The notes beneath the pieces were generated by a model that did not search any database, was not told the DNA's origin, and saw only the letters and a list, made by a program, of their open reading frames with translations. Of a DNA stretch of 64,000 bases, positions 1 to 64,000 are shown piece by piece. The position numbers were made by a program, and so were the translations under genes. Numbering within the stretch: the stretch's first letter is position 1; each line of letters opens with the position of its first letter. Source of the DNA: Candidatus Eiseniibacteriota bacterium (lineage in GTDB: Bacteria > Eisenbacteria > RBG-16-71-46 > JABDJR01); the NCBI GenBank assembly GCA_963762255.1, contig CAVXKA010000001.1, positions 1,056,001 to 1,120,000 of the forward strand. The letters are read 5' to 3'.

Positions 1-46
1 GTCGATTGGGGCCGCGCCGCGCGAGTGAGCGGGGTGGGTGAGCGGG

Positions 47-66
47 TTGATCACCCGGGTGAGCAT
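47..66. repeat. Dispersed palindrome, copy 1 (TTGATCACCCGGGTGAGCAT; consensus ATGCTCACCCGGGTGAGCAT)
   Basis: 18/20 identical to the perfect palindrome at 15325-15344; a third copy lies at 58087-58106. Confidence 0.7.
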
Positions 67-107
67 TGTGTAGTGCGCGCGTTGGACGGCGGTGGACTTG
101 AGCCGCG

Positions 108-167
108 GCCAAACGCCTGAATCAAGCCGCGCCGCGAAGCGACGGCGGCTTGAATGAGTCGTCAGGC
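108..167 (-). mobile_element. Integron attC site (about 60 bp, aadA-like type) of the methyltransferase cassette
   Basis: Minus strand GCCTGAC-gactcattcaagccgccgtcgcttcgcggcgcggcttgattcaggc-GTTTGGC. Imperfect inverted repeat closely resembling the 60-bp aadA-type attC as recalled; lies 46 bp downstream of the 214..960 stop. Confidence 0.8.
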
Positions 168-213
168 ATGATTGGATTTTCCCCGCTTTCTGAGTCGCCC
201 GGTAATGCCCTCA

Positions 214-960
214 TCACCGCCTCATCAGCGCGAACACACCCCAGCCCACGTATTCACGCGTGTAGGCGGCGTAGCGCTCGGGTTCCGAGGTCAGTGTGGC
301 TCGAACATCTTTCGCGAACTCGTCGTCGGGATTGGCTTCAAGCCATCGGCGCATGGTGAGCCATTTGGCCGCCTCGTATCTGTCCCAGCCGTCCTGGTCA
401 GCCAGAACCATTTCAACGACGTCGTAGCCAAGGTGGCCGAAAGACGCTAGAAGTCCTGGAAGCATGAGAAAGTCGGAGATTGAGTGGGCAAGACACCCCT
501 TGGCAACATCTTCCGTCGGCGGTAACTGCCGCCAGTAGGGCTCGCCGATGAGGATGATTCCTCCGGTGCGCAGGCTCCGCGCCAGAAGCTCGATAGTGCC
601 GACGACTCCCCCGGCGATCCATGTAGCACCGAGACAGGCTGCCACACCGGCCTTGTCGTCCGAGACGTAGCCGGCAGCATCGCCATGGATGAACTTGACT
701 TGATGGGCGACGCCGAGTTCTTCAGCGCGGAGTTTCGCTTGCTCGGTGAACAACTGGCTCATGTCGATGCCGGTGCCGATGACGCCGTAATCGCGAGCCC
801 AGGTGCACAGCATCTCCCCCGAACCGCTGCCGAGGTCGAGCACCCGGGACCCCGATTCCAGACGCAGCGCCGCGCCGAGCGTGGCGAGCTTATCGGGTGT
901 GAACGGGTTATGGATGCGGTGAGCACTTTCGGAGATGTTGAAGATCCGTGGGATGTCCAT
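214..960 (-). CDS. Class I SAM-dependent methyltransferase, YjhP-like (integron cassette gene)
   Basis: VLDLGSGSGE SAM motif; N-terminus MDIPRIFNISESAHRIHNPFT typical of YjhP-like proteins; flanked by attC sites. Confidence 0.9.
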   Translation of the reverse strand: MDIPRIFNISESAHRIHNPFTPDKLATLGAALRLESGSRVLDLGSGSGEMLCTWARDYGVIGTGIDMSQLFTEQAKLRAEELGVAHQVKFIHGDAAGYVSDDKAGVAACLGATWIAGGVVGTIELLARSLRTGGIILIGEPYWRQLPPTEDVAKGCLAHSISDFLMLPGLLASFGHLGYDVVEMVLADQDGWDRYEAAKWLTMRRWLEANPDDEFAKDVRATLTSEPERYAAYTREYVGWGVFALMRR

Positions 961-1001
961 TGTGAGAAATTCCCTTACGGGTGTGAATAGATTCGGTCAG
1001 G

Positions 1002-1075
1002 GCCTGACGCTATGGCGTTGATTTGCGGGCGGGCGCCACCGGCGACCGACCGTCATGTCCAACGCCTGGTTGGGC
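1002..1075 (-). mobile_element. Integron attC site (74 bp) of the 1099..1506 cassette
   Basis: Minus strand GCCCAAC-caGGCGTTGGA...TCAACGCCatagc-GTCAGGC: canonical RYYYAAC start, paired GGCGTTG/CAACGCC arms, central GC hairpin; 23 bp after the stop codon. Confidence 0.75.
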
Positions 1076-1098
1076 AGCGCAAAGTGATGGATATGTTC

Positions 1099-1506
1099 TC
1101 ATAGCGAGCCCCACAGAAAGAGACTGCGACTGCCGTCGCCGATCGAACCCGCGATGGAAACCAGGGCGACGATCACATGCTCCACATCAGCCGGCGCGCA
1201 GGCAAGCTCTTCAGTGGCCGCCCACCGTTTTGCTGCCGCGGCGACTCCCTCCGAATCGAGTCTACGCAGGAGTTCTACGAACGCGGCCGGGAACTTGAAT
1301 GTCCACGTCTCGCCGCTCGGCCGCACCTCCTCCAGGGCATGGGAGTCCGGGCTCCATTCCTTCCCCTCCAGGATCGCCCAGAGCGTCTCGAATTCCAGAT
1401 TCGTCAGGCCGCCGAGTTGCACGCTCTGGAAACCGGCCGCGGAGTCGCCGTCATAGGACCTCGCCTCCTCATCGGTCCCCACGAATAGCTCGGTCAGAAT
1501 CCCCAT
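1099..1506 (-). CDS. Hypothetical protein, 135 aa (cassette-associated)
   Basis: Globular C-terminal part of the long 1099..2919 ORF; ATG at 1506 with GGAGGA RBS; followed by attC. Confidence 0.75.
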   Translation of the reverse strand: MGILTELFVGTDEEARSYDGDSAAGFQSVQLGGLTNLEFETLWAILEGKEWSPDSHALEEVRPSGETWTFKFPAAFVELLRRLDSEGVAAAAKRWAATEELACAPADVEHVIVALVSIAGSIGDGSRSLFLWGSL

Positions 1507-1610
1507 CTGATCCTCCGATAGCCTGCAGGGAGTGGAGCAGACTCCGCTTTCGATCCCGCCCCCGCGCGTCCGGTCCGGTTGACCGCAACGGTCAGCCGCC
1601 GCGCCGCCGC

Positions 1611-2210
1611 CTACTCCTCCCGCGGCCTCGGCTTGACCGCCTCCGCCACCGCTTCGGGGGGCGTCGTGGGGATCTGACGCAGCGCCTCGCGCCGCGCCTC
1701 CTCCAGGGAGGCGGCGCGCAGCTTCCACCGATACGGCGCCATCGACACCGGGGTCTGGTCGTCGATCTCCCCGCGCTCGTCGAGGGCCTTCATTTGTGCG
1801 TAGGTGTAGAGCCGCACCGGGATCGTGGGGATATAGAACCATGTGTGCTCGACGAGCCACGCATCCGGCTCGTCGGCGATGAGCCACGCCACGAGACCCG
1901 GCTCGAGGATCTCCTTCTCCCCGTCGAGCGTGACCCCGCGCAGCGAAGAATCGGCCAGGATGGGGGTTAGCCGCGTGGGGACGACCCATGCGCTGTCCGC
2001 GACGGCTGCATCCGCCGCCGCTGCGAGGCCCGGGCGCTTGGGTATCGTGCGCGGATCCGGGCCCGGGCCGCTCGTCTGCACGATGCGCGTCACGACGAAT
2101 CCGGTGATGGCGACGACCAGGATCAGGCCGAACGCGAGGACGCGAGAGCCGGGGATGCGGCGGCGGGCGAGCTTCGATGCGTCGGGTGCAGGAGGGCTGA
2201 TCGACGACAT
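1611..2210 (-). CDS. Hypothetical single-TM membrane protein
   Basis: N-terminal hydrophobic helix (VLAFGLILVVAITGFVV); a good sigma70-like promoter lies immediately upstream. Confidence 0.65.
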   Translation of the reverse strand: MSSISPPAPDASKLARRRIPGSRVLAFGLILVVAITGFVVTRIVQTSGPGPDPRTIPKRPGLAAAADAAVADSAWVVPTRLTPILADSSLRGVTLDGEKEILEPGLVAWLIADEPDAWLVEHTWFYIPTIPVRLYTYAQMKALDERGEIDDQTPVSMAPYRWKLRAASLEEARREALRQIPTTPPEAVAEAVKPRPREE

Positions 2211-2219
2211 GGTGACGCG

Positions 2220-2248
2220 AATCTAGCCCGGCGTGAGCGAGTTGGCAA
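2220..2248 (-). promoter_or_regulatory. Sigma70-type promoter (TTGCCA-N17-TAGATT), nearly leaderless transcript
   Basis: -35 at 2248-2243 and -10 at 2225-2220; the ATG is at 2210. Confidence 0.5.
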
Positions 2249-2297
2249 GGTAGCCGGATCGCTGGAAGTTCTGCGATCGCCGGGGACCGGCCGCCGG

Positions 2298-2528
2298 TCA
2301 GCCTGTCTGGCGCTTGCGGAAGTAGGCGAAGAGCGCGGCCAGTCCGCCCACCAGAATGAGCGCGCCGACCACTCGGAAGAGGCTGATGATCCAGGCGATC
2401 CCGATGCCGAGCGCCGCCCACTGAACCCACCAGTGCCCCGGCGACGTCACCAGGTTGATGACGAAGAGCAGGGCCAGGATCATCGGGCCGACGAACAGGA
2501 ATCTCACCGCACGCAGGGTTCTGAGCAT
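2298..2528 (-). CDS. Small membrane protein (2TM-domain-like)
   Basis: 76 aa, hydrophobic; LFVINLVTSPGHWWVQWAALGIG pattern; GGAG RBS upstream. Confidence 0.75.
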   Translation of the reverse strand: MLRTLRAVRFLFVGPMILALLFVINLVTSPGHWWVQWAALGIGIAWIISLFRVVGALILVGGLAALFAYFRKRQTG

Positions 2529-2560
2529 CGACTTGTCTCCCTCGGAAGGCCCTACGGGAT

Positions 2561-2639
2561 ACCGGCCGCGGCGGTTGCAGGGACTTGGGAGGGGGACCGG
2601 CCGCGCCGGTTGCAGGGACTTCGGAGGGGGTCCGGCCGC
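2561..2639. repeat. 35-bp intergenic tandem repeat, about 2.3 copies
   Basis: accggccgcggcggttgcagggacttgggaggggg / accggccgcgccggttgcagggacttcggaggggg / tccggccgc. Confidence 0.85.
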
Positions 2640-2660
2640 CCCGCCAGCGACAATCCGGGC

Positions 2661-2951
2661 CTAGGCCACCGCTTCCGCCGGCACCGCGAACATGCGGATC
2701 TCGTCGCAGCACTGCGAGCGTACGGAGTACTCCCGCACCGCCGCGACCAGGCGGTCGGCCTCCTCGGCGCCGACCACCGCCAGCAGCATGCTCGTCGTGC
2801 CCGGAAACGCCCGCGTGCCCAGCTTGCGGCCGCTCTTGCCCGCCCCCAGCACGTTCGGGATCTCGGTGTAGGCGTGGATCTCGTGCTTGTCGATCACTTC
2901 CTGCACGTCGGCGAGGCAATCCGACGGAACCAGCACCATCAGCATTTTCAT
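2661..2951 (-). CDS. P-II-like transporter-associated protein (PG0541-like)
   Basis: 96 aa, AYTEIPNVLGAGKSG...FPGTTS pattern; ATGA overlap with the RND stop codon. Confidence 0.75.
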   Translation of the reverse strand: MKMLMVLVPSDCLADVQEVIDKHEIHAYTEIPNVLGAGKSGRKLGTRAFPGTTSMLLAVVGAEEADRLVAAVREYSVRSQCCDEIRMFAVPAEAVA

Positions 2952-5900
2952 GATTGTTCCTCCACCGCGACCGGCGTTTCGAGGCGCTTGCGCTCCATCA
3001 TGTAGTACAGGATCGGGACGACCACCAAGGTGAGCACGGTGGCGGTGATGGAGCCTCCGATCAACGAGATCGCCAGCCCCTGGAAGATCGGATCGACCAG
3101 GATTACCAAAGCGCCCACGACTACCGTCCCCGCGGTCAGCACGATCGGCCGCAGCCGCACCGCGCCAGATTCCAGGATCGCTTCCTTCAGCGGAAGCCCC
3201 CGCTCCAGCGCAAGGTTGACGAAGTCGAGCAGCAGCACGCCGTTTCGCACCATCACGCCGGCCAGGGCGATGAACCCGATCATCGACGTAGCGGTGAAGA
3301 ACCCGCCGAACGCCCAGTGGCCGAGGATGATGCCGATCAGGCTCAACGGAATCGAGACCATCATGACCAGCGGCGTGATCAAATTCTTGAACCATCCCGC
3401 GATGAGCATGTAGATGAGGAGGAGCACGACGCCGAAGGCCATTCCGAGATCGCGAAACACCTGCCGCGTGATCTCCCACTCGCCGTCCCAGCGCACCGCA
3501 TAGGCATCCTGGGTCCGCGGCTGCGCCGCGAAGAGCTGGGTCACCGGTTCGCCGCGCGATCCCGTCAGGGTCTCGATCCGCTTCTTCATGTCGAGGATCG
3601 CGTAGACAGGGCTCTCCTGCTTGCCGGACAGCTCGCCCACCACGTACACCACCGGGCGACCGTTCTTGCGGTAGAGACTCACCGAGCGCTCGTGCTCCAC
3701 CGGGTGCACGAGAGAGGCTGCGGGCACGAGCATCCCCATCTGGGAGGGGACGCGCACATCACCCACCGCGTGGAGCGAGGTCTGCTCGTCGCGCGGCCAG
3801 CGCACCACCATGGGTACCGGCTCGAAGAGATCCTCCATGTGAAGGTTTCCGACCGGAACTCCGCTGAGCGCCATATATACCGATTGTGCCACCGCGGCGG
3901 GCGCGACTCCCGTCAACGCGGCCTGGGTGCGATCCACCTCGAGGGTCCATTCCTTCTGCGGCGCCTCGACCATCCAGTCCACGTCCACCACGCCGGGGGT
4001 GGACTCCATGATGTCGCGTACCTTGCGCGCGAGCTCGAGCCGCTGCTCCTGGTCCGGTCCGTACACTTCGGCGACCAAGGTCGAGAGCACCGGCGGTCCG
4101 GGCGGGAGTTCGACGACCTTGATGTCGGCGCCGTGGCGCTGAGCCGCCGGAAGCGCGCGCTCGCGGAGCACGCCTGCCAACTGGTGGCTCTTGCGCTTGC
4201 GCTCCCCCTTGGGCAGCAGGTTCACCTGGATGTCGGCCGACTCCGGACCGCGCCGGTAGTCGTAGTGCCGCACGAGACCGTTGAAGGTAATGGGACCGGC
4301 GGCGCCGGTGTAGACCTGCATGCCGGTTACTTCAGGAAGCGACGAGAGCGCGCTCGCGATGTCGCGCGCGGCGGCGTCGGTGGTCTCCAGAGGCGTGCCC
4401 TCGGGCATGTCCACCAAGACCTGCATCTCGCTCTTGTTGTCGAAGGGGAGCATCTTGACGGTGACGACCTTGAGCGGCAAGAGCGTCAGCGTCGCCAGAA
4501 GCAGGAGGGTGATCCCGCCCAGGACCATCATGCCCTTGCGCGGTTCGTCGAGCAGCGGCCCCAGCACGCGATCGTAGAACTTGCGGAGCTTGGGCGGCGC
4601 CGTTTCTTCGGCGTGCTCCGAGCCCGCGCCTTCCTTCACCTTGAGCAACCGCTTGCCGAGCCACGGCGCGATGGTCAGCGCGACGATCAGCGAAAAGGTC
4701 ATGGCCATCGACGCGCCGATCGGCATCGGGCGCATGTAGGGGCCCATGAGGCCGCCTACGTAGGCCATGGGGAACACCGAGGCGATGACGGTCAGGGTGG
4801 CGAGCACGGTCGGGTTGCCGACCTCCGATACCGCGGCCAGAATCGCGGAGCGCACGCGCGGCGTGCGACGCATGGCCAGGTGCCGGTAGATGTTCTCGAC
4901 GATGATGATCGAGTCGTCGACCACGATGCCGGTAATGAAGATGAGGGCGAAGAGGGTCACGCGATTGAGCGTGTAGCCGAAGAGGTAGTAGGTGAAAAGC
5001 GTCAGCGCGAAGGTGACCGGCACGGAGACGAACACCACCACGGAGCCGCGGATCCCCAGCACCACCGCGGTGAGCACGGTCACCAGCACGATCGCGATGC
5101 CCAGGTGCTTCAGGAGGTCGGTGGCCTTCTCGTTGGCGGTCTCGCCGTAGTCGCGGGCCACCGTCAGATGGACGTCGGAGGGGATCAGGCGACCGCGCGC
5201 CGAGTCCACGCGCTGGAGAACCGCTTCGGCTACCCGCGTCGCGTCCGCGCCCTTGCGCTTGGCGATTGTAAGCGTGACCGCCGGGGCGCTTGCGCCCGCG
5301 CGCTGTCCGCTTCCGTGCTCGTGCTCGGCTGCGCCGCCGATCATGGCGACGTAGCTCTCGGTCTGCGCGACCTCGACAATGGAGGCCACAGCGCCGAGGC
5401 GTATGGGCCGGCCGTCGGCCACGCCCACCACGACCGAAGCCGACGTCCTCCGGCGTGCGCAAGAATGAGTTGGTGCGAATGAGTGTGGCCTGGTTGCCGT
5501 CCACCACCGTGCCGCCGGGCGCCGCGGCGTTGGCGGCCTGCAGGCTTCCGACGATCTGCTGGGCGGGAATCCCCGCCGCGGCCAGCGCGCGATTGTCGAT
5601 GCGCACTTCGAGCGTGCGCCGCCGCCCTCCGATCAACTCGGTCGCGGAGACGTCTGGGACGCTGCGCACCTCGTCCTCGAACGCGGCGGCGATGTCGCGC
5701 AGCATCGTCTCGTCGCCATTCTCCTGCCAGAAGGTGAGCGAGAGGATCGGCACGTCGTCGATGAGGCGTGCCTTCACCAGAGGCGGCGTCGCCCCCGCCG
5801 GCATGCCGTCCATGCCGCCGGCCAGGGCGTCATAGAGCTTCACCATGCTCCGCTCCTGGTCGTCGCCGACCTTGAAGCGGACGGTGACCATGGCCATGTC

Positions 5901-6182
5901 GCTGAGTGAGGTGGAGTAGACGTACTCGACGCCCGGGAGTTCCATGGCCAGACGCTCGATCGGGCGGGTGACGCGGTCCTCGACTTCGGACGGAGACGCG
6001 CCGGGCAGCCCGACGATCACATCGGCGAAGGGCACCACGATCTGCGGCTCTTCCTCGCGCGGCGTCTTGGCGATCGCAAGTGCGCCGAGTAGCAGCGCCG
6101 CGATCATGATGAGCGAGGTGAGCTTGGAGTCCAGCGAGACCGCCGCGAGGCGGCCCGCGAGGCCGTAGCCTTCCGGCTTCAT
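2948..6182 (-). CDS. RND efflux transporter permease (AcrB/CzcA superfamily); one-base frameshift near 5437
   Basis: PREEEPQI N-terminus in ORF 4332..6182; GIVVDDSIIIVENI and RLRPIVLT in ORF 2948..5431. Removing one A at 5437-5438 joins them (DVGSVVVGVAD). Confidence 0.9.
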
Positions 6183-7240
6183 CGTGCGACCTCCACCGCA
6201 TCGCCGTCCTCAAGGTCGGTGCGCGGCGCAAGGATGACCGAGCTGCCGGAGGCGATGCCCGCGGTCACCCGACCGTCGGCGGCAAGACGCACCCAGCGAA
6301 GCGCGGCGCGGCCGTCCTGGACCAGGAACACCCCGGTCAGCGGGCCGCGGCGAATGAGCGCCTCGGTGGGGAGGCGGAGCGCGTCATCGCTGCCCGTGCC
6401 GAACAGCGTGGCGCGCACGAACGAGCCGCTCGGAGCGCTCACGCCGTCTGCGCGCAAGTACGCCTCGATGGTGTGCCGATCCGCGCCGGGCGTGACGCGA
6501 TCCACGACTGCGGGGTACGCGGTGTCACCGGTCATGGCGATCGTGATCGACGCGCTGTCGCCGGGCGCGACCGGCCACTGCGCCTCGGCGGGAAGCGTGA
6601 TGCGTACTTCCAGGCTGCCGGGATCTTCCATCGCCACCACCGGCTGGCCCGGCAGGGCGAGATCGCCGGCGCGGGCGAAGCGGCGCACCACCACGCCGTC
6701 GCGCGGCGCGCGCAGGACGGCGTAGTCCAGGTTCTGCCGGCTCATCGTCGCCATCGCCTTGGCCTGCTCGTAGCCGGCCCTGGCGCCGGCAGCGGCGACC
6801 TCCATCATCTCCAGATCGCGCGGGGTAACCACCTGACTCACGGCGAGGCGGCGAAAGCGCTCGGCCTGCCGCTCCGACATCTCGGCGTTCACCTGCGCCG
6901 CTTGCTCCGCCGCCTTCGACTGCGCGAGGGCGGAGGCCAGCTCGGGGGAATCGAGGCGCGCGAGCACGTCGCCGCGGCGCACCACGGTGCCCTCGGTGAC
7001 GGGAAGCTCGACGATTCGACCGGCCACCTTGGTGGCGACATCGATGCGATCGCGCGCCACCAACTCGCCGGACACGTCCAGGCGGGCACGCTCGCTCGCG
7101 GGGGCGATCGCCTCGGCGCGAACGCGCACCGGGGCCTTCTCTTCCTTGGTCGGCACGCTCTCGCCGCGACCGCACGACGCGGCGCCGAACGCGAGCGCCA
7201 CCAGCGCCATCGAGGTGAGCACGAACGATTGCTTCTTCAT
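6179..7240 (-). CDS. RND periplasmic adaptor (MFP) lipoprotein
   Basis: Lipobox AASC; lipoyl half-motifs VAGRIVELPVTEG and LRAPRDGVV; in operon with the RND permease and TolC. Confidence 0.9.
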   Translation of the reverse strand: MKKQSFVLTSMALVALAFGAASCGRGESVPTKEEKAPVRVRAEAIAPASERARLDVSGELVARDRIDVATKVAGRIVELPVTEGTVVRRGDVLARLDSPELASALAQSKAAEQAAQVNAEMSERQAERFRRLAVSQVVTPRDLEMMEVAAAGARAGYEQAKAMATMSRQNLDYAVLRAPRDGVVVRRFARAGDLALPGQPVVAMEDPGSLEVRITLPAEAQWPVAPGDSASITIAMTGDTAYPAVVDRVTPGADRHTIEAYLRADGVSAPSGSFVRATLFGTGSDDALRLPTEALIRRGPLTGVFLVQDGRAALRWVRLAADGRVTAGIASGSSVILAPRTDLEDGDAVEVAR

Positions 7241-8637
7241 CGGGATTCCTCCGCGGAGATCAGGGTCCCCGCTGCGAGCTTGAGGGCGGCCAAGGCGAGC
7301 GCGCGATCCGTGCGCGCCGCCGCTGCTCCGAGCCGCGTGCGGGTCAATGCGTCCTGGGATTGGGTGAGTTCAAGGGTGGTGACGAGACCTTCACGATGGC
7401 GTTCCTCGACGAGCCGGAACGACTCCTGTGAGGCGGCCACCGCGGCGTCGAGCGCCGCCGTCTGCAGTTGAGCCGCAGCCAGACGCTCGTACGCGGTGCG
7501 CGCTTCGTGAGCGGCGTTGCGGCTGGTCATGTCGTAGGCCTGCTGAGCGGCCTGCGCCCGCGCCGAGGCGGAGCGCACGCGCCCCGGGGCGCCGGCGTCG
7601 AGCCGCCACCGCGCGCCGAGGCCGACCATCCACTGGTTGCCCCCTTCGCCGAAGAAGTCCTGGCTGTTGTGCTCGGTCCCCGCCATGACCTCCATCGCGG
7701 GGAGAAGTTCGGCGCGGGCAACGCCGCGCATGGCGTTTGCGGCGCGCCACTGTTCGCGCGCCGCGCGCACGTCGCCGCGCTCTGTCGAGGTGTCGATCGC
7801 CTCCGAAAGAAGGGGAGCGGGGGAACCCTCGTGCTCACCGGGTTGCTGCAACGTGTCCTCGATGGGTTCTTCCGCTCCCAAGACCAAACCCAGCACGCCT
7901 CGCGCCTCCGCGCTGTCCGCGGCCGCACCGGCGACCATCGCCTCCATCTCGCGCACGTGGGCGACCAACGACTGGCGATCCGATTGAAGCGCCAGCCCCT
8001 GCGCCCAGAGGCTCTCCACCCGCGCCGCCTGCCCGCGCGCGGTGCCCAGCGAGGCGCGCAGAACAGCGACGCGTTCCTCGGAGAGGAGCGCCATGCGAAA
8101 CGCGCGCTCGGCATCGAACGCGGTGGCCTGCGACGTGCGCTGCGCGTTCTGATCGGCGGCCTCGGCCTGCGCCCGCGCCGCGTTCAGGCCCGACGTGATC
8201 GCGCCGCCGGTCCAGATCGGCTGGTGCACGCTGATCGCCGCGCGCCAGTTGGACACGGGATCCGGGGTGTTGAGGATCGAGAGGTCGAAGGCCCCTTTCT
8301 CGGGATCGAAGGTGCCGAAGTTGCTCGGCCCGAATCGCTCCTGAGCGAGCAGGCTTCCGAACACGTAGACCGGATGATCGGTCCGGCTCGCGCCAAGCTC
8401 GGCCTCCACGCGCGGGAGGCGGCTCAGGGAGGCGGATTGAGCCTGAAGACGGGCCGCGCGCGCCTCGGCGCGCACCGCCATCAGGCGAGGAGACTGGGAC
8501 AGGGCTCGAGCAATCGCGTCCTCGAGAGAGAGTTCTCCCGCATGGACCGGGCCCGCGGCCACTGCCCCCAGAACCAGAGCCAGCGCGACCGTGAGGCGCG
8601 CTGAGCGGGTTGTCGGAGAAAACAAATGGGTTATCAT
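7237..8637 (-). CDS. TolC family outer membrane efflux protein
   Basis: Signal peptide, LSLEDAIARAL, QPIWTGG, GLVTTLELTQSQ. Confidence 0.9.
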   Translation of the reverse strand: MITHLFSPTTRSARLTVALALVLGAVAAGPVHAGELSLEDAIARALSQSPRLMAVRAEARAARLQAQSASLSRLPRVEAELGASRTDHPVYVFGSLLAQERFGPSNFGTFDPEKGAFDLSILNTPDPVSNWRAAISVHQPIWTGGAITSGLNAARAQAEAADQNAQRTSQATAFDAERAFRMALLSEERVAVLRASLGTARGQAARVESLWAQGLALQSDRQSLVAHVREMEAMVAGAAADSAEARGVLGLVLGAEEPIEDTLQQPGEHEGSPAPLLSEAIDTSTERGDVRAAREQWRAANAMRGVARAELLPAMEVMAGTEHNSQDFFGEGGNQWMVGLGARWRLDAGAPGRVRSASARAQAAQQAYDMTSRNAAHEARTAYERLAAAQLQTAALDAAVAASQESFRLVEERHREGLVTTLELTQSQDALTRTRLGAAAARTDRALALAALKLAAGTLISAEESR

Positions 8638-8679
8638 GCTCGTCCGGTGGTGAGGGTGATTTCTGTTGCCTGGGGTACG

Positions 8680-8705
8680 GACGCTTCGACCCGGGATCGG
8701 TCACA
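8680..8705 (-). promoter_or_regulatory. Putative ECF-sigma promoter (TGTGAC-N16-CGTC) for the tolC-MFP-RND operon
   Basis: ECF-like -35/-10 spacing, 43 bp upstream of the tolC ATG, divergent from the ECF sigma gene. Confidence 0.4.
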
Positions 8706-8735
8706 GGCCGGGCGGCGGCCGGGGGAACGAGGAGC

Positions 8736-9374
8736 ATGGTGAGAAATCGCGAGGACGAGCACGATCCGCAGCGCGGGCGCGAGAGGGAGCGCGACGAGGA
8801 GATCCTCCGAGGCGTACTCAACCGCGATCCAGGAGCGTTCGACCGCTTCGTGGATCGCTTCGGCAACCGTATCTACGCTTTCGGGGTGCGCATGTGCGGC
8901 CACCGCGAGGATGCCGAGGACGTCTTCCAGGAAACTCTGGTCGCGGTCTATCAGAAGCTGGAGACCCTGCGGGAGCCGGGTGCCTTGACCACGTGGCTCT
9001 ACCGCATCGTGGCGAACTCGTGCCTGTCCCGCCGCCGCAAGAGCAAGTTCGCCCCCGATCGCGAGTTATCCCTGGATGAGCTTCTTCCCCAGGGGGGTGT
9101 CGTGGAGGACGGCCCGGCCCTTCCCGACGAGTCGGACCCTTCCAGCGACCTCTACCGCCGGGAACTTTCTGAAGCGCTGGACGCGGCCGTGCGTGACCTT
9201 CCACCCGATTATCGCGTCGTATGGTTGATGCGGGATGTGGAAGGTTTGAGCACCGAAGAAGCCGCGGAGGCCCTGGGGATCACCATCCCCAACGCCAAGA
9301 TGCGTTTGCACCGTGCGCGGCTGACCCTTCGCAAGCGCTTGGCCGCCTACCACCCCGGGGGAGCCTCGGTATGA
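8736..9374 (+). CDS. ECF RNA polymerase sigma factor
   Basis: DAEDVFQET, WLYRIVAN, and region 4 EEAAEALGITIPNAKMRLHRAR; GAGGAG RBS before ATG 8736. Confidence 0.92.
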   Translation: MVRNREDEHDPQRGRERERDEEILRGVLNRDPGAFDRFVDRFGNRIYAFGVRMCGHREDAEDVFQETLVAVYQKLETLREPGALTTWLYRIVANSCLSRRRKSKFAPDRELSLDELLPQGGVVEDGPALPDESDPSSDLYRRELSEALDAAVRDLPPDYRVVWLMRDVEGLSTEEAAEALGITIPNAKMRLHRARLTLRKRLAAYHPGGASV

Positions 9375-9631
9375 GTCACGAACACGAGCACCATCGCGAT
9401 CACGTCTGTGTCGATCTGGCGGAGCGTATTTCGGAGTATCTCGACGGCGAATTGCCGCTGGAGCTGAAGCTCGCGGTAGAGGAGCATGTCGGGACCTGCT
9501 CCAACTGCGAGAAGTTCGTCGATTCGCTCCGGCGGACGCGCGATCTCGCCCATCTCCTTCCTGCGGTGGAACTGCCGCCGGAGCGTCTCAAGGTTCTGTC
9601 CGAGTCCATCAAACGACAATTGGAATCGTAG
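9371..9631 (+). CDS. zf-HC2 anti-sigma factor (soluble)
   Basis: C...YLDGEL...HVGTCSNC (HxxxCxxC); ATGA overlap with the sigma gene. Confidence 0.88.
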   Translation: MSHEHEHHRDHVCVDLAERISEYLDGELPLELKLAVEEHVGTCSNCEKFVDSLRRTRDLAHLLPAVELPPERLKVLSESIKRQLES

Positions 9632-9641
9632 GAGGAATACC

Positions 9642-9827
9642 ATGACGGTCGAACGCGGTGTCCGGTTGATGGCCGGAGCCCTGGTGATGCTGGGCCTCGT
9701 GCTCGGGCTCACGGTGAGCCCCTGGTTCTTCATCCTGGTGGGCTTTGTGGGCGTCAACCTCTTCCAGTCCTCGTTCACCGGGTTCTGCCCAGCCGAGATG
9801 ATCCTCAAGAAAGCGGGGCTCCGGTAG
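9642..9827 (+). CDS. DUF2892 / YgaP-like membrane protein
   Basis: VGVNLFQSSFTGFCP motif; GGAGG RBS. Confidence 0.88.
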   Translation: MTVERGVRLMAGALVMLGLVLGLTVSPWFFILVGFVGVNLFQSSFTGFCPAEMILKKAGLR

Positions 9828-9853
9828 TACGAACCCCCCAACCGGATCCCCGC

Positions 9854-9891
9854 GAGCGCCGGGCCCCTTTCGGGGCTCGGCGCTCCTCTTT
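9854..9891 (+). terminator. Intrinsic terminator-like hairpin
   Basis: gagcgccgggcccc-tttc-ggggctcggcgctc followed by ctcttt. Confidence 0.6.
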
Positions 9892-9973
9892 CCGCCTCCC
9901 CGCCGCCCGTCCACTGCCGTAGGATTGCCGGACCGCGCCGCCCGGCCCGGGTTCCGTTCCGCGAGGAGAGCGC

Positions 9974-10909
9974 ATGTACTCGGTTCCCGTCTGGGTCATC
10001 TTCAACGTCTGCCTCGTCGCCCTCTTGACCCTCGATCTCCTGAGCTTTCGCGGCAAGGAGCACTCGATGGGGCTCCGCGAGGCGCTCATCCGCAGCGCGG
10101 GCTGGGTCACCCTCGGACTGGCCTTCTTCGGCTTCCTCTGGCTCTGGGTCGGGAGCCGCGACGCCGTCGACTTCCTCACCGCCTACGTGGTCGAGCTCTC
10201 GCTCTCCGTCGACAACCTCTTCGTCTTCCTCTCCTTGTTCGGCTACTTCGCGGTTCCCCCCGAGTACCGGCACAAGGTGCTCTTCTGGGGCATCCTCGGC
10301 GCGATGATCACGCGCGGCGGGTTCATCCTGGCGGGCGTGGCCCTCGTGACGCGATTCCACTGGGTGATCTATCTCCTCGGCGCGTTCCTCATCTGGACCG
10401 GGTACAAGATGGCGGTGAGCACCGAGACCGACGTGCACCCGTCCAAGAACCCCATCGTGAAGTCCTTCCGTCGCCTCTTCCCGGTGACGCGCCGCTACTG
10501 GGGGAGTCGGTTCTTCATCCGACGCCGCGGACGGGCGATCGCCACACCGCTCTTCGTCGTGCTCCTCGCCGTGGAGACCACCGACGTCATGTTCGCGGTC
10601 GATTCGGTTCCCGCTGTGTTCGCGGTGACGACGAAACCGTTCATCGCGTACACGTCGAACGTGCTCGCGGTGCTGGGGCTGCGCGCCATGTTCTTCGTGG
10701 TGGCGGGCTTCATCGAGCGCTTCCGCTACCTGCACTACGGTCTCGCCGGCGTGCTGGTCTTCATGGGAGCCAAGATGCTCCTCGAGGACGTGCTCCCGAT
10801 CCCGACGCCGGTATCGCTCCTGGTGGTGGCGAGCCTTCTCACCTCGTCGATTCTCTTCTCGCTACACGTCACCAAGGAACAGGATCCGGAGGATGACCGA
10901 CAGGGATGA
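9974..10909 (+). CDS. TerC/Alx family membrane protein
   Basis: ELSLSVDNLFVF, VLFWGILGA, ETTDVMFAVDSVPA, TSNVLAVLGLR. Confidence 0.93.
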   Translation: MYSVPVWVIFNVCLVALLTLDLLSFRGKEHSMGLREALIRSAGWVTLGLAFFGFLWLWVGSRDAVDFLTAYVVELSLSVDNLFVFLSLFGYFAVPPEYRHKVLFWGILGAMITRGGFILAGVALVTRFHWVIYLLGAFLIWTGYKMAVSTETDVHPSKNPIVKSFRRLFPVTRRYWGSRFFIRRRGRAIATPLFVVLLAVETTDVMFAVDSVPAVFAVTTKPFIAYTSNVLAVLGLRAMFFVVAGFIERFRYLHYGLAGVLVFMGAKMLLEDVLPIPTPVSLLVVASLLTSSILFSLHVTKEQDPEDDRQG

Positions 10910-12204
10910 AGTCGATCCTGGAGCTTCTCGCCAAACGCCGTCGCCGCGTGGTCGGGCTCATGTCCGGCACCTCCGCCGACGGCGTGGATGCCGCGCTGGT
11001 CGAGATCGAGAGCCTCGCGGGTCGCGCGGGGCGCGGAGTTGAAGCTTCGCCCGGCCGCGCGCTCACGTGGGACGTTCTCGATTTCGTGACCGTGCCCTAT
11101 CCCGATGCGGTGCGGGCCGAGATCCTGGGTGTCCAGCAAGGCGGGGAGCGCGTGCTCGAGCGTCTCACCCGTCTTCACTTCATCCTCGGACATCTCTTCG
11201 CCGACGCCGTCGAGGCGGTGGCGCGCGACGCCGGCGTGCCGCTTTCCGAGGTGGACGCGGTGGCGAGCCACGGCCAGACCGTCTGCCACTTTCCGGTCTT
11301 TCCCGATGCGGGCCTGACCCGCGAGGGGCCGGGCGCGGCGTCGTGGGGACGCGTCAACCGCGGCGGCGCCGGATGGGTTTCGGCCTCGACGCTGCAGATC
11401 GGCGAGCCGTCGGTGTTGGCCGAGCGGCTCGGCATCGCCGTCATCAGCAACTTCCGTTCGCGCGACGTGGCAGCGGGTGGCACCGGGGCGCCGCTCGTGC
11501 CGCTCGTCGATCATCTCCTCTTCGCTGATCCGGCGCGCTCGCGCATGGCGCTCAACGTAGGTGGCATCGCTAACGTCACCGCGATTCGCGCCGGCGCGGG
11601 CCGCGACGAGGTGATCGCGTTCGACACCGGCCCCGGCAACATGGTGCTCGACGCGTTGATGGGCATCGTGAGCGACGGGCGCAAGCACGTGGACGAGGGC
11701 GGAGCGCTCGCGGCCAAGGGGAACCCCGATCGTGAGATCGTGGAGGCGATCCTGCGGGAGCCCTTCTTCGCGCAGGCTCCGCCCCGCGCGGCCGGCCGCG
11801 AGCAGTTCGGCGCCCAGTTCACGCGCGCGTTCCTCGATCGCTGCCGCGCGCGGAAGCTCTCCGATGCCTCGGTGCTGGCCACCGCGACGATGCTCACCGC
11901 CCGTGCCGTGGAGAGCGCCTATCGGCGCTTCATCGAACCCGGCTTCGCGGTGGAGGAGTTGATCGTGAGCGGCGGCGGCGCGCACAACGTGACGCTCTTG
12001 CGCGACCTGGTCGAACTCTTCCCGGGCACGCAGGTCGTCACCTCCGACTACTACGGGCTCGATGTGGACGCGAAAGAGGCGGTGGCCTTCGCGCTCCTGG
12101 GCCATCTCACGCTGGAGGGAGAGGCGGGCAACCTCCCCGGCGTGACCGGCGCGTCGCGTCCCGTATTGCTCGGCGACATCACGCCTGGGGATCGGTTCCT
12201 GTGA
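10906..12204 (+). CDS. anmK: Anhydro-N-acetylmuramic acid kinase
   Basis: GLMSGTSADGVD, SHGQTV, GGTGAPLVP, FDTGPGN, KEAVAFA. Confidence 0.95.
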   Translation: MKSILELLAKRRRRVVGLMSGTSADGVDAALVEIESLAGRAGRGVEASPGRALTWDVLDFVTVPYPDAVRAEILGVQQGGERVLERLTRLHFILGHLFADAVEAVARDAGVPLSEVDAVASHGQTVCHFPVFPDAGLTREGPGAASWGRVNRGGAGWVSASTLQIGEPSVLAERLGIAVISNFRSRDVAAGGTGAPLVPLVDHLLFADPARSRMALNVGGIANVTAIRAGAGRDEVIAFDTGPGNMVLDALMGIVSDGRKHVDEGGALAAKGNPDREIVEAILREPFFAQAPPRAAGREQFGAQFTRAFLDRCRARKLSDASVLATATMLTARAVESAYRRFIEPGFAVEELIVSGGGAHNVTLLRDLVELFPGTQVVTSDYYGLDVDAKEAVAFALLGHLTLEGEAGNLPGVTGASRPVLLGDITPGDRFL

Positions 12205-13529
12205 GCGCGCGTCGTCTCATCCTGGCCGCGATGCTCCTCACGCCGCTACTCGGCTGCGCGGGGAAGAGACCGCCGGTGATGCCGCCGGGCGGTGAGATGC
12301 CCGAGCCGCCGGGGTCGGAGGCACAGCCGCCCGAATCGGAGGGCATCCAGGTTCCTATCGTGCGGATCGGACTGCGCACGCACGTCACCGAGGCCCGCAT
12401 CGGCTCGTCGCGGTCCTTCAGCGTGTCCGACGATCGAGGCGTGATGCTGAACGGCGAGGCGGGAGAAACGTACGCGGTCCGCCTCGAGAACGAGCAGGTG
12501 CTCCTCTACAGCGAGAACGGGGAGCTGCTGGGCCTGGCCAACGGTACGGTGCGGATCGTCGGGGACGCCGAGCGCGGCGAGATCGTACTCGACGGCGCCC
12601 GGTACCCGGGGAGTCTCGACGTGCGACGAAGCCCCAAGGGCGGGCTCAATGTCGTGAACGTGCTCGATGTGGAGACCTACCTGCGCGGTGTGGTGCCGCT
12701 CGAGATCGGCCATGCCGGCGACTATCTCGAAGCGGCGAAGGCCCAGGCGGTGGCGGCGCGCACGTACACCGCAGGTCACATGGGGCAGTATCCCGACGAG
12801 GGCTTCGATCTCGAGGCCGGCGTGCAGGACCAGGTGTACGGATCGATCGATCGCCGCCATCCCGATGCCGACCGCGCGGTGGAAGAGACGCGCGGTCTCC
12901 TCCTCGTCCACGACGGGAAGCCGATCCGCGCCAACTACTCATCCACCTGCGGCGGCAAGAGCGCTTCGATCGAGGAGAGCTTCGGCGCACAGGAGGTTCC
13001 CTATCTCAAGAGCCGCCCCGACGAAATGGATGGAAAGATAGCCTGCCGGACATCGAAGTATTTCCGATGGGAGGAGAGCTGGACGGCCGAGCAGTTGATC
13101 GGGATCCTCGCCCGCACCGTCCCCGCCGTCACCGGCAAGCCCTGGGTCGGCAAGAGGCTCAAGAACATCGAGGTCGTGGAGCGTGGGGCCAGCGGACGCG
13201 CGGTGCGCCTGCGCATCAAGACGGACAAGGCGACCTACGACGTGGACAAGGGAGCCATTCGCCGGGTGCTTCTGACCCCGGCTGGAGGGCCGCTCTGGAG
13301 CAACGCGTTCGAACTCAAGCTCAGGATGTCGGACGGCAAGGTGAAACGCGTGACCGCCAAGGGGCAGGGATGGGGGCACGGCGTCGGCATGTGCCAGTGG
13401 GGGGCGATGCAACTCTCTCGGGACGGCCACGGGTTCCGTGACATACTCAAGCACTACTACCCCGGGGCGCGTCTCGTGTCCTGGGGTCCGGAATTTCAGG
13501 CCACGAGCGGGAGGGATCATGGAAGGTAG
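12201..13529 (+). CDS. SpoIID/LytB-domain lipoprotein (lytic transglycosylase)
   Basis: Lipobox LLGC; YLRGVVPLE, KAQAVAARTY, QVY, GWGHGVGMCQWGA, ILKHYYPG. Confidence 0.93.
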   Translation: MSARRLILAAMLLTPLLGCAGKRPPVMPPGGEMPEPPGSEAQPPESEGIQVPIVRIGLRTHVTEARIGSSRSFSVSDDRGVMLNGEAGETYAVRLENEQVLLYSENGELLGLANGTVRIVGDAERGEIVLDGARYPGSLDVRRSPKGGLNVVNVLDVETYLRGVVPLEIGHAGDYLEAAKAQAVAARTYTAGHMGQYPDEGFDLEAGVQDQVYGSIDRRHPDADRAVEETRGLLLVHDGKPIRANYSSTCGGKSASIEESFGAQEVPYLKSRPDEMDGKIACRTSKYFRWEESWTAEQLIGILARTVPAVTGKPWVGKRLKNIEVVERGASGRAVRLRIKTDKATYDVDKGAIRRVLLTPAGGPLWSNAFELKLRMSDGKVKRVTAKGQGWGHGVGMCQWGAMQLSRDGHGFRDILKHYYPGARLVSWGPEFQATSGRDHGR

Positions 13530-15270
13530 ATCGAGGGGCGGGCGGCGGCCCCGCCGGAGCGGCGTCTCCGATGAGGTCGGGACGGCCAAGCCGGATGGGG
13601 CTGTGGCAGAGGGGACGGCCCCGGCTGCGACCGCGCGGCCGCGCCGTCCTGGGCGTGGCGGCCCTGCGCGCAGCGGCCCTGCGCGTGGCGGCTCCGTGCG
13701 CGGGCCGCGACGAGGCCCCGCGACGGGCGGTGTGCGTTCGTCGGATCGCGCGCCTGAGCCCCAGACCCTGGAGATGGCCGTCGGTCAGCTCTTCATGGTC
13801 GGAGTCCTCCCCGACGCGACCTGGGACGAGTCGATCAAGGATCATCTCGCCAACTACTACGCCGGCATCTTCCTCAGACGGTCCAACCTGCGATCGATCG
13901 ACCGTGCCCGCCGCGCCATTCACGAACTGCGCCGCGCACTCGGGCGCGGGCTGCCGCCTCTGATCGGCATCGACGAGGAAGGCGGCTTCGTCACCAACAT
14001 CGGGCACCTCACCACTCCGGCCCCCACCGCAGCCGCGCTGGGGGCAGCGGACGACGCGGACCTGACCCAGGACGTCTACCACGGGATCGGGGACAAGCTC
14101 CGCGCGATCGGGGTCAACGTCGTCTTCGCCCCTGTTCTGGACGTGAACAGCGAGCCGGCGAACCCGGTGATCGGGACGCGCGCGTTCGGTTCGACGCCCG
14201 AGGTGGTGGTGACCCACGGTCTGGCCGCGTTGCGGGGACTTCAGGCCTCGGGGGTCACCCCCTGCGTGAAGCACTTCCCCGGACACGGCGCCACCAAGTT
14301 GGATTCTCATGTGGCCCGCCCCGAAGTGAAGGCCGACCTCGGCACGCTCAAGACTCGAGACCTCGCGCCGTTCATCGAGGCGTTCAAGCAGGAGAAGCCG
14401 CCGGCGATGGTGATGACGGCCCACGTGGCCTATCCGGCGCTCGACAAGCAGACGCCGGCGACGCTCTCCAAGGCCATCCTGCAGGATCTGCTGCGGAAAG
14501 AGCTGGGTTTTCAAGGGGTCGTGATCAGCGACGCGATGGAGATGAAGGCGATCGCCGACCGCATGCCGCCCGGGAAGGCCGCGGTGCAGGCGTTGGATGC
14601 CGGCGTCGACATGCTGCTCTATCCGCTCGATCCCGCGATGGCCGCGACCGCCTACGCCGCGGTTCTCGATGCGGTGCGCTCGAAGAAGTTGAACGAAGAA
14701 CGCATTCGGGGTTCCGCCGAGCGCGTGCACTCGCTGCGGCGGGCGCTGCGCGCTCAGGAATGGCTGCGCAACGACGCGGCGGAGGATCTGCTCGAGTACG
14801 AGCACGAGCAGACCTTCTTCACCGCTTCGCAGCGGGCGATCACCCTCGACGGCAACGCGGGCGTGCTGGCCGACATTGCCGCTGCGCCCGGCAAGAAGCT
14901 CTTCGTGCTCCCGCGCGAACTGGACGAGCACCACCGCATCATGATCGAGGTGGTGAAGGAGCAACTCGAGCCGGTCGGGTTCACCGTGGTCGATGTCTCT
15001 CCCCGGGTCGGCGCGGAAGAGCTCGCGCGGGTGGAGGCGCAAGCCGCCGAGGCCTCGGCGATCATCTTCGCCACCGTCTCGCGGGGCCCCATCAACGAGG
15101 AGAGCCGCAAGTTCATCGCCGCGCTCACCCGGCGGGACGTGATGAAGGTGGGGGTGGCGCTTCTGGATCCCGGGGACACGGACCAGATGATGGGGGCCAA
15201 CTGCCGGATCAGGACCTACGGGTTCGCGGTGCCCCAGCTCTGGGCGCTGTGCCAGGTGCTGGTGGGGTAG
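13519..15270 (+). CDS. nagZ: GH3 beta-N-acetylhexosaminidase
   Basis: IDEEGG, KHFPGHG...DSH, ISDAMEM; low-complexity Arg/Gly/Pro N-terminus makes the start uncertain. Confidence 0.9.
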   Translation: MEGRSRGGRRPRRSGVSDEVGTAKPDGAVAEGTAPAATARPRRPGRGGPARSGPARGGSVRGPRRGPATGGVRSSDRAPEPQTLEMAVGQLFMVGVLPDATWDESIKDHLANYYAGIFLRRSNLRSIDRARRAIHELRRALGRGLPPLIGIDEEGGFVTNIGHLTTPAPTAAALGAADDADLTQDVYHGIGDKLRAIGVNVVFAPVLDVNSEPANPVIGTRAFGSTPEVVVTHGLAALRGLQASGVTPCVKHFPGHGATKLDSHVARPEVKADLGTLKTRDLAPFIEAFKQEKPPAMVMTAHVAYPALDKQTPATLSKAILQDLLRKELGFQGVVISDAMEMKAIADRMPPGKAAVQALDAGVDMLLYPLDPAMAATAYAAVLDAVRSKKLNEERIRGSAERVHSLRRALRAQEWLRNDAAEDLLEYEHEQTFFTASQRAITLDGNAGVLADIAAAPGKKLFVLPRELDEHHRIMIEVVKEQLEPVGFTVVDVSPRVGAEELARVEAQAAEASAIIFATVSRGPINEESRKFIAALTRRDVMKVGVALLDPGDTDQMMGANCRIRTYGFAVPQLWALCQVLVG

Positions 15271-15324
15271 GGGGTTGGCGGGATGGGCCCCGCCGCGGTC
15301 CGCCGACGGGACTCCCGGGGGGGG

Positions 15325-15344
15325 ATGCTCACCCGGGTGAGCAT
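15325..15344. repeat. Dispersed palindrome, copy 2 (perfect ATGCTCACCCGGGTGAGCAT)
   Basis: Perfect 20-bp palindrome 14 bp upstream of the tRNA promoter -35. Confidence 0.8.
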
Positions 15345-15358
15345 TGCGCGCCCCGGAA

Positions 15359-15387
15359 TTGACTTTAGCCCTCCAGACTGATACTTT
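15359..15387 (+). promoter_or_regulatory. Sigma70 promoter of tRNA-Asp (TTGACT-N17-TACTTT with extended TG)
   Basis: -35 TTGACT 15359-15364, TG at 15379-15380, -10 at 15382-15387. Confidence 0.65.
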
Positions 15388-15402
15388 TGGTCGCCCTTAG
15401 GC

Positions 15403-15479
15403 GGGGTCGTAGTTCAGCTGGTTAGAACGCCGGCCTGTCACGCCGGAGGTCGCGAGTTCGAATCTCGTCGGCCCCGCCA
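15403..15479 (+). tRNA. tRNA-Asp (GTC)
   Basis: Acceptor stem GGGGTCG/CGGCCCC, D-arm AGTTCAGCTGGTTAGAAC, anticodon loop CTGTCAC, T-loop GTTCGAAT, encoded CCA. Confidence 0.97.
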
Positions 15480-15499
15480 TTTTGCTTCACGCTTCGGAT

Positions 15500-15535
15500 G
15501 AGCCGTCCGGTCTTTACCGGGCGGCTCTTGTCTTT
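15500..15535 (+). terminator. Terminator hairpin between tRNA-Asp and the convergent regulator gene
   Basis: gagccgtccggt-cttt-accgggcggctc followed by ttgtcttt. Confidence 0.65.
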
Positions 15536-15557
15536 GTCGGGAGACCCGGCGCTTGCC

Positions 15558-16886
15558 CTAGTCGATGCCGAATCGCTTGAGCTTCTCGTAGAGGGTCCGC
15601 AGCCCGATGCCGAGCTCCTCGGCGGCGCGCCGGCGATTCCCGCCGACATCGGCCAGCACGCGACGGATCGCCTCTTCCTCGATCTCCGCCATGGTCTGCG
15701 CGCCGCGTTTCCCTCGGGAAGGGACACCGATGGCATCGGCCATGTCCGCGCCCTGAACCGCGTCCCCTTCGGCGAGGATCGCAGCCCGCTCCAGAGCGTT
15801 GGCCAACCCGCGGATGTTGCCGGGCCAGCGACCCATACGAATGCGATCTCGCGCGTCGTTATCCAGGTGCAAGCCGGGGCGGCCCAGTTCCACCCGGATA
15901 CGCGCGAGAAGGGTCTCCGCCAAGGGAAGCAAGTCGCGCGGTCGCTCGCGTAGCGGAGGCAGTCGGATGGGGAAGACGGCCAGCCGATGGTAGAGATCCT
16001 CGCGGAACGCTCCCGATTCCACCATGGCCTCGAGGTCGCGGTTACTCGCGGCGATCCAGCGCACGTCCACCTCGATCGTTCGGGTGCCTCCGACACGTTC
16101 GAAGCGACCGTCCTGCAGCACCCGCAGGAGCTTGGCCTGCAGCTCCTGCTTCAGTTCTCCGATCTCATCCAGGAATAGCGTGCCCCCGTCGGCGAGCTCC
16201 AGTCGTCCTCTTCGCGCACCGGTCGCCCCCGTGAATGCGCCCTTCTCATGCCCGAAGATCTCGCTCTCCATAAGGCTCTCGGAGATCGCCGCGCAGTTGA
16301 CCGGGACGAACGGTCCGTCGCGCCGTGGACTCAGCAGGTGGAGGGTCCGCGCGACGATTTCCTTCCCCGTCCCGCTCTCGCCCAGCACGAGAACGGTGGT
16401 GTGCGTCGGCGCGACCTTCTCCACCGCCTTCAAGACCGGCTCCATGATCGGGTCTTCATACGTGAGAGGGGGCACCGAGGCCGCCTCGCGCGCCGAGCGG
16501 TCCTTCAACGTGAGGAGGCTCCGGCGCTCCAGCGCGCGTGCGACGATCAACCGAAGCTCACCCGGACTTGCGAGGGGTTTCTGGAGATAGTCGAACGCGC
16601 CAAGTTTCATCGCCTCCACCGCGCTGTCGACCGTGCCATGCGCGGTGAGTACGATCACTTCCATCTCCGGAAACGCGGCGCGGGCGCTGCGAAGCAGGGC
16701 CATGCCATCCGGCGCTCCCGGCATCCGGAGATCGGTGATCATGAGATCGAAGGCGCGATCCCGAAGCGAACGCATCGCAGCGGGTCCGTCTCCGGCCTCG
16801 ACGACGTCGTGGCCTCCTTCGTTCAGAGTCTCCGCGATGAACTCGCGGATGCCCGGCTCGTCGTCGACGATGAGAATGGCGGCCAT
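15558..16886 (-). CDS. Sigma-54-dependent response regulator (NtrC/AtoC family)
   Basis: REC domain (ILIVDDE, DLRMPG), GESGTGKE, GAFTGA, C-terminal Fis-type HTH. Confidence 0.96.
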   Translation of the reverse strand: MAAILIVDDEPGIREFIAETLNEGGHDVVEAGDGPAAMRSLRDRAFDLMITDLRMPGAPDGMALLRSARAAFPEMEVIVLTAHGTVDSAVEAMKLGAFDYLQKPLASPGELRLIVARALERRSLLTLKDRSAREAASVPPLTYEDPIMEPVLKAVEKVAPTHTTVLVLGESGTGKEIVARTLHLLSPRRDGPFVPVNCAAISESLMESEIFGHEKGAFTGATGARRGRLELADGGTLFLDEIGELKQELQAKLLRVLQDGRFERVGGTRTIEVDVRWIAASNRDLEAMVESGAFREDLYHRLAVFPIRLPPLRERPRDLLPLAETLLARIRVELGRPGLHLDNDARDRIRMGRWPGNIRGLANALERAAILAEGDAVQGADMADAIGVPSRGKRGAQTMAEIEEEAIRRVLADVGGNRRRAAEELGIGLRTLYEKLKRFGID

Positions 16887-16898
16887 GCGTTCAGTTCC

Positions 16899-18185
16899 TC
16901 ACCGGGGGAGGGCGATCCGGAAGATGGCTCCCCCCTGCGGATGATTGGCGGCGGAGAGCGTACCACCATGGAGTTCCACGACGCGCCGAGCTACGGCGAG
17001 CCCCAGCCCGGTGCCGGTGGTCCGGGTCGTGAAGAACGGGTCGAAGATCCGTTCCTCTTGTCCCTTCGGGAGTCCCTCGCCGTGATCGCGAACGGTCACG
17101 ACAAGTGAGTTCCCGTCGACGAGCAGACCCACTTCCGGCCGCGAATCGTCCCCCCGCGAGGCCTGGTGCGCGTTGCGCAGCACGTTGATGAAGACCTGGC
17201 GCATGCGGACGCCGTCGAGCGGCCACGATGGGGGCGCATTCTCCGGGTGGAAATCGAAACCACCGGGGGCCACCTCCTCGATCGAAGCCTGGAGAATGGG
17301 AACGGGATCGACGGGAATTCGCTCGAGCGGACCCACCCGGACGAAATCGAGCAGGTCGGAGGTCAACGCCTCCAGGCGGGACGATTCCATAACCACGCGA
17401 TCCGCCTTGCGCCGGTCGGGGGATTCGGCGGGCAGGTGCTCCGCGAGGAGCTGCGCGTGTCCCTTGAGCGACGCGAGGGGGTTGCGGATCTCGTGGGCCA
17501 GAACCGCGGACATCTCGCCGAGCAAGCTCAGCCGGCGCTCCTGTTCCAGATGGCGCTTGGCCCCCTCGTAGCGACGCGACATTCCCCACGAGACGCCGGC
17601 CACCAGCATCATCACAACGGCGGCGGCGAGGCCGAAGGCGAGCAGCCCGCGAGCCTGATCCATGAGCCGGCTCGCCACCAGGGGCTCGAACTCGAAGGTG
17701 ATGCCGCCGTGCCGGGGCGCTCCTCGCGGGTCCCTTTCCAGGCCCGGCGGGGGCGGCGTGAATCTCGGCCGCATGAGCGACATCCGCACGCGAGATCCGA
17801 CTTGCGTCAGCCTGAAGCCGGGGTCGTCTCCCGATGGCGAGAACTCCATGCTGGGGCCCGACGCGGGCTCGCCGGCGGCAGCGACGATGCGATCCTCCGT
17901 GTCGAGGAGGGCCACGTAGCGCAACCCGTCCGCGCTTTGCTGCGCGAGCAGGCTGTCGAGGCCCACCTGGACCCCGACAGGGTCTTCGTGATCCATGCCC
18001 TGTCTGAGCGTCCCCATGATCGCGCGCTCGAAGATCCTCGCCTGGCCGGCGTGAAGCGCCGAGGTCGCCGCACGAGCGCTGCGGTAGTTGGACCAGGAGG
18101 CGAGGATGAGCGCGACACCCAGCACGCAGGCACTCGCGAGAAGTCCCCATCTGGCCCAGACTCCCTCGGACGATAGCTTCCACAT
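16899..18185 (-). CDS. Sensor histidine kinase
   Basis: Two TM segments; [29 protein letters not shown]. Confidence 0.95.
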
Positions 18186-18263
18186 GGTGATCGGCCCTTC
18201 CCAGTGCGCGCCGTCGCGAACTCCGGTGCCGCCGCCGATACCGGCGTGCGCGGCACCGAGGAA

Positions 18264-19694
18264 TCAGAGCTTACTCCTCGCCTCCCCCAAGCCGTCAGCG
18301 GGATCCAGATCCCCGACATAGTAGTCCAGCAGTCGACCCTGCCAGAGTACGTTGTACCGCGCGCTCACCAAGCCGCTCTCCGCGGCTACGAAGTCGGATC
18401 GCGAAAGCGTCACCTCGTAGAGCGTGGCCGCCCCGGCCGCGTAGCGTTCGTTCGTCGAGTCCAGCGCCTGCCGTGACGCTCGGGCGCGCGCGTCCGCGGC
18501 CCGCAGCCTCTCGTGGGCCGTATTCCAATCCAGGACCGCGCGCCGGACTTGCAGCGCCACTTCCTGCTCCACGTCGGACTCGGTCAACTGCGCGTTGTCC
18601 CGGCTGATCTGTGCGCGACGGACTCCGTTGCGCGCGGCGAACCGATCGAAGAGGGGCACGGAGACCGAGAGCCCGACGGAACCCGATCGCCGCAGATCGA
18701 GCTGGTCGAAGAAGGCGCCGTCGGCGGTGCCGGAGTATCCCGTTCCGTAGTCCGCGGAGAGGGAGAGCGCCGGCCAGTACTCGGCCTTCGCCGACCGCAC
18801 CTGCTCTCCGGCGGCAACCGAGCGGTCCGCTACGGCGGCAGCGTCCGCCCGCGTCCGCGCGGCGCGCTCGAGCAACGCGCTCAGATCGGGCTCCGAAGTG
18901 TCCGCATCGATCTCCGGCACCGGCGGAATCTCAAAGTCATAGACGCCCGTCGGATCGAGCTGAAGCACCTGGACCAGATCGACCCGGCTGAGTTCGAGCG
19001 TCCTTCGGCTCTCCACCGACGACAGTTGCGCCGCGGCGACGTTCGACTCCTGCTGGTACAGCTCGGAGATCGGTCGCTGGCCTTCTTCGACGAGGGCGCG
19101 CACGGACTTTTCCTGCTCCTGCTGGGCGGCCAGGTTCTCCGCCTGCACGCGGACCTGCTCGGTCGCTTCGATCATCGCGAGGTAGCCGGTGATCACCTGG
19201 AAGACCACGGTCTGGCGGGAACGTTCCAGGTCCTTCACTCCCGCCGCCTCTTCGAGACGAGCCGCGCGCAGCTCGGCGACGCGCGCCAGGCCGTCGAAGA
19301 GAACCACGCTCGAGGACAGTCCCGCGCCGAACGATGTGCCGGACTCGGTCCCGGATTGCGCGTAGGACTTGGATCCCGACAGGCCTAGCTGAAGGTCCGG
19401 GAGGAATCGCATCGTCGCGTCCGACACGGCGGCGCGGCTCATGGCGGTCTCGTTCTCGGCCCGCAAGACGGAGCTGTTCTGCTTGAGCGCGATCTCGATG
19501 GCTTCGGACAGTGAAATGCGCCGCGGCTCCGCGACCGCCCCTGCTTCGACGGCGCATGGTGCGGGTAGCACGCCGAAGAGCAGAAAAGCGGTGAGGGTGA
19601 GCGCCCCCGTGCGGAAGCCGCGGCGCTGGGATGATCGCCTCCTATCCCAAGCCCATGCCGATGCCATCTCTCTCATGTGCAGTTCCCCCGTCAC
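18264..19694 (-). CDS. TolC family outer membrane protein (start uncertain)
   Basis: ISLSEAIEIAL, VPLFDRF, YAAGAAT; GTGA overlap with the permease gene. Confidence 0.9.
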   Translation of the reverse strand: MTGELHMREMASAWAWDRRRSSQRRGFRTGALTLTAFLLFGVLPAPCAVEAGAVAEPRRISLSEAIEIALKQNSSVLRAENETAMSRAAVSDATMRFLPDLQLGLSGSKSYAQSGTESGTSFGAGLSSSVVLFDGLARVAELRAARLEEAAGVKDLERSRQTVVFQVITGYLAMIEATEQVRVQAENLAAQQEQEKSVRALVEEGQRPISELYQQESNVAAAQLSSVESRRTLELSRVDLVQVLQLDPTGVYDFEIPPVPEIDADTSEPDLSALLERAARTRADAAAVADRSVAAGEQVRSAKAEYWPALSLSADYGTGYSGTADGAFFDQLDLRRSGSVGLSVSVPLFDRFAARNGVRRAQISRDNAQLTESDVEQEVALQVRRAVLDWNTAHERLRAADARARASRQALDSTNERYAAGAATLYEVTLSRSDFVAAESGLVSARYNVLWQGRLLDYYVGDLDPADGLGEARSKL

Positions 19695-20908
19695 TCGTAG
19701 CGCAGCGCTTCGATGGGATCCAGCCCGGCGGCGCGTCGGGCCGGGTAGTAACCGAAGAACACTCCCACCGATCCGGCGAAGACCAGCGCGATCAGCACGG
19801 TGCCCGGGGAGACCGCGGTCTTCCAGCCGGTGAACGTGCCGAGCAACGCGCTCCCGCCGACGCCGACGGCGACGCCGATCAGCCCGCCGGCCAGGCTGAT
19901 CACGATGCTCTCGACCAGGAATTGGGCCAGGATATCCGCGCCGCGCGCGCCGAGCGCCATTCGCAGCCCGATCTCGCGGGTTCGCTCGGTTACGGACACG
20001 AGCATGATGTTCATGATGCCGATGCCGCCCACGACCAGGGAGATGCTGGCGATGGCGGAGAGGAGCAGGGTCATCACCTGGGTCGTCTGCTGGGCGGTGG
20101 CGGCGAGATCGCTTTGAGTTCGAACCGTGAAGTCGTCCGGCTCGTTGCCGCCGAGCTCATGCGCCTCACGCATGATCGCCCGGGCCTCGTCCTGACCGGA
20201 GGCGATGTCCTGCGACGAGGACGTGCTGACCAGAATCTGCGTGATGAAGGTGTGGCCCGACAACCGGTTCTGCACCGTCGTGTAGGGTGCGATGATCACG
20301 TCGTCCTGATCCGCGCCCTCCGCGGTCTGACCCTTGCGCTGGAGCACTCCTATGACCTTGAAGGGGACGCTGCGGATCTGTATCTGACCGCCGACCGCGT
20401 CGCCCAACGGGAACAGGTTGTCGGCGACGGTCTTCCCCAGCACCGCCACCTTTCGCATCGCGCGTACGTCACCGGCGTCGACGAAGACGCCGGAGTCGAG
20501 CCCCCAACTGCGGATCGTCTGGTAGTCTGGGTGCACGCCGAAGATGAACGTGCGCCAGTTCCCCTGGCCTCCGATCACCTGAGCCCGCGTCGTGACCACC
20601 GGAGACACCGCGGAGAGCAGGAGACTCTGATTGCGCAGCCGTTCGGCGTCCTCGATGGTGAGGCGGTTGAAACTCTGCGCGCCCTGGCTCACTCCGGCCT
20701 GGGTCGTGGCGCCGGGCGTGATCACCAGCATGTTGGTGCCGAGGCCGCGGATGCGTTCCTCGATCTGCCGCTGGGCCCCGCCGCCGATCGCCACCATCAG
20801 GATGACCGCCCCCACGCCGATGATGATCCCCAGCATGGTGAGCAGGGTCCGCATCTTCTTCTTCACGATGCTCTGTCCAGCGATTCGGACGAGAATGGCG
20901 TTTCTCAT
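19691..20908 (-). CDS. MacB-like ABC transporter permease
   Basis: LLTMLGIIIGV, GGIGIMNIMLVSVTERTREIG, PIEALRYE. Confidence 0.95.
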   Translation of the reverse strand: MRNAILVRIAGQSIVKKKMRTLLTMLGIIIGVGAVILMVAIGGGAQRQIEERIRGLGTNMLVITPGATTQAGVSQGAQSFNRLTIEDAERLRNQSLLLSAVSPVVTTRAQVIGGQGNWRTFIFGVHPDYQTIRSWGLDSGVFVDAGDVRAMRKVAVLGKTVADNLFPLGDAVGGQIQIRSVPFKVIGVLQRKGQTAEGADQDDVIIAPYTTVQNRLSGHTFITQILVSTSSSQDIASGQDEARAIMREAHELGGNEPDDFTVRTQSDLAATAQQTTQVMTLLLSAIASISLVVGGIGIMNIMLVSVTERTREIGLRMALGARGADILAQFLVESIVISLAGGLIGVAVGVGGSALLGTFTGWKTAVSPGTVLIALVFAGSVGVFFGYYPARRAAGLDPIEALRYE

Positions 20909-21663
20909 GATGTGCTCGCCGCGGCGGGGAGTTCCATGGATTCGATATCTCGCGCGGCGTCGCGACGATCCGTCACCGGCACGTCCCGGATGACGCGCCC
21001 GTCGCGCAGCTCGATCACGCGCCGCGCGTAGCGGGCGATGTCCGGCTCGTGCGTGACGAGGATGGTGGTCATTCCCTCGGCATTGAGCTCCTGAAAGAGC
21101 CCCATCACCTCGAGCGACGTGCGGGTGTCGAGGTTTCCGGTCGGCTCGTCCGCCAGAAGAAGTGCGGGGCGCGTGACGAGCGCTCGCGCGATGGCGACCC
21201 GCTGCTGCTGACCGCCCGAGAGCTCGCCAGGTTCGTGCTCCGCGCGGTCCCCCAGACCGACGCGGCGGAGCGCCTCCTGCGACAGGCGGCGCGTGTCCAG
21301 ACGACGGCCGGTGCGGTCGTATAGAAGCGGGATCTCCACGTTCTCAGTTGCGCTCGTTCGCGCCAGGAGATTGAAGGTCTGGAACACGAATCCGATCCGT
21401 CGATTGCGCAGGTCCGCGAGCTGATCGCGGTTCATCTCTTCGACCCGGGTTCCATCCAACAGATAGCTGCCGGAAGTCGGACGGTCCAGACAGCCGAGGA
21501 TGTTCATGAGCGTGGACTTCCCCGACCCCGAGGCGCCCATGATCGCGATCATCTCGCCCGGCTCCACGCGCAGCGAGACACCGCGCAGGGCGTGCACCTC
21601 GGTCTTGCCCATGCGATAGACCTTGACGAGGTCCGTGGCTTCGATGACCGGCCGCGTGTCCAT
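20905..21663 (-). CDS. MacB/LolD-like ABC ATP-binding protein
   Basis: [33 protein letters not shown]. Confidence 0.96.
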
Positions 21664-21674
21664 GTGCGTTTTCC

Positions 21675-22868
21675 CTACATTCCCGGAGGCGGGGGACCGG
21701 GCATGCTCCGGCTCTGCTGGGTCTGGAACGGATTGACGCCGGTGGAGGATGCGGTCCCGTTGGAGATCGAGGCGATGACCTGCATGCCTTCCTTGATGCC
21801 CGAGCCGCTGATCTCCGTGTACTGGCCGTCGCTGATGCCGGTCTGAACCGGCGTCGCGGCAGGCTTGCCGGCGTTGTCGAGGATCCAGAGTCGGATCGTC
21901 GCGCCCGCGGAGCCCACTTCGGTCCTCGTGCGCGGGCCGCCGGCCGCCGCCAGCATGTCCGAGGTCGGTGTGAACCGCAGGGCGGTGTTGGAGACCTTGA
22001 GGACGTCGGTAGCCTCGGCGACGATGAACTCCGCGGTGGCGGTCATGCCCGGCAGCAGGCGACCGTCCGGATTGGCCACCGACACGACGACCGTATAGCT
22101 GACGACGTTGTCCTGGGTGGTCGGTTGCAGCCGCAGCTGCCTCACCGTGCCGGCGAACGTCTCGTTCGGGTAGGCCTGCACGGTGAACTCGACTCGCTGG
22201 CCCTCATGAATTGTTCCGATGTCGCTCTCGTCCACGGAAGCGAGGATCTCCATCGCGGCGAGATCGCCGGCGATGAGGAAGATCTGCGGCGCGGAGAGGC
22301 TGGCGGCGACGGTCTGTCCCACATCGACGGTGCGGGCCAGGACCACGCCGTCGACGGGGGCGCGCACCTCCGCATAGCTCAAGTTCTGACGCGCGCGCTC
22401 CAGGTTCACTTCCGCCGAGGTGAGAGAGGCCTGCGCCACCGTGTACTGGTACAGAGCGGTGGCGTGCTCGCTCTCGGTGCTGACCTGACGCTCGAAGAGA
22501 CGCTCGATCCGGTCCTTCTCCTGGGTGGCCTGCGTGAGCTCGGCTTGGCCGCGCAGCAGCTCCGCCTCCGCGGATCGCACCGCCTGTTTCAGGAGCGTGG
22601 GATCGACGAGCGCGATGAGTTGACCCGCGGTGACGCGATCGTTGAAGTCCGCGTAGATCGCGGTGATCTTGCCCGAAACCTGCGTGCCGACCTCCACGGT
22701 CTTGATCGCCTGGAGCTTCCCGGTGCTGGAAACCACCGAGCGCACCGTGCCTCGCGAGATCTGGACGAACCGGAACTCCGTTTCGCTCGAGCGCCCCTGG
22801 CTCACGATCACCCAGGCGGCGACCGCGGCGATGGCGATGAGTGCGGGAATGACGATCTTCTTCTTCAT
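21675..22868 (-). CDS. MacA-like periplasmic adaptor
   Basis: VEVGTQVSG, APVDGVVL, GQTVAASL, LLPGMTA. Confidence 0.93.
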   Translation of the reverse strand: MKKKIVIPALIAIAAVAAWVIVSQGRSSETEFRFVQISRGTVRSVVSSTGKLQAIKTVEVGTQVSGKITAIYADFNDRVTAGQLIALVDPTLLKQAVRSAEAELLRGQAELTQATQEKDRIERLFERQVSTESEHATALYQYTVAQASLTSAEVNLERARQNLSYAEVRAPVDGVVLARTVDVGQTVAASLSAPQIFLIAGDLAAMEILASVDESDIGTIHEGQRVEFTVQAYPNETFAGTVRQLRLQPTTQDNVVSYTVVVSVANPDGRLLPGMTATAEFIVAEATDVLKVSNTALRFTPTSDMLAAAGGPRTRTEVGSAGATIRLWILDNAGKPAATPVQTGISDGQYTEISGSGIKEGMQVIASISNGTASSTGVNPFQTQQSRSMPGPPPPGM

Positions 22869-22890
22869 GGCCTCTCTCCGTCGCTGACGC

Positions 22891-23790
22891 TCACTCCGAC
22901 CCGGCGGCCGTGCTCAAGAGCACGGAGATCCACAGGTTGAGCGGCTCGCTTGCTTCAGGTCCGCCGCCGGCGCCTGGTCCGCGGCCTCCCGGTCCACCCA
23001 TGCCGCCACCGGGCCCGCCACCCATCCCACCACCGGGGCCGCCCATGCCGCCACCGGGCCCGCCGCCCATGCCGCCTTCGGGTCCACCGTCGCCCATATC
23101 GCCGCCCAGCCCTCCGGTTCCGCGTCCACCCTTGGGGCGGCCGGCCGGTCGCGTCATCTCCGCGGTCTCGATCCCCACCGCCAGGATTCCCTTCTCCGAA
23201 GCTCCGATTGCGTACGGCGTCTCCGCGGTCTTGTGGAACGGCACCTTGATCTCGAAGGCGAGAAGACCCTTCGACAGGTTCATCGCGACTTCGATCCCGC
23301 CTTCGCCCGGCTTGAGCACGTGCCCCGCACCGCCCTTCGGATCCACGATCTCGAGTTCTTTCGGGAGATCCTTGAATGCCTCCCCCAGGAAATCGGGCGC
23401 GCCGCCCTTGCCGGGGGACGGCATCAGGAGACGGCGCTCCTCATCTTTCAGAGTGCGCGGGTAGCGGATCCCGAACTGCTTTTCCTTCTTGCCGGTGGGG
23501 TTGAACCAGATCGTGAATCCCCCGGTCAGCACCTGGGCGAGGGCCCCGCGATCCTCGGTGAAGAGCGCGATGTAGAGATTCGTGTCGTCGTTCTGCAGGC
23601 CGACGCTGATCTGCTGATCTTCGAAGTACGTGATCGCGCCGTCCCATTCCGTGTTCTGCGCGTCGATCGCTACGTCACCGCCGCTCCACCGGCTCCAAAA
23701 CTTCTCTCCTCCACAACCGACGATCGCGACGGCGGCGATTGCTGCGATCCAGACCGCCAGGGTTCCGCTTCCTCTTCTCTGCGATGCCAT
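22891..23790 (-). CDS. Hypothetical lipoprotein with Gly/Met/Pro-rich C-terminal repeats
   Basis: Lipobox IVGC; repeated GGMGGGPG; AGGAG RBS upstream of ATG 23790; first gene of the Mac operon. Confidence 0.75.
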   Translation of the reverse strand: MASQRRGSGTLAVWIAAIAAVAIVGCGGEKFWSRWSGGDVAIDAQNTEWDGAITYFEDQQISVGLQNDDTNLYIALFTEDRGALAQVLTGGFTIWFNPTGKKEKQFGIRYPRTLKDEERRLLMPSPGKGGAPDFLGEAFKDLPKELEIVDPKGGAGHVLKPGEGGIEVAMNLSKGLLAFEIKVPFHKTAETPYAIGASEKGILAVGIETAEMTRPAGRPKGGRGTGGLGGDMGDGGPEGGMGGGPGGGMGGPGGGMGGGPGGGMGGPGGRGPGAGGGPEASEPLNLWISVLLSTAAGSE

Positions 23791-23890
23791 GAACTTCGTC
23801 TCCTCTCGCGACGTCGGGGTTGACGGCGGGGGAGTCGAGTTCGACGGAGGGGAACTCCCGGGCCTGTCTCGCGACATAGGAGTGCCATCC

Positions 23891-23905
23891 GCAGGAAGCG
23901 TGCCG
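23891..23905 (-). promoter_or_regulatory. Sigma-54 (-24/-12) promoter CGGCAC-N5-CTGC
   Basis: GG-N10-GC spacing with GGCAC core, about 100 bp upstream of an operon that ends in a sigma-54 activator. Confidence 0.65.
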
Positions 23906-23956
23906 AGGCTCTCTGCCCGATTCGATGGGGGCTCGGGGATTCAGCGGCGTGCTGAA

Positions 23957-23993
23957 GCTGTCGATTCCGCAGCGGGACTGCGGAATCGACAGC
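23957..23993. promoter_or_regulatory. Perfect 16-bp inverted repeat (terminator of the blaR1 gene and/or activator binding site)
   Basis: gctgtcgattccgcag-cggga-ctgcggaatcgacagc, between the blaR1 stop (24032) and the sigma-54 promoter. Confidence 0.55.
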
Positions 23994-24031
23994 GGGCGAG
24001 GAGGGATGCGACGAGGCTCTCGGGCGGCGGA

Positions 24032-25366
24032 TCAGCCCTTCGGCTTGGCCTTGTCCGCGCCAAGCTTGAAGTCGAACGGGATGACGATCTCGGTTGCGAC
24101 CGGCTTGCCGTCCTTCATGGCCGGCGTGAACCGCCATTGCCGGGTCGCCTGCGTGGCGGCGTCGGTGAAGGAGGGCCATTCCTTCACGACCTGGGCAGGG
24201 ACGATCTTGGAGATCTCCCCCTTCTCGTTCAGCGTCACGGTAAGGAGAACCCGGCCCTCGGCCCCGGCCTTGAGGGCGTCTTCGGGGTACTTGGGCGGGA
24301 CCTGGTGGATCACGGTCGGCTGCACCAGTGCGGTGTCGGATGCGGCCGGATCCCCCGCACGCACGTTGAGCGGCAACAATGACCCGGCGATGAGGAGCAT
24401 CGCCGCGCCGGCGAGGATGAGTCGGTAACGGAGCATGGGTACGGTCCTCCATGAGGTGGATAGGCGGTCGAGCCGCCGTCGGATGAGTCCTTCGCCGCCG
24501 TCCCCCAGGGTCGAGGTGAGCGCGGCAGGGGCGAACCCCAGCTTCATGGCGCGGGCCAGGGCACGTGTATAGACCGCGGGCGACACGCCGCGGCGCAGTG
24601 CGCTCTCGTCGCAGGCGAACTCCGCGGACTCGTGCATCCTCCGCAGCAGCCAGTGGAGAGGCGGATAGAAGAAGAACCATCCGGCGATCAGGCGTTGCGC
24701 CAGAGCGCGCAGGGGATCGAACCGGCGGCGGTGCGCGTCCTCGTGCAGCAGGATGGCCCGCAGCTCCTCGCGAGGGAGAAGCTCCACGAGCCGCAGGGGC
24801 AAGATGATCGCGGGCCGGAGGAAGCCGGTCACCGCCGGCATCACCGAGCCCTCGGTGATGCGCACGCGACCGGCGGGGATACCGTGTGCGCGGGTGAGCG
24901 AGGCGAGCTTGCCGCTCAACGGATCGGGGAGCGCGTCGATGGGCCCGCCGAGGCCTCGGCGGGCGGCGCGCAGATCGGCGAGCAAACGGGCCATCGACCA
25001 CGCGACTCCGCCGACCCAGAGTGCGGTGACGGCGCCTAGAAGCGTCGCGGGGATCGCCCCGTGAGCCGCACCGGCGCTCGCATGCCGCGCGGGATCGAGC
25101 AGCGCGCGCACCGGCGCGAGCATGTGGAGGGGAGCGGATACGGCATCGAAGCGTTCCCCCGCCGCGAGCGTGACGGCGCCCAGGAGGCCCAGGGGCAGCC
25201 AGAGCTTGAGAAATCCGAGGCTCCACAGGAGTTCGGCGGTGCGGGCCGGCGCCCGGCGCAGTCCACGACTCAACAGCGCGAGCGCGGCGAGCACGAGCGT
25301 GCTCTGCCACAGATGCGTGAGGATCCCGACCCAGAACGCGAGAAGGAGGGGCTGCGCATCGCTCAT
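24032..25366 (-). CDS. BlaR1/M56 family peptidase fused to a TonB C-terminal domain
   Basis: ILLHEDAHRRRFD (HExxH), EFACDE; C-terminal PKYPEDA...WRFTPA...GKPV (TonB_C). Confidence 0.9.
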   Translation of the reverse strand: MSDAQPLLLAFWVGILTHLWQSTLVLAALALLSRGLRRAPARTAELLWSLGFLKLWLPLGLLGAVTLAAGERFDAVSAPLHMLAPVRALLDPARHASAGAAHGAIPATLLGAVTALWVGGVAWSMARLLADLRAARRGLGGPIDALPDPLSGKLASLTRAHGIPAGRVRITEGSVMPAVTGFLRPAIILPLRLVELLPREELRAILLHEDAHRRRFDPLRALAQRLIAGWFFFYPPLHWLLRRMHESAEFACDESALRRGVSPAVYTRALARAMKLGFAPAALTSTLGDGGEGLIRRRLDRLSTSWRTVPMLRYRLILAGAAMLLIAGSLLPLNVRAGDPAASDTALVQPTVIHQVPPKYPEDALKAGAEGRVLLTVTLNEKGEISKIVPAQVVKEWPSFTDAATQATRQWRFTPAMKDGKPVATEIVIPFDFKLGADKAKPKG

Positions 25367-25755
25367 CGCTTGGTCCTCGCGCGCGGAGTGCGCTTGGGCA
25401 ATCCCTCCTCGATCGCCTTGAGATCCTCCACGGACATCGCGTCCATCTCGGCGAGGTGAGCGACAAGCGGCGCGGCCGATCCGTCGAAGAGCGTGTCGAG
25501 GAACCGGCGGATCTCCTTGCGGATCATGGCCGGCGCGGAGACGGTGGAGCGATAGACCCAGGCCTTGCCGTCCTGGCGCACGCGCTCGATCGCGCCCTTT
25601 TCCTCGAGCCGCTCCATGATCTTGCGCACGGTGGAGTAGCTGGGGGAGGCGGGGAGCGAGGCGTGAACGTCGCGCACGGAGCCCTCGCCGAGGACCCACA
25701 GGCGGCGCAAGCACTGGATTTCGAACCGGGAGAGATCCGGAAGAGAGCGTTTCAA
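25363..25755 (-). CDS. BlaI/MecI/CopY family repressor
   Basis: LSRFEIQCLRRLW, SYSTVRKIMERLEEKG, FDGSAAPLVAHL; TTG start assumed. Confidence 0.9.
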   Translation of the reverse strand: MKRSLPDLSRFEIQCLRRLWVLGEGSVRDVHASLPASPSYSTVRKIMERLEEKGAIERVRQDGKAWVYRSTVSAPAMIRKEIRRFLDTLFDGSAAPLVAHLAEMDAMSVEDLKAIEEGLPKRTPRARTKR

Positions 25756-25792
25756 GCGGTGATTCCCAAGCCCGGGAAGATCAACGCCCGAT

Positions 25793-25821
25793 AGTATGCG
25801 ACAAGTGTCGCATAAGGTCAA
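25793..25821 (-). promoter_or_regulatory. blaI promoter (TTGACC-N17-CATACT) overlapped by the operator palindrome TATGCGACA-AG-TGTCGCATA (25795-25814)
   Basis: Perfect 9-2-9 palindrome with an ACA-NN-TGT core like BlaI/MecI/CopY boxes. Confidence 0.8.
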
Positions 25822-25851
25822 GCGGGAAGTGTCGACGCGCCGGGCCGGCCC

Positions 25852-27396
25852 CTAGTGCGTCGCGGAGCCCGCCGGCTCCACCAGCGCGGCCAGCTTCGTC
25901 CCCGACGCGGCCTGCACGTCCCTGTGGAGCGAGCCGCCGTGGCTATCCATGGTGACCATGGCCGGGAAGTTCTCGACCTCGATCTCCCACATCGCCTCGG
26001 GGGTGCCGAACTCCAGAAGATGGACCGCGGTCACCTGTTGGATGCAGCGGGCGTAGTACTGCGCCGCCCCACCGATGGCATTCAGGTACACCGCGCCGTG
26101 CTCCTTGAGCCCGGCCAGCGTCTTGGGCCCCATGCCCCCCTTGCCGATCACCGCGCGGATGCCGAAGCGACCGATGACGTCGGCCTGATAGGGCTCTTCG
26201 CGGATGCTGGTCGTGGGCCCCGCCGCGGTCATGATCCACTTCTCGCCTTCCTTCATCACCACGGGTCCGCAGTGGTAGAGCGCGGCGCCTCGCAGATCCA
26301 CCGGCGCGTCGTGCTTCATGAGGTAGGCGTGTACCGCGTCGCGCCCCGTCACCATGCGACCGTTCAAGAGCACGATGTCGCCCACGTGCAGCTCGCGCAC
26401 CTGCGCCTCGGTCAACGGCATCGTCAAGACCTTCTCCTGGCCGGTGCGCGTGAACCCGGCACCGGTGGCCATCGGCTTGATCGGCTCGTCGCGATAGAGC
26501 CAGCGTTTGATCGCGCCGGTCTTGGCGTCGAGCACGACGCCGAGGCGCCGATAGGCCCAGCAGTCGTAGGCGACGGACACGAAGAACGAGGCGGGCAGCC
26601 GGTTCAGGACGCCGATCTTGCAGCCCAGGAGCGTGACTGCGCCGCCGAAGCCCATCGTCCCGATGCCGAGCGTGTTGGCCGACTCCAGGATCTGCGCTTC
26701 AAGCGACGCCAGCTCCGCAACCGGGTTCACGTCGTCGAGCGTGCGGAAGAGCTGCTTCTTGGCGTGTTCGTAGCCGTTCGCGCGGTCGCCGCCGATGCAC
26801 ACGCCGATCGCTCCCGCGCTGCAACCATGTCCCTGCGCCTGCCACACCGCGTGGAGGATGCACTTGCGCACGCCCTCCAGCGTGCGGTCGGCGCGGCCCA
26901 TGTGATCGAGGTCGGCCGGCACCGAATACTGGATGTTCTTGTTCTCGCAACCGCCCCCCTTCAGGAGCAGGCGCACCTCGATCTCGTCGTCGTTCTCCCA
27001 CTGTTCGAAGTGAACGGTGGGCGTACCCGGCCCCAGGTTGTTGCCGCTGTTCTTTCCGGTGATCGAATCGACGGAGTTGGGACGGAGCTTGCCGAGCTTC
27101 GTGGCCTCGGCGAGCGCGGCCCGGATCTTTTCCCCGATCGCGATCTGACTCGCGCCCACCGGCGCCTTGATCTCGAACGTCGGCCAGCCGGTGTCCTGAC
27201 AGATCGGGCCGACGCCCTCGCAGGCGAGATCGATGTTCTCGGCGATGATGGCCAGCGCCTGAGCGCTGCGCGTGCCGGCCTCCTCCCGCTCCATTGCCCG
27301 CGTCATCGCGCGGCGCACGTCGGGGGGAAGGTTGGTCGAGGTCTCGGTGATGAGCTTGACCATCGATGCGTGCAGTTCGGCGAGGTGTTCCGGCAT
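25852..27396 (-). CDS. Class I Fe-S fumarate hydratase (fused alpha/beta domains)
   Basis: PICQDTG, KGGGCEN, GRDAVH, AGPTTSIR, IGKGGM, DSHGGSLH. Confidence 0.93.
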   Translation of the reverse strand: MPEHLAELHASMVKLITETSTNLPPDVRRAMTRAMEREEAGTRSAQALAIIAENIDLACEGVGPICQDTGWPTFEIKAPVGASQIAIGEKIRAALAEATKLGKLRPNSVDSITGKNSGNNLGPGTPTVHFEQWENDDEIEVRLLLKGGGCENKNIQYSVPADLDHMGRADRTLEGVRKCILHAVWQAQGHGCSAGAIGVCIGGDRANGYEHAKKQLFRTLDDVNPVAELASLEAQILESANTLGIGTMGFGGAVTLLGCKIGVLNRLPASFFVSVAYDCWAYRRLGVVLDAKTGAIKRWLYRDEPIKPMATGAGFTRTGQEKVLTMPLTEAQVRELHVGDIVLLNGRMVTGRDAVHAYLMKHDAPVDLRGAALYHCGPVVMKEGEKWIMTAAGPTTSIREEPYQADVIGRFGIRAVIGKGGMGPKTLAGLKEHGAVYLNAIGGAAQYYARCIQQVTAVHLLEFGTPEAMWEIEVENFPAMVTMDSHGGSLHRDVQAASGTKLAALVEPAGSATH

Positions 27397-27551
27397 TATG
27401 ATTCTCCTGAAGAAGGTGATACATGCATGATACCCGGATCCACGCCGCCGGGATGGCTCGCTTTACTCGTAAACACAATTCTCCCGCGGCGCGCCGGGGG
27501 CGCATCCAGCCCTCTAACCTTTTTCAACGTAGAGACTTATACTTGAGTTCC

Positions 27552-28733
27552 ATGAGCAAGTCCCAACCGGTCGGTCCCCACCGGCGGTTCCTGGTCACGA
27601 CCGCCGCCGGGATCGAGCCGCTCCTCGTCGATGAACTGCGCGAGATGGGCCTCGATCCCGAGCCTACTCCCGCCGGCCCGCTTGTGCTGCAGGGTGGCTG
27701 GGACACCGCGGCGACGGTGCTCATCCGCTCGCGCATCGCCTCGCGGCTCTTGCTCTCGCTCCGCGAGTTCTCGGCGCGCAGTCAGGCCATGCTCTACGAC
27801 CAGGTGCGCCGCATCGACTGGCCGACTCTCTTCTCGCCCTCGCTGACCGTCGCGATTCACGCGCACGGATCCACCGAGGGCACCGACTACGCGATCTCTT
27901 TCGCGCCGCTCAAGATCAAGGACGCGATCTGCGACGAGTACCGTCACAAAGGCCAACTCCGCCCGAACGTGGATCGGCACAACCCCGACGTGCGTCTCAC
28001 CGCGTTCTTCCATCACGGCCGCTGCGAGATCTCGGTGGATCTCTCGGGCGAGCCGCTGCATCGGCGCGGCTATCGCGCGGAAGGCGCCGAGGCCCCGCTC
28101 CGTGAGAACCGGGCCGCCGCCCTGCTGCGGTTCGCGGGGTACGATGGGTCCGGACCGCTGATCGATCCCTTCTGCGGGAGCGGCACCGTGGCCATCGAGG
28201 CGGCGCTGATCGCGATGCGACGCGCGCCCGGGCTCCTGCGGCCGATAAACCGGTTCGCGGCCGGCGCGCTCTTCCCGGAGGCCCGGACCGCACTCGAATC
28301 CGAGCGCGCGCGGGCAATGGCGGAGACGCTCGGTGTGCCGCCGCATGCGATCGCCGGGAGCGACCTGTCGGAGCCCACGCTGGCTATCGCGCGAAGCAAC
28401 GCGGCCAAGGCCGGTGTGGATCGCTTCGTGCGGTTCGAACTGAAGGACGCGCTGGAGATCGAGGCCGGGGGCGGTTGGATCGTGAGCAACCCACCCTATG
28501 GGGAGCGTCTCGCCGACCGGGACAGCGCGATCGCCCTCTTGCACGAGTTCGTGCATCGGATCAAGCATCATGGCACCGATTCGAAGCTCGCCCTCGTGCT
28601 GCCGCGCGGGGATCTCGAGAAGGCGGTGGGGCTCAAGTTTTCGAAGCGGCTTGCCGTGGAGAGCGGCTCGCTCGGCCTGCGGTTTCTCTTGTTCGAGATC
28701 TACTCTGGGAGTCGCAAGGGCGCGCGCTCGTAG
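27552..28733 (+). CDS. THUMP-domain RNA methyltransferase (RlmL-like)
   Basis: LHRRGYR, APLRENRAAA, DPFCGSGT, SNPPYGERL. Confidence 0.92.
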   Translation: MSKSQPVGPHRRFLVTTAAGIEPLLVDELREMGLDPEPTPAGPLVLQGGWDTAATVLIRSRIASRLLLSLREFSARSQAMLYDQVRRIDWPTLFSPSLTVAIHAHGSTEGTDYAISFAPLKIKDAICDEYRHKGQLRPNVDRHNPDVRLTAFFHHGRCEISVDLSGEPLHRRGYRAEGAEAPLRENRAAALLRFAGYDGSGPLIDPFCGSGTVAIEAALIAMRRAPGLLRPINRFAAGALFPEARTALESERARAMAETLGVPPHAIAGSDLSEPTLAIARSNAAKAGVDRFVRFELKDALEIEAGGGWIVSNPPYGERLADRDSAIALLHEFVHRIKHHGTDSKLALVLPRGDLEKAVGLKFSKRLAVESGSLGLRFLLFEIYSGSRKGARS

Positions 28734-28747
28734 TCCGGAGGTAGCCC

Positions 28748-30046
28748 ATGTTGAACCGGATGATCTGGATCGTCGTCGGGCTTGTCGCCGCACTGACTTT
28801 CGGAGCCCACGCGTCGCGCGGCGGGATCTCCGAGATCGAGAAGAGCCGTGCCGCCTACCGGGACGCGGTGGTGGCCCGCCAGAACCGCGACTACCGCGTC
28901 TTCCTCAACCACATGCGCGAGTGCGCGCGACTCCGCCCGGATCACCCCGAGATTCTCCTCGGCCTCGCCGACGCGTTCGCGCTGGCCGGCGATCCCGACT
29001 CCGCGCTGACCTGCCTGGAGCGGATCGCGGAGATGGGGCTTACCGCGCCGGCGCGCGAGGACTCGGCGTTGATCCCGCTCCAGGGCGACCCGCGATTCAA
29101 GAGCGTGCTGGACCGATTCGACGTCAACACGCAACCGACGATGAGTTGCCGGATCGCGTTCACGCTGCCGCAGCAGGATCTCGTCCCGGAGGGGCTGGCT
29201 TACGATCCCGGGTCCAAGTCGTTCTTCGTCTCCAGCGTTCGCGAGCGGAAGATCATGCGCTACCAGCGAGGCGAGATCACCCGCTTTGCCGGCGGGCTCT
29301 CCGACACGCTCTGGAGCATGATGGGCATGCGACTCGACGCCAAGCGCGGACGCCTGTGGGTGGCCACCTGCGCGATCCGCGAGGGGAAGGGCGTTGCGGA
29401 GAAGGACCTGGGAGGAACGGGTGTCCTCGCCTTCGACATCAATACCGGTGTGCTCTCGTCGCGGCGCATGCTGCCCGCGGACGGCGCGGCGCACCTCTTC
29501 GGGGATCTCACGCTGGACGCGGAAGGCAATGTCTACGTCACCGACAGCGGCGGCGGCGGTCTGTATCGAATGTCCGCCACCGGAGGCGGGCCGCAACTCG
29601 TGATCCCGCCGGGGACGTTCGTCTCCCCGCAGGGGCTCGACATGGACGAGAGCGGGCGGATCCTCTACGTGGCCGACTACTCCCAGGGCGTGTTCCGCGT
29701 GGATCTCGAATCGAAAACCGCGGTGCTCTTGCGGCACCCGGGGCGCCAGACGTTGCTGGGCATCGACGGTCTCTACCGGTACGGCAACTCGCTCCTCGCG
29801 GTGCAGAACGGAGTACGTCCGCAGCGCCTGCTTCGGCTTGGGTTGAATGGATCCGGCGAGAAGATCGAGACGATCGAGATCCTGGAGTCGAGCCTGCCGA
29901 TCTTCGACGATCCGACCCTGGGCGTGATCGTCGGTGAGGCGTTCTACTTCATCGCCAACAGCCACTGGCCGCAGTTCGACGCCGAGGGGAATCTGCCGCC
30001 GCCGGAGCGACTCACGCCGCCGACGATCTTGCGCGTGGCGCTCTAG
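28748..30046 (+). CDS. Secreted TPR + SMP-30/gluconolactonase-like beta-propeller protein
   Basis: Signal peptide; helical N-terminal domain; PEGLAYD, GNVYVTDS, SPQGL, GIDGL blades. Confidence 0.8.
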   Translation: MLNRMIWIVVGLVAALTFGAHASRGGISEIEKSRAAYRDAVVARQNRDYRVFLNHMRECARLRPDHPEILLGLADAFALAGDPDSALTCLERIAEMGLTAPAREDSALIPLQGDPRFKSVLDRFDVNTQPTMSCRIAFTLPQQDLVPEGLAYDPGSKSFFVSSVRERKIMRYQRGEITRFAGGLSDTLWSMMGMRLDAKRGRLWVATCAIREGKGVAEKDLGGTGVLAFDINTGVLSSRRMLPADGAAHLFGDLTLDAEGNVYVTDSGGGGLYRMSATGGGPQLVIPPGTFVSPQGLDMDESGRILYVADYSQGVFRVDLESKTAVLLRHPGRQTLLGIDGLYRYGNSLLAVQNGVRPQRLLRLGLNGSGEKIETIEILESSLPIFDDPTLGVIVGEAFYFIANSHWPQFDAEGNLPPPERLTPPTILRVAL

Positions 30047-30087
30047 AGACGTTCGGGGATCGCTGCTCCTCCTTGGAGCCCGCCCGA

Positions 30088-32457
30088 TCAGACCCTTGCC
30101 GTCTGCTCCAGGAACTTCCGCACGCCCTTGTAGAGCCCCTCGCCGTTGAGCCCCGCCTCTGCGAGCACGTACTCCGCCTGGCCGCTCCCCAGGAAGTGCC
30201 CCTTCATGAACGGATGCAGCGTCGCGGCGCGCCCGCGATCGGAGCGCACCCATCGGTACATCGTCGGCAGCGTGAACCCGGTGATGCCCATCGCCTCCTG
30301 CGCGTGGCTCTCGGGGAAGATCTTCGTCTGCTCCTCCGCGGGGAGAAGGTCGAAGAGTTCGGCGCTGGCCACGTAGTAGACGCGCAGGTCCACGCCCTCT
30401 TGGTCGAGACGCGGAAGGGTCTCGTTCACGAACGACATCGCGACCCCGCTCTCCTGCAGCACGATCGTCGCGTCGGCTCTGCCTCGCGGGGCGCGGAGCA
30501 GATAGACGCCGGTGGTGCAGGCGGCGGCGGGGGCGAGCCCCAGCTTCTCGCGGTCCGGCACCTTTTCGTTGGGTCGCGTCACGAACGGCACGATCACCGC
30601 GGGGCGTCGCGCGAAAGTTGCGCTCACCAAGGGCCACATCTCGGCCGGATCCCACGGGGTGAGCGTGATCGCGGTGCCGCGCGGAAAGTTCTCCTGGAAC
30701 AGTTGGAGCGCTTGCGGATCCGCGTGCGTGGGGCCGTCCTCGCCCGTCTTCAAGCCCGCGTGGGCGGCGACGAGGATCATGGGGCGATACGGATCGGGTG
30801 CGATGGCGTGCCGAGACTGCCCGCCAATCGCGTGCAAGCGCGCCGCAATGTGGCCGAGAGGCGCGATGAACGCCCCATAGGAGGAAGCCACGCCGATGTG
30901 CCGCCCGTAGGCGCCGAGCCCCGAGCAGATGCCCGCCATGGCGTCCTCGCAGATGCCGCCGATCGATAGGAGCCGCGCGTTCGGGTTCGTCCTGGCGTTG
31001 AACCAGCCGGGAGCGAAGCCGTCGGCGATCTTGTCGACGCTGGTCGAGCCCAACAGGTCCGCCGCCGCGGTCAGGAACGCGCCGCCGCTCTCCTTGTTGT
31101 AGTAGTTGAGCACGCGACCCAGTTCGTTGCGGAGCGTGGTCACCGCACCCGGCTTGAGCGCGAGATCCGCCGGGGTCTTCGTCCCTTCACGCGCGGCCAT
31201 CGCGTACACCGCCTCCACGCGGGGCGCGCCGTTCCGTGACTCGCGGGCCGACTGGCCCAGGCGCTCGCGGGAGGCCACCAGCCTTCCCGCCAGCTCTTTC
31301 ACCGTGTCCGGCATCAATTCCAGCTCGGCGCGAAGGATGCCGAGCGCGGCCCAGAAACAGCCCTCCATCACGTCGGCGCCGTTCGGTCCGGAGCACGCCA
31401 GCACGTCCTTGCCGTGGCAGGTGGGGAGCGCGATCTTGCGGTCTCCCAGGAGGGGGATCAACGCCTCGTAGAAACCGTCCGTGCAGAGTTTGTGGCCGGC
31501 ACCGTGCGAAGCGCGCCCTTCGATTCCATACTTCCATCCCTTGACGGTGCGATAGACGATCGCGGTGGGCTGGCCGTTCTTGAGCGTGACCGCCTTGCGC
31601 TGCGCGGCCATCACCTGCTGGAAGTCCTTGCCGTCCGGCACGTAGATCACGTTCCAGTCGTGAAGGTAGAAGAGCTCGGCCGGAGTCCACTGCACGTAGT
31701 CGCCCGGCTGATCGCCGTCGCGGCAAACATGGTTGGAATCGATCGAGGCCTGGTTCCAGTCGAGGTGGATGAACGCGTTGTCGAGCGAGCCGGTGCCGGC
31801 GGCGGCCAGCGCCTCGACGACGCGGCCCGGCGTGAGTCCGCCTTCGCCCTCGACGATGTGCACGCGCGGCGCGTTCTCGCCCCAGTAGTCGCGGGCGCCG
31901 AACGCGAGACCGAGCGAGCTCGCCACGCCCACTCCCGACGCGCCGGTCGAGAGCTTCAGGAACGGCGTGGCCGGTGTCGGGTGCCCGTCAAGCGGCTTCG
32001 CGTGGAACTTGGTGTAGAGCGGCGTCGCGGTGACCGGGTTCCGCCGGAACCCGAGCAGGTCTTCGAGCCGAAGCTGGTACTTCACGTCCTTGGGCAGCAG
32101 CGCCGGCGCGCCGATCCGCGCGACTTCGTTGCGCAGTGCCCACATGCCGTAGAGCCCGAGCGCCTTGTGGCCCGCCGCATACGAGATGACGTCGGCCTCT
32201 TCGCGGTCGGGGTTCGACATGTCGTAGGCCATCGTGTCGTAGAGGAGCGCGGTCACGAAGCGGCCGGAGGAGATCGAGCCGCCGGGGTGCCCGGACATCG
32301 GAACGTAGTTGTACATCACCGCACAGAGCGACCGGTAGACGAGGTCGAAGGATTCGAAGCGGGCGAGCTGCTGCTCGGTGAGCGGAGCGGCGCTCTGCTT
32401 CATCTCCTCGGTGATGTCGAGATACACGCCGCGACGGGGGCCGAACTGGAACGCCAT
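30088..32457 (-). CDS. Transketolase-like TPP enzyme (long, divergent)
   Basis: SGHPGG, GHPTP, STGASGVG, GEDGPTH; the GDG motif is replaced by GEG. Confidence 0.85.
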   Translation of the reverse strand: MAFQFGPRRGVYLDITEEMKQSAAPLTEQQLARFESFDLVYRSLCAVMYNYVPMSGHPGGSISSGRFVTALLYDTMAYDMSNPDREEADVISYAAGHKALGLYGMWALRNEVARIGAPALLPKDVKYQLRLEDLLGFRRNPVTATPLYTKFHAKPLDGHPTPATPFLKLSTGASGVGVASSLGLAFGARDYWGENAPRVHIVEGEGGLTPGRVVEALAAAGTGSLDNAFIHLDWNQASIDSNHVCRDGDQPGDYVQWTPAELFYLHDWNVIYVPDGKDFQQVMAAQRKAVTLKNGQPTAIVYRTVKGWKYGIEGRASHGAGHKLCTDGFYEALIPLLGDRKIALPTCHGKDVLACSGPNGADVMEGCFWAALGILRAELELMPDTVKELAGRLVASRERLGQSARESRNGAPRVEAVYAMAAREGTKTPADLALKPGAVTTLRNELGRVLNYYNKESGGAFLTAAADLLGSTSVDKIADGFAPGWFNARTNPNARLLSIGGICEDAMAGICSGLGAYGRHIGVASSYGAFIAPLGHIAARLHAIGGQSRHAIAPDPYRPMILVAAHAGLKTGEDGPTHADPQALQLFQENFPRGTAITLTPWDPAEMWPLVSATFARRPAVIVPFVTRPNEKVPDREKLGLAPAAACTTGVYLLRAPRGRADATIVLQESGVAMSFVNETLPRLDQEGVDLRVYYVASAELFDLLPAEEQTKIFPESHAQEAMGITGFTLPTMYRWVRSDRGRAATLHPFMKGHFLGSGQAEYVLAEAGLNGEGLYKGVRKFLEQTARV

Positions 32458-32514
32458 GGTCATCTCCTCAGAGCAGGTCGACAAGCACCACGCCGGGTGC
32501 GCACGATGGGGAGG

Positions 32515-33306
32515 TCATTCTAACACCGAGAAAACGGCGCGCTCGATCCACCACCGCGCGCCGCACCGTGGGCAGAACGCTTCCACGGCGGGCTCGCCCC
32601 GAAACAGTTCCTCTTCCTTGCCCGCGAAGATCCCCCGCAGCGCGGTGATGATCTTTTCGGGATTGCAGCCGCAGCGGAAGCGGATCGTTTGGGTCTCAAG
32701 GAGGTCCTTCTTCCCCGCGAAGAGCGCCGCCGCGGATTGCGCGTCGAGGGCGCGCACGCGATCCGCGCCACCGTCGGGGAGCGCCTTCACCATGCCGTAG
32801 CGGTCGCCGCCGAGTTCGAAGAAGCGGGCGGGGGACTGCTCCGACCGTTCGTAGTAGTCCTCGAACATGCCGAGCACGTCGAGCCCGTCCACGTCGATGG
32901 TGCTCTGCATGGGACCGGTCGCGGGCCGGAATGCCTGAACGAACATGCGGCTTGTGGATCCGGTGCGGACGTCTTCGGTGAAGACCCGGCCGGTCAGCGT
33001 GCGCTCGCCGGGGTCGCCGGTGAGGAAGAGGTTCAAGGGCGGTGTTTGGACGTTGATGGTCACGCCGACCGATTCGTCGGGGGGGCGCCCGACGAGATGC
33101 AGCGCCATCGCCGCGAGCCCCTCGCGCATCATGGTGAGGGAGAGGCCGTCGATGGGGAGTTCCCAGCGATGGACATGCTCGTTGTAGGCGCGGAAGATGG
33201 GCTCGAAGTCGGCCTCGGCGAGGCTCAACACATGGGCGGGATCGAGGTAGCGGCGGACTGTGGCCGCCCCGGACTTCTCCGGCGGGGGCATGGGAGCTTC
33301 ACTCAT
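32515..33306 (-). CDS. hslO: Hsp33 family redox chaperone
   Basis: YYERSEQ, FRCGC...CPRCG zinc motif. Confidence 0.85.
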   Translation of the reverse strand: MSEAPMPPPEKSGAATVRRYLDPAHVLSLAEADFEPIFRAYNEHVHRWELPIDGLSLTMMREGLAAMALHLVGRPPDESVGVTINVQTPPLNLFLTGDPGERTLTGRVFTEDVRTGSTSRMFVQAFRPATGPMQSTIDVDGLDVLGMFEDYYERSEQSPARFFELGGDRYGMVKALPDGGADRVRALDAQSAAALFAGKKDLLETQTIRFRCGCNPEKIITALRGIFAGKEEELFRGEPAVEAFCPRCGARWWIERAVFSVLE

Positions 33307-33380
33307 CGTGATATCCTAGCAGCCTTCGCAAGCCGCCCCGACCGGCTGGGACCCGACGCTCCTCCACCCTGGGCATACCG

Positions 33381-33596
33381 ATGAATTCCAGTTGGACCGA
33401 CGATCAAATCACCGCCGCCGTGGCTCAGTCGATGAAGGAGAAGGACCTGCACTCCGCCTTCACCCCGCTCGTGCGCCGATGCGTGCTGGATGCGAGCGAC
33501 GAGTGGCGGGTCTGCTGCGAAAGCGATTGCGATCCCTGCGTCAACGATCTGGCGCCGGCGGTGGATCGGGCGAGGGAGATACTGGGGGCGGGGTAG
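33381..33596 (+). CDS. Small Cys-rich protein (oxidoreductase-like CCxSxCxPCV domain)
   Basis: CCESDCDPCV motif; divergent from hslO. Confidence 0.65.
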   Translation: MNSSWTDDQITAAVAQSMKEKDLHSAFTPLVRRCVLDASDEWRVCCESDCDPCVNDLAPAVDRAREILGAG

Positions 33597-33788
33597 GTCA
33601 TGCACGGTTCTGGTGGTCTACTGGCGAGAACCACCCAGGTCGGGGTGCCTAGTCCGCGATGCCACAACTTCACATTTCCTGGCTGTCTCCAGCCCTGTGC
33701 CGCGCCTTCGACGGGATTCACCATGAATCCCCTCTTTGAATGTCAGGTCGGCTGCCTTCATTATCGAGAGACCCTCGGACCAGGCGAA

Positions 33789-34223
33789 TTATGGACATAA
33801 CAGCCGAATGCCCTTGACGACATCCAACCACGCCGTGTCCACGTTTTCCCATGATGTGACGGGTATCCCGTCAGTTGGCAACGCTTGCAGCTTACCAAAG
33901 GGTGCAGTGTGCCAATCGCAAGGCCTTGCGATCACCGGAACAACAATGCAGTCTCCAGCCTTCCTTCTGTCCATTGCTTGAGCAACCTCGACGCCCCAGC
34001 AATAGTCAGAGGCAATGAAATCAGCACTCACCAGGAATATCACTATGTCGGCCAGCTGAAGCTCCTGATCAATAACAGTGGCCCACTCAGCGCCCGGAAT
34101 GATCTTGCGATCGTGCCACTCCTGAACCTTTCCCTGCCGCTTGAGGAGACTCAGACTAGCTACAAGACGATCCCGATGCGCCTCATCGCAATGCGAGTAG
34201 CTGAGGAACACGCGCTTTGCCAT
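33789..34223 (-). CDS. Stand-alone TIR domain protein (TIR_2 type)
   Basis: VFLSYSH, WHDRKIIPG, LVSADFIASDYCWGVE (catalytic-position Glu), VVPVIARPCDW; GGAGG RBS. Confidence 0.93.
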   Translation of the reverse strand: MAKRVFLSYSHCDEAHRDRLVASLSLLKRQGKVQEWHDRKIIPGAEWATVIDQELQLADIVIFLVSADFIASDYCWGVEVAQAMDRRKAGDCIVVPVIARPCDWHTAPFGKLQALPTDGIPVTSWENVDTAWLDVVKGIRLLCP

Positions 34224-34266
34224 TCTCTACCCTCCAGTATCCAGTAGCGGGAGAACAACCGGAACC

Positions 34267-35634
34267 TCACGATTGTGGCGCACCCACCTTCGCGAATTCG
34301 AGAACACAGAATACCCTCTGAGCAAGGCGCTCAGGTTGCCCAGGCCAAGGTACAGCTCCAAGGTGATGCTCATGCACAAGGGTCAGGTCGCCCATACTAA
34401 GGACCTCGTCCCGGAACAGACTGCAGTCGAAGCTCCATAGGGCATTCTGCCGCCCAAAACCTGCCCCGCCGATATCAGCCAACAAGTCCTCCGGTTCAGC
34501 ATCCTCTGATAATTGCGCTGGCTTGTGGAATCCGAGGGACCTACACGGAATCGAAACAAGGAATGTGCCTCCAGGATTCAGTGCAGATAGGGCCAAGGAA
34601 AGCGCTCTTCGGTAATCCCTTACGTGCTGAAAGAACTCCAGTGCCAGGACGACATCAAACCGCAACCCGGGGTTCCACTGCAAGAAATCTCCTACCAAGA
34701 ACTCACAGTTGGCGTGTTCGGTCCGTGCACGCGCAACCTTCTCCAAAGAACATTCAACGCCCATGACCCGGGATGCACCGTGCAGCTTTGCCAAGCCGCA
34801 CACCTGCCCCTCAGCCGAACCAATCTCTAGAACGGTTTGGTCGCGCACAATCTTGGAAAGCCGAAATTCAACATACTCCAGGCGCCGCACGTGCAGCGGC
34901 CGACTGTACATGTCTCGTTGATGATGGCGCTCTGCCTCCAAGGAACGAACTCTACCAAGCCTCTCATCGAATCGCCTAGCGCGTGTTCCCTCAAGAGTCG
35001 TCCATTCAGCCTCTATGCCTACTGGACCCGAGGTCCGCGAGGAAAGGAAGCGAAGCGTCGGTAGGCTTGCGCCTTCCCATTGAAGGCAGACAAAGGCACC
35101 ACATTCAAAGTCAAAGACGAAGTCACTCCCGGAGGTCTCCAATGCCCGCAAGATGAGTCCGTTGAGAATGCCCCCATGGGCAATGACGGCAATCGGGCCT
35201 CTCATCCGCACAGCCTCCTGCAATGCCGTCCAAGCCGCCGCGCATCGAACTAAGAAGGCCGACATCACCTGTTGCGTATCTCGACCACCTTCGTGAATGT
35301 TGCGCCGGGCACCTCTCCAGGCCAAGGTCCGAATCGTCTCCGGAGACACGCCGACATTCTCAGCATCACTACGGCGTGGGCCTTCACTGAGCAGATCCGA
35401 TTCAATCATTCTAACGTCTCTCGCAAGATCGGTGGACATGAAGCGCGCAGTGATCTGTGCCGTCTCTTTCGCGCGCCGGAGAGGTGAATGCCAAATCTCC
35501 ACGACTTGCGAATAGCGAAGAGCCCAGGCAAGTGCACTTGCATCGAGCGTTCCAGCTGCCGACAATCCGGATTCATCCATATCTGCCGTGGCATGCCCAT
35601 GCCGCGCTAGAAAGAGTTCGTAGTGCGCTTTCAT
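34267..35634 (-). CDS. Histidine phosphatase + class I SAM methyltransferase fusion
   Basis: LARHG, HSPLRRAKETA, IAHGG in the N half; VLEIGSAEG, FDVVLALE, LNPGGTFL in the C half. Confidence 0.88.
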   Translation of the reverse strand: MKAHYELFLARHGHATADMDESGLSAAGTLDASALAWALRYSQVVEIWHSPLRRAKETAQITARFMSTDLARDVRMIESDLLSEGPRRSDAENVGVSPETIRTLAWRGARRNIHEGGRDTQQVMSAFLVRCAAAWTALQEAVRMRGPIAVIAHGGILNGLILRALETSGSDFVFDFECGAFVCLQWEGASLPTLRFLSSRTSGPVGIEAEWTTLEGTRARRFDERLGRVRSLEAERHHQRDMYSRPLHVRRLEYVEFRLSKIVRDQTVLEIGSAEGQVCGLAKLHGASRVMGVECSLEKVARARTEHANCEFLVGDFLQWNPGLRFDVVLALEFFQHVRDYRRALSLALSALNPGGTFLVSIPCRSLGFHKPAQLSEDAEPEDLLADIGGAGFGRQNALWSFDCSLFRDEVLSMGDLTLVHEHHLGAVPWPGQPERLAQRVFCVLEFAKVGAPQS

Positions 35635-37275
35635 GGTGCCGTTGCCTCCGCAATCTCTTCCGCGGTAAACAATCGTGGGATACTCAAGTCTTCGTTAAGC
35701 ACCCGAGTGAGATACTGGCATGCCCTTTTGATCATAGCAGCGGCCTGCCCGCCTGTGGATTGCTCCAGATCCTCCATCTTGCGAGTGGATCGGGCCGCCC
35801 ACCAGCCTGCGCCACAAAGGCGGAACAACCGAGTTGCGACCACGGCGAAGTAGTAAGCCCCGCTGGGTGCAGAAGAAGCTCTAAGATCTGCCAAGTACTC
35901 GTGGCTCTGCGCAATCCGGAAGACATCAGAACGTCCTTACGCCGTGCATCATGCCGGTAAAGAGGTGGCGCTCCGCATCCTCTGGGTAACCCGAAGCCGC
36001 AAGGCACCGCCCTTGGTCAATCAGAACTGCAAACACCTCGCGGGTATCGCCTACCTCCCGTGCCGTCCGAAGGGACTCATCCAGTAGCCGTGTCGCCTCT
36101 GACCATAAGCGTTGAGCAATGAACACTGCAGCGACCCTGTGCTTGGCAAATCCAATGCCCCGCGAGTTGTCATGCTCTATCGCGATATCGAGACCTTCTC
36201 GTGCCCAGGACATCGCCTTGACCAAGTCCAGTTCTTGATATAGATAGCAGAGTGAGAGCATTCCGCACGCAATGCCACGGCTACGAATGAGGGCGCTGGC
36301 CGCGGCCGGAGTGCTGGGGAGCGACGCCAACCTATCGTACTCCTCAAGTGCAAGAAGCATCTCCGACTTTGCTTCCTGGAACTCCCCTATGCGACGCAGG
36401 GTCGCGCCTAGGTTAATGCGGACCCGCGGAATGAATTCGCTACCCTGGGGAAGCAAGCTGAGTGAATCCCGGTAGCACTGCGCCGCCCGAGCAAGGTGTC
36501 CCTGCTCCCTGAGGATATTTCCGTGTCCATTCAATGCATGAGAGCGCACGGGTTTGGCACCAAGACGCTCTGCGATTCCAAACGCGAGAGTGTATTTGTG
36601 GTAGGCCGCAAACTGCTCTCCGATCTTGCGATCACAATCCGCCGCGCGAATCAGAAGGGACGCAGTTTTTGGCGTTGGTTCGTTTTCGCACTTTTTCAAT
36701 GCTGCTTCGTAAGCATTGTGAGCAAGACGATTCTGGCCTCCCCGAGCGAATTCCTCCGCCTCGCGGATGAGTGCAGCAAGCGTAGCCTCAGTTCTCGGCG
36801 GAAGCTTTGTGAGCCACACGTCCACACACTTATTGAGGACGCGTCGTATCTCGATGAAGAGTTGAGTACGGCGCCCGTCATTCTCGTAGTCGGTCTGTAC
36901 TGTCTCCCCAACGTTTGGGAATGGCTGGATGCTTCTCAGCCACTCGCTGTCTTGTGCCTCTATGGTGCATGGACGAAGAACAACGGGAATGACATCGATA
37001 CCGTCGCTCTCCCTGCAACGTCTGATCTCTGGAACTTCGTGGTTTTGGATATCTTGGTCATCCAGCCATTCTTGACCTAGAAGCAGGATGGCTATGTGCG
37101 CCTGATCCAGGTGCTTCTTCCGATCTTCGCTCCTATCAGCGCCAGGGGTGATCTTTCCCGGATGCCAGAGCGCGACGCCCTTTGATTCAAGGCCAGAGAG
37201 AATCGTAAGTAACTCGTGATTGCGGTCTTTCGCAACGCAGCTGATGTAGATTTCAACGAATGGGTAGTCGGGCAT
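35631..37275 (-). CDS. TIR-TPR protein; one-base frameshift near 35930
   Basis: N-terminal divergent TIR (IYISC...IAILLLG...VIPVVLRPC) then TPRs (ALNGHGNILREQG, INLGATLRRIGEFQEA). Deleting one A at 35930-35931 continues the frame into 35631..35894, whose stop overlaps the next ATG (ATGA). Confidence 0.82.
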
Positions 37276-37282
37276 CGGTAGC

Positions 37283-38428
37283 TTATCCTTCCATCGAACC
37301 TTGCGCTTGATCCAGGGTATCGGTGATGATGTCATCCCACATCGGGTTGTGGGTGGAACCCGGTAGTGCATTGAGAGTCGTCTTTACCAGCGGGCAGATC
37401 GGAACCAAGAGGGAATCATGTTCATACTTCGCGACTACCGGACAGGCCCCTGGGGGAAGGTTGTTTGCTAGGGAGATATACGATAGATCTTCGGGTGACT
37501 TGCTCAGGGCATTACTGTCCCTGATGGCCCACGCACGAACCCCCACAGCTTTGAGAAGGGGACAGCGGTAGACGTTCCCATCGGGAGTCAGATTGTACGT
37601 ATCAGCTGAAGAGGCCGGTAATCCAACGCCTGCCTTCTCAAGTGCCGCCGCCGCCACAGGCGGAACGAAAGCTACTGGTGCCCTCAGGTAGACGCGGCTC
37701 TTCGCTGCCAATTTTCGCCACGCCAGCACAAGTGCGAGCCATTCCCTGGGGCTCGGATTCAAGGGCGCGAGATGAGTCGGGTCCTGTGCAATATCCATGC
37801 GATGCAGATTGACAACAGTGACAGCTCTAGCCGCAGCGTAGGCCATGAGTGATTCAATGGACGCGGCGTTTGCTCTGGAGACGACAGTGGAGATACGCAA
37901 GGGGAGCCCCAACATGCCCGCACGCCGTATGCACTCATCTGCACGAGCGAATGCCCCCTTGAAACGGAGGCGATCGTTAACGGATTCGATTGGTGAATCC
38001 ACGCTCACAGATAGAAGGCGAATGCCTACCGCGCGAAGGTGATCAAGTTGCTCGGGATGGAGCGACCCATTCGTTTGGACTATTAGCTCAAATCCAAGTT
38101 CTCTGATGGCACTAACGAGTTCGTGGAATTCTGCGAAGAGAGCGGGCTCCCCGCCCACAAGTGTCACAAGAGTCACGCCATGAGACTTGAACCGGTCCAG
38201 CGCGGGGATAATGTCATGCATTGGCAATGTGCAGTGCGCCGTCCTTGCCTGGTGGGATAGGTAGCAGTACTGACAACTACAATTACAGTGTTCAGACGGT
38301 GTGAGGAAGAGGTGCTTGCCCATCGAGAAGTGCGGTCGGGACGGATCTACAGCAGAGGTGTTGGGTGGTAGCGATGCGGAGCCGCCCCCTGTCAATCGCG
38401 GGTCGCCGAGACGGTTCGTGTGTTCCAT
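37283..38428 (-). CDS. Radical SAM enzyme with a twitch/SPASM-like tail (start 38428 or 38323)
   Basis: CNCSCQYC, GGEP, QTNG, SVSVDS, TPDGNVYRCP, later CP...CP; stop lies 7 nt before the TIR-TPR ATG. Confidence 0.92.
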   Translation of the reverse strand: MEHTNRLGDPRLTGGGSASLPPNTSAVDPSRPHFSMGKHLFLTPSEHCNCSCQYCYLSHQARTAHCTLPMHDIIPALDRFKSHGVTLVTLVGGEPALFAEFHELVSAIRELGFELIVQTNGSLHPEQLDHLRAVGIRLLSVSVDSPIESVNDRLRFKGAFARADECIRRAGMLGLPLRISTVVSRANAASIESLMAYAAARAVTVVNLHRMDIAQDPTHLAPLNPSPREWLALVLAWRKLAAKSRVYLRAPVAFVPPVAAAALEKAGVGLPASSADTYNLTPDGNVYRCPLLKAVGVRAWAIRDSNALSKSPEDLSYISLANNLPPGACPVVAKYEHDSLLVPICPLVKTTLNALPGSTHNPMWDDIITDTLDQAQGSMEG

Positions 38429-38914
38429 GGTCGATGTGGTTCCTTGTCCAGCATCATCACGCACGATTTCCAATGGCAGGCCTTTGCTTACATATACAGT
38501 ATCCCTATGGACTCTGTACAGCCACACTGGGGTCATGTGGGCCGCTCATGAACAAACGCGAACCCTACCGCTACGCCCCCGTCCCCGGGACCCGCACCAA
38601 GCTCTGCAAGGTCACCCCCCATCCCGCTCGCTGCCGACCCTCGCCGTAGACCCTCAATGCCGTCTACGCCGAGGTCGGGCTTCCAGCACTCTCCCCCCTT
38701 CCCCCCGGGAGCGCCGCGGCGCCGCCAACAACCGTCGAACCAAGCCCGCCTCGCCAAACAATCCGGTAAGTACCCAGATGCGAGGAAGACCAGAACAGAG
38801 AACCCCGCCGACTTGACAAACTCATAGGTACTCCCCCTACGTCGGCAGAAACACGTACCTTGCCAGGAACACCAGCCCCAGGATCCGCACCAGCCCTGAC
38901 GCCGCGCGCCCGCG

Positions 38915-39236
38915 TCAGGAGGCGAGCTTCAAGACGGGGTAAGCGATGAACTCGATCGCGATCCCGTCGGCGATGGACCACGCGAGCGGCATCATCACGA
39001 TCACGAGGAAGGCCGGGATCGCCTCGGTGAGGTCGTCCCACGTGATGCGGCCGATGGACTGGGCCATGAGGCAGCCCACAAGGATCAACGCGGGGACGGT
39101 GAACGGGCTGAACACGCGTCCGTCGATGGTGACTGGCGCCGCCACCGCGGCAGCGATGGGGCTCAAGAAGAGCGTGGTCAGGAAGAGCGCCGAAGTCCAT
39201 TCCGCCGGCGGAGAGGATGCCCGGGTTCACGAACAC
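38915..39236 (-). pseudogene. NCS2/AzgA-type nucleobase permease relic with a large internal deletion
   Basis: N-terminal motif VFVNPGILSAGGMDFGA joined out of frame to C-terminal LFLTTLFLSP...PALILVG...WDDLTEAIPAF...SIADGI. Confidence 0.8.
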
Positions 39237-39272
39237 GAGGCTCGGGGGTGGGGCCGCCGGGAGCAGTTGCGT

Positions 39273-39731
39273 TCACGCCCTACGGCGGCCTGATTCCAGG
39301 CGACGCCCGCGGGAACACTTCGCGCAACGTCCGTAGACAACGAACTGCTTACCCATCACCTCGTCACCGGAGTCGACGGCGATCCGAGGTAGGGATTGAC
39401 CGCTCAGGCATCGCATCCCCCCGCACTGAAGACAGAGGAAGTGCGGGTGATTCCCGGGGCAGCCGACAGTACCCGGTGCGTGAGCGCAGAAGTGCCAGAT
39501 CGCGTCTTTGCCCTGGACGCGGTGAACGAGGCCGGCGCCCTGCAGAGCGGCCAGCGTTCGGTACAGCGTGACCCGGTCCATCGGGTCGCCCCCCAGCTTC
39601 TCGCTGATCTGACTGTGCGACATCGGCCGGCCAGTGTTCACAAGAACGCGCAAGACCGAGATCCGCCCCGGTGTTCCCCGCACGCCCGACACTTTCAGAA
39701 GCTCCCGGATGCTCTCCGCCGATCGCGCCAC
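39273..39731 (-). CDS. Fur family transcriptional regulator
   Basis: TPGRISVL, DRVTLYRTL, HPHFLCLQCG, YGRCAKC. Confidence 0.92.
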   Translation of the reverse strand: MARSAESIRELLKVSGVRGTPGRISVLRVLVNTGRPMSHSQISEKLGGDPMDRVTLYRTLAALQGAGLVHRVQGKDAIWHFCAHAPGTVGCPGNHPHFLCLQCGGMRCLSGQSLPRIAVDSGDEVMGKQFVVYGRCAKCSRGRRLESGRRRA

Positions 39732-39734
39732 GAA

Positions 39735-40439
39735 TCATCGCCTCCTGACAAGCGGCTCGATGCCGGCCAACCGCCGGAACGACTTCACCCCCTGCATGAG
39801 GGAGCCCATGAGCGCATCGGCATCCGCCACCCGTGTTCCGGCGATGATGGTAGCGCCATGGTCAAACAAGATGTCGTTCATCGGCGTGCTTGGCCCCAGG
39901 ACCACCGTTGTCGCATTCCTGCCCAGCTCCAGAAGCCGCGGCAAGGTCTTGTTGATCAAGGCGGTGGCGCTGATCACGACGATCTCCGACTCGGGGAGAA
40001 CTTGCTCTGCAGCGGCGGGCGGCAGCTCCCCCCGTTCCGGCTCCATCTCCAACAGGCAGGTTCGGCGCGCCGTGGCTACGATCTGTTCGTTGAACGGGAA
40101 CCGGCCGATGATGGTGACTGTCTTGCCCGGGGCCATCCGCAGAACCTGCTCGAAGACGTTGCCCGGACTTCCAGCCGGCTCGATGAGCGAGTTGAGCGCC
40201 GCCAGGCCGACGCTGGCCTCGAGCGGCTCCCAACTCCGAAGGCGGGCCGCCAGATCGAGCGCCCCGCTTCCGACGAGTTCTCCCGCCCCCGCAATCTCGA
40301 CCTTGCGATTCGTCTTGTAAGTATGGGCGATGCCGACGAACCGGCTCTCGACCGCCGTCCAGTGAAGCCCCACGCAGACGCGTGTGACTCTCGCATCCCT
40401 GTCCGCCGCGCTCCGCAGCAGGTCGTCAATCAGCTTCAC
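39735..40439 (-). CDS. DUF364 / Rossmann-like putative metal-chelation protein
   Basis: ASVGLAALNS, IIGRFP, SATALINKTLPRLL, LGPSTP; GTGA overlap with the fmdE-like gene. Confidence 0.85.
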   Translation of the reverse strand: MKLIDDLLRSAADRDARVTRVCVGLHWTAVESRFVGIAHTYKTNRKVEIAGAGELVGSGALDLAARLRSWEPLEASVGLAALNSLIEPAGSPGNVFEQVLRMAPGKTVTIIGRFPFNEQIVATARRTCLLEMEPERGELPPAAAEQVLPESEIVVISATALINKTLPRLLELGRNATTVVLGPSTPMNDILFDHGATIIAGTRVADADALMGSLMQGVKSFRRLAGIEPLVRRR

Positions 40440-40993
40440 GGGTCTTCCGCGAGTGGCGAGTAGTACGCTCCTTCCACACACGACCGGCAGCACGGGCCCT
40501 CCGCGGTCTCCAGGTCCTTGCCGTCGAAGACTTTCTCACCGCAGCGCGAGCAGTCGACCGTCCTTCTGGGCTTTCCCGGGAGCGACTCGGGAGCAAGCTG
40601 GACACGGACCCGCCGCCACGAAAGCAATTCCGTGTCCGGGATCCCCAGCGCGGCTCGGCACGCGTCCTCTCCCTGTTTCCCTTGGGGATCGACCCGCCGG
40701 ACGTTGACCCGATAGGCCTCACCGGATCCCGCATGGAAGAATGTCGCCGCCATCTTCCCCAGATCGACGAGCTTCGCGCTGCGCCTGCCGATGCGCGTGC
40801 CGGTGACGATCTGGATCGCATCCGCGATGCACCGGTCGTTCTCGATGAGAACGATCATCTGCCGGGGATCCTGCGTGGCGATCAGCTCCATTCCTTTGAG
40901 CGCCAGCCGGACCCCCAAGGCCTGCCCCATGCACAAGTGACCGTGGAACGCGACACACCGGTCGAGCCACTCGTCCGTTCGCAGGGGCCCCAT
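40436..40993 (-). CDS. FmdE family protein with C-terminal zinc finger
   Basis: FHGHLCMG, ENDRCIADAIQ, GKMAATF, CSRCGE...CRSC. Confidence 0.9.
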   Translation of the reverse strand: MGPLRTDEWLDRCVAFHGHLCMGQALGVRLALKGMELIATQDPRQMIVLIENDRCIADAIQIVTGTRIGRRSAKLVDLGKMAATFFHAGSGEAYRVNVRRVDPQGKQGEDACRAALGIPDTELLSWRRVRVQLAPESLPGKPRRTVDCSRCGEKVFDGKDLETAEGPCCRSCVEGAYYSPLAEDP

Positions 40994-41004
40994 ACCTTGC
41001 GATG

Positions 41005-41184
41005 TCAGGAGTTGCCTGCCGCCGCCGCGCGGGGGGCTCCGGATCGTGTCGCCGGCCGCCGGCGCAGACCCCGGACAAAGCCGATTGCGCGACGGATCAC
41101 ATGAACGGAGAGCCCGGCGATCGAGAGTTCCAACAACCGCGTGATGCTCGTGCGTAGCGCGTCGTAATCAGCAGGTCCACACAT
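41005..41184 (-). CDS. Possible small hypothetical protein (59 aa)
   Basis: Fills the gap in the operon; GAGGTG RBS overlaps the upstream stop; no recognisable motif. Confidence 0.35.
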   Translation of the reverse strand: MCGPADYDALRTSITRLLELSIAGLSVHVIRRAIGFVRGLRRRPATRSGAPRAAAAGNS

Positions 41185-41188
41185 CAAC

Positions 41189-41815
41189 TCACCTCTCTGC
41201 AAGGGGGGTCTTGTTCCCCGCGACGCGGGTCGAGATCGCCCACCCGACGACCGCAGCCAAGGCGCCGCCGATCAAGCTCACCATCAACAGCACAGGTACG
41301 GCCTTCCAGGCGACCCACCCCGCCGTCCTCGGGAAGATCACGGTCCAGTAGAAGACGAGCAGCCCGGTGTTCGCCCCACACGCGGCGATGACGAATCGAA
41401 CCGGCGGCCGCAGACGCCGAGTGAGCCTCAGCAGGCCGTCCGCCACGATGCCGCAGATGAGGAGGGCCAAGATGAACCAGGCGCTTCCGAACGCACCCTT
41501 GCCCCCCGTGGCCCGTTCGAAGATCGGCCTGAGGGCACCATAGGACAGGGAGAAGCCGAGGGCGCCGATCGACGCGCCGCCGATTCTCCCCATCGTCGAC
41601 GACGAGGCCAGCATGAACACCAGCGCCACCGGGCCAAGAACGAGGGCGATGCCGGCTCCGGGTCCCGGGAGCTTCAGTACCTGATGCATCAGCGTGGAGA
41701 TGGCGCCTCCCGGAAATACAAACAGGAAGAAGGCGCCACCAACCGCCCCGATGAGAAAGGCCAGCCCCGCGCTTCTCAACATCGTCCGTGAGCGCGGTCT
41801 TTGCGGAGCAACCAT
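41189..41815 (-). CDS. Multi-TM membrane protein (possible ECF-type substrate/metal uptake component)
   Basis: About six hydrophobic helices; MHQVLKLPGPGAG; first gene of the Fur-box operon. Confidence 0.7.
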   Translation of the reverse strand: MVAPQRPRSRTMLRSAGLAFLIGAVGGAFFLFVFPGGAISTLMHQVLKLPGPGAGIALVLGPVALVFMLASSSTMGRIGGASIGALGFSLSYGALRPIFERATGGKGAFGSAWFILALLICGIVADGLLRLTRRLRPPVRFVIAACGANTGLLVFYWTVIFPRTAGWVAWKAVPVLLMVSLIGGALAAVVGWAISTRVAGNKTPLAER

Positions 41816-41878
41816 TTCGCTTTCGAGGCCCCCCTGCGTTTGAGTGGCAGCCCGGAAACGTTACCCGACGCCCGGTGT

Positions 41879-41899
41879 AAACGCAACTAAGTTGCATTT
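41879..41899. promoter_or_regulatory. Fur-family operator, 10-1-10 palindrome AAACGCAACT-A-AGTTGCATTT
   Basis: AT-rich palindrome with one mismatch, upstream of an operon that encodes a Fur-family regulator. Confidence 0.7.
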
Positions 41900-42023
41900 C
41901 GGATTCGTGGGCGCCACCGTGCCGCCACCGTGCTACCGTGCCGCCGCCGTGCTACCCTACCGCCGCCGGGCCGCCCGGAGCCGCTTTCGGCGACGGAGCC
42001 GCAGGTCCGGAGAGGGGAGAGCG

Positions 42024-42806
42024 ATGACGACCTCGCGCGCGTTCCTTCGCCCGGCCGCAACGGCGGCGTTTCTTCTGGTCGTGTTCGCAGCATGCGGAGG
42101 ACCCAAGGGGGACCAGGCCCGCAAGGGCGACGAGGGCCTCCCTCCGGGTCCCGTTGTCACCACGCATGAGACCGGTCTCGCCGCGGACACCCTCGCCGAG
42201 TTCCTCAATCCCTTCTTCGTGCCCTACAACCGCGCGCTCTATATGACGTCGCAGGGCGATCCGGCCGCCGCTGCGGCGCTCGACTCCGCGCACGCGGCGT
42301 GGGCCGCCTTCGCCGACCGCGCGCCCAAGGTCTACACCGACGACGTGAAGTGGCCGGCCCGCCGGGACGACGTGGAGACTGCGCTCGTCCATGCGGTGAC
42401 CCTTCTCCGCAGGGGTGACACCAAGGCCGCGCACCTCGCGCTGGAGCCGGTGCGCCTGCAGTTGAGCGACCAGAATCACGAGGTGGGGATCGTCGCGTGG
42501 CCGGATCTTCTGCTGGCGTTCCATGAACCGATGGAGGAGTTGGTCGAGGCGAAGGACGCGCAGTTCATGCGCTCACGGGTGGTGGCGCTGCGGCTCGCTC
42601 TGAGCAAGCTCGGCGGCTACCCTCTCGGACGGTTCAACGCCGCCGAACGCGAGCGGATGGGGTTGAGGCTGAACCAGATCGCGGTCGAACTCGACAGCGT
42701 CGAGATCTCCATGGGGGAGACCGCGGCCGATCTCGCGGAGCCGCACCGGCACGCGACACAGCTCAAGAAGGCCTTCGTGGATCTCTACACGCACTCGCGG
42801 TACTAG
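42024..42806 (+). CDS. Hypothetical helical lipoprotein
   Basis: Lipobox FAAC; AHLALE and FHEPME His/Glu motifs; GGAGA RBS. Confidence 0.75.
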   Translation: MTTSRAFLRPAATAAFLLVVFAACGGPKGDQARKGDEGLPPGPVVTTHETGLAADTLAEFLNPFFVPYNRALYMTSQGDPAAAAALDSAHAAWAAFADRAPKVYTDDVKWPARRDDVETALVHAVTLLRRGDTKAAHLALEPVRLQLSDQNHEVGIVAWPDLLLAFHEPMEELVEAKDAQFMRSRVVALRLALSKLGGYPLGRFNAAERERMGLRLNQIAVELDSVEISMGETAADLAEPHRHATQLKKAFVDLYTHSRY

Positions 42807-42813
42807 CGGCACC

Positions 42814-43992
42814 CTATCCGGAAATGTGAATCGTCCCGCTCCCGGCGTCCAGTTTCACGCTGGCCTTGCCGTCTCCGATCGTGAAATCCAATTCGTCGTG
42901 CGCCACCTTGTGGACGTTCTCGTTCTCGAAGTCCACGTGGATGTTGCCGCTCCCCGTCTCTGCGTGGACTCTGGCCGAGCCGTCGGGGGGGATCACTAAC
43001 TCGATGCCGCCGCTTCCGGTGTCGATCACGAAGGGGCCGGGGCCCATGCGGGTGAGCGCGAGCCGCACGCCGCCGCTCCCCGTGTCCAGGTTCGCCTCGT
43101 CGGTGGCGATGTCCCGGGCATCGATGTTGCCGCTGCCGGTGTCCGCGCTGAAGACCTTGCAGCGCGCGCCGGTCACGGTGACATTGCCGGAGCCTGTGTC
43201 GGCCAGGACCTTGTCGCCCGAAGCGTTCGTGATGCTCACGTTGCCGCTGCCGGTGTCCGCGTGGACTTCGCCTTCAACGCCCTCCGCGGTCACGTTGCCG
43301 CTCCCTGTGTCGGCCGAGAACCGACCGATGATGCGAGCCGCCGTCACGTTGCCGCTGCCGGTATCCGCCACCAACGTTCCCCGGATGCCGCTCGCCGAGA
43401 TGTTGCCGCTGGCGTTGTCGAGGCTCAGGTCGCCCTCGACATCGGTGGCCTCCATGCGGCCCGTGCCGTGATCGACTTCCAGGCTCATGCCCTTCGGCAC
43501 CTTCACCGTGACGTCGGCCCAGATCTCCAGCCCCTTGCCATCGCCGCTCACTTCGATCTTCGTGATATGGAGCGCCCCCGCGATAGCCCGCCACCAGCTA
43601 TCGTGCTCGCCCGACTTGGTGTGATTGGCCATGAACGAAGACCGCGAGCCGTGCCCGAGCTTCGGGTAGACGTACTTGGTGCTCTCTTCGAGCGGGAACC
43701 TCACCGAGACCTCGGCGTCCCGCCCGCGCTTAGTCTCGATCTTGATCCGCTCGCGGGTCGCGTCCTTGCCCTGGACGCGGATCTCGACCTCGAAGTTCGA
43801 ACCCGTGGCGGGTACGACCTGGATCTCTCCGATCAGGTTGTTCACGCGGAGGCTGCCCGCATCGAGGCTCATCGTCTCCGTGAATTCGGCCCCGGCGGCC
43901 TGAGTCCCGGCGACCTGGACGAGCAGAGCGGTCATGCCCGCCAAGAGGAAGACGACGACCAGACCGATTCCGGCCTTGCGATTCAATGACAT
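42814..43992 (-). CDS. DUF4097 family beta-strand repeat (adhesin-like) protein
   Basis: Signal peptide; many DTGSGNV-type repeats. Confidence 0.88.
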   Translation of the reverse strand: MSLNRKAGIGLVVVFLLAGMTALLVQVAGTQAAGAEFTETMSLDAGSLRVNNLIGEIQVVPATGSNFEVEIRVQGKDATRERIKIETKRGRDAEVSVRFPLEESTKYVYPKLGHGSRSSFMANHTKSGEHDSWWRAIAGALHITKIEVSGDGKGLEIWADVTVKVPKGMSLEVDHGTGRMEATDVEGDLSLDNASGNISASGIRGTLVADTGSGNVTAARIIGRFSADTGSGNVTAEGVEGEVHADTGSGNVSITNASGDKVLADTGSGNVTVTGARCKVFSADTGSGNIDARDIATDEANLDTGSGGVRLALTRMGPGPFVIDTGSGGIELVIPPDGSARVHAETGSGNIHVDFENENVHKVAHDELDFTIGDGKASVKLDAGSGTIHISG

Positions 43993-44080
43993 AGCGCCTC
44001 CGATGGATTGGGCACCCAGGGTCTGAGGGAAAGGCAGTCTGCCGCCTCATACGGCGGCTTCGCGGATGGGGTTGCGCGGA

Positions 44081-46069
44081 TCATTGCACCTCGGCCGAGG
44101 ACCCGGGGACCTCCCTCCAAGGCTCGCTTCGCCCCCCCAGGTGCCGGGCCAGGAACTCCTCGACGCGCCCCAAGAAGTCCAAGTTGTTCTCCGGCCTCAC
44201 GAAACCGTGTCCCTCGTCGGGGTAGACCACCAGAGTGACCGGAAGGTTGCGCTCGCGCAGCGCGGCGGCGATGGCCTCCGACTCCGAGAGCTTGACCCGG
44301 GGGTCGTTGGCCCCGTGCCCGATCAGGAGAGGGGCGCGGATGGCGTCGGCGTGGAAGAGAGGGGAGATCCGCCGGTTGAACTCCGCGTCTCCCTCGACGT
44401 CGCCCACGCGCAGCTTCCATCGGACCTTGCGAACCCTCCAATAGGGGGGCATGGATTCGAACAGGGTGGCCACGTTTGAGGGGCCCACCATGTCGACCGC
44501 GCAGGCGTAGAGATCCGGGGTGAACGCGATCCCTGCCAGCGTGGCGTAGCCGCCATACGAGCCGCCCATGATCGCCACGCGTTTGGGATCGGCGATGCCC
44601 TCGGCGATGGCCCACCGAACGCCGTCGGTCAGATCGTGCTGCATCGCGCCCACGCCCCACTGTTCGGTGGACGCGTTCAGGAACGCCTTGCCATAGCCGA
44701 CCGAGCCGCGGAAGTTGGGCTGGAGCACCGCGTAGCCACGGTTGGCGAGGAGCTGCACCCACGGGTCGAAGCCGTAGTCGTCGCGGGCCCACGGGCCGCC
44801 GTGAGGCACGATCACGAAGGGCAGACCGCGCGGTTCCACCCCCGCCGGGAGCGTGAGGTAGGCGGGGATGACCAGCCCGTCGCGCGCGGCGTAGGTCACG
44901 GGCCTGGTGGCGGCGAGCGCGTACCCGTCGAGGGCGGGCATCGTGTCGAAGATCGGCTCGGTGGTTCGCGTCGCACGATCGTAGAGGACGTAGTTCGGCG
45001 GCCGGCTCGGCGAGGCATAGCGCACCACCCAGAGCCGGTCCGCGTCGTCGCGGCTCTCGATCGTGAACGCGCCCCGCCCGAGGCGGCCGAGGGCCTCGAA
45101 ATCCTCCTTCACAGCGGGATCGATCACCGTCCACCGCGGGATCAGATAGTCGAACCCCACCGCCTGCACGTCATGGGTGTCGGGATCGCGCATCACCTGC
45201 GGGGCCCACCAGGTGTTCCACACGTCGCACGAGTCGTCGGCGGCGATGGTGCGGATCTCCTCGCCTGTCGCGAGATCGAGAAGCGCGATGCGCGACTTGT
45301 CGCCGTTCATGCTCGTCTGCACCAGGAGCTGCGTGCCGTCTTCGGCGAACCCGATCACCTTCTGGTAGAGGACTTCGCCCGCCTCCCAGAACGGCCAGCG
45401 CACGAGATCGCGCCACGGCCCGCCGGCCTCGTCGCGCACGCGAAGGATGGTGTCGTTGGTCTCCGCGTCGAGCGCGGTCGCGGCGCGGATGCGGAAATCG
45501 TGGTCGGTGGCCCAGTCGGTCACGTCACCGGGGTTCTCCACCTCCAGCACGACCTCGCCGGTGTCGAGCCGGACGCGGTGCATGTCGAACACCGCGGGAT
45601 CGCGTCTGTTGAGGCCGACCAGGAACTCTTTCGGATACTTGCGGTCGGTGAGGAGGTTCTGCGCGGCGACGCCGTCGAAGGGGGTGAGATCGCGCGGCGC
45701 GCTGTCCTCGGCGAGATCGCTCGCGTAAACGTGGTAGTTCTCGTCGCCGTCCCTGTCCTGGATGTAGAGCAGGTGCCGGTTGTCATGGGCCCACGCGTAG
45801 GTCCAGATACCCTGACCGGTGTCATGGGTGATCTGGGTGTCGTCGGTGCGGCCCCGCGTGCGCACCCAGATGTTCATGACGCCCCCTTCGCCGGGGGCGA
45901 GATAGGCGAGCCGCGCGCCGTCGGGGGAGATCGCCGGCGATTCCTTGGCCGGATTCCCGATCAGGATCTCGCGCGGGATGAGGGGAGGAGGCTCGGCCCG
46001 GACCGGGCTCGCGGGGGCGAGCCAGACGGGGAGCAGGGCGAGAAGGGCGGCGATGATACGAGACGGCAC
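44081..46069 (-). CDS. Secreted S9 family peptidase (dipeptidyl/acylaminoacyl peptidase)
   Basis: HGGPW, GGSYGGY, GANDPRV, PDEGHGF; GTG start with GAGGTG RBS and a signal peptide. Confidence 0.93.
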   Translation of the reverse strand: MPSRIIAALLALLPVWLAPASPVRAEPPPLIPREILIGNPAKESPAISPDGARLAYLAPGEGGVMNIWVRTRGRTDDTQITHDTGQGIWTYAWAHDNRHLLYIQDRDGDENYHVYASDLAEDSAPRDLTPFDGVAAQNLLTDRKYPKEFLVGLNRRDPAVFDMHRVRLDTGEVVLEVENPGDVTDWATDHDFRIRAATALDAETNDTILRVRDEAGGPWRDLVRWPFWEAGEVLYQKVIGFAEDGTQLLVQTSMNGDKSRIALLDLATGEEIRTIAADDSCDVWNTWWAPQVMRDPDTHDVQAVGFDYLIPRWTVIDPAVKEDFEALGRLGRGAFTIESRDDADRLWVVRYASPSRPPNYVLYDRATRTTEPIFDTMPALDGYALAATRPVTYAARDGLVIPAYLTLPAGVEPRGLPFVIVPHGGPWARDDYGFDPWVQLLANRGYAVLQPNFRGSVGYGKAFLNASTEQWGVGAMQHDLTDGVRWAIAEGIADPKRVAIMGGSYGGYATLAGIAFTPDLYACAVDMVGPSNVATLFESMPPYWRVRKVRWKLRVGDVEGDAEFNRRISPLFHADAIRAPLLIGHGANDPRVKLSESEAIAAALRERNLPVTLVVYPDEGHGFVRPENNLDFLGRVEEFLARHLGGRSEPWREVPGSSAEVQ

Positions 46070-46186
46070 GGCGCACCTCGGGCGGACTGATTGGGGAGCC
46101 CGATCCTGCCACTTCACCTGGCTCTTGGGCAAGCGCGGGACGATGAGTAGAATAGGGGTCCACCCTTCTCCACCGGGAGGCAGTTG

Positions 46187-46504
46187 ATGGACTGGCACGA
46201 ACTGGAAAAGACCAAAGTCGCCCAGCTTCGAGAGATGGCCAAAGAGAAGTTGGGGCTGGAAGGCACGATCGGCATGACGAAGGAGCATCTGGTCGAGGCC
46301 CTGGCCAAGGCGCTCAACATCGAGAAGCCGCACAAGGTCGTGCACGGCGCGCAGAAGACGCGGGTCAAGCAGGAGATTCGTGCGCTCAAGGCGGCGCGCA
46401 TCGAGGCTCTGGAGAAGGGCGACAAGACCGCGCTCGCTCGGGCCCGCCAGAAGATCCACCGGCTGCGGCGCGATCTGCGCAAGATGGCCACGGTGGCGAG
46501 TTAG
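46187..46504 (+). CDS. Small basic protein with a Rho-N/HeH-like N-terminal domain
   Basis: ELEKTKVAQLREMAKE...MTKEHLVEAL; Lys/Arg-rich helical C-terminus; GGAGG RBS. Confidence 0.75.
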   Translation: MDWHELEKTKVAQLREMAKEKLGLEGTIGMTKEHLVEALAKALNIEKPHKVVHGAQKTRVKQEIRALKAARIEALEKGDKTALARARQKIHRLRRDLRKMATVAS

Positions 46505-46565
46505 CGTTGCTGCTCTCGGGCGGCGCGAGACGGCTCGCGCCGCCTGAACATGCTCGTGACGGACC

Positions 46566-47600
46566 CTACCGCGTCTTGAGCGCGAACCCGATCATCTTGT
46601 AGAGGAGCCGCGCGCCGACGTTGCCGTCCCATTCGCTCTTCCCCTCGGGGTCGGGAGCGACCTCGCTCAAGTCGAACCCCACGACGCGCCGCCCGCTCTC
46701 TGCCACCTTGCGGAGGAGCGAGACGGCCTCGGCGAATGAGAAACCGCCCGGCACCGGCGTGCCGGTGTGCGGGCAGAGCGCAGGGTCGAGCCCGTCGATG
46801 TCGAAGGAGAGATACACCTCTTTCGGCAGCGGCGCGATCATCTCGTCGACCAGAGCGCTCCACGTTGTGCCGTCCTGCATCCGCCGCCGCGTGTCGGTCT
46901 CGAAGAACGCTCGGATGCGATCCGGGTTCTCGCGGATGAGCGCTTCCTCGCGCCCGCCGAAATCGCGGATGCCCACCTGCACCAGTCGCTCCACCTGCGG
47001 CAGTCGACGCACGACGTTGAACATGATCGAGGCGTGCGACCAGGCGAATCCCTCGTAGGCCTCGCGCAGATCCGCGTGCGCGTCGAGGTGCAGGATGCCC
47101 ATGCCCGGGTGCCGTTCCGCCACCGCGCGGATGAGGCCGAACGGCGAAGAGTGATCGCCGCCCACGACCCCCACCAGTTTGCCTCGGTCGAGCCACTCGC
47201 CGGCGGTGCGGTACACCCATGCGTTCATCTCTTCGCAGTACGCGTCGACCCGCGCGGCGAGACCCGCGACCGAGCCGTCGTGCTCCACGCCTCCCGCGGC
47301 GATGACGTGTTCCGCCAGCGCGCGCGCCTCGGCGCTCTTCTCCCGCATCGCGCCCGAAACCGGGAGCATGGCGATGCCGCGCCCGTAGGGGCGACCGGTC
47401 TCGCGGTCGAAGAGGTCCACCTGCGCGCTCGCGGCGAGAATTGCCTCCGGTGCGCCCGCCGCCCCCGGGCGGTAGGAGACGGTGGCCTCCCACGGCACCG
47501 GCACCAGGATGACCTCGGCGTCGTCCGGCGCGAACGGAAGGCCGAAGATGCCGTCGCCGGCGGCGGGAGCGTCGGGATCAAAACGGAGAGACATGGTCAT
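46566..47600 (-). CDS. speB: Agmatinase / ureohydrolase family
   Basis: GGDHS, DAHADLR, SFDIDGLDP, GTPVPGG. Confidence 0.88.
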   Translation of the reverse strand: MTMSLRFDPDAPAAGDGIFGLPFAPDDAEVILVPVPWEATVSYRPGAAGAPEAILAASAQVDLFDRETGRPYGRGIAMLPVSGAMREKSAEARALAEHVIAAGGVEHDGSVAGLAARVDAYCEEMNAWVYRTAGEWLDRGKLVGVVGGDHSSPFGLIRAVAERHPGMGILHLDAHADLREAYEGFAWSHASIMFNVVRRLPQVERLVQVGIRDFGGREEALIRENPDRIRAFFETDTRRRMQDGTTWSALVDEMIAPLPKEVYLSFDIDGLDPALCPHTGTPVPGGFSFAEAVSLLRKVAESGRRVVGFDLSEVAPDPEGKSEWDGNVGARLLYKMIGFALKTR

Positions 47601-47801
47601 CTACCCCTTGGTGCGACAGAATGGGTATCCAAGAGAGAAAATCCGGCAATATAGAGCGCTGTTGGCCTCGGCGCGCAGGTCCTGCATCGCAACCGTCGCC
47701 CCACGGTATCCTGGAAGTCTCATATCCAGAGCATGAAGGGCCCAATCGCGACGGAATAGGGGATGATACGCGCCGGTGCCTCGTTCTCGCCAGGAGGTCT
47801 T

Positions 47802-48941
47802 ATGAGCATGGTCATTGGTGTCCCAAAGGAAACTCATCGTCACGAGCACCGCGTCGGGCTCACCCCGTTCGCGGTGGCGCGGCTCACCCGGGAAGGCCAC
47901 ACCGTCCTCGTGGAACGCGAGGCGGGTGCCGGCGGACATTTCGGTGACCGCGACTTCCAGAACGCGGGAGCGCGCACCGTCTACAGCGCGGAGGAGGTCT
48001 ACCAGCGCTCGGACATGGTCGCCCGCGTGGGCATGTTGAGCACCGAGGAACTCGAATTCCTCAAGCCCGGGCTCATCGTGACCGGCTTCCATCATCTTGC
48101 CGTGTCGTCCCGCCCGATGGTGGAGCGGCTGCTGCAGAAGGAAATCACCCTCGTCGGGTACGAGATCATCGAGGACGGCTCCGGCGACCTGCCGGTGCTG
48201 CTGCCGTTCAGCGAGATGGCGGGCCAGATGGCGGTGCACCTGGCCGCTCACTACGCGCAGAACTCGACCGGAGGCCGCGGCATCCTGCTGGGCAGCGTCC
48301 CCGGGGTGCCTCCGCCCACCGTGCTGATCCTGGGCGCCGGCACCGTAGGCCGCGCGGCCGCGCGCCAGGCGCTGGCCAGCGGCGCGCATGTGATCGTGCT
48401 GGACGCCGACCTCGCCAAGCTCCGTCGCCTGAACCGCGACTTCCTGGGCCGGGCGGTGACGGTGATGGCCGGCCTCGAGCGGCTGGAGAAGTACACGGCG
48501 CTCTCCGACGTGGTCATCGGGGCCATCCTGATCCCCGGCGGGCGGCCGGACCTGCTCATCACCGAAGCAATGGTGAAGAGTATGAAGCAGGGGAGCGTGA
48601 TTATCGACGTATCTATCGATCAGGGCGGTTGCGTGGAGACGAGCCGGCCCACGGACATCGAGAACCCGACTTTCAAGGTCCACGGGGCGCTTCACTACTG
48701 CGTCCCCAACATGACCGCGAACATTCCGCGGACGGCGTCGCGTGCGCTGGCTACCGCGGCCCTGCCTTACCTGCTGCGTCTTGCCGAGAAGGGCTTGGCG
48801 GGGGCGGCCGGTGAGGATCCGGGTCTCGCTGCAGGGGTCTATCTCTGTCGGGGGAAGATGGTGAAGAAGGTGGTGGGAGAGACCCTCGGGTTCCCGGTGA
48901 CCCCGCTCGCGTCCCTCCTGGAAAAGGGAGCGCGGTCATGA
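47802..48941 (+). CDS. ald: Alanine dehydrogenase
   Basis: IGVPKE...EHRVGLTP, GAGTVG, DVSIDQGGCVETS, HYCVPNM; AGGAGG RBS. Confidence 0.9.
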   Translation: MSMVIGVPKETHRHEHRVGLTPFAVARLTREGHTVLVEREAGAGGHFGDRDFQNAGARTVYSAEEVYQRSDMVARVGMLSTEELEFLKPGLIVTGFHHLAVSSRPMVERLLQKEITLVGYEIIEDGSGDLPVLLPFSEMAGQMAVHLAAHYAQNSTGGRGILLGSVPGVPPPTVLILGAGTVGRAAARQALASGAHVIVLDADLAKLRRLNRDFLGRAVTVMAGLERLEKYTALSDVVIGAILIPGGRPDLLITEAMVKSMKQGSVIIDVSIDQGGCVETSRPTDIENPTFKVHGALHYCVPNMTANIPRTASRALATAALPYLLRLAEKGLAGAAGEDPGLAAGVYLCRGKMVKKVVGETLGFPVTPLASLLEKGARS

Positions 48942-50235
48942 GTTGGTACGACGACTACAAGAGCAAGCTGGTGCCTGCTGCCGAAGCAGTGTCCCAGATC
49001 AAGAGCGGCGACAACGTCTACTACGGCGGCAACGCGGCCATCCCGTTCGGGCTGGTGCGGGCGCTGGCCGGTCGGCGGGATGAACTCACCGACGTGCATC
49101 TGAGCCACGTGCTCTTGGTGGGCAAGGATCCGCTCTCCACGCCGGACATGGCCGGCTCCTTCCGCCACAACTCCCTCTTCGTGGGTCCCGCGGATCGCGA
49201 AGCGGTCAACGACGGGCGCGCCGACTACGTGCCGGTCTTCCTCTACATGATTCCCCGTCTCTTCCTCGACAAGATCATCCCGGTCGACACGGCGATGGTC
49301 ATGACGTCCCCCCCGACGAGCACGGCTTCATGAGCCTCGGGGTGGAGACGCTGGCCTCGAAGGCGGCGTGCCAGATGGCCAAGCGCGTGGTCGTGCAGGT
49401 CAACGAGAAGATGCCGCGCGTGCTGGGCGACTGCTTCCTGCACGTGAACCGCGTGGACGCGATCGTGGAGCACACCGAGGGCCTGCCGCAGCTCGAGGTG
49501 AAGCCGGCCAACCCGGTGGAGCTTGCGATCGGCGCGAACATCCTGAAGCTCATCGAACCGGGGGCGACCCTGCAGATGGGCATCGGAGGGGTCCCCGACG
49601 CAGTGTTCGCGGCGCTGAGCGGGCCGCTCGATCTGGGCATCCACACCGAGATGCTCTCGGACGGCGGGATGCACGCGATCGAGCGCGGCGTGGTGACCGG
49701 GAACCGCAAGAGCCTCCACCCCGGCAAGGTCGTGATCACGTTCGCGCTGGGTACCGACAAGCTCTACGAGTTCCTCGACAACAACCCGCTCATCGAGGCC
49801 CATCCGGTCAGCCACGTGAACGATCCCTTCGTGGCCAGCCAGAACGACAATCTGGTGGCGGTGAACTCGGCGATCGAGGTGGATCTCACCGGCCAGGTGT
49901 GCTCGGACTCCATCGGCACCTATATCTACTCCGGGTTCGGCGGTCAGGTGGACTTCATCCGCGCCGCCGCGCGCTCCAAGGGCGGGAAGCCGGTCATCGC
50001 GGTGCAGGCCACCGCGCAGGGCGGCAAGATGTCGCGCATCGTGCCGATGCTCAAGCCGGGGGCGGGGGTGGTGACGAGTCGGGCCGACGTGCATTACGTG
50101 GTGACGGAGTACGGCACGGCCTACCTGTTCGGGAAGAACCTCCGGCAGCGCGTGGAGGCCCTGATCGCCATCGCGGACCCGAAGTTCCAGGACGAGCTGG
50201 AGAAGGCGGCGAAGGAACGCAAGCTGCTGCCCTGA
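48938..50235 (+). CDS. Acetyl-CoA hydrolase / 4-hydroxybutyrate CoA-transferase family; frameshift in the C7 run at 49308-49314
   Basis: GRADYVPVFL, LQMGIG, GIHTEM, SGFGGQVDF, VVTEYG; adding one C restores SPPDEHGFMSLG. Confidence 0.9.
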
Positions 50236-50275
50236 GCCTTTGCGCGGAGACGTCCCTTCGCTACCCTAGGCGGGT

Positions 50276-51244
50276 ATGACCCGGGTTGTTCTCGTCACAC
50301 CGGCAGATCCAAGCGGTTGCACCGGAAACGCGGTGACCGCCCATCGCTGGGCGCGGCTTCTGCGCCGGCTCGGCTGCCGCGTCCGGGTCGTTCATGCCTA
50401 CGAGGGCGAGCCGTGCGATCTTCTCATCGCGCTCCACGCGAGGAAGAGCGCGGCGTCGGTGGCGCGCGTCCGGCGCGAGTCGCCGGAGACTCCGATCGTG
50501 GTCGCGCTCACCGGCACGGATCTCTACCACGATCTTCGCCGCAGCGCCTCGGCGCGGCGCACCATCGACGTCGCTTCGAAGCTCGTCGTCCTTCAGCCGC
50601 TCGCTCTCCGCGAGCTCCCCGCTCGCTACTGGCCCAAGACGGTGGTGATCCGCCAGTCGGTGCGCATGCCCTGGGTGCGTCCCCCGGCGCGTGCGCGACA
50701 CTTCGACGTCGCCGTGCTCTCGCACCTGCGGCGCGTGAAGGATCCGTTGCGCGCGGCGTACGCGGCGAGACGCCTTCCCCCCGAGTCGCGCATCCGCGTG
50801 CTGCACGCGGGAGCGGCGCTGGAGATCGCGTATCTCGACCGCGTGCGGGCGGAGGCCGAGCGCAACCCGCGGTACGTGTGGAAAGGGGAGCTCCCGCGCT
50901 GGAAGGCCAAACGTCTCCTCGCTTCGAGTCACCTTCTCCTGGTCACGTCGCTATTGGAGGGCGGTGCCAACGTGATCTCCGAAGCGGCGGTGGCCAGTGT
51001 GCCGATCCTGGCCACCCGCGTCCCAGGCAACATCGGTCTTCTCGGCAAGACCTATCCCGGCTATTTCGACGTAGGCGACACCGAGGGTCTGGCGGAACTC
51101 ATGCACCGCGCCGAGACCGACCGCGATTTCTACGCCGACCTCGTTCGCCACGTGCGGGCGCTCAAGCGGTTGCTGCTTCCGGCCCGGGAGCTCGCCGCCT
51201 GGAAACTCGAGCTGGAAGAACTTTGTGGCGGGCTCGGTTCGTAG
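50276..51244 (+). CDS. senB: Selenosugar synthase SenB-like glycosyltransferase (TIGR04348-like)
   Basis: GNAVTAHRW, IALHARKS, LTGTDLY, HLRRVKDP, EGGANVISEA. Confidence 0.85.
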   Translation: MTRVVLVTPADPSGCTGNAVTAHRWARLLRRLGCRVRVVHAYEGEPCDLLIALHARKSAASVARVRRESPETPIVVALTGTDLYHDLRRSASARRTIDVASKLVVLQPLALRELPARYWPKTVVIRQSVRMPWVRPPARARHFDVAVLSHLRRVKDPLRAAYAARRLPPESRIRVLHAGAALEIAYLDRVRAEAERNPRYVWKGELPRWKAKRLLASSHLLLVTSLLEGGANVISEAAVASVPILATRVPGNIGLLGKTYPGYFDVGDTEGLAELMHRAETDRDFYADLVRHVRALKRLLLPARELAAWKLELEELCGGLGS

Positions 51245-51283
51245 TGTAGCCTTGATCGCTCCCGGGGCCCTGGGGATGGAACC

Positions 51284-52228
51284 ATGATCGGCAGATGCGT
51301 TTTTCTCGCGGCGATCCTCTTCGTCGGGGCGATGACCGTCGTCGTGCCGGCGCGCGCGTTCTCTCAGGATGATGCCGCGCCGCCGCCCGCTTTCTCTCAA
51401 GACGACGCCGCGCCGCCGCGCGCGCGCGCTCCAGAGACTTCCGCATCACGCGACTCCTTGCGCTCGCTTCCCGCGTACGTGGTCAGGAAGCCCACCGAGT
51501 CGAGCGCGGATCTCATGACCCTATCCGAGATCATCGCCCGGTGCGTGGAAGGGGAGAAAACCAAGCTCGCCGGCCACCGCGACATGACGTTCACCGGAAC
51601 GGTGCGGGTGGTCTCCACCTGGAAGCAGAAGCGCCTCGTGATCGACAGCGCGTTTCTCGCATACGAGGACGACGCCGGTTTCGCGAAGATGATCCGCCTC
51701 GGCGAGCAGCGACGGATGTACAAGCGCCAGGGCGAGGAGTGGGTCTACGACAAGGACGAGAAGGAAGAGGAGATCCGGGTGGGCGTCGAGGTCGGCGAAG
51801 GGGGCGAGGGGCTGGCGGAGCTGCCGTTCTTCCTCAAGGACCAGGGGGAGTATAAGTTCTCCCTCCAGGAGCGCGTGCTCGAGGGGGACCACGTCATCTT
51901 CAAGATCGCGTTCCGCCCGCGCACCGATTTCAAACCGCTCCCGTCGGGCACGGTCTACGTGGACACCGACGCGTTTCGCATCATCCACGAGGAGTTTGCC
52001 TTCGACGTGCAGAACCCTGTGCCGCTGTTGCTCAAGGACGTGAGGCGGGTCACCCGCGAGTGGCGGGAGCTGCCGACCGGCGAGTGGGTGGTGGCGAGCA
52101 TTCGCGCCGACGCCGAGCTACGCGGCGGGTGGTTCGCAGCGATGCCGAATCGGATCGAGCTGGGAGTGAACATCGAGGACTATCGCTTCGACCAGGGCTA
52201 CGATGAAGCCCGCTTCGGGAAGCGCTGA
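51284..52228 (+). CDS. Secreted hypothetical protein
   Basis: Signal peptide; beta-rich C-terminal region (FKIAFRP, GTVYVDTDAFRI); coupled to the downstream barrel gene. Confidence 0.75.
   Translation: MIGRCVFLAAILFVGAMTVVVPARAFSQDDAAPPPAFSQDDAAPPRARAPETSASRDSLRSLPAYVVRKPTESSADLMTLSEIIARCVEGEKTKLAGHRDMTFTGTVRVVSTWKQKRLVIDSAFLAYEDDAGFAKMIRLGEQRRMYKRQGEEWVYDKDEKEEEIRVGVEVGEGGEGLAELPFFLKDQGEYKFSLQERVLEGDHVIFKIAFRPRTDFKPLPSGTVYVDTDAFRIIHEEFAFDVQNPVPLLLKDVRRVTREWRELPTGEWVVASIRADAELRGGWFAAMPNRIELGVNIEDYRFDQGYDEARFGKR
51356..51421 (+). repeat. 33-bp in-frame tandem duplication (AFSQDDAAPPP / AFSQDDAAPPR)
   Basis: Two copies that differ mostly at synonymous positions. Confidence 0.85.
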
Positions 52229-52229
52229 C

Positions 52230-53600
52230 ATGCGAGGCGCACGCGCGTTCTCGATAGCCCTCTTGGGCGGCGCTCTTCTCGCGTGGAGCGGCCCCGCGCC
52301 GGCGCAGGAGCCGGGACAAACGCGGACGCTCGTGCCCGGTCAGGAGCCGGCCCCCTCCGACACCCTGCAACCCGGAAGCCTCCTCGATCGGCTCCAACGC
52401 GAGGACCGCAGCTTCTATTCCGACGAGATCGTGAACATCGACCGAGCGCTGGCCGATTCGGGGCTGGCCGCGCTCGACTCGCTCGGTTTCAAGGCGTTCG
52501 AGCGCGAGACCTTGAAGGGCGCGCGCGGGCGCGGCTTGAGCTTCGGCTTCGCCAACGAGCTGGGTCTCTACAACCGCGTGGAGGGAGGGATCGCCGGTTT
52601 GGGCGTGCGGCTGCGGGTGCCCGTCGCGACGGGGCCCGAGCTTCGGCTGCAAGGCGGCTATGCCTCCGGACCGCGCAAGTTCCGGCACTACGAATCGCTG
52701 CGCGTTCCGTTGAGCCTGCGCTATCGCGCGCCGGTCGTGGAGGCAGGCTACGCCGACCGAGCCGTTCGCTACTATGCCGATGAAGTGGGCGAGGATCTCC
52801 TCACCGCGTTCTTCGGATCGGACGCGGAGGAGAATTACATCCACCGCCGCGGGGGATGGATCGGGTTCTCGTGGGAGGGAAGCCCGGCGGGCAAATGGTC
52901 GTTGCGCGCCGAGGCGGCGACGGAGGACTCGGTGCGCCGGCGCACCGACTACGGCCTCTTTGGAAGCGAGCGCGACATGAGCCCCAACTTGCCGGTCGAC
53001 AGCGGCCGCGATCGCGCGATCGAGGGGACGTGGGAGTTGGGTTCGGTCCTCTCCGGCCGGCAGGCGATCGCGCTGCGGCATCGCGTGGCGGGCGGCGCTC
53101 TGGGCGGAGACTTCGCGTATTCGCGGTTCGCGGCGACAGCTTCCGCGCGCCGCTTCCTCGTGTTGAACCACGAAGCGGTCGTCGATCTGGCCTACGTGCG
53201 TGTCGGCGGACGGCCTCCCGGCCAGCGTCTCGCGGATCTGGGAGGTCTGGGCACGGTGCGAGGATTCCTCCCCCGCGCGCGCGTGGGAACGGAGTCGTTG
53301 CGAGCGCGCCTCGAGGTGCAGGTGCCCTACGATGTGTTCAAGCGGGCGCGGGTGCCGCTCTTGCGGAAAGCGGGGCTGCAACTCGTGCCGTGGGCCGACG
53401 CGGGCCGCGTGTGGGGCGGCGATCCCGCGGATGGGGACGGCCCCGGCTCCTGGTTCACATCCGCCGGGCTCGGCGTGCAGAAGCTGCTCGGCCCATTCGG
53501 CGAGGCATCGTTCATACGACTCGACGTGGCGGTGCCGATGGGCCCTGAGCGGCGGGATGACGTTCGCGCCTACCTCTATTTCGCGCGCGGGCTGTTCTGA
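52230..53600 (+). CDS. Outer membrane beta-barrel protein (Omp85/BamA-TamA-like C-terminus)
   Basis: Signal peptide; YNRVEG, LGGLGTVRGF, DAGRVW, RLDVAVP, terminal Phe. Confidence 0.8.
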   Translation: MRGARAFSIALLGGALLAWSGPAPAQEPGQTRTLVPGQEPAPSDTLQPGSLLDRLQREDRSFYSDEIVNIDRALADSGLAALDSLGFKAFERETLKGARGRGLSFGFANELGLYNRVEGGIAGLGVRLRVPVATGPELRLQGGYASGPRKFRHYESLRVPLSLRYRAPVVEAGYADRAVRYYADEVGEDLLTAFFGSDAEENYIHRRGGWIGFSWEGSPAGKWSLRAEAATEDSVRRRTDYGLFGSERDMSPNLPVDSGRDRAIEGTWELGSVLSGRQAIALRHRVAGGALGGDFAYSRFAATASARRFLVLNHEAVVDLAYVRVGGRPPGQRLADLGGLGTVRGFLPRARVGTESLRARLEVQVPYDVFKRARVPLLRKAGLQLVPWADAGRVWGGDPADGDGPGSWFTSAGLGVQKLLGPFGEASFIRLDVAVPMGPERRDDVRAYLYFARGLF

Positions 53601-53602
53601 CG

Positions 53603-56023
53603 ATGACATCGCGAGTTGCCGGCATCGGTTTGGTCATCCTGGTGCTGGCGACTACCGTCCTTCGGGACCATCTGAGCACATCTCTCCCATGGTTCGATGC
53701 CCGGGATTCCACCGGCTACTTCTGGACCGAAGGCGCCGTTCACTATCGCCATGCCCGGATGGTCGCCGACGGAGTCGGGATTCCCGATACCGACCGGGCA
53801 TTGCAGTACCCGGAGGGCATCGCGCCGCGACGCCACCTCACGCTTCTCATGGACTTCGTCAGCGGTGACACCTATCGGCTCTTGAAGCCTGTCCTCGGCT
53901 CGATGACGTTCCACGTGTACCTCATTCACCTCACCAGTTTCGTGTCGAGCCTGAGCGTAGTCGCCGTGTTCTTCCTCGCGTGGGTGCTCTTTCGATCCTG
54001 GGGCGCAGCGCTGCTTGCCGGCGTGATCTTCGCGACCGCCCCGTCAAGCCTCGACAGGCTCGTCGGCACATACGAGCGAGAGAGCTTCGCGGTCCCGCTC
54101 CTCCTGGGGAGCTTGGCGGCGTTTGCGGCAAGCTGCGACGAGAGCCGCGGGCGCCGGGCGGCTCTGTGGGGGCTGATCGCGGCGGCGCTGACTGCGACCG
54201 GTCTTGCCGCGTGGCACTTCGCGCGGTTCTACTACCTCATGTTCACGCTGAGTTGCTGCGCATGGTTTGTCGTGAATGGGGGCAGGCCGCGGCTCGCGGA
54301 GAGTGCCTTTGGGAGACCAGGGGGCGCTGAAGCCCCGGACGGGTTCAGGTGGGGGATCCTTCTGGTTTCCGGAGGGGCGCTCCTCGTCGGGTCTCTGGTC
54401 CCCGTTCTGCAAGAAAGCCGGCTCGTGCTTTCACCGGCATTCATCCTCTCTCTCGCGCTACTTCTCGGCTTGGAGGTGGACAGACGGTTCTTCCCGGGTC
54501 GGTCAGACGGCGCGGGTGGGGTGAGGCGTCGAGCGCTCCTGCTGGCCTCGTTCTCCGTGCCGCTGGTAGCCGTCGCCCTCGCCTTGGCGCGAGAGGCATC
54601 GGATTTCGGGCACGTCTACTCACTCCTCTGGGCGAAGATCGTCCACCTCGGCGTGAAACCGGAAGACCCGGCGCGCCTCACCGACGAAGCGCGGTTCCTC
54701 TGGGTCGATGGATTCAACAGCCCTACTGCCCCGTACCTCCTCACCAGGATCCTACCCATCGCCCTGATGACGGCAACCGGCCTCGTCGGACTGCACAGGG
54801 GGCGTTTCCCTGTGACGCGGTCGCCGGCGCCCTTCCTCGTCGCCATGCTTTCCGTTTGTTTCGTGGTGCTCTACTTCTTTGTTCGGCGGCTGTCGATATT
54901 CGCCGTCGCCTTCCTCGCCGTTTGGGCGGCGGCGTGGCTCTGGCGGACGACCGTCCGGTTCCGTGTCGGCGCCGCACTTCTGGCAGTGCCCTTGGTGTTA
55001 TTGCAGACAAACGAGACCCTGCATGTGAACGGCCGTACCTGGTTCCGGCGGGCGGCGGCAGGAGCCGGCGTATCGACCGAAGACCAAGATGCGCGCCATT
55101 GGGGGACCAGACTCGGAGTGCTCTACTGGATCCGCGACAACACCGACTCGTCGGACGTCTTCCTCGGTCCGGTGGGATTCAGCCCCGCGATCCTTGCCTA
55201 CTCCGGCCGCCCCATCGCGGTTCACCCCATGTACGAGACCGCGGCCATCCGTGGCAAAGTGCGCGAGTTTTACGGCGCCACGTATGCCAGCCCGGAATCG
55301 TTGCTCGCATGTTGTCGAAGGTGGGGGGTGAGCTACTACCTGCACACCATGGAAGGGGCATTGAACACCTCTCCTGATGGCACCCGGTACATGGCCGATG
55401 CCCTGACGTTGCGAAAATCATCGGCCGCATTCCTGTGTCAGTTCGCGCCGGAGCGACTCCCCGATCTGGAACTCGTCTACCAGGATCCGTCGTGCCGGCT
55501 ATTCCACATCCGGGAGGACGGTCGAACCGTGCCCGCGATGCGCAGGTTCCAAGACCCCGTGTACGACATCAAGACGTTTGGGAGCCAGGAGCTTGAGGGC
55601 GACGCTTTTGACGATCGCTCGACGGCGGAAGTGCTCGACCGCCTGGAACGCGCGCGTCTCTCGGCGGAAGCCGGGCGCAAGCTACTGGCAGCCCGACAGA
55701 TCGACGAGGCCATCAAGGCGCTGGAGGCGGCGATCGAACTCAACTACTGGGTGAGCGGAGCCCACGGCTATTTGGGGGTCGCTCTTGCGGAGCAGGGTCG
55801 TTATCCGGAGGCGCTGGCGGCTGGCAACACCGAGGTCAACCTGGATCGGGACAGCGCCGAGGCCCACTACAATATGGGCTACATCCACAATCGCTCCGGA
55901 CGGTACACGTCGGCCTTGCGTGAGTTCGAGATCGCGCGCGATCTGAAACCCACATTGAAGGACGTCAACTCGAAGATTCAGGACCTCAAGAGACGGCTCG
56001 GAACGGACGGCCAGGGCAGGTGA
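53603..56023 (+). CDS. GT-C fold glycosyltransferase, DPY19/STT3-like, with C-terminal TPRs
   Basis: Many TM helices; FWTEGAVHY, RESFAVP, GHVYSLLWAK, WIRDNT..DVF, HPMYE; TPRs (AHGYLGVAL, AHYNMGYI). Confidence 0.8.
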   Translation: MTSRVAGIGLVILVLATTVLRDHLSTSLPWFDARDSTGYFWTEGAVHYRHARMVADGVGIPDTDRALQYPEGIAPRRHLTLLMDFVSGDTYRLLKPVLGSMTFHVYLIHLTSFVSSLSVVAVFFLAWVLFRSWGAALLAGVIFATAPSSLDRLVGTYERESFAVPLLLGSLAAFAASCDESRGRRAALWGLIAAALTATGLAAWHFARFYYLMFTLSCCAWFVVNGGRPRLAESAFGRPGGAEAPDGFRWGILLVSGGALLVGSLVPVLQESRLVLSPAFILSLALLLGLEVDRRFFPGRSDGAGGVRRRALLLASFSVPLVAVALALAREASDFGHVYSLLWAKIVHLGVKPEDPARLTDEARFLWVDGFNSPTAPYLLTRILPIALMTATGLVGLHRGRFPVTRSPAPFLVAMLSVCFVVLYFFVRRLSIFAVAFLAVWAAAWLWRTTVRFRVGAALLAVPLVLLQTNETLHVNGRTWFRRAAAGAGVSTEDQDARHWGTRLGVLYWIRDNTDSSDVFLGPVGFSPAILAYSGRPIAVHPMYETAAIRGKVREFYGATYASPESLLACCRRWGVSYYLHTMEGALNTSPDGTRYMADALTLRKSSAAFLCQFAPERLPDLELVYQDPSCRLFHIREDGRTVPAMRRFQDPVYDIKTFGSQELEGDAFDDRSTAEVLDRLERARLSAEAGRKLLAARQIDEAIKALEAAIELNYWVSGAHGYLGVALAEQGRYPEALAAGNTEVNLDRDSAEAHYNMGYIHNRSGRYTSALREFEIARDLKPTLKDVNSKIQDLKRRLGTDGQGR

Positions 56024-56105
56024 CGGACCCGAGACCGCTGGCGGCATGGCAGAGGTGAGACGGCCGGGGGGCGTCGCGCGCACCCCGGCCCCAGGCACGA
56101 GTCGA

Positions 56106-56309
56106 TCAGAGCCCGGTCGGGATGTCTCGGTCCATGACCGTCTTGCGGCCGTCGCTCTTGGCGTTCTCGATGGCCCGGTCGCAGAGCCGGCGGATGGCGT
56201 CGGAGAGAGCCGGCGCGACGTTGGAAGCGGTGTTCATACCCGACTTGTCGCGGATGTAGTTCTTGAGCTTGGAAACGACGATGAGGACTTCGCCTTCGGC
56301 AGCGTTCAT
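56106..56309 (-). CDS. Bacterial histone-fold protein (Bd0055/HBb-like singlet)
   Basis: 67 aa: VLIVVSKLKNYIR..SGMNTA....LSDAIRRLCDRAIENAKSDGRKTVMDRDI; RKTV..RD histone L2 motif; GGAGG RBS. Confidence 0.88.
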   Translation of the reverse strand: MNAAEGEVLIVVSKLKNYIRDKSGMNTASNVAPALSDAIRRLCDRAIENAKSDGRKTVMDRDIPTGL

Positions 56310-56370
56310 TCTGAACCTCCATGAAGTGTTGGCGGGGGGATGAGCTGATGCGGACGTGGCCCGCGCCCAA

Positions 56371-58041
56371 CTATACGACAGGCCGGCGCAGGTGGAAACC
56401 GGTCTTGTCCTGATACGCCTTGGCTACGAGCAACGCGTCTGCTTCCCCGAAAAGCCTGCCGGTGAACGAGATGCTGGCCGGGGTGCCGTCCTCTCGGAAC
56501 CCGCTGCGCACCACCACTGTCGGCTGGCCGGTCAGGTTGGCGATCAGGAGCGTGTTGCCGCCGAAAGAGGGGTGCACGTATACATCCACCGCGTCGAACA
56601 CCCTCTCATAGGATTCCATGAGCACGGTGCGCGCGCGGTTGGCCTGGATGTACTCGACTGCGGGGATGAACCGAGCGGCGCGGAAGACGTTGGGCCACGC
56701 CTGCTCCTCCTGGCGCGTCATCATCTCGTCGCGGCCGGAGCGTGTGAGCTCGTCGAACGCGGCCGCTGCCTCCGCCTCCAGGATGAACAGCATGTCGCCC
56801 ACCGGGAGCGGCGGAAGCTCCACCGGCTTGAGCGCGAAACCCATCTGACGCAGGGCCTGGAGCGCGCCCTCGTCCAAAGCGTGATCCGGGCTCTCTTCCT
56901 CGAACGCCTTCACGTCGTAGCCGACTCGCAGTGTGCGCGGGTCGCGGCCGGCATCCCACGCGAACGGCGCGTCGATCACCGCGCCGTCCTTGTCGTCGGC
57001 TCCGCGGATCGCGTCGAGCACGAGCGCGCAATCCTCGACGGTACGGCATAAAGACCCGACCTTGTCCATGCTCCAGGAGAGCGCCATCGCACCGTGGCGG
57101 CTCACGCGGCCGAAGGTGGGACGGAGCCCGGTCGCGCCGCAGCGCGAGGACGGCGAGACGATCGAGCCCAGCGTTTCGGTCCCGATCGCGAACCCCACCA
57201 ATCCCGCGGCGACGGATGCGGCGGAGCCCGCCGACGATCCGCTCGAGCCCTGCTCCAGGTTCCATGGATTGCGAGTGGTGCCGCCGAACCATACGTCGCC
57301 CCACGCAAGTTCGCCGACGCTGGTCTTGGCGAGGAGCACGGCGCCCGCGTCTTCCAAGCGCTTCACCACGGTGGAATCCTCTGTGGGCACTTGATCCTTG
57401 TATGGGTTCGAGCCCCATGTCGTGGGAATGCCCTTGGTGGCGAAGAGGTCCTTCACGCCGTAGGGGATGCCGTGGAGCGGGCCGCGCACGACGCCGCGGC
57501 GTAGTTCGTCGTCCGCGCGGCGCGCCTGCTCCAGCGCGCGCTGCTCGGTGAGCGTGATCACGCAGTGGAGCTGCGGATCGAAGCGCTTGAGGCGTCCGAG
57601 ATAGAACCGCGTCAGGTCGAGCGAGGTGATGCGCCGCTCGCGCAGAAGCGCCCCCAGGTGCGTCAGCGGAAGGAACGCGAGATCCTCGCCGTCGGTGGGT
57701 ATTGCCGGCGCGGCGACTTGCGTCGGGCGGATCGGCACTTCCTCGCCGGTGACGCGCCGGCCAGGCAAGAGCGGGCTGAAGGTGAGCGCGGGCGGCACCG
57801 AGTTCGATAGCGGGACCTCGCGCAGCTTCTCGAAGTTGCCGAGGTGATCCTTGACTCCCGTCTCCATGAGCTTGCGCTCGTCCTCTGTGAAGGGAAGGCC
57901 GGTGATCGCTTCCGCCTTCGCGATCGCGGCGCGAGTGATCGCCTCCTTGCTCTGCGCGAGCACCTCGGGGGCGAGGAGCGCGGCCGCTCCCAGCGAGGAG
58001 AACCACGCGATGAAGTGGCGGCGATCGAGGTCGTGGTTCAT
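56371..58041 (-). CDS. Amidase-signature family enzyme with a Tat-like signal
   Basis: RRHF twin-Arg; GVKDL, GSSGSSAGS, IGTETLGSI. Confidence 0.92.
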   Translation of the reverse strand: MNHDLDRRHFIAWFSSLGAAALLAPEVLAQSKEAITRAAIAKAEAITGLPFTEDERKLMETGVKDHLGNFEKLREVPLSNSVPPALTFSPLLPGRRVTGEEVPIRPTQVAAPAIPTDGEDLAFLPLTHLGALLRERRITSLDLTRFYLGRLKRFDPQLHCVITLTEQRALEQARRADDELRRGVVRGPLHGIPYGVKDLFATKGIPTTWGSNPYKDQVPTEDSTVVKRLEDAGAVLLAKTSVGELAWGDVWFGGTTRNPWNLEQGSSGSSAGSAASVAAGLVGFAIGTETLGSIVSPSSRCGATGLRPTFGRVSRHGAMALSWSMDKVGSLCRTVEDCALVLDAIRGADDKDGAVIDAPFAWDAGRDPRTLRVGYDVKAFEEESPDHALDEGALQALRQMGFALKPVELPPLPVGDMLFILEAEAAAAFDELTRSGRDEMMTRQEEQAWPNVFRAARFIPAVEYIQANRARTVLMESYERVFDAVDVYVHPSFGGNTLLIANLTGQPTVVVRSGFREDGTPASISFTGRLFGEADALLVAKAYQDKTGFHLRRPVV

Positions 58042-58080
58042 GGCGTTCCTCATTCCTTGCCCCTTCCGGAACAGTGCTAT

Positions 58081-59164
58081 CTACACATGCTCACCCGGGT
58101 GAGCACTCGCAATCGCTCCGCGCACCATCTCCGCGACCGCCTCCACCCACATCGGGTGCGCGTTGAGCGACGGCACGAGGTGGAATGCCTCGCCCCCCGC
58201 CGCGAGGAACGTGTCCTTGCCGCGCAGACCGATCTCCTCCAGCGTTTCCAGGCAGTCGGCCACGAACGCGGGGCAGAGCACTGCAAGCCGCTTCACCCCG
58301 CGCTTGGGCAGTTCGCGCAGCGCGACGTCGGTGTAGGGCTTGATCCACGGCACCCGGCCGAGTCGCGACTGGAACGTCACCTGGTATTGATCAGGGGAGA
58401 GTCCCAACTCCTCGGCCAAGAGCCGCGACGTGGCGAAGCACTGCGCGCGATAGCAGCGGCGGTTCACGGTCGCGAGCGCGTCGCAGCATCCGTCCCCGCG
58501 CAGACAGTGCGCGCCGCTCTCGTCACCCTTGCGCACCTGCGATTCGGGAAGGCCGTGGTAGCTCATGAGCACGAAGTCGGGATGGAATTCGTGCAGCACC
58601 GGTCGTACCCACCGCGCCGAACGCGCGAATGAAACTGGGCTGATCGAAGAAGGGGGGCACGGTCACGAGGTCGGGCACGTTCCAGAGATCGCCGACCTCG
58701 GCGAACACCTTCTCCAGCGTGGAGCCGCCGGTGGCGGACGCATACTGCGGATAGAGCGGGAGCACCACGATGCGATCCACCGCCTGCGCGTGCAGCTTCG
58801 CGAGCCCCTCCGCGATGGACGGCGTGCCGTAGCGCATGGCCAGCTCGACCGGCATGTCCGGCCCCAGCCGCGCTTGCACGCCGCGCGTCAACTCGCGGCC
58901 GTACACGAGCAGCGGCGACCCGTCGTCCGTCCAGATCTTGCGGTACGCCTCGGCGGACTTGGCCGGCCGGAAGGGGAGGATGATGAGATTGAGCAACGCT
59001 GCTCGACCCAGCGCCGGCATGTCGAGCACGCGCGGATCGGAGAGGAACTCGCGCAGGTAGCGGCGCACCTCGGGCGTACGCGGCGCGTCCGGCGTGCCGA
59101 GGTTCACGAGCAGCGCGCCGGTCTTGGTCGAGCGATGCGAAGCGGCCGGGTCAGGTGCGTTCAT
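58081..59164 (-). CDS. hemH: Ferrochelatase; one-base frameshift at about 58606-58625
   Basis: LLVNLGTP, YLREFLSD, AMRYG, PLYPQY in 58523..59164; SYHGLP, FQSRLG, DCLETLEE in 58081..58599. Confidence 0.93.
58087..58106. repeat. Dispersed palindrome, copy 3 (ATGCTCACCCGGGTGAGCAC)
   Basis: 19/20 match; lies in the last codons of hemH, about 45 bp upstream of the amidase start. Confidence 0.75.
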
Positions 59165-59316
59165 GAGAGCCCAAGCCTACGGGGGCGCGGCGCCGGCATC
59201 AATCCCCCCTGCGCGACCGTGCTAGGATACGACCGGCTTTGGGAATGCGGGCCTCGCCGAGGCCCTCCGCGCGTCTCGTCCCTCGATCGACGTGCCCACC
59301 GAACCTGGAGATCGAT

Positions 59317-59886
59317 ATGCACAGGATCCCGCTGTCCCGGATTGCTCGCACCGCGCTCTTCGCGCTCCTCGCGATTGCGCTTGTGGCGTGCGGCGGGGGC
59401 GGCGAGAGCAAGAGTACGCCCCCACGCGCGGCGAACCCGCCGCCGCCGGCGCCCCTCGAGCGCAATCAGCCGTTCCCCGACGTCACCGTGACCGGTCTCG
59501 ACAGCGTGAAGGTGAGCACGGCCGATCTCGTGAAGGGCCACGAGACCATCGTGCTCTTCATCTCAACCGCCTGCGAAACCTGCGCCGACCTCCTGAAGGT
59601 CTGGAACAGGCGCTCGAACGTCATCCCGGAGGACATCAAGGTCGTCCTGATCGTGGACGAGGACGTCGACTACGCGGCGAACTACGCGATGAAGAGCGGG
59701 ATCCGACTTCCGCTCTACTGCGACACGCGAAGCGTCTTCGCCCGGCAGCACAAAATGGAGATCTACCCCACTGCGGTGATGGTGCGCCCTGACGGCACCA
59801 TGTCGTTCGTGCGACGCGGCGTGACCCCGCTCTTCACCCCCGATCGCGCGATCATGATGCTGCGGCGGGCAGACCGGGAGGATTGA
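59317..59886 (+). CDS. Redoxin/TlpA-like thioredoxin-fold lipoprotein
   Basis: Lipobox LVAC; CETC motif; YPT cis-Pro; RPDG. Confidence 0.82.
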   Translation: MHRIPLSRIARTALFALLAIALVACGGGGESKSTPPRAANPPPPAPLERNQPFPDVTVTGLDSVKVSTADLVKGHETIVLFISTACETCADLLKVWNRRSNVIPEDIKVVLIVDEDVDYAANYAMKSGIRLPLYCDTRSVFARQHKMEIYPTAVMVRPDGTMSFVRRGVTPLFTPDRAIMMLRRADRED

Positions 59887-59890
59887 CGCA

Positions 59891-60550
59891 ATGGGACGTC
59901 TCGACGGACAGATCGCGGTCTTGACCGGCACGAGCAGGGGCCTCGGGAAGGCACTCGCCGAGGCGTTCCTCGCGGACGGCGCCACAGTGATCGGCGCGTC
60001 CCGGCACGCGGGCGTGGACGTGAGCGATCCGGCGATGGTGCGGCGGTGGATCGCCGAGGTCGCCCGCGATCACGACAGGATCGATATCCTCGTCAACAAT
60101 GCGGGCATCCTCACGCCGCGCAAGCCCCTCGTCGCGGTCACCGACGAGGAATGGAGCCAGTCCATCTCGGTCAACCTGAGCGCCGTGTTCTACTGCATGC
60201 GCGAGGCGCTGCGGTGGATGATCCCGAGGGGAAGCGGGCTCATCATCAACGTCTCCTCCGGGGTGGCGGGCCGCGCCGCTCCGCAGTGGGGCGCCTACGC
60301 GGCGGCCAAGTGGGGCGTGGAAGGGCTGACCAAGCTCGCCGCCGAGGAGATGCGTAGTCAGGGGATCAAGGTCGTCTCGATCAACCCCGGCCGCACCCGC
60401 ACCGGCATGCGCGCCACGGCCTACCCCGAAGAGGACCCGGCGACGGTGAAGACCCCCGAGGAAGCGGCGCGGTTCTTCGTGGCGGTGGCGGCGGGGGAAG
60501 TGCCGTTCACGACGGGGGACTCGCTGGAATACCGCGAGTCCCCGTCCTGA
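59891..60550 (+). CDS. SDR family oxidoreductase
   Basis: TGTSRGLG, NNAG, YAAAK, NPGRTRT. Confidence 0.93.
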   Translation: MGRLDGQIAVLTGTSRGLGKALAEAFLADGATVIGASRHAGVDVSDPAMVRRWIAEVARDHDRIDILVNNAGILTPRKPLVAVTDEEWSQSISVNLSAVFYCMREALRWMIPRGSGLIINVSSGVAGRAAPQWGAYAAAKWGVEGLTKLAAEEMRSQGIKVVSINPGRTRTGMRATAYPEEDPATVKTPEEAARFFVAVAAGEVPFTTGDSLEYRESPS

Positions 60551-60580
60551 AGCCGGCGAAGGTCCGCGACCCGGTCGAGA

Positions 60581-61678
60581 TCAGTTCATGGCCAGGCTGC
60601 TGAGGGCGGAGAGGCGCGCCGTGGCCACCTCGTTGGCCGGGTCCATCTTCTGGACCTCCTGCCACTTCGCGGTTGCGGCGGCGTAGTTCCCCTTGTCTTC
60701 GAGTTCGAGCGCCTCGGCGGTGAGGAACTTCGCCTCCACATAACCCTCCCGCTTCGAGATGCTTTTCTCCATCGAGGCGAAGCGGCGCTGCACACCCTTG
60801 GTGATCGAAGTCGCTTGCCCGTTCGCGCTCAACACCTGGTCGATCCCCTCGGCGAGGGCCTCCACGAGTTCGCGCTCCAGGGCCAGGAATTTCTCCGGAT
60901 TCCCCGCGAATTCGCCGGTCACCTGCTTGGTCAGGAGCACTTCGCCGGTGGAGGTGCGGACCACGCGGGCGTCGATCCGGACCTTCTTGGCGGAGAGGAT
61001 CATGTACTGCCCGAAGATGAAGGTCTGCGCCCCGAGGAGTTTCCCCGCCGCCACCGCTTGTTTCGGGTCGGCGAACGAGGACTGGGAGAGCTGGATCTCC
61101 TCGAGGATCTTCCCCGTGCGCTGCCGATCCACGATCTTGAGATCGGTCGCTTCGGCGAGGTCGGCGGTCACGGTATGGACGAGGGCGTTCTTGAAGAGCG
61201 AGAAATCGAAGTCCTTGAACTTGCCTGTGAACACCGAGTTGTCCTCGAAGTCGCCGATGGCGATGGTGCGGGCGTCCACGGGTCCTTCCCCACCGGCCAG
61301 CACGCTGTCACGAACCACGTTGTAGATCTCGATGACCGGCGGAGGGTAGTTGTACTCGGGAGAGAAACGCGCGGTCGGGTCTGCTTGGAGCATTCCCGCC
61401 ACCGAGCCCTTGGCCTCGGGTTGGCGCCGCTGGGCCACGTAGGTGCAGGTCTGGCACTTGTATACGTCCACCTTTTCAGTGACGGACGGGTTGGCGGCCA
61501 GGATCTTCGCCGCCAGGGCCAGAGCCTGCTCGTACTCCTGATCGTGGTAGGCGCTGCACACAGCGCCGGGTTCGGCGGCGAACGAATCCATGGGGATCGC
61601 CGCCGCGACGGCTGCGCCCGCGAACACCACGATCAGGCTCCTGCGAAGAACTCGGGCGAGGACGGGATGCGCGTTCAT
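60581..61678 (-). CDS. Secreted TPR + CsgG/FlgO-like domain protein
   Basis: Signal peptide; IAIGDF, IVDRQR...EIQL, GKLLGA, RIDARVVRTSTGEV; terminal TPR. Confidence 0.8.
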   Translation of the reverse strand: MNAHPVLARVLRRSLIVVFAGAAVAAAIPMDSFAAEPGAVCSAYHDQEYEQALALAAKILAANPSVTEKVDVYKCQTCTYVAQRRQPEAKGSVAGMLQADPTARFSPEYNYPPPVIEIYNVVRDSVLAGGEGPVDARTIAIGDFEDNSVFTGKFKDFDFSLFKNALVHTVTADLAEATDLKIVDRQRTGKILEEIQLSQSSFADPKQAVAAGKLLGAQTFIFGQYMILSAKKVRIDARVVRTSTGEVLLTKQVTGEFAGNPEKFLALERELVEALAEGIDQVLSANGQATSITKGVQRRFASMEKSISKREGYVEAKFLTAEALELEDKGNYAAATAKWQEVQKMDPANEVATARLSALSSLAMN

Positions 61679-61733
61679 GGGGTACCTCCCGATGGTGGGC
61701 CGACGCCTGGGGGGGACGACCGACCCGGACCTG

Positions 61734-62891
61734 CTAGCGCCCGGCACGGGGATCGTTGCGGGCTGCGATCTTCCTCGATTCGTAGTTCAGGATCAGCACG
61801 TTGTTGGCGTCGCCGGATTTGACCTGGTACTGCAGCACGAGGTCGACCCCGGCGGTCTCGTTCTTCAAGCGGAACCGGTGGGTTCCCGCGCCCAGCGTTA
61901 TCTTGAAATTGCCGGTGAGATTCCGGTTGATGCCGTCATCGTCCACATAAACCTCTGTAAAGCCGGGTGACGTGCTCACGCTGTAGGTGTGCCTGGTGTC
62001 GGGCGAGGTGTGTGTCGTCTCGACGGCGGGACGCTCCGGCGGCTTGGAAGGAGGCGTGGAAACTCGGCTCCCGCCTCCCGATGATTCGACCGGGGTCGCG
62101 GCCAGCATCCCGGCATCAGCCACGCCGGCCCGTCCCGGCTCCAGGCGCAGGCGGGTCTCCCACGGCTGGTAGCCGGATCGGGTGATCCGCACCGCATAGG
62201 TTCCCGCCGCGAGACCCGAGAAATCCGCGGGCGTCGACTTGCCGGTGGACTTGCCGTTGAGGCTGATCCGCGCGCCGGGAGGGTCGGACAAGACCTGCAA
62301 CGACGCGGTCGTGACCTCCGCGCGCGTCAGTTCCTGACGATAGTCGTTCGCCCCGGGCGTGAGATAGAGGTCGACCCGGTGGGCGTTCCATCCGTCGAGG
62401 CGCAGCTCGAGCGTGACCGGGCCGGGGGCCAGGGAGTCGAGCGATGCGGGAGTGGTGCCTCGGGGGGCGCCGTCGAGCAGAAGCTGGGCCCCCGCGGGGA
62501 CCGAATCCACGCGGAGGGTCGTCGTGCTGTCGGCCGTGCCGCCGACGTTGGCCTCAACCCGGAAGAGCCGATAGCCGCGCTTCAACGCGTCGCGATCGAT
62601 CGTGTACGGGTTGTCGAAGACGAGCTGCCCCGAAGGTTCGGATTCGACCGCGGCCAACCGGACCTGAACGCCTTCGGCTTCCACGGCCGGTCGAATCGTC
62701 GCGCGGCCGTCGGCGCCGGTCACCCCGAGCCGCGTGTCCTTGCCCACCTGGCGGATCTCGATGCCGGGGATGGGGTGGTTCTCACCGTCACGCACGTCCA
62801 CGGTGACATCGCTCGATTTGCCGCACCCCGGAACGGCGAGCGCGGCAAGGAAGCAAAGTCCCAGAAGAATGACGAGGCGGGGTCGGGACAT
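61734..62891 (-). CDS. PEGA-domain lipoprotein
   Basis: Lipobox VPGC; two PEGA repeats (VDSVPAGAQLLLDG..RGTTP; LSDPPGARISLNG...GKSTP). Confidence 0.85.
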   Translation of the reverse strand: MSRPRLVILLGLCFLAALAVPGCGKSSDVTVDVRDGENHPIPGIEIRQVGKDTRLGVTGADGRATIRPAVEAEGVQVRLAAVESEPSGQLVFDNPYTIDRDALKRGYRLFRVEANVGGTADSTTTLRVDSVPAGAQLLLDGAPRGTTPASLDSLAPGPVTLELRLDGWNAHRVDLYLTPGANDYRQELTRAEVTTASLQVLSDPPGARISLNGKSTGKSTPADFSGLAAGTYAVRITRSGYQPWETRLRLEPGRAGVADAGMLAATPVESSGGGSRVSTPPSKPPERPAVETTHTSPDTRHTYSVSTSPGFTEVYVDDDGINRNLTGNFKITLGAGTHRFRLKNETAGVDLVLQYQVKSGDANNVLILNYESRKIAARNDPRAGR

Positions 62892-62964
62892 CGAGTTCAA
62901 CGTTCTCTCCCGGGGAGCGGGTAGGGGGTCCGGGCCGCGATTCTCCTGAGCGGAGCCGGCGCTG

Positions 62965-63972
62965 TCAACGGCCCCCCTCCACGGCGGCGAGGCCGATCTC
63001 GGCCCTCGCAGCGCGCGTGAGATCCGGCAGCGGCGGGGCCCGCCGCGCCGAATCGGTGTCGAAGTGGAACTGGAACTGACCGCTGCCGGGCACGTTCAGA
63101 GCCTCGTGCGGCCACTCCTCGATGCGCAGCGTGGATCCGGCCTCCACTCGGTAGGCGCCGCCCTCCGCGGGGCGGACGAGCGAGGTCAGGGTCACCCGCG
63201 CTCCGGGCGCGACGGGGAGGGTGAACGCCTCTCCAAGCACGAGCGGGGGTGTCGTGACGAGGCGCGCGCCGTCGGCCCCGTTCACGGTGACGACCAGCGC
63301 GTGGTCGGGGGGAGTCTGAAAAAGCGTTGCCACCACCTTGTCCGACGTTCCCTCTCCGGCCTCACGGTACGGCCGGAGCGCCTCCACCACCTCCGTGTAC
63401 ACCAGGGTGCCGCGGTGCCAGGGAGTCTGCGGCGCGAGGATCGCCGAGTTCACCGCCGCCACCTCGGTCGCCCCCGCAAGAAGCCGGGCGGGGAGGCCGC
63501 GACGGTTGAGCGCATCGCGCCCCTGGAGGTAGATCGTGGCCAGGCTCTTGAGGTCCGTCTCCCCGGCGCGAAGTTGCGTGGCGGCTCGATCGAGCCGGCC
63601 GGGGAGGGTCGGATAGAGCGACACCCACCAGGAGCCATCGAGACTTCCGGCCAGGCGATCGGCGGTCTCCGAGAGCGGCGTCCCGGGCGCCGTCCGCGCG
63701 AACTCGGATACCGCTCGTCGCGCGCCCAGCGATGCCATGATCCCGACGCCGAGCACCACGAGGGCCAGGAGCGTCACGCCCATCGCCGCGGCGCGGGGGA
63801 GGGCATCGCTGCGGCCGGGGGACGCGACGGAGACCGCGCCGGGCTCAGCCCCCGGCTCGGGGACGGGCAGGGACTCCGGTCGAGCCAGGCCCCAGAGCAG
63901 GATGCCGAGGCTGCGTGTGAGCAGGGCGATCGGTCCGATGCGGTCGGTTCGGGGGACGGTGCCGGCGCTCAT
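62965..63972 (-). CDS. Hypothetical membrane protein
   Basis: 335-aa ORF with a TM helix and GC3-biased codons, co-oriented with the PEGA and CsgG-like genes. Confidence 0.6.
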   Translation of the reverse strand: MSAGTVPRTDRIGPIALLTRSLGILLWGLARPESLPVPEPGAEPGAVSVASPGRSDALPRAAAMGVTLLALVVLGVGIMASLGARRAVSEFARTAPGTPLSETADRLAGSLDGSWWVSLYPTLPGRLDRAATQLRAGETDLKSLATIYLQGRDALNRRGLPARLLAGATEVAAVNSAILAPQTPWHRGTLVYTEVVEALRPYREAGEGTSDKVVATLFQTPPDHALVVTVNGADGARLVTTPPLVLGEAFTLPVAPGARVTLTSLVRPAEGGAYRVEAGSTLRIEEWPHEALNVPGSGQFQFHFDTDSARRAPPLPDLTRAARAEIGLAAVEGGR

Positions 63973-64000
63973 CGCGAGGCGCCCGCGTCGGGGGTGAGCG

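Follow-up and report, generated by a model that had tools for sequence, protein, structure and literature searches.

A recent survey of Thoeris systems covers types I-XI and describes ThsI as a TPR-bearing effector of new Thoeris types, and the terms radical SAM, rSAM, methyltransferase and phosphatase do not occur in its main text (bioRxiv 10.64898/2025.12.03.692087). In BcTir/BcTpr, as outlined in the preprint, a TIR gene accompanies a gene for an N-terminal-glycosidase-TPR protein, the two products form a complex, and the pair protects E. coli from T phages; related 'Tpr-centred assemblies' are described there as adding YspA, patatin, LSDAT or calcineurin partners (bioRxiv 10.1101/2023.05.26.542521). 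Ophion, according to its description, consists of OpnA (radical SAM), OpnB (PHP phosphatase) and OpnC (PRTase), protects against jumbo phages and is proposed to produce transcription-halting nucleotides (bioRxiv 10.1101/2025.09.30.679545).

The window analysed here is a stretch of 64,000 nucleotides from a Candidatus Eiseniibacteriota contig. It carries four co-oriented minus-strand genes on a low-GC islet, which encode a radical SAM enzyme (rSAM), a TIR-TPR protein, a histidine phosphatase/methyltransferase fusion (HPMT) and a TIR-only protein. To judge from its sequence, this combination is none of the described systems, and no named system fits it. PADLOC returned component-level matches only and no full named system, as the first-pass annotation of this DNA had expected when it recognized none. 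That annotation was also right that genes for ThsA, a cyclase, an Argonaute and a STAND NTPase are absent, its domain calls were borne out by Pfam (Radical_SAM, TIR_2/TPR, His_Phos_1 plus Methyltransf_23, and TIR_2), and its remark that no precursor peptide was visible agrees with our finding no small ORF with an FxSxx-type tail. The BcTir/BcTpr, ThsI and Ophion precedents and the signs of decay described below did not figure in it.

The cassette resembles Thoeris in that its TIR-only protein matches the PADLOC ThsB model and in that a TIR is the presumed signal maker within a multigene operon. However, it has none of the known Thoeris effectors (SIR2/Macro-SLOG and the rest), and the partners present are a second TIR fused to TPRs and three tailoring enzymes. 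Compared by description, the pairing of a small TIR gene with a protein that has an N-terminal NAD-glycosidase-type domain and a C-terminal TPR array recalls BcTir/BcTpr, whereas the assemblies outlined for that family include no rSAM or HPMT partner, both of which are present here. Ophion, likewise compared by description, is similar in the logic of its composition (an rSAM other than viperin, a phosphatase and an enzyme that works on the ribosyl-base bond). Its phosphatase is of the PHP type, however, whereas that of the cassette is His_Phos_1, and in the cassette a TIR replaces the PRTase and a methyltransferase and TPRs are added.

In NCBIfam, the models for Fxs, viperin and MoaA all score far under their cut-offs. 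The rSAM core matches PADLOC pVip models at 4.4e-21 and solved viperins at about 1e-14, but the pVip match covers only the core (model positions 8-160 of 257), viperin_w_prok scores 63.6 bits versus a cut-off of 180, and the C-terminal part of the cassette enzyme is twitch/SPASM-like with conserved Cys residues. Actinobacterial FxSxx-COOH (Fxs) loci also combine rSAM, TIR-like and TPR proteins, but the cassette scores 23.2 versus 130 bits and 20.3 versus 300 bits against their models, and a precursor peptide was not found at the cassette. Fxs loci are not known to include a phosphatase fused to a methyltransferase.

Origin and organization of the islet

The islet (33600..38540, approximate boundaries, unstranded; delimited by GC, GC3 and comparison with kin) is horizontally acquired foreign DNA. 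Its GC content is 0.563 versus 0.68 and 0.664 in the flanks (about 56% versus 67% for the genome); 500-nt windows fall at 0.53-0.59 inside and 0.65-0.70 outside, and GC3 is 0.57-0.60 versus about 0.8-0.9 in adjoining genes. It is missing from the syntenic site in all three family-level kin that kept the flanks (G004, G006 and G007), where the homologue of ORF 41844-42806 comes immediately after the conserved genes of the left flank; a fourth kin genome (G003) lacks synteny at the site. Searches around the islet revealed neither direct repeats flanking it nor an integrase or transposase gene, and its ORFs and Pfam matches include no transporter, regulator or resistance gene. Although the first-pass annotation had the coordinates, minus strand and lower GC of the four genes correct, the defence-island setting raised among its checks is not seen at the locus, which is flanked by housekeeping genes (Hsp33-like, transketolase-like, Fur-like, DUF364 and FmdE). 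A truncated permease remnant adjoins the islet, a trace of local rearrangement.

In-frame codon-usage scores of the four genes (0.14-0.21) are far above chance, with off-frame values of -0.19 to -0.33, and a Shine-Dalgarno sequence precedes each gene (GGAAGGA for TIR-TPR). The rSAM stop lies 7 nt from the TIR-TPR ATG (TAAGCTACCGATG), and the HPMT stop lies 43 nt from the TIR-only ATG. These spacings and a 4-nt ATGA overlap with HPMT were found as first annotated, but the overlap is not in TIR-TPR's own frame. The TIR-TPR ORF ends at TGA 35926, and the overlap is made by a 100-codon open frame (35631..35933, minus strand; three-frame translation) that is +1 relative to it. An overlap with HPMT thus requires either that TIR-TPR be frameshifted or that this tail be a small gene of its own.

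The tail frame has a codon-usage score of 0.136, versus -0.07 and -0.14 for the other two frames and 0.14-0.21 for real genes, and it has no Pfam match, no usable Atlas match and no paralogue in the genome. Because none of its candidate starts has an upstream Shine-Dalgarno sequence and it opens precisely at the end of the TIR-TPR frame, a frameshift fits better than a separate gene. Given its coding-like codon usage, any break would be recent or a sequencing error.

The encoded proteins and their rarity

The rSAM protein (37283..38428, minus strand; 381 aa; Pfam Radical_SAM 1.8e-20) has an in-frame alternative start at 38536 that would give 417 aa, and its relatives P0003 and P0004 begin near the 38428 start (alignment A1). 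Its CxxxCxxC cluster motif, CNCSCQYC at residues 48-55 (38264..38287, minus strand), is invariant in that alignment. In the twitch/SPASM-like C-terminal part, the segment GVGLP (residues 267-271; 37616..37630, minus strand; alignments A1 and A3) places Leu270 where at least 90% of 20 aligned relatives carry the first C-terminal cluster Cys, and the other three auxiliary Cys residues are retained (289, 329 and 345). By sequence, the top solved relative is BlsE (7vob, 1.7e-25), a nucleoside-modifying enzyme of blasticidin S biosynthesis, followed by SkfB, PqqE, viperins and MoaA. With an AF2 model (pLDDT 76.8), the best Foldseek matches are SuiB, BlsE, SkfB and anSME at query TM 0.56-0.62, and these are mostly peptide-modifying.

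HPMT (34267..35634, minus strand; 455 aa; AF2 pLDDT 79.1) joins a histidine phosphatase part (about 35119-35616; Pfam His_Phos_1 3.4e-14) to a class I SAM methyltransferase part (about 34288-34989; Methyltransf_23 4.9e-14), and carries the motifs RHG (11-13), AHGG (152-155) and SAM motif I EIGSAEG (270-276). The best NCBIfam match of the phosphatase half is the alpha-ribazole phosphatase CobC, a weak one at 36.3 bits versus a cut-off of 162.9, and its best PDB match is also a CobC (E 0.078). The methyltransferase half is like small-molecule and cap-guanine methyltransferases, and RebM, ToxA, XrdM and NodS, which are natural-product enzymes, are among its neighbours by fold.

The TIR-TPR protein (35926..37275, minus strand; 449 aa as it stands) comprises a TIR domain (about 36919-37251; Pfam TIR_2 4.6e-8) and a TPR array (about 35962-36717; TPR_12 3.7e-14, TPR_MalT 2.4e-9). 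A word-index search and its own genome yielded no relatives, and plasmids yielded one TIR-only match. The TIR-only protein (33789..34223, minus strand; 144 aa; TIR_2 4.4e-14) belongs to a ThsB-type family. It matches the PADLOC ThsB1 model PDLC00420 at 1.3e-55 (model positions 3-139 of 319) and shares 45-55% identity with the first 140 residues of plasmid TIR proteins of about 320 aa; in 41 of the 42 matching plasmid records, the match extends over at least 80% of the query. One full-length plasmid member of the family adjoins genes annotated as anti-phage DUF1156/PLD. The cassette protein is without the C-terminal half of about 180 aa usual in the family and ends at a natural domain border, and no remnant of that half was found downstream. 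Both TIRs carry a Glu at the same aligned position of the domain (E79 in TIR-only, E80 in TIR-TPR).

A predicted TIR-TPR/TIR-only complex scored 0.34 versus 0.02 for the best of three controls, above a mark that 51 of 78 solved complexes pass, as do 2 of 108 mismatched pairs, but in the range up to 0.60, where only 5 of the 78 solved complexes reach it together with all 4 of the passing mismatches among 180. At least 71% of contacts are shared between runs, with partner pLDDT of at least 82. TIR-TIR assemblies have already been solved, and the pass may therefore reflect likeness only. The prediction gives a weak hint that the two proteins pair.

The cassette is almost absent from public data and is a near-singleton. 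Two close rSAM relatives were found among 5.8 billion proteins, and P0024 (40% identity, 4.7e-93) is the sole full-length fused HPMT relative among 1.84 billion cluster representatives. The rSAM relative P0003 (46% identity) and P0024 are JGI singletons, each on a contig 5,124 bp long; the two contigs are probably one, and rSAM and HPMT thus appear to be conserved as a pair. Co-occurrence of the four genes, which the first-pass annotation proposed to look for, is thus borne out in part: indirect evidence, confined to these two genes, indicates that the rSAM-HPMT linkage probably recurs on a second contig, and none of the other three occurs at 160 loci with distant rSAM relatives (20-33% identity).

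Proposed function and competing explanations

We tentatively favour the view that the locus is a very rare, acquired, Thoeris-like conflict cassette, centred on NAD or nucleotides, with new tailoring enzymes and most probably anti-phage in purpose. Each functional step is one that we infer. The first module would be a Thoeris-like pair of a ThsB-family TIR-only protein and TIR-TPR, similar to described TIR and TPR defence pairs. The TPR array might serve in sensing or assembly, and the active sites at Glu79 and Glu80 might cleave NAD+ or transfer or cyclize its ADP-ribose. The second module would be the conserved pair of a twitch/SPASM-type rSAM and HPMT, which together could synthesize or modify a small molecule of nucleoside type that carries phosphate. 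This could be a signal derived from the TIR product by maturation or, on the precedent of viperins and Ophion, a nucleotide analogue with antiviral activity.

This conflict function is supported by the intact domains and catalytic motifs, the tight co-directional spacing and the Shine-Dalgarno sequences, as well as by the foreign composition of the islet and its absence from the syntenic site in kin. It also draws on the ThsB1 match, on the plasmid family members (one beside genes annotated as anti-phage), on the rSAM and HPMT relatives P0003 and P0024 and their 5,124-bp contig, and on BcTir/BcTpr, ThsI and Ophion as described precedents. Finally, BlsE is the solved enzyme nearest to rSAM by sequence, for the methyltransferase half the similarity is to small-molecule and cap-guanine enzymes, and the predicted complex of the two TIR proteins adds weakly to the case. 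Against it stand the housekeeping flanks, the lack of a recognized Thoeris effector, the 160 distant-rSAM loci without the other genes, and Foldseek matches that are mostly peptide-modifying (SuiB, SkfB, anSME). A decaying mosaic could likewise account for the frame break, the absent Cys and a TIR that consists of the domain alone. In addition, the same genome has 9 further TIR_2 loci, so a TIR adjoining anything is less surprising here. Even if the locus is a conflict cassette, this copy of it may be impaired by its +1 frame break, the Leu in place of a cluster Cys, and a TIR without its C-terminal half.

It seems unlikely that the genes serve small-molecule biosynthesis rather than immunity, with a nucleoside-type natural product or a cofactor-like metabolite as the product. 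Here, the TIR fold would act as an N-glycosidase or in base exchange, and the phosphatase would strip a phosphate and the methyltransferase add a methyl group, with rSAM rearranging or decarboxylating the sugar or base. The rank of BlsE, the CobC match (albeit weak), the natural-product fold neighbours of the methyltransferase and flanks that are not a defence island all fit such chemistry. However, the TIR-only family is modelled as ThsB and occurs on plasmids beside defence genes, a TPR-TIR fusion is an immune-type architecture, the islet has no transporter, regulator or resistance gene, and all family matches are far under curated cut-offs.

We also doubt that the locus is a decaying mosaic without present function, in which an rSAM-HPMT pair and TIR genes, as fragments of two unrelated mobile modules, were juxtaposed on foreign DNA and are being lost. 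The +1 break at 35926-35933, Leu270, the shortened TIR-only protein with no downstream remnant, the permease remnant and the lack of remaining mobility genes or att repeats would be expected of decay. Yet none of the four long ORFs is disrupted, and they keep their catalytic motifs, a Shine-Dalgarno sequence each and the spacing of an operon. The modules also alternate along the islet (rSAM, TIR-TPR, HPMT, TIR) rather than lying side by side, the codon usage of the tail is still coding-like, so that any break would be recent or a sequencing error, and TIR-only ends at a natural domain border.

Very improbable is a RiPP, Fxs or HXS-type system in which rSAM would act on a cassette protein or on a small peptide (perhaps the product of the 100-codon tail frame), with TIR and TPR as accessories: the peptide maturases SuiB, SkfB, anSME and CteB among the best Foldseek matches, many NCBIfam peptide-maturase models at 1e-12 to 1e-16, the Fxs-like gene content with weak FxsC_Nterm and FxSxx_TPR matches, HXS as a precedent (described as an rSAM-matured defence effector) and the otherwise unexplained coding-like frame are outweighed by the low Fxs scores, small ORFs without an FxSxx-type tail, a tail better explained by a frameshift, and a phosphatase and small-molecule-like methyltransferase that poorly fit peptide chemistry.

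A four-gene cassette on a low-GC islet

The first-pass annotation described four co-oriented genes between positions 33789 and 38428, and this observation is confirmed by the presence of four long minus-strand ORFs whose domains can be assigned by Pfam. In cassette order, these genes code for a radical SAM enzyme (rSAM; 37283-38428, minus strand; Radical_SAM, 1.8e-20), a protein that joins a TIR domain to a TPR array (TIR-TPR; 35926-37275, minus strand; TIR_2, 4.6e-8; TPR_12, 3.7e-14; TPR_MalT, 2.4e-9), a histidine-phosphatase/methyltransferase fusion (HPMT; 34267-35634, minus strand; His_Phos_1, 3.4e-14, then class I methyltransferase models, 4.9e-14) and a TIR-only protein that we call the small TIR (33789-34223, minus strand; TIR_2, 4.4e-14). 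The proposed operon spacing also holds, with 7 nt separating rSAM from TIR-TPR and 43 nt separating HPMT from the small TIR, and a Shine-Dalgarno-like purine-rich stretch lies upstream of each of the four starts. The catalytic motifs noted earlier are found in the cassette (CxxxCxxC, RHG with a later HGG, and SAM motif I), and the two TIR domains, which are 29% identical, each have a glutamate at the equivalent position (E79 and E80). The lower GC content is likewise borne out, at 0.563 for the islet versus 0.66-0.68 in its surroundings, and GC3 is 0.57-0.60 in the islet versus about 0.8-0.9 outside.

One junction requires revision. The ATGA overlap with HPMT is present, but it belongs to the +1 frame, whereas the TIR-TPR ORF itself ends at a TGA (35926) that lies 291 nt ahead of HPMT. 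The +1 frame is open from 35933 to 35631 on the minus strand, and its end forms the overlap. A score per codon, computed from the islet's own codon usage, is 0.136 for this 100-codon tail versus -0.07 and -0.14 for the other two frames, and the four genes in frame score 0.14-0.21. Because the tail scores like the genes, the stretch 35631-35933 is, or recently was, coding. Given that the position of the shift is confined to about 9 nt before the TGA, and that no convincing ribosome-binding site precedes the tail ORF, we favour the interpretation that TIR-TPR was originally a protein of roughly 550 aa whose C-terminus, now out of frame, is the tail; the less favoured alternative is that it may be a separate small gene. 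The +1 shift could be either a real mutation or an assembly error. The tail ORF gave no Pfam match, no usable match in the Atlas and no paralogue in its own genome.

Promoter and terminator scans of the locus returned counts at or below shuffle expectation. A lone sigma-70-like site, TCCACA-17-TATGAT (with TG), is located at 35731-35759 on the minus strand, inside the tail ORF and ~100 nt upstream of HPMT; one such site versus 2.0 expected from shuffles is not significant. No Rfam match was found up to E = 1 within 33200-39400, and thus the islet holds no riboswitch or other family from this database.

The host genome comprises 4.1 Mb on 3 contigs, with the window at G000:C1:1056001-1120000. 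Transketolase-like and Hsp33-like genes flank the islet on its left, and a Fur-like regulator, DUF364 and FmdE flank it on its right. Three family-level relatives (G004, G006 and G007) have homologues of transketolase, Hsp33 and ORF 33303, followed within about 1.3 kb by a homologue of ORF 41844-42806; a fourth (G003) is without this synteny. Since these three kin join the flanks directly, the islet and the adjoining 3 kb on its right are additional sequence in the host genome. A gene remnant at 38915-39166 on the minus strand, some 380 bp beyond the right edge of the islet, consists of the final 83 codons of a xanthine/uracil-type permease. Its product shares 80% identity with the C-terminus of a 449-aa ORF (PF00860, 2.9e-42) from another kin genome, G005, and the rest of the gene is absent. 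This truncation indicates rearrangement in the region. At the islet itself we found no integrase or transposase, no tRNA target and no att-like sequence or flanking repeat. ARAGORN additionally calls an 85-nt tRNA-Gln at 42568-42652 (plus strand) inside ORF 41844-42806, residues 117-320 of which are conserved in three kin; this call may be false, or the tRNA and the ORF may overlap.

Protein families encoded by the cassette

A five-sequence profile of rSAM finds BlsE (cytosylglucuronate decarboxylase) as its best solved relative (1.7e-25), followed by SkfB, PqqE, viperins and MoaA. The closest folds to an AlphaFold model of the enzyme (pLDDT 76.8, pTM 0.81) are those of SuiB, BlsE, SkfB and anSME (query TM 0.56-0.62). 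These four are twitch/SPASM-type enzymes whose substrates are peptides or nucleoside-like small molecules. In addition to the core CxxxCxxC, rSAM has C-terminal cysteines at 289, 329 and 345 that are invariant in the alignment, and it carries Leu270 where at least 90% of 20 aligned sequences carry the first C-terminal cysteine. The Pfam SPASM model finds no match in rSAM, and every NCBIfam equivalog model falls far under its cut-off. Assignment as MoaA, the GTP 3',8-cyclase, is rejected by a TIGR02666 score of 73.7 bits versus a cut-off of 284, and assignment as a prokaryotic viperin by an NF038283 (viperin_w_prok) score of 63.6 bits versus 180, with only the core covered.

The phosphatase motifs of HPMT, RH(G/A) and HGG, are also kept in P0024, a fused relative. 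The methyltransferase half of HPMT falls into a distinct family marked by the signatures LDIGCAEG, SEVLQH and IGGAGFGKQNAxWKF, and by comparison of the structure model (pLDDT 79.1) its closest neighbours are small-molecule methyltransferases and the mRNA cap guanine-N7 methyltransferase. The PADLOC mad2 model matches HPMT at 1.4e-14, over only 136 of 492 model positions.

The small TIR is of the ThsB type, matching PADLOC PDLC00420 (ThsB1) at 1.3e-55 and 186.8 bits; the match is confined to positions 3-139 of the 319 in the model. Plasmid TIR proteins of roughly 320 aa share 45-55% identity with it over their first 140 residues, and at least 80% of the small TIR is covered in 41 of the 42 matching plasmid records. 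These longer proteins are encoded by stand-alone genes, one of which, on a Desulfosarcina plasmid, adjoins genes annotated as anti-phage DUF1156/PLD. Proteins of the PDLC00420 type without a ThsA neighbour occur on plasmids of Sinorhizobium fredii NGR234, Pseudomonas aeruginosa and Desulfosarcina sp. BuS5 (L179-L181), and the ~320-aa members share a C-terminal half, about 180 aa long, that is conserved but uncharacterised. No trace of the C-terminal half of this family exists in the window.

Rarity and linkage in other genomes

The cassette has almost no counterpart in public data. A word-index search of 5.8 billion proteins returned HPMT alone when queried with HPMT, and no relative of TIR-TPR. 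When 1.84 billion cluster representatives were scanned exhaustively with HMMER, HPMT had one full-length relative, the 463-aa protein P0024 (40% identity, 4.7e-93, residues 5-449), after which come stand-alone methyltransferases of ~240 aa that match HPMT residues 216-449 with E-values of 7e-43 and weaker. No match to HPMT was found in plasmids, phages or viral contigs. Among 40 relatives there was one partial match (32% identity), limited to the methyltransferase core, and a survey of 206 genomes of the phylum, including the unpublished G081, on which no conclusion depends, gave 40 others that match through the Rossmann core only. For TIR-TPR, the plasmid search produced one match that covers the TIR alone, and the Atlas shows nothing more than that TIR-TPR and DUF4062-TPR architectures exist there.

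Close relatives of rSAM among the 5.8 billion proteins number two, P0003 (46% identity) and P0004 (43%), with P0005 and P0006 at about 30%. Both P0003 and P0024 are JGI singletons, each on one contig, and that contig is 5,124 bp in both cases. We take this to be the same contig, and therefore rSAM and HPMT are probably linked in a second place. The two genes occupy 2.45 kb, and the remaining 2.7 kb would be just enough, judged by size only, to hold a TIR-TPR gene and a TIR gene. P0004 resides on a 28,307-bp ENA contig; none of the 19 methyltransferase or phosphatase relatives that we looked up is on a contig of this length, and ten of them are also not on one of 5,124 bp. Viral contigs searched with P0004 yielded nothing.

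More distant rSAM relatives are common. A profile scan of 185,579 species genomes recovered 415 stretches, 382 of them relatives, the best 80 of which are 24-31% identical to the query, and the JGI metagenomes hold at least 269 relatives, with identities of 20-33% among the best 80. The listed matches of both scans form one distant family, mostly from Desulfobacterota. At none of the 160 loci that make up the best 80 of each scan is a relative of the other three cassette proteins encoded. The conserved co-occurrence that had been suggested as a check receives some backing from the probable rSAM-HPMT contig but does not extend to these distant loci. The radical SAM proteins at these loci (L006-L165; ~337 aa, P0005/P0006 type, 20-33% identical to rSAM) are widespread in Desulfobacterota genomes and share with rSAM the YRCP motif and the C-terminal cysteine pattern.

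Matches of rSAM in phages cover the core only. Those in plasmids (25% identity) were set aside as part of an unrelated cluster with a nucleotidyltransferase, two radical SAM genes, gltX and NUDIX. Plasmids of Kitasatospora (L166, NZ_CP108410.1, 6063-10678) and Nocardia (L167, NZ_CP109554.1, 6018-10457) have this nucleotidyltransferase, radical SAM and gltX cluster in common, with the NUDIX genes nearby, and it may represent a separate system directed at nucleotides or tRNA.

Known systems and possible functions

When PADLOC is used as an HMM library, and hence at the level of components, component matches are all that is obtained, and no library recognises a system, in agreement with the initial impression that the composition fits no named one. 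A ThsB-type TIR is common to Thoeris and the cassette, but ThsA is missing as first supposed: none of the four proteins matches a PADLOC ThsA model, and Pfam reports no SIR2, Macro or SLOG domain. A recent survey expands Thoeris to 29 putative types, including one with the TPR-bearing effector ThsI (bioRxiv 10.64898/2025.12.03.692087), and its main text is free of the terms radical SAM, rSAM, methyltransferase and phosphatase. Another preprint describes BcTir/BcTpr, a two-gene anti-phage operon for a small TIR and a protein that starts with an NAD glycosidase and ends in a TPR array; the two form a complex and belong to 'Tpr-centred assemblies' with variable partners (bioRxiv 10.1101/2023.05.26.542521). 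This layout recurs in the window as a match of architecture only, with a TIR_2 plus TPR_12/TPR_MalT protein and a second TIR_2 protein 1.7 kb away on the same strand. Ophion protects against jumbo phages by using a radical SAM enzyme, a PHP phosphatase and a PRTase, with modified nucleotides proposed (bioRxiv 10.1101/2025.09.30.679545); no islet protein has a PHP phosphatase or PRTase domain in Pfam. Given these three precedents for parts, and a functional analogue for each half, the cassette reads as a TIR and TIR-TPR pair interleaved with a radical SAM-phosphatase-methyltransferase set. No paper in the literature searched joins radical SAM, TIR domain, TPR and anti-phage activity, or adds a histidine phosphatase in such a system, and within that literature the union of the two sets is undescribed.

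The signals that TIR enzymes derive from NAD form a small set, and nucleotide analogues are the established or proposed products of radical SAM enzymes in defence, among them viperins and Ophion. We tentatively prefer, at somewhat less than an even chance, the view that the locus is a Thoeris-like conflict cassette in which the TIR pair acts on NAD+ and rSAM and HPMT act on a phosphorylated nucleoside-type molecule. The TPR array would serve sensing or assembly upstream of TIR action, the TIR pair would consume NAD+ as substrate, and rSAM and HPMT would make or tailor the phosphorylated molecule, which might then be a signal or an antiviral analogue. A predicted complex of TIR-TPR and the small TIR scores 0.34 versus 0.02 for the best control, with runs agreeing in at least 71% of contacts and a partner pLDDT of at least 82. 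Of 78 solved complexes, 51 pass the same mark, as do 2 of 108 mismatches, and low passes are more often wrong than right; the prediction thus lends weak support to a putative association, and the pass may be explained by likeness to solved TIR-TIR assemblies.

The finding is real and the composition unusual, but this is a near-singleton, a putative four-gene unit without defence-island context, and part of the cassette may be broken. Irrespective of what the cassette originally did, the +1 frame break and the Leu270 change may have impaired the present copy, and the domain-only small TIR may be a third sign of impairment. That the locus is a decaying mosaic without present function is unlikely in our estimation, and we assign a similarly low probability to a purely biosynthetic nucleoside-type cassette. 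The expected defence-island setting was not borne out, as the flanks are ordinary genes and no defence island is recognisable around the islet. A peptide- or protein-modifying radical SAM system is very doubtful, as no intergenic islet ORF of at least 20 aa, nor the tail ORF, ends in an FxSxx motif, in line with the earlier remark that no precursor peptide is visible, and the Fxs system is rejected by scores of 23.2 bits versus 130 (FxsC_Nterm) and 20.3 bits versus 300 (FxSxx_TPR).

Within a conflict cassette, the TIR product could itself be the substrate that rSAM, the histidine phosphatase and the methyltransferase turn into a new molecule, a modified derivative of ADP-ribose or a nucleoside that would act as a signal or as an antiviral antimetabolite. 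We consider this version quite improbable, although, if true, it would mean that a biosynthetic pathway operates downstream of a bacterial TIR, the first of its kind. More generally, a TIR-radical SAM cassette whose parts are linked would suggest new immune chemistry, in which either enzymes mature a TIR product or a TIR gates the production of antimetabolites, and would also assign a role to a phosphatase-methyltransferase family that has otherwise gone unstudied.

The host genome is unusually rich in TIR domains, with 11 TIR_2 matches, nine of which are outside the islet and most of these within open frames of 380-1405 aa. Examples are found at G000:C1:1254949-1255308, C1:1202511-1205498, C3:406900-407253 and C3:416595-431848, and some of the matches cluster: a 3-kb stretch of C1 and a 25-kb stretch of C3 hold three each.

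Follow-up and report, generated by a model that had tools for sequence, protein, structure and literature searches.

We show that P0001, encoded in the 64,000-nucleotide stretch of DNA analysed here (the window), is a bacterial member of the DPY19 family of GT-C glycosyltransferases by family membership, by fold and by its conserved catalytic and donor-binding residues. The explanation that best fits the whole of the data, to which we assign a probability of roughly 0.6, is that P0001 is an intact, probably active, stand-alone enzyme of a bacterial DPY19 branch, serving as a periplasmic protein glycosyltransferase with a polyprenyl-phosphate-sugar donor. Judged from sequence, C-glycosylation of tryptophan by P0001 is possible.

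Family assignment and architecture

The sequence-only reading had described a DPY19-like protein with five motifs, no WWDYG and a TPR tail. All of these features are present in the open reading frame, which runs uninterrupted over 806 residues, and the motifs occur in the order proposed: FWTEGAVHY (residues 40-48), RESFAVP (159-165), GHVYSLLWAK (336-345), WIRDNTDSSDVFLG (509-522) and PIAVHPMYE (537-545). Neither WWD nor WWDYG occurs in the P0001 sequence. The proposed parallel with DPY19 was borne out by phmmer, which aligns four of the five motifs to C. elegans DPY-19 (CeDPY19), where the counterparts read RESFAFP, AHIFDILRSK, WIQHNTKQDAVFAG and RPIVNHPHYE. Since these four pair with CeDPY19 and sit in columns conserved among 98 homologues, we regard the motifs of P0001 as beyond chance.

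Profile comparisons decided for DPY19 over STT3 and PMT, as anticipated from the motifs. Pfam Dpy19 (PF10034) scores 80.4 bits on P0001 against a curated cut-off of 27.2, whereas STT3 (PF02516), PMT, PMT_2 and TMTC-type Pfam families give no match at E<=1. Likewise, a phmmer search of P0001 against PDB sequences returned CeDPY19 (7zlg, E 2e-4) as the sole match for residues 1-660, and a profile of the bacterial homologues placed CeDPY19 best at 3e-24 (88.6 bits) versus 7e-15 (57.7 bits) for the top STT3. P0001 did not score better as STT3/AglB or PMT in these comparisons. The AF2 model of P0001 (pLDDT 92.9, pTM 0.93) gave CeDPY19 as the top three Foldseek matches (E 6e-18, TM 0.75 by target). 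The superposition suggested by the earlier reading also has CeDPY19 as best match: VIA-align of the model with 7zli yields Z 32.5 and rmsd 2.9 over 579 aligned residues, residues 1-637 superposing on CeDPY19 residues 26-684. STT3 lies just below (Z 30.8-30.4), so that on this model the fold by itself would barely tell DPY19 from STT3. Together, Pfam, the PDB-sequence profile and fold support P0001 as DPY19-like and not STT3/PglB- or PMT-like.

The features of the protein and its surroundings are collected in the table below. The periplasmic alpha/beta domain includes WIRDNT and the H541-P-M-Y544-E545...R550 loop. Residues ~682-790 match the Pfam families TPR_2 (6.9e-10) and TPR_16 (1.6e-9), and a structure search superposes TPR structures on residues 679-805 with Z ~18. 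The TPR domain is predicted to lie on the periplasmic side because it is downstream of the periplasmic alpha/beta domain.

Table. Positions in the window of the Dpy19-like gene, its predicted parts and the neighbouring features.
Feature	Position	Strand	Basis
DPY19-like GT-C glycosyltransferase with C-terminal TPRs (P0001, 806 aa)	53603..56023	+	Pfam Dpy19, TPR families, model
Predicted membrane domain, residues 1-473, ~13 TM helices, long external loops EL1 (27-81) and EL5 (~330-375)	53603..55021	+	AF2 helix list
Codon of Glu43, predicted catalytic acid/base (= CeDPY19 Glu71, STT3A Asp49)	53729..53731	+	Alignments, conservation
Putative periplasmic alpha/beta domain, residues 480-640, corresponding to the 'luminal dome' of DPY19	55040..55522	+	Profile alignments, secondary structure, conservation
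TPR domain, residues 671-799, seven helices	55613..55999	+	TPR Pfam families, AF2 helices, fold search
P0002, predicted outer-membrane beta-barrel (weakly Omp85-like), conserved also without the Dpy19-like gene	52203..53600	+	Pfam, model, orthologues
P0003, secreted protein, weak match to part of DUF5686, conserved beside P0002 in relatives	51284..52228	+	N-terminus, Pfam, relatives' loci
GT4-type cytoplasmic glycosyltransferase, first in the GT4-P0003-P0002 row	50276..51244	+	Relatives' loci
2507-bp stretch here versus 62 bp in a same-genus genome; single-gene presence/absence	53601..56107		blastn

Catalytic core, acceptor pocket and proposed reaction

We mapped residues from alignments of P0001 and its family profile to CeDPY19 and STT3A, and counted conservation over the 98 homologues. 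The glutamate proposed earlier as catalytic, E43, coincides by sequence alignment with the catalytic acid of the enzymes in this group: it pairs with STT3A D49 where the alignment is significant (35.4 bits) and with CeDPY19 E71 where it is weak (-1.2 bits). The position is E in 91/98 homologues and D in 7/98; DPY19L4 has Asp as its EL1 catalytic carboxylate. R152 (= Arg211) is kept in 89/98 and E160 (= Glu220) in 92/98. At the donor phosphate/lipid site, W204 (= Trp262) and R429 (= Arg471) are each found in 97/98, and F206 and L430 (= Phe264, Leu472) are hydrophobic. The P0001 loop H541-R550 is aligned to the peptide-responsive loop H575-R584 of CeDPY19, with an aromatic residue at position 544 (= Tyr578) in 92/98, and with E545 (= Glu579) and R550 (= Arg584) in 94/98 each. 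The equivalents of His375 and Lys383 are also conserved. Thus all mapped residues essential in CeDPY19 are present in P0001 and in 89-98 of the 98 homologues. Mutating Glu71, Arg211 or Arg471 abolishes CeDPY19 activity or nearly so, according to the structure paper, which also describes 13 TM helices, EL1 and EL5 (PMC10154233); mutation of Glu579 has the same effect (PMC8433626).

The pocket that receives WxxW in CeDPY19 shows a different picture: by alignment it is retained in part only (Arg211 yes; Lys473 and Tyr395 no). In CeDPY19, Trp(+3) lies between Arg211 and Lys473 above a floor made by Leu474, and Trp(0) is enclosed by Tyr395 and Phe401. Lys473 corresponds to S431, a variable position (S 28/98), and Leu474 to I432 (V 47, P 13, I 11 of 98). 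Tyr395 falls on L359 or A357 by the alignment used and is not conserved, and Phe401 corresponds to F365, again a variable position. With the pocket partly conserved, a different sequon would be expected; if Trp C2 is the acceptor, the sequon is likely to be other than the animal WxxW.

Comparison with STT3A shows that the family is a mosaic, since its EL1 motif, E-x-A-F-Q-Y-R ... Y-P-E-G, aligns significantly to STT3A D-P-Y-F-N-Y-R ... Y-P-L-G and not to CeDPY19. Arg152, Glu160 and Arg429 offer no specific argument for C-glycosylation because they are common also to STT3A (R160, E169, R405). A conserved EL5 motif, K-P-x-D-P-x-x-L...R-x-L-W, is peculiar to the family. In STT3, the Ser/Thr at +2 of the N-x-S/T sequon is recognised by WWDYG; the WWDYG stretch of STT3A aligns to the non-conserved 'ladfglsp' of the family profile. 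From the STT3 DxE metal motif, STT3A D167 corresponds to position 158, which is E in P0001 yet E in only 11/98 homologues, and E169 to the conserved E160.

P0001 is most likely a periplasmic protein glycosyltransferase that depends on a polyprenyl-phosphate-sugar. It would sit in the inner membrane with ~13 helices and a cytoplasmic N-terminus, the active site, alpha/beta domain and TPRs all lying in the periplasm. The sugar would be taken from a polyprenyl-phosphate-sugar whose phosphate is held by Arg429 and Trp204, Glu43 would serve as acid/base, and a metal site of the STT3 type would be absent. The acceptor of the sugar would be a side chain on an exported protein that has yet to fold, and the TPR domain would help to hold this client. 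Candidate genes for donor synthesis are present: among the 16 top-scoring GT2 matches of the genome, 10 resemble the polyprenyl-phosphate-sugar synthases ArnC, AglJ or PpgS, all under curated cut-offs. Because the peptide-sensing loop H-P-x-Y-E...R is retained, tryptophan C2, the acceptor atom of DPY19, is the leading single candidate here, if a tentative one.

Homology and the TPRs point to a protein as acceptor. A periplasmic acceptor of another kind (lipid, lipopolysaccharide or polysaccharide, as for ArnT and arabinosyltransferases), the TPRs being a scaffold towards an envelope machine, is rather unlikely. Lipids and glycans do serve as acceptors of many GT-C enzymes, ArnT, AftA, AftB and AftD are among the fold matches with lower scores (Z ~18), and the genome is rich in GT-C genes (23 matches to PMT_2, 18 of them above cut-off). 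The neighbourhoods of the homologues are also varied, with an MFS transporter upstream in 4/14 loci and an HD/HDOD protein in 4/14. However, P0001 lies closest in sequence and fold to DPY19 and STT3/AglB/PglB, all of which glycosylate proteins, the anchor residues of the CeDPY19 peptide-sensing loop are retained, and where TPRs are fused to GT-C enzymes, as in the animal TMTCs, the substrates are proteins.

Neighbourhood, candidate clients and distribution

The sequence-only reading had further suggested, as a possibility, that the transferase belongs to a C-glycosylation and export module together with the secreted protein and barrel encoded just before it. The close spacing that it noted is real: 2 nt separate the P0002 stop from the start of the Dpy19-like gene, and 1 nt lies between P0003 and P0002 if P0002 starts at 52230, the second Met, which is probably its true start because orthologues suggest so. 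The P0003 N-terminus is signal-peptide-like. P0002 has a signal-peptide-like start, ends in ...GLF and matches Omp85 with 23.4 bits, under the cut-off of 24; its low-confidence model (pLDDT 55.5, ~16 strands) gives weak support for a strand-rich barrel.

The module itself does not hold, as the transferase and these neighbours are each found where the other is missing. We aligned positions 52000-58200 of the window to a same-genus contig with blastn. In that genome the GT4, secreted-protein and barrel genes are found again, and 62 bp occupy the site of the 2.5-kb gene. Orthologues of GT4, P0003 and P0002 are found in 7/7 same-family genomes, all without a Dpy19 match. In the loci examined from relatives whose genomes lack a Dpy19 match, the GT4-P0003-P0002 row is kept in 5/6 and the P0003-P0002 pair in 6/6. 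Conversely, when eight window proteins were compared by tblastn with 14 loci of homologues, the Dpy19-like gene alone was matched and relatives of the neighbours were seen at 0/14. The Dpy19-like gene stands alone in this lineage and forms no module with its neighbours. Most likely it was acquired by insertion, on its own, behind a conserved GT4/secreted-protein/barrel row, with which it may now be co-transcribed but to which it would have no functional tie. Its GC of 0.643 and GC3 of 0.782 compare with 0.654-0.699 and 0.824-0.947 in eight neighbour genes. A search for repeats at the ends of the 2.5-kb indel gave one shared 8-mer only, which is chance level in GC-rich DNA.

We counted WxxW over 2996 crude longest-ORF calls. 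Genome-wide there are 290 occurrences versus 244-263 in shuffled sequence, and other W-W spacings occur 281-326 times, so that WxxW shows no particular excess. No WxxW-rich client was seen in these calls, in which no protein has more than three WxxW, and P0002 and P0003 contain none. TSP_1 (PF00090) had no match in the genome, but the same search was also empty in control genomes and so carries little information. In nine public sequencing runs, the share of sampled words present was 0.10 or less.

That P0001 is a C-mannosyltransferase of WxxW tryptophans, working as a unit with the secreted protein and barrel encoded upstream and choosing these clients through its TPRs, is improbable. The 2-nt gap, the shared strand, DPY19 membership and the conserved catalytic core are consistent with it, as are an Omp85-domain gene just downstream of the homologue at locus L004 and a GT4 gene nearby at L004 and L012. 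Against it stand the row in relatives without a Dpy19 match, the 62-bp site, the tblastn result at the 14 loci, the WxxW counts in the two putative clients and in the genome, and the variable Lys473 equivalent in the Trp(+3) pocket.

The family comprises 789 clusters at 50% identity. From 98 members we chose 60 for a Pfam scan, including six from among the longest and six from among the shortest proteins. Dpy19 matched 57 of these 60, and fusion to TPRs is the usual form (at least 41 of 60). A word-indexed search with the family profile found five proteins, all bacterial, and a single-protein search found six. In a feature-based protein atlas, taken as a lead only, clusters of bacterial Dpy19 and of STT3-like proteins from bacteria are the nearest neighbours of P0001. 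Few genomes of its phylum have the gene (3/206), as might be the case for a catalytically inactive relic or pure scaffold, but with an open frame of 806 residues, a confident model, and every mapped position whose mutation kills CeDPY19 retained both in P0001 and in 89-98 of the 98 homologues, this is very hard to credit.

The known C-mannosyltransferases are all homologues of CeDPY19, as stated in the 2023 structure paper (PMC10154233). Our search of the open-access literature found no paper on a bacterial DPY19 homologue. It is conceivable, if doubtful, that bacteria C-glycosylate protein tryptophan in the periplasm and that the TPR-fused family represents the prokaryotic stock of eukaryotic DPY19. 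If so, the combination of an STT3-like EL1 with an EL5 and dome of DPY19 type would show where N-linked and C-linked protein glycosylation parted. With its hundreds of clusters and every mapped CeDPY19-essential residue, the bacterial family offers an expressible candidate for bacterial carbon-linked protein glycosylation, and bears on the divergence of the N-linked and C-linked machineries. If the acceptor differs, these proteins would still make up a periplasmic GT-C class as yet uncharacterised, whose TPR arm docks the substrate.

Comparison with known systems

CAZy places DPY19 in GT98, STT3/AglB/PglB in GT66 and TMTC1-4 in GT105 (PMC6801728). The best match to P0001 by both sequence and fold is the group of tryptophan C-mannosyltransferases formed by C. 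elegans DPY-19 and human DPY19L1-L4 (PF10034; 7ZLG/7ZLH/7ZLI/7ZLJ). Common to both are ~13 TM helices, the C-terminal alpha/beta dome, long EL1 and EL5 loops, and equivalents of Glu71, Arg211, Glu220, Trp262, His375, Lys383, Arg471, Tyr578, Glu579 and Arg584. A further likeness is that the homologues of P0001 do not conserve the first acid of the STT3 DxE, and WWDYG is absent. P0001 differs in being bacterial and facing the periplasm rather than the ER lumen, in an identity of 16-17% only, in its C-terminal TPR domain and its own EL5 motif, in an EL1 motif nearer to STT3, and in not keeping the equivalents of Lys473 and Tyr395.

STT3/AglB/PglB share with P0001 the fold (Z 30.8-22) and a profile match of 7e-15, and STT3 shares the EL1 motif round the catalytic acid, Y-P-x-G and R160/E169/R405 of STT3A. 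In contrast, P0001 has neither a Pfam STT3 match (E<=1) nor WWDYG, the first acid of DxE is not conserved in the bacterial family, and EL5 and the C-terminal domain align to DPY19.

The animal proteins TMTC1-4 are GT-C enzymes with luminal TPRs that act in O-mannosylation of cadherins. They have a design in common with P0001, a GT-C membrane domain followed by non-cytoplasmic TPRs that are presumed to hold protein clients. TMTC1-4 are named in the abstract of PMC11292533. Unlike P0001, they belong to another GT-C family, and P0001 has no PMT_2 or TMTC-type Pfam match.

The DPY19 affinity of P0001

The reading frame of the Dpy19-like gene is open over 806 codons. Its product, P0001, carries FWTEGAVHY, RESFAVP, GHVYSLLWAK, WIRDNTDSSDVFLG and PIAVHPMYE in that order and lacks WWDYG. 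Pfam matched Dpy19 (PF10034; E 1.2e-22, 80.4 bits, cut-off 27.2) and, at residues about 682-790, several TPR families, with no STT3 or PMT family even at E<=1; additional NCBIfam matches were TPR models only, all sub-threshold. The five motifs, the missing WWDYG and the TPRs described in the sequence-only reading are thus borne out.

Residues 1-660 matched one distinct PDB sequence, the C. elegans tryptophan C-mannosyltransferase CeDPY19 (7zlg, E 2e-4), pairing RESFAVP with RESFAFP, GHVYSLLWAK with AHIFDILRSK, WIRDNTDSSDVFLG with WIQHNTKQDAVFAG and RPIAVHPMYE with RPIVNHPHYE. Likewise, a profile made from 27 TPR-free homologues and searched against PDB sequences found CeDPY19 at 3e-24 (88.6 bits), compared with 7e-15 (57.7 bits) for the best STT3 and 2e-12 for STT3A. 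Profile comparison, Pfam included, therefore agrees with the proposal of DPY19 rather than STT3 or PMT.

From 98 sequences, AlphaFold2 gave a model (mean pLDDT 92.9, pTM 0.93) in which about 13 helices span the membrane, residues 480-640 form an alpha/beta domain and residues 671-799 make up seven TPR helices. The top three Foldseek matches were CeDPY19 entries (E 6e-18, target-normalised TM 0.75), followed by STT3, AglB and PglB. Superposition by VIA-align gave its best Z, 32.5, on CeDPY19 (rmsd 2.9, 579 residues), with STT3 near (30.8-30.4), then AglB (27-28), PglB (22), and PMT and ArnT (~18). Neither outcome named earlier as contrary to the proposal came about: the protein did not score better as STT3, AglB or PMT, and in sequence alignment its putative catalytic Glu pairs with the catalytic acid of the DPY19/STT3 group. 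Given these profile scores and Z values, sequence clearly favours DPY19 and fold does so slightly. Together the results show that P0001 is a genuine bacterial DPY19-family GT-C enzyme with a predicted periplasmic TPR arm. Our search of the open-access literature found no paper on a bacterial DPY19 homologue.

Family spread and genomic context

When phmmer compared residues 1-660 with 1.84 billion cluster representatives, 789 proteins reached E<=1e-3; of these, 596 passed 1e-10 and 239 passed 1e-30. Among 60 homologues hand-picked from this set, 57 matched Pfam Dpy19 and at least 41 carried TPRs. Thirteen loci in species-representative genomes lie in MAGs labelled Gemmatimonadota, Eisenbacteria, Glassbacteria, Elusimicrobiota, Verrucomicrobiota, a deltaproteobacterial symbiont and others. 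Two paralogues sit on different contigs of one MAG, one of them followed by a 1027-aa PD40 + Omp85 protein. Pfam Dpy19 is rare in the phylum of the window's genome, occurring in 1/40 relatives and in 3/206 genomes (own genome included; 2 over cut-off). A single copy is present in the own genome, an assembly of 4.14 Mb in 3 contigs with 93.6% completeness.

The enzyme had been suggested to form a possible C-glycosylation and export module with the secreted protein P0003 and the predicted outer-membrane barrel P0002, whose model is strand-rich and of low confidence. When eight window proteins were compared by tblastn with 14 homologous loci, only the Dpy19-like gene matched. A Pfam scan of 91 ORFs neighbouring the Dpy19 homologues in these loci revealed varied contexts: HD/HDOD upstream (4/14), an MFS transporter nearby (4/14), GT4 (2/14), an Omp85-domain protein (1/14), and PMT_2 together with a TPR protein (1/14). 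Conversely, clear P0002 orthologues occur in 7/7 same-family genomes, none of which has a Dpy19 match, and relatives' loci keep the row GT4-P0003-P0002 (5/6) or P0003-P0002 (6/6). A same-genus contig, from a genome only 75% complete in which the junction is intact on one contig, reads AlaDH, acetyl-CoA hydrolase, GT4, P0003, P0002, small ORF, amidase, which is the window minus the Dpy19-like gene; 62 bp at the junction stand against 2507 bp here. The suggested module with P0003 and P0002 therefore finds no support, since the neighbours occur without the gene and the gene without the neighbours.

The gene has GC 0.643 and GC3 0.782, against 0.654-0.699 and 0.824-0.947 in eight neighbours. Single-gene gain is the most economical reading, loss in relatives being the alternative. 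P0001 belongs to a large uncharacterised family, and its gene was most likely inserted here on its own.

An HD or HDOD gene directly upstream of a Dpy19-TPR homologue, on the same strand, recurs in MAGs of different phyla; in two of four such loci an MFS transporter lies between them. P0003 and P0002 form a tightly coupled pair across the bacterial family (L037-L042 in other genomes), usually with GT4 upstream. The acetyl-CoA hydrolase/transferase is split into two adjacent ORFs. Each of the six relatives' loci that contain the region has this split too, which suggests a real arrangement or a frame feature held in common, not an error. The lower-GC island may be a defence island.

Coordinates of features in the window and in loci of other genomes
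Feature	Position	Strand	Remark
tRNA gene	15403-15476	+	single; only Rfam match in window
Lower-GC island	33789-38536	-	GC 0.56 vs about 0.67; small TIR protein, histidine-phosphatase + methyltransferase fusion, TIR + TPR protein, radical SAM enzyme
Acetyl-CoA hydrolase/transferase, split	48938-50235		N-terminal 131 aa ORF, C-terminal 301 aa ORF
GT4 gene	50276-51244	+	5' of Dpy19-like gene
P0003	51284-52228	+	weak partial DUF5686 match
P0002	52203 or 52230 to 53600	+	signal peptide, weak Omp85 match, C-terminal ...GLF
P0003 + P0002 pair	51284-53600	+	
Dpy19-like gene (P0001)	53603-56023	+	
Segment replaced by same-genus junction	53601-56107		
Paralogues in one MAG	L004 8001-10253; L006 8001-9983		
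HD/HDOD-upstream loci	L007 1830-5194; L009 1711-3958; L011 600-1580; L015 7023-7949		

Predicted activity, donor and clients

We counted residue frequencies in 98 homologues at positions equivalent to CeDPY19 residues whose roles are given in excerpts of PMC10154233 and PMC8433626. By these counts, the catalytic and donor-binding core of DPY19 is kept in the P0001 family, and its WxxW pocket only partly. P0001 is thus probably active as an enzyme.

Equivalents of CeDPY19 residues in P0001 and 98 homologues
CeDPY19	Role	P0001	Homologues
Glu71	catalytic base	E43	E 91, D 7 of 98
Arg211	Trp(+3) pocket	R152	89/98
Glu220	none given in excerpts	E160	92/98
Trp262	phosphate	W204	97/98
Arg471	phosphate	R429	97/98
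Tyr578	Trp(0) groove	Y544	aromatic 92/98
Glu579	essential	E545	94/98
Arg584	peptide-responsive loop end	R550	94/98
Lys473	Trp(+3) pocket	S431	variable; S 28/98
Leu474	floor of Trp(+3) pocket	I432	V 47, P 13, I 11 of 98
Tyr395	Trp(0) groove	L359 or A357 by alignment	aromatic not conserved
Phe401	Trp(0) groove + lipid groove	F365	variable

The own genome has 30 GT2 matches; among the best 16, ten resemble polyprenyl-phosphate glycosyltransferases (ArnC-, AglJ-, PpgS-like), all under curated cut-offs. A lipid-monophosphate-sugar donor would be plausible. The PMT_2-type GT-C set is very large: of its 23 matches (e.g. loci L017-L024), 18 exceed the Pfam cut-off.

No client protein is evident in the own genome: WxxW is absent from P0002 and P0003 and not specially enriched genome-wide, and a TSP_1 search gave no match there, but none in control genomes either, and so carries little information. 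Most likely, P0001 would glycosylate exported proteins from a polyprenyl-phosphate-sugar. Tryptophan C-glycosylation is a serious candidate activity, though less likely than not. The excerpts state that C-mannosyltransferase activity is not seen in E. coli or yeast (PMC8433626) and that every C-mannosyltransferase known is a homologue of CeDPY19 (PMC10154233); in those of PMC12990085, bacteria figure only as C-Man-Trp degraders and lectin source.

A mosaic of STT3-like and DPY19-like parts

Direct profile alignment of E43 with Glu71 of CeDPY19 is weak (-1.2 bits), whereas the external loop 1 (EL1) stretch of the family aligns significantly with STT3A (35.4 bits), pairing E43 with the catalytic Asp49, F-Q-Y-R with F-N-Y-R and Y-P-E-G with Y-P-L-G. 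EL1 is therefore STT3-like. The STT3A equivalents of R152, E160 and R429 are R160, E169 and R405, residues named, like Asp49, in excerpts of PMC6801728. In a protein atlas, the nearest feature neighbours of P0001 are bacterial Dpy19 and bacterial STT3-like clusters. The P0001 family appears to branch close to where the DPY19 and STT3 enzyme types part; a common ancestor of the C- and N-linked machineries is considered probable in the excerpts of PMC10154233. The family resembles DPY19 in external loop 5 (EL5), TM11-13 and the periplasmic domain and, like CeDPY19, does not conserve the first acid of the DxE metal motif known from STT3 (E 11/98, position 158).
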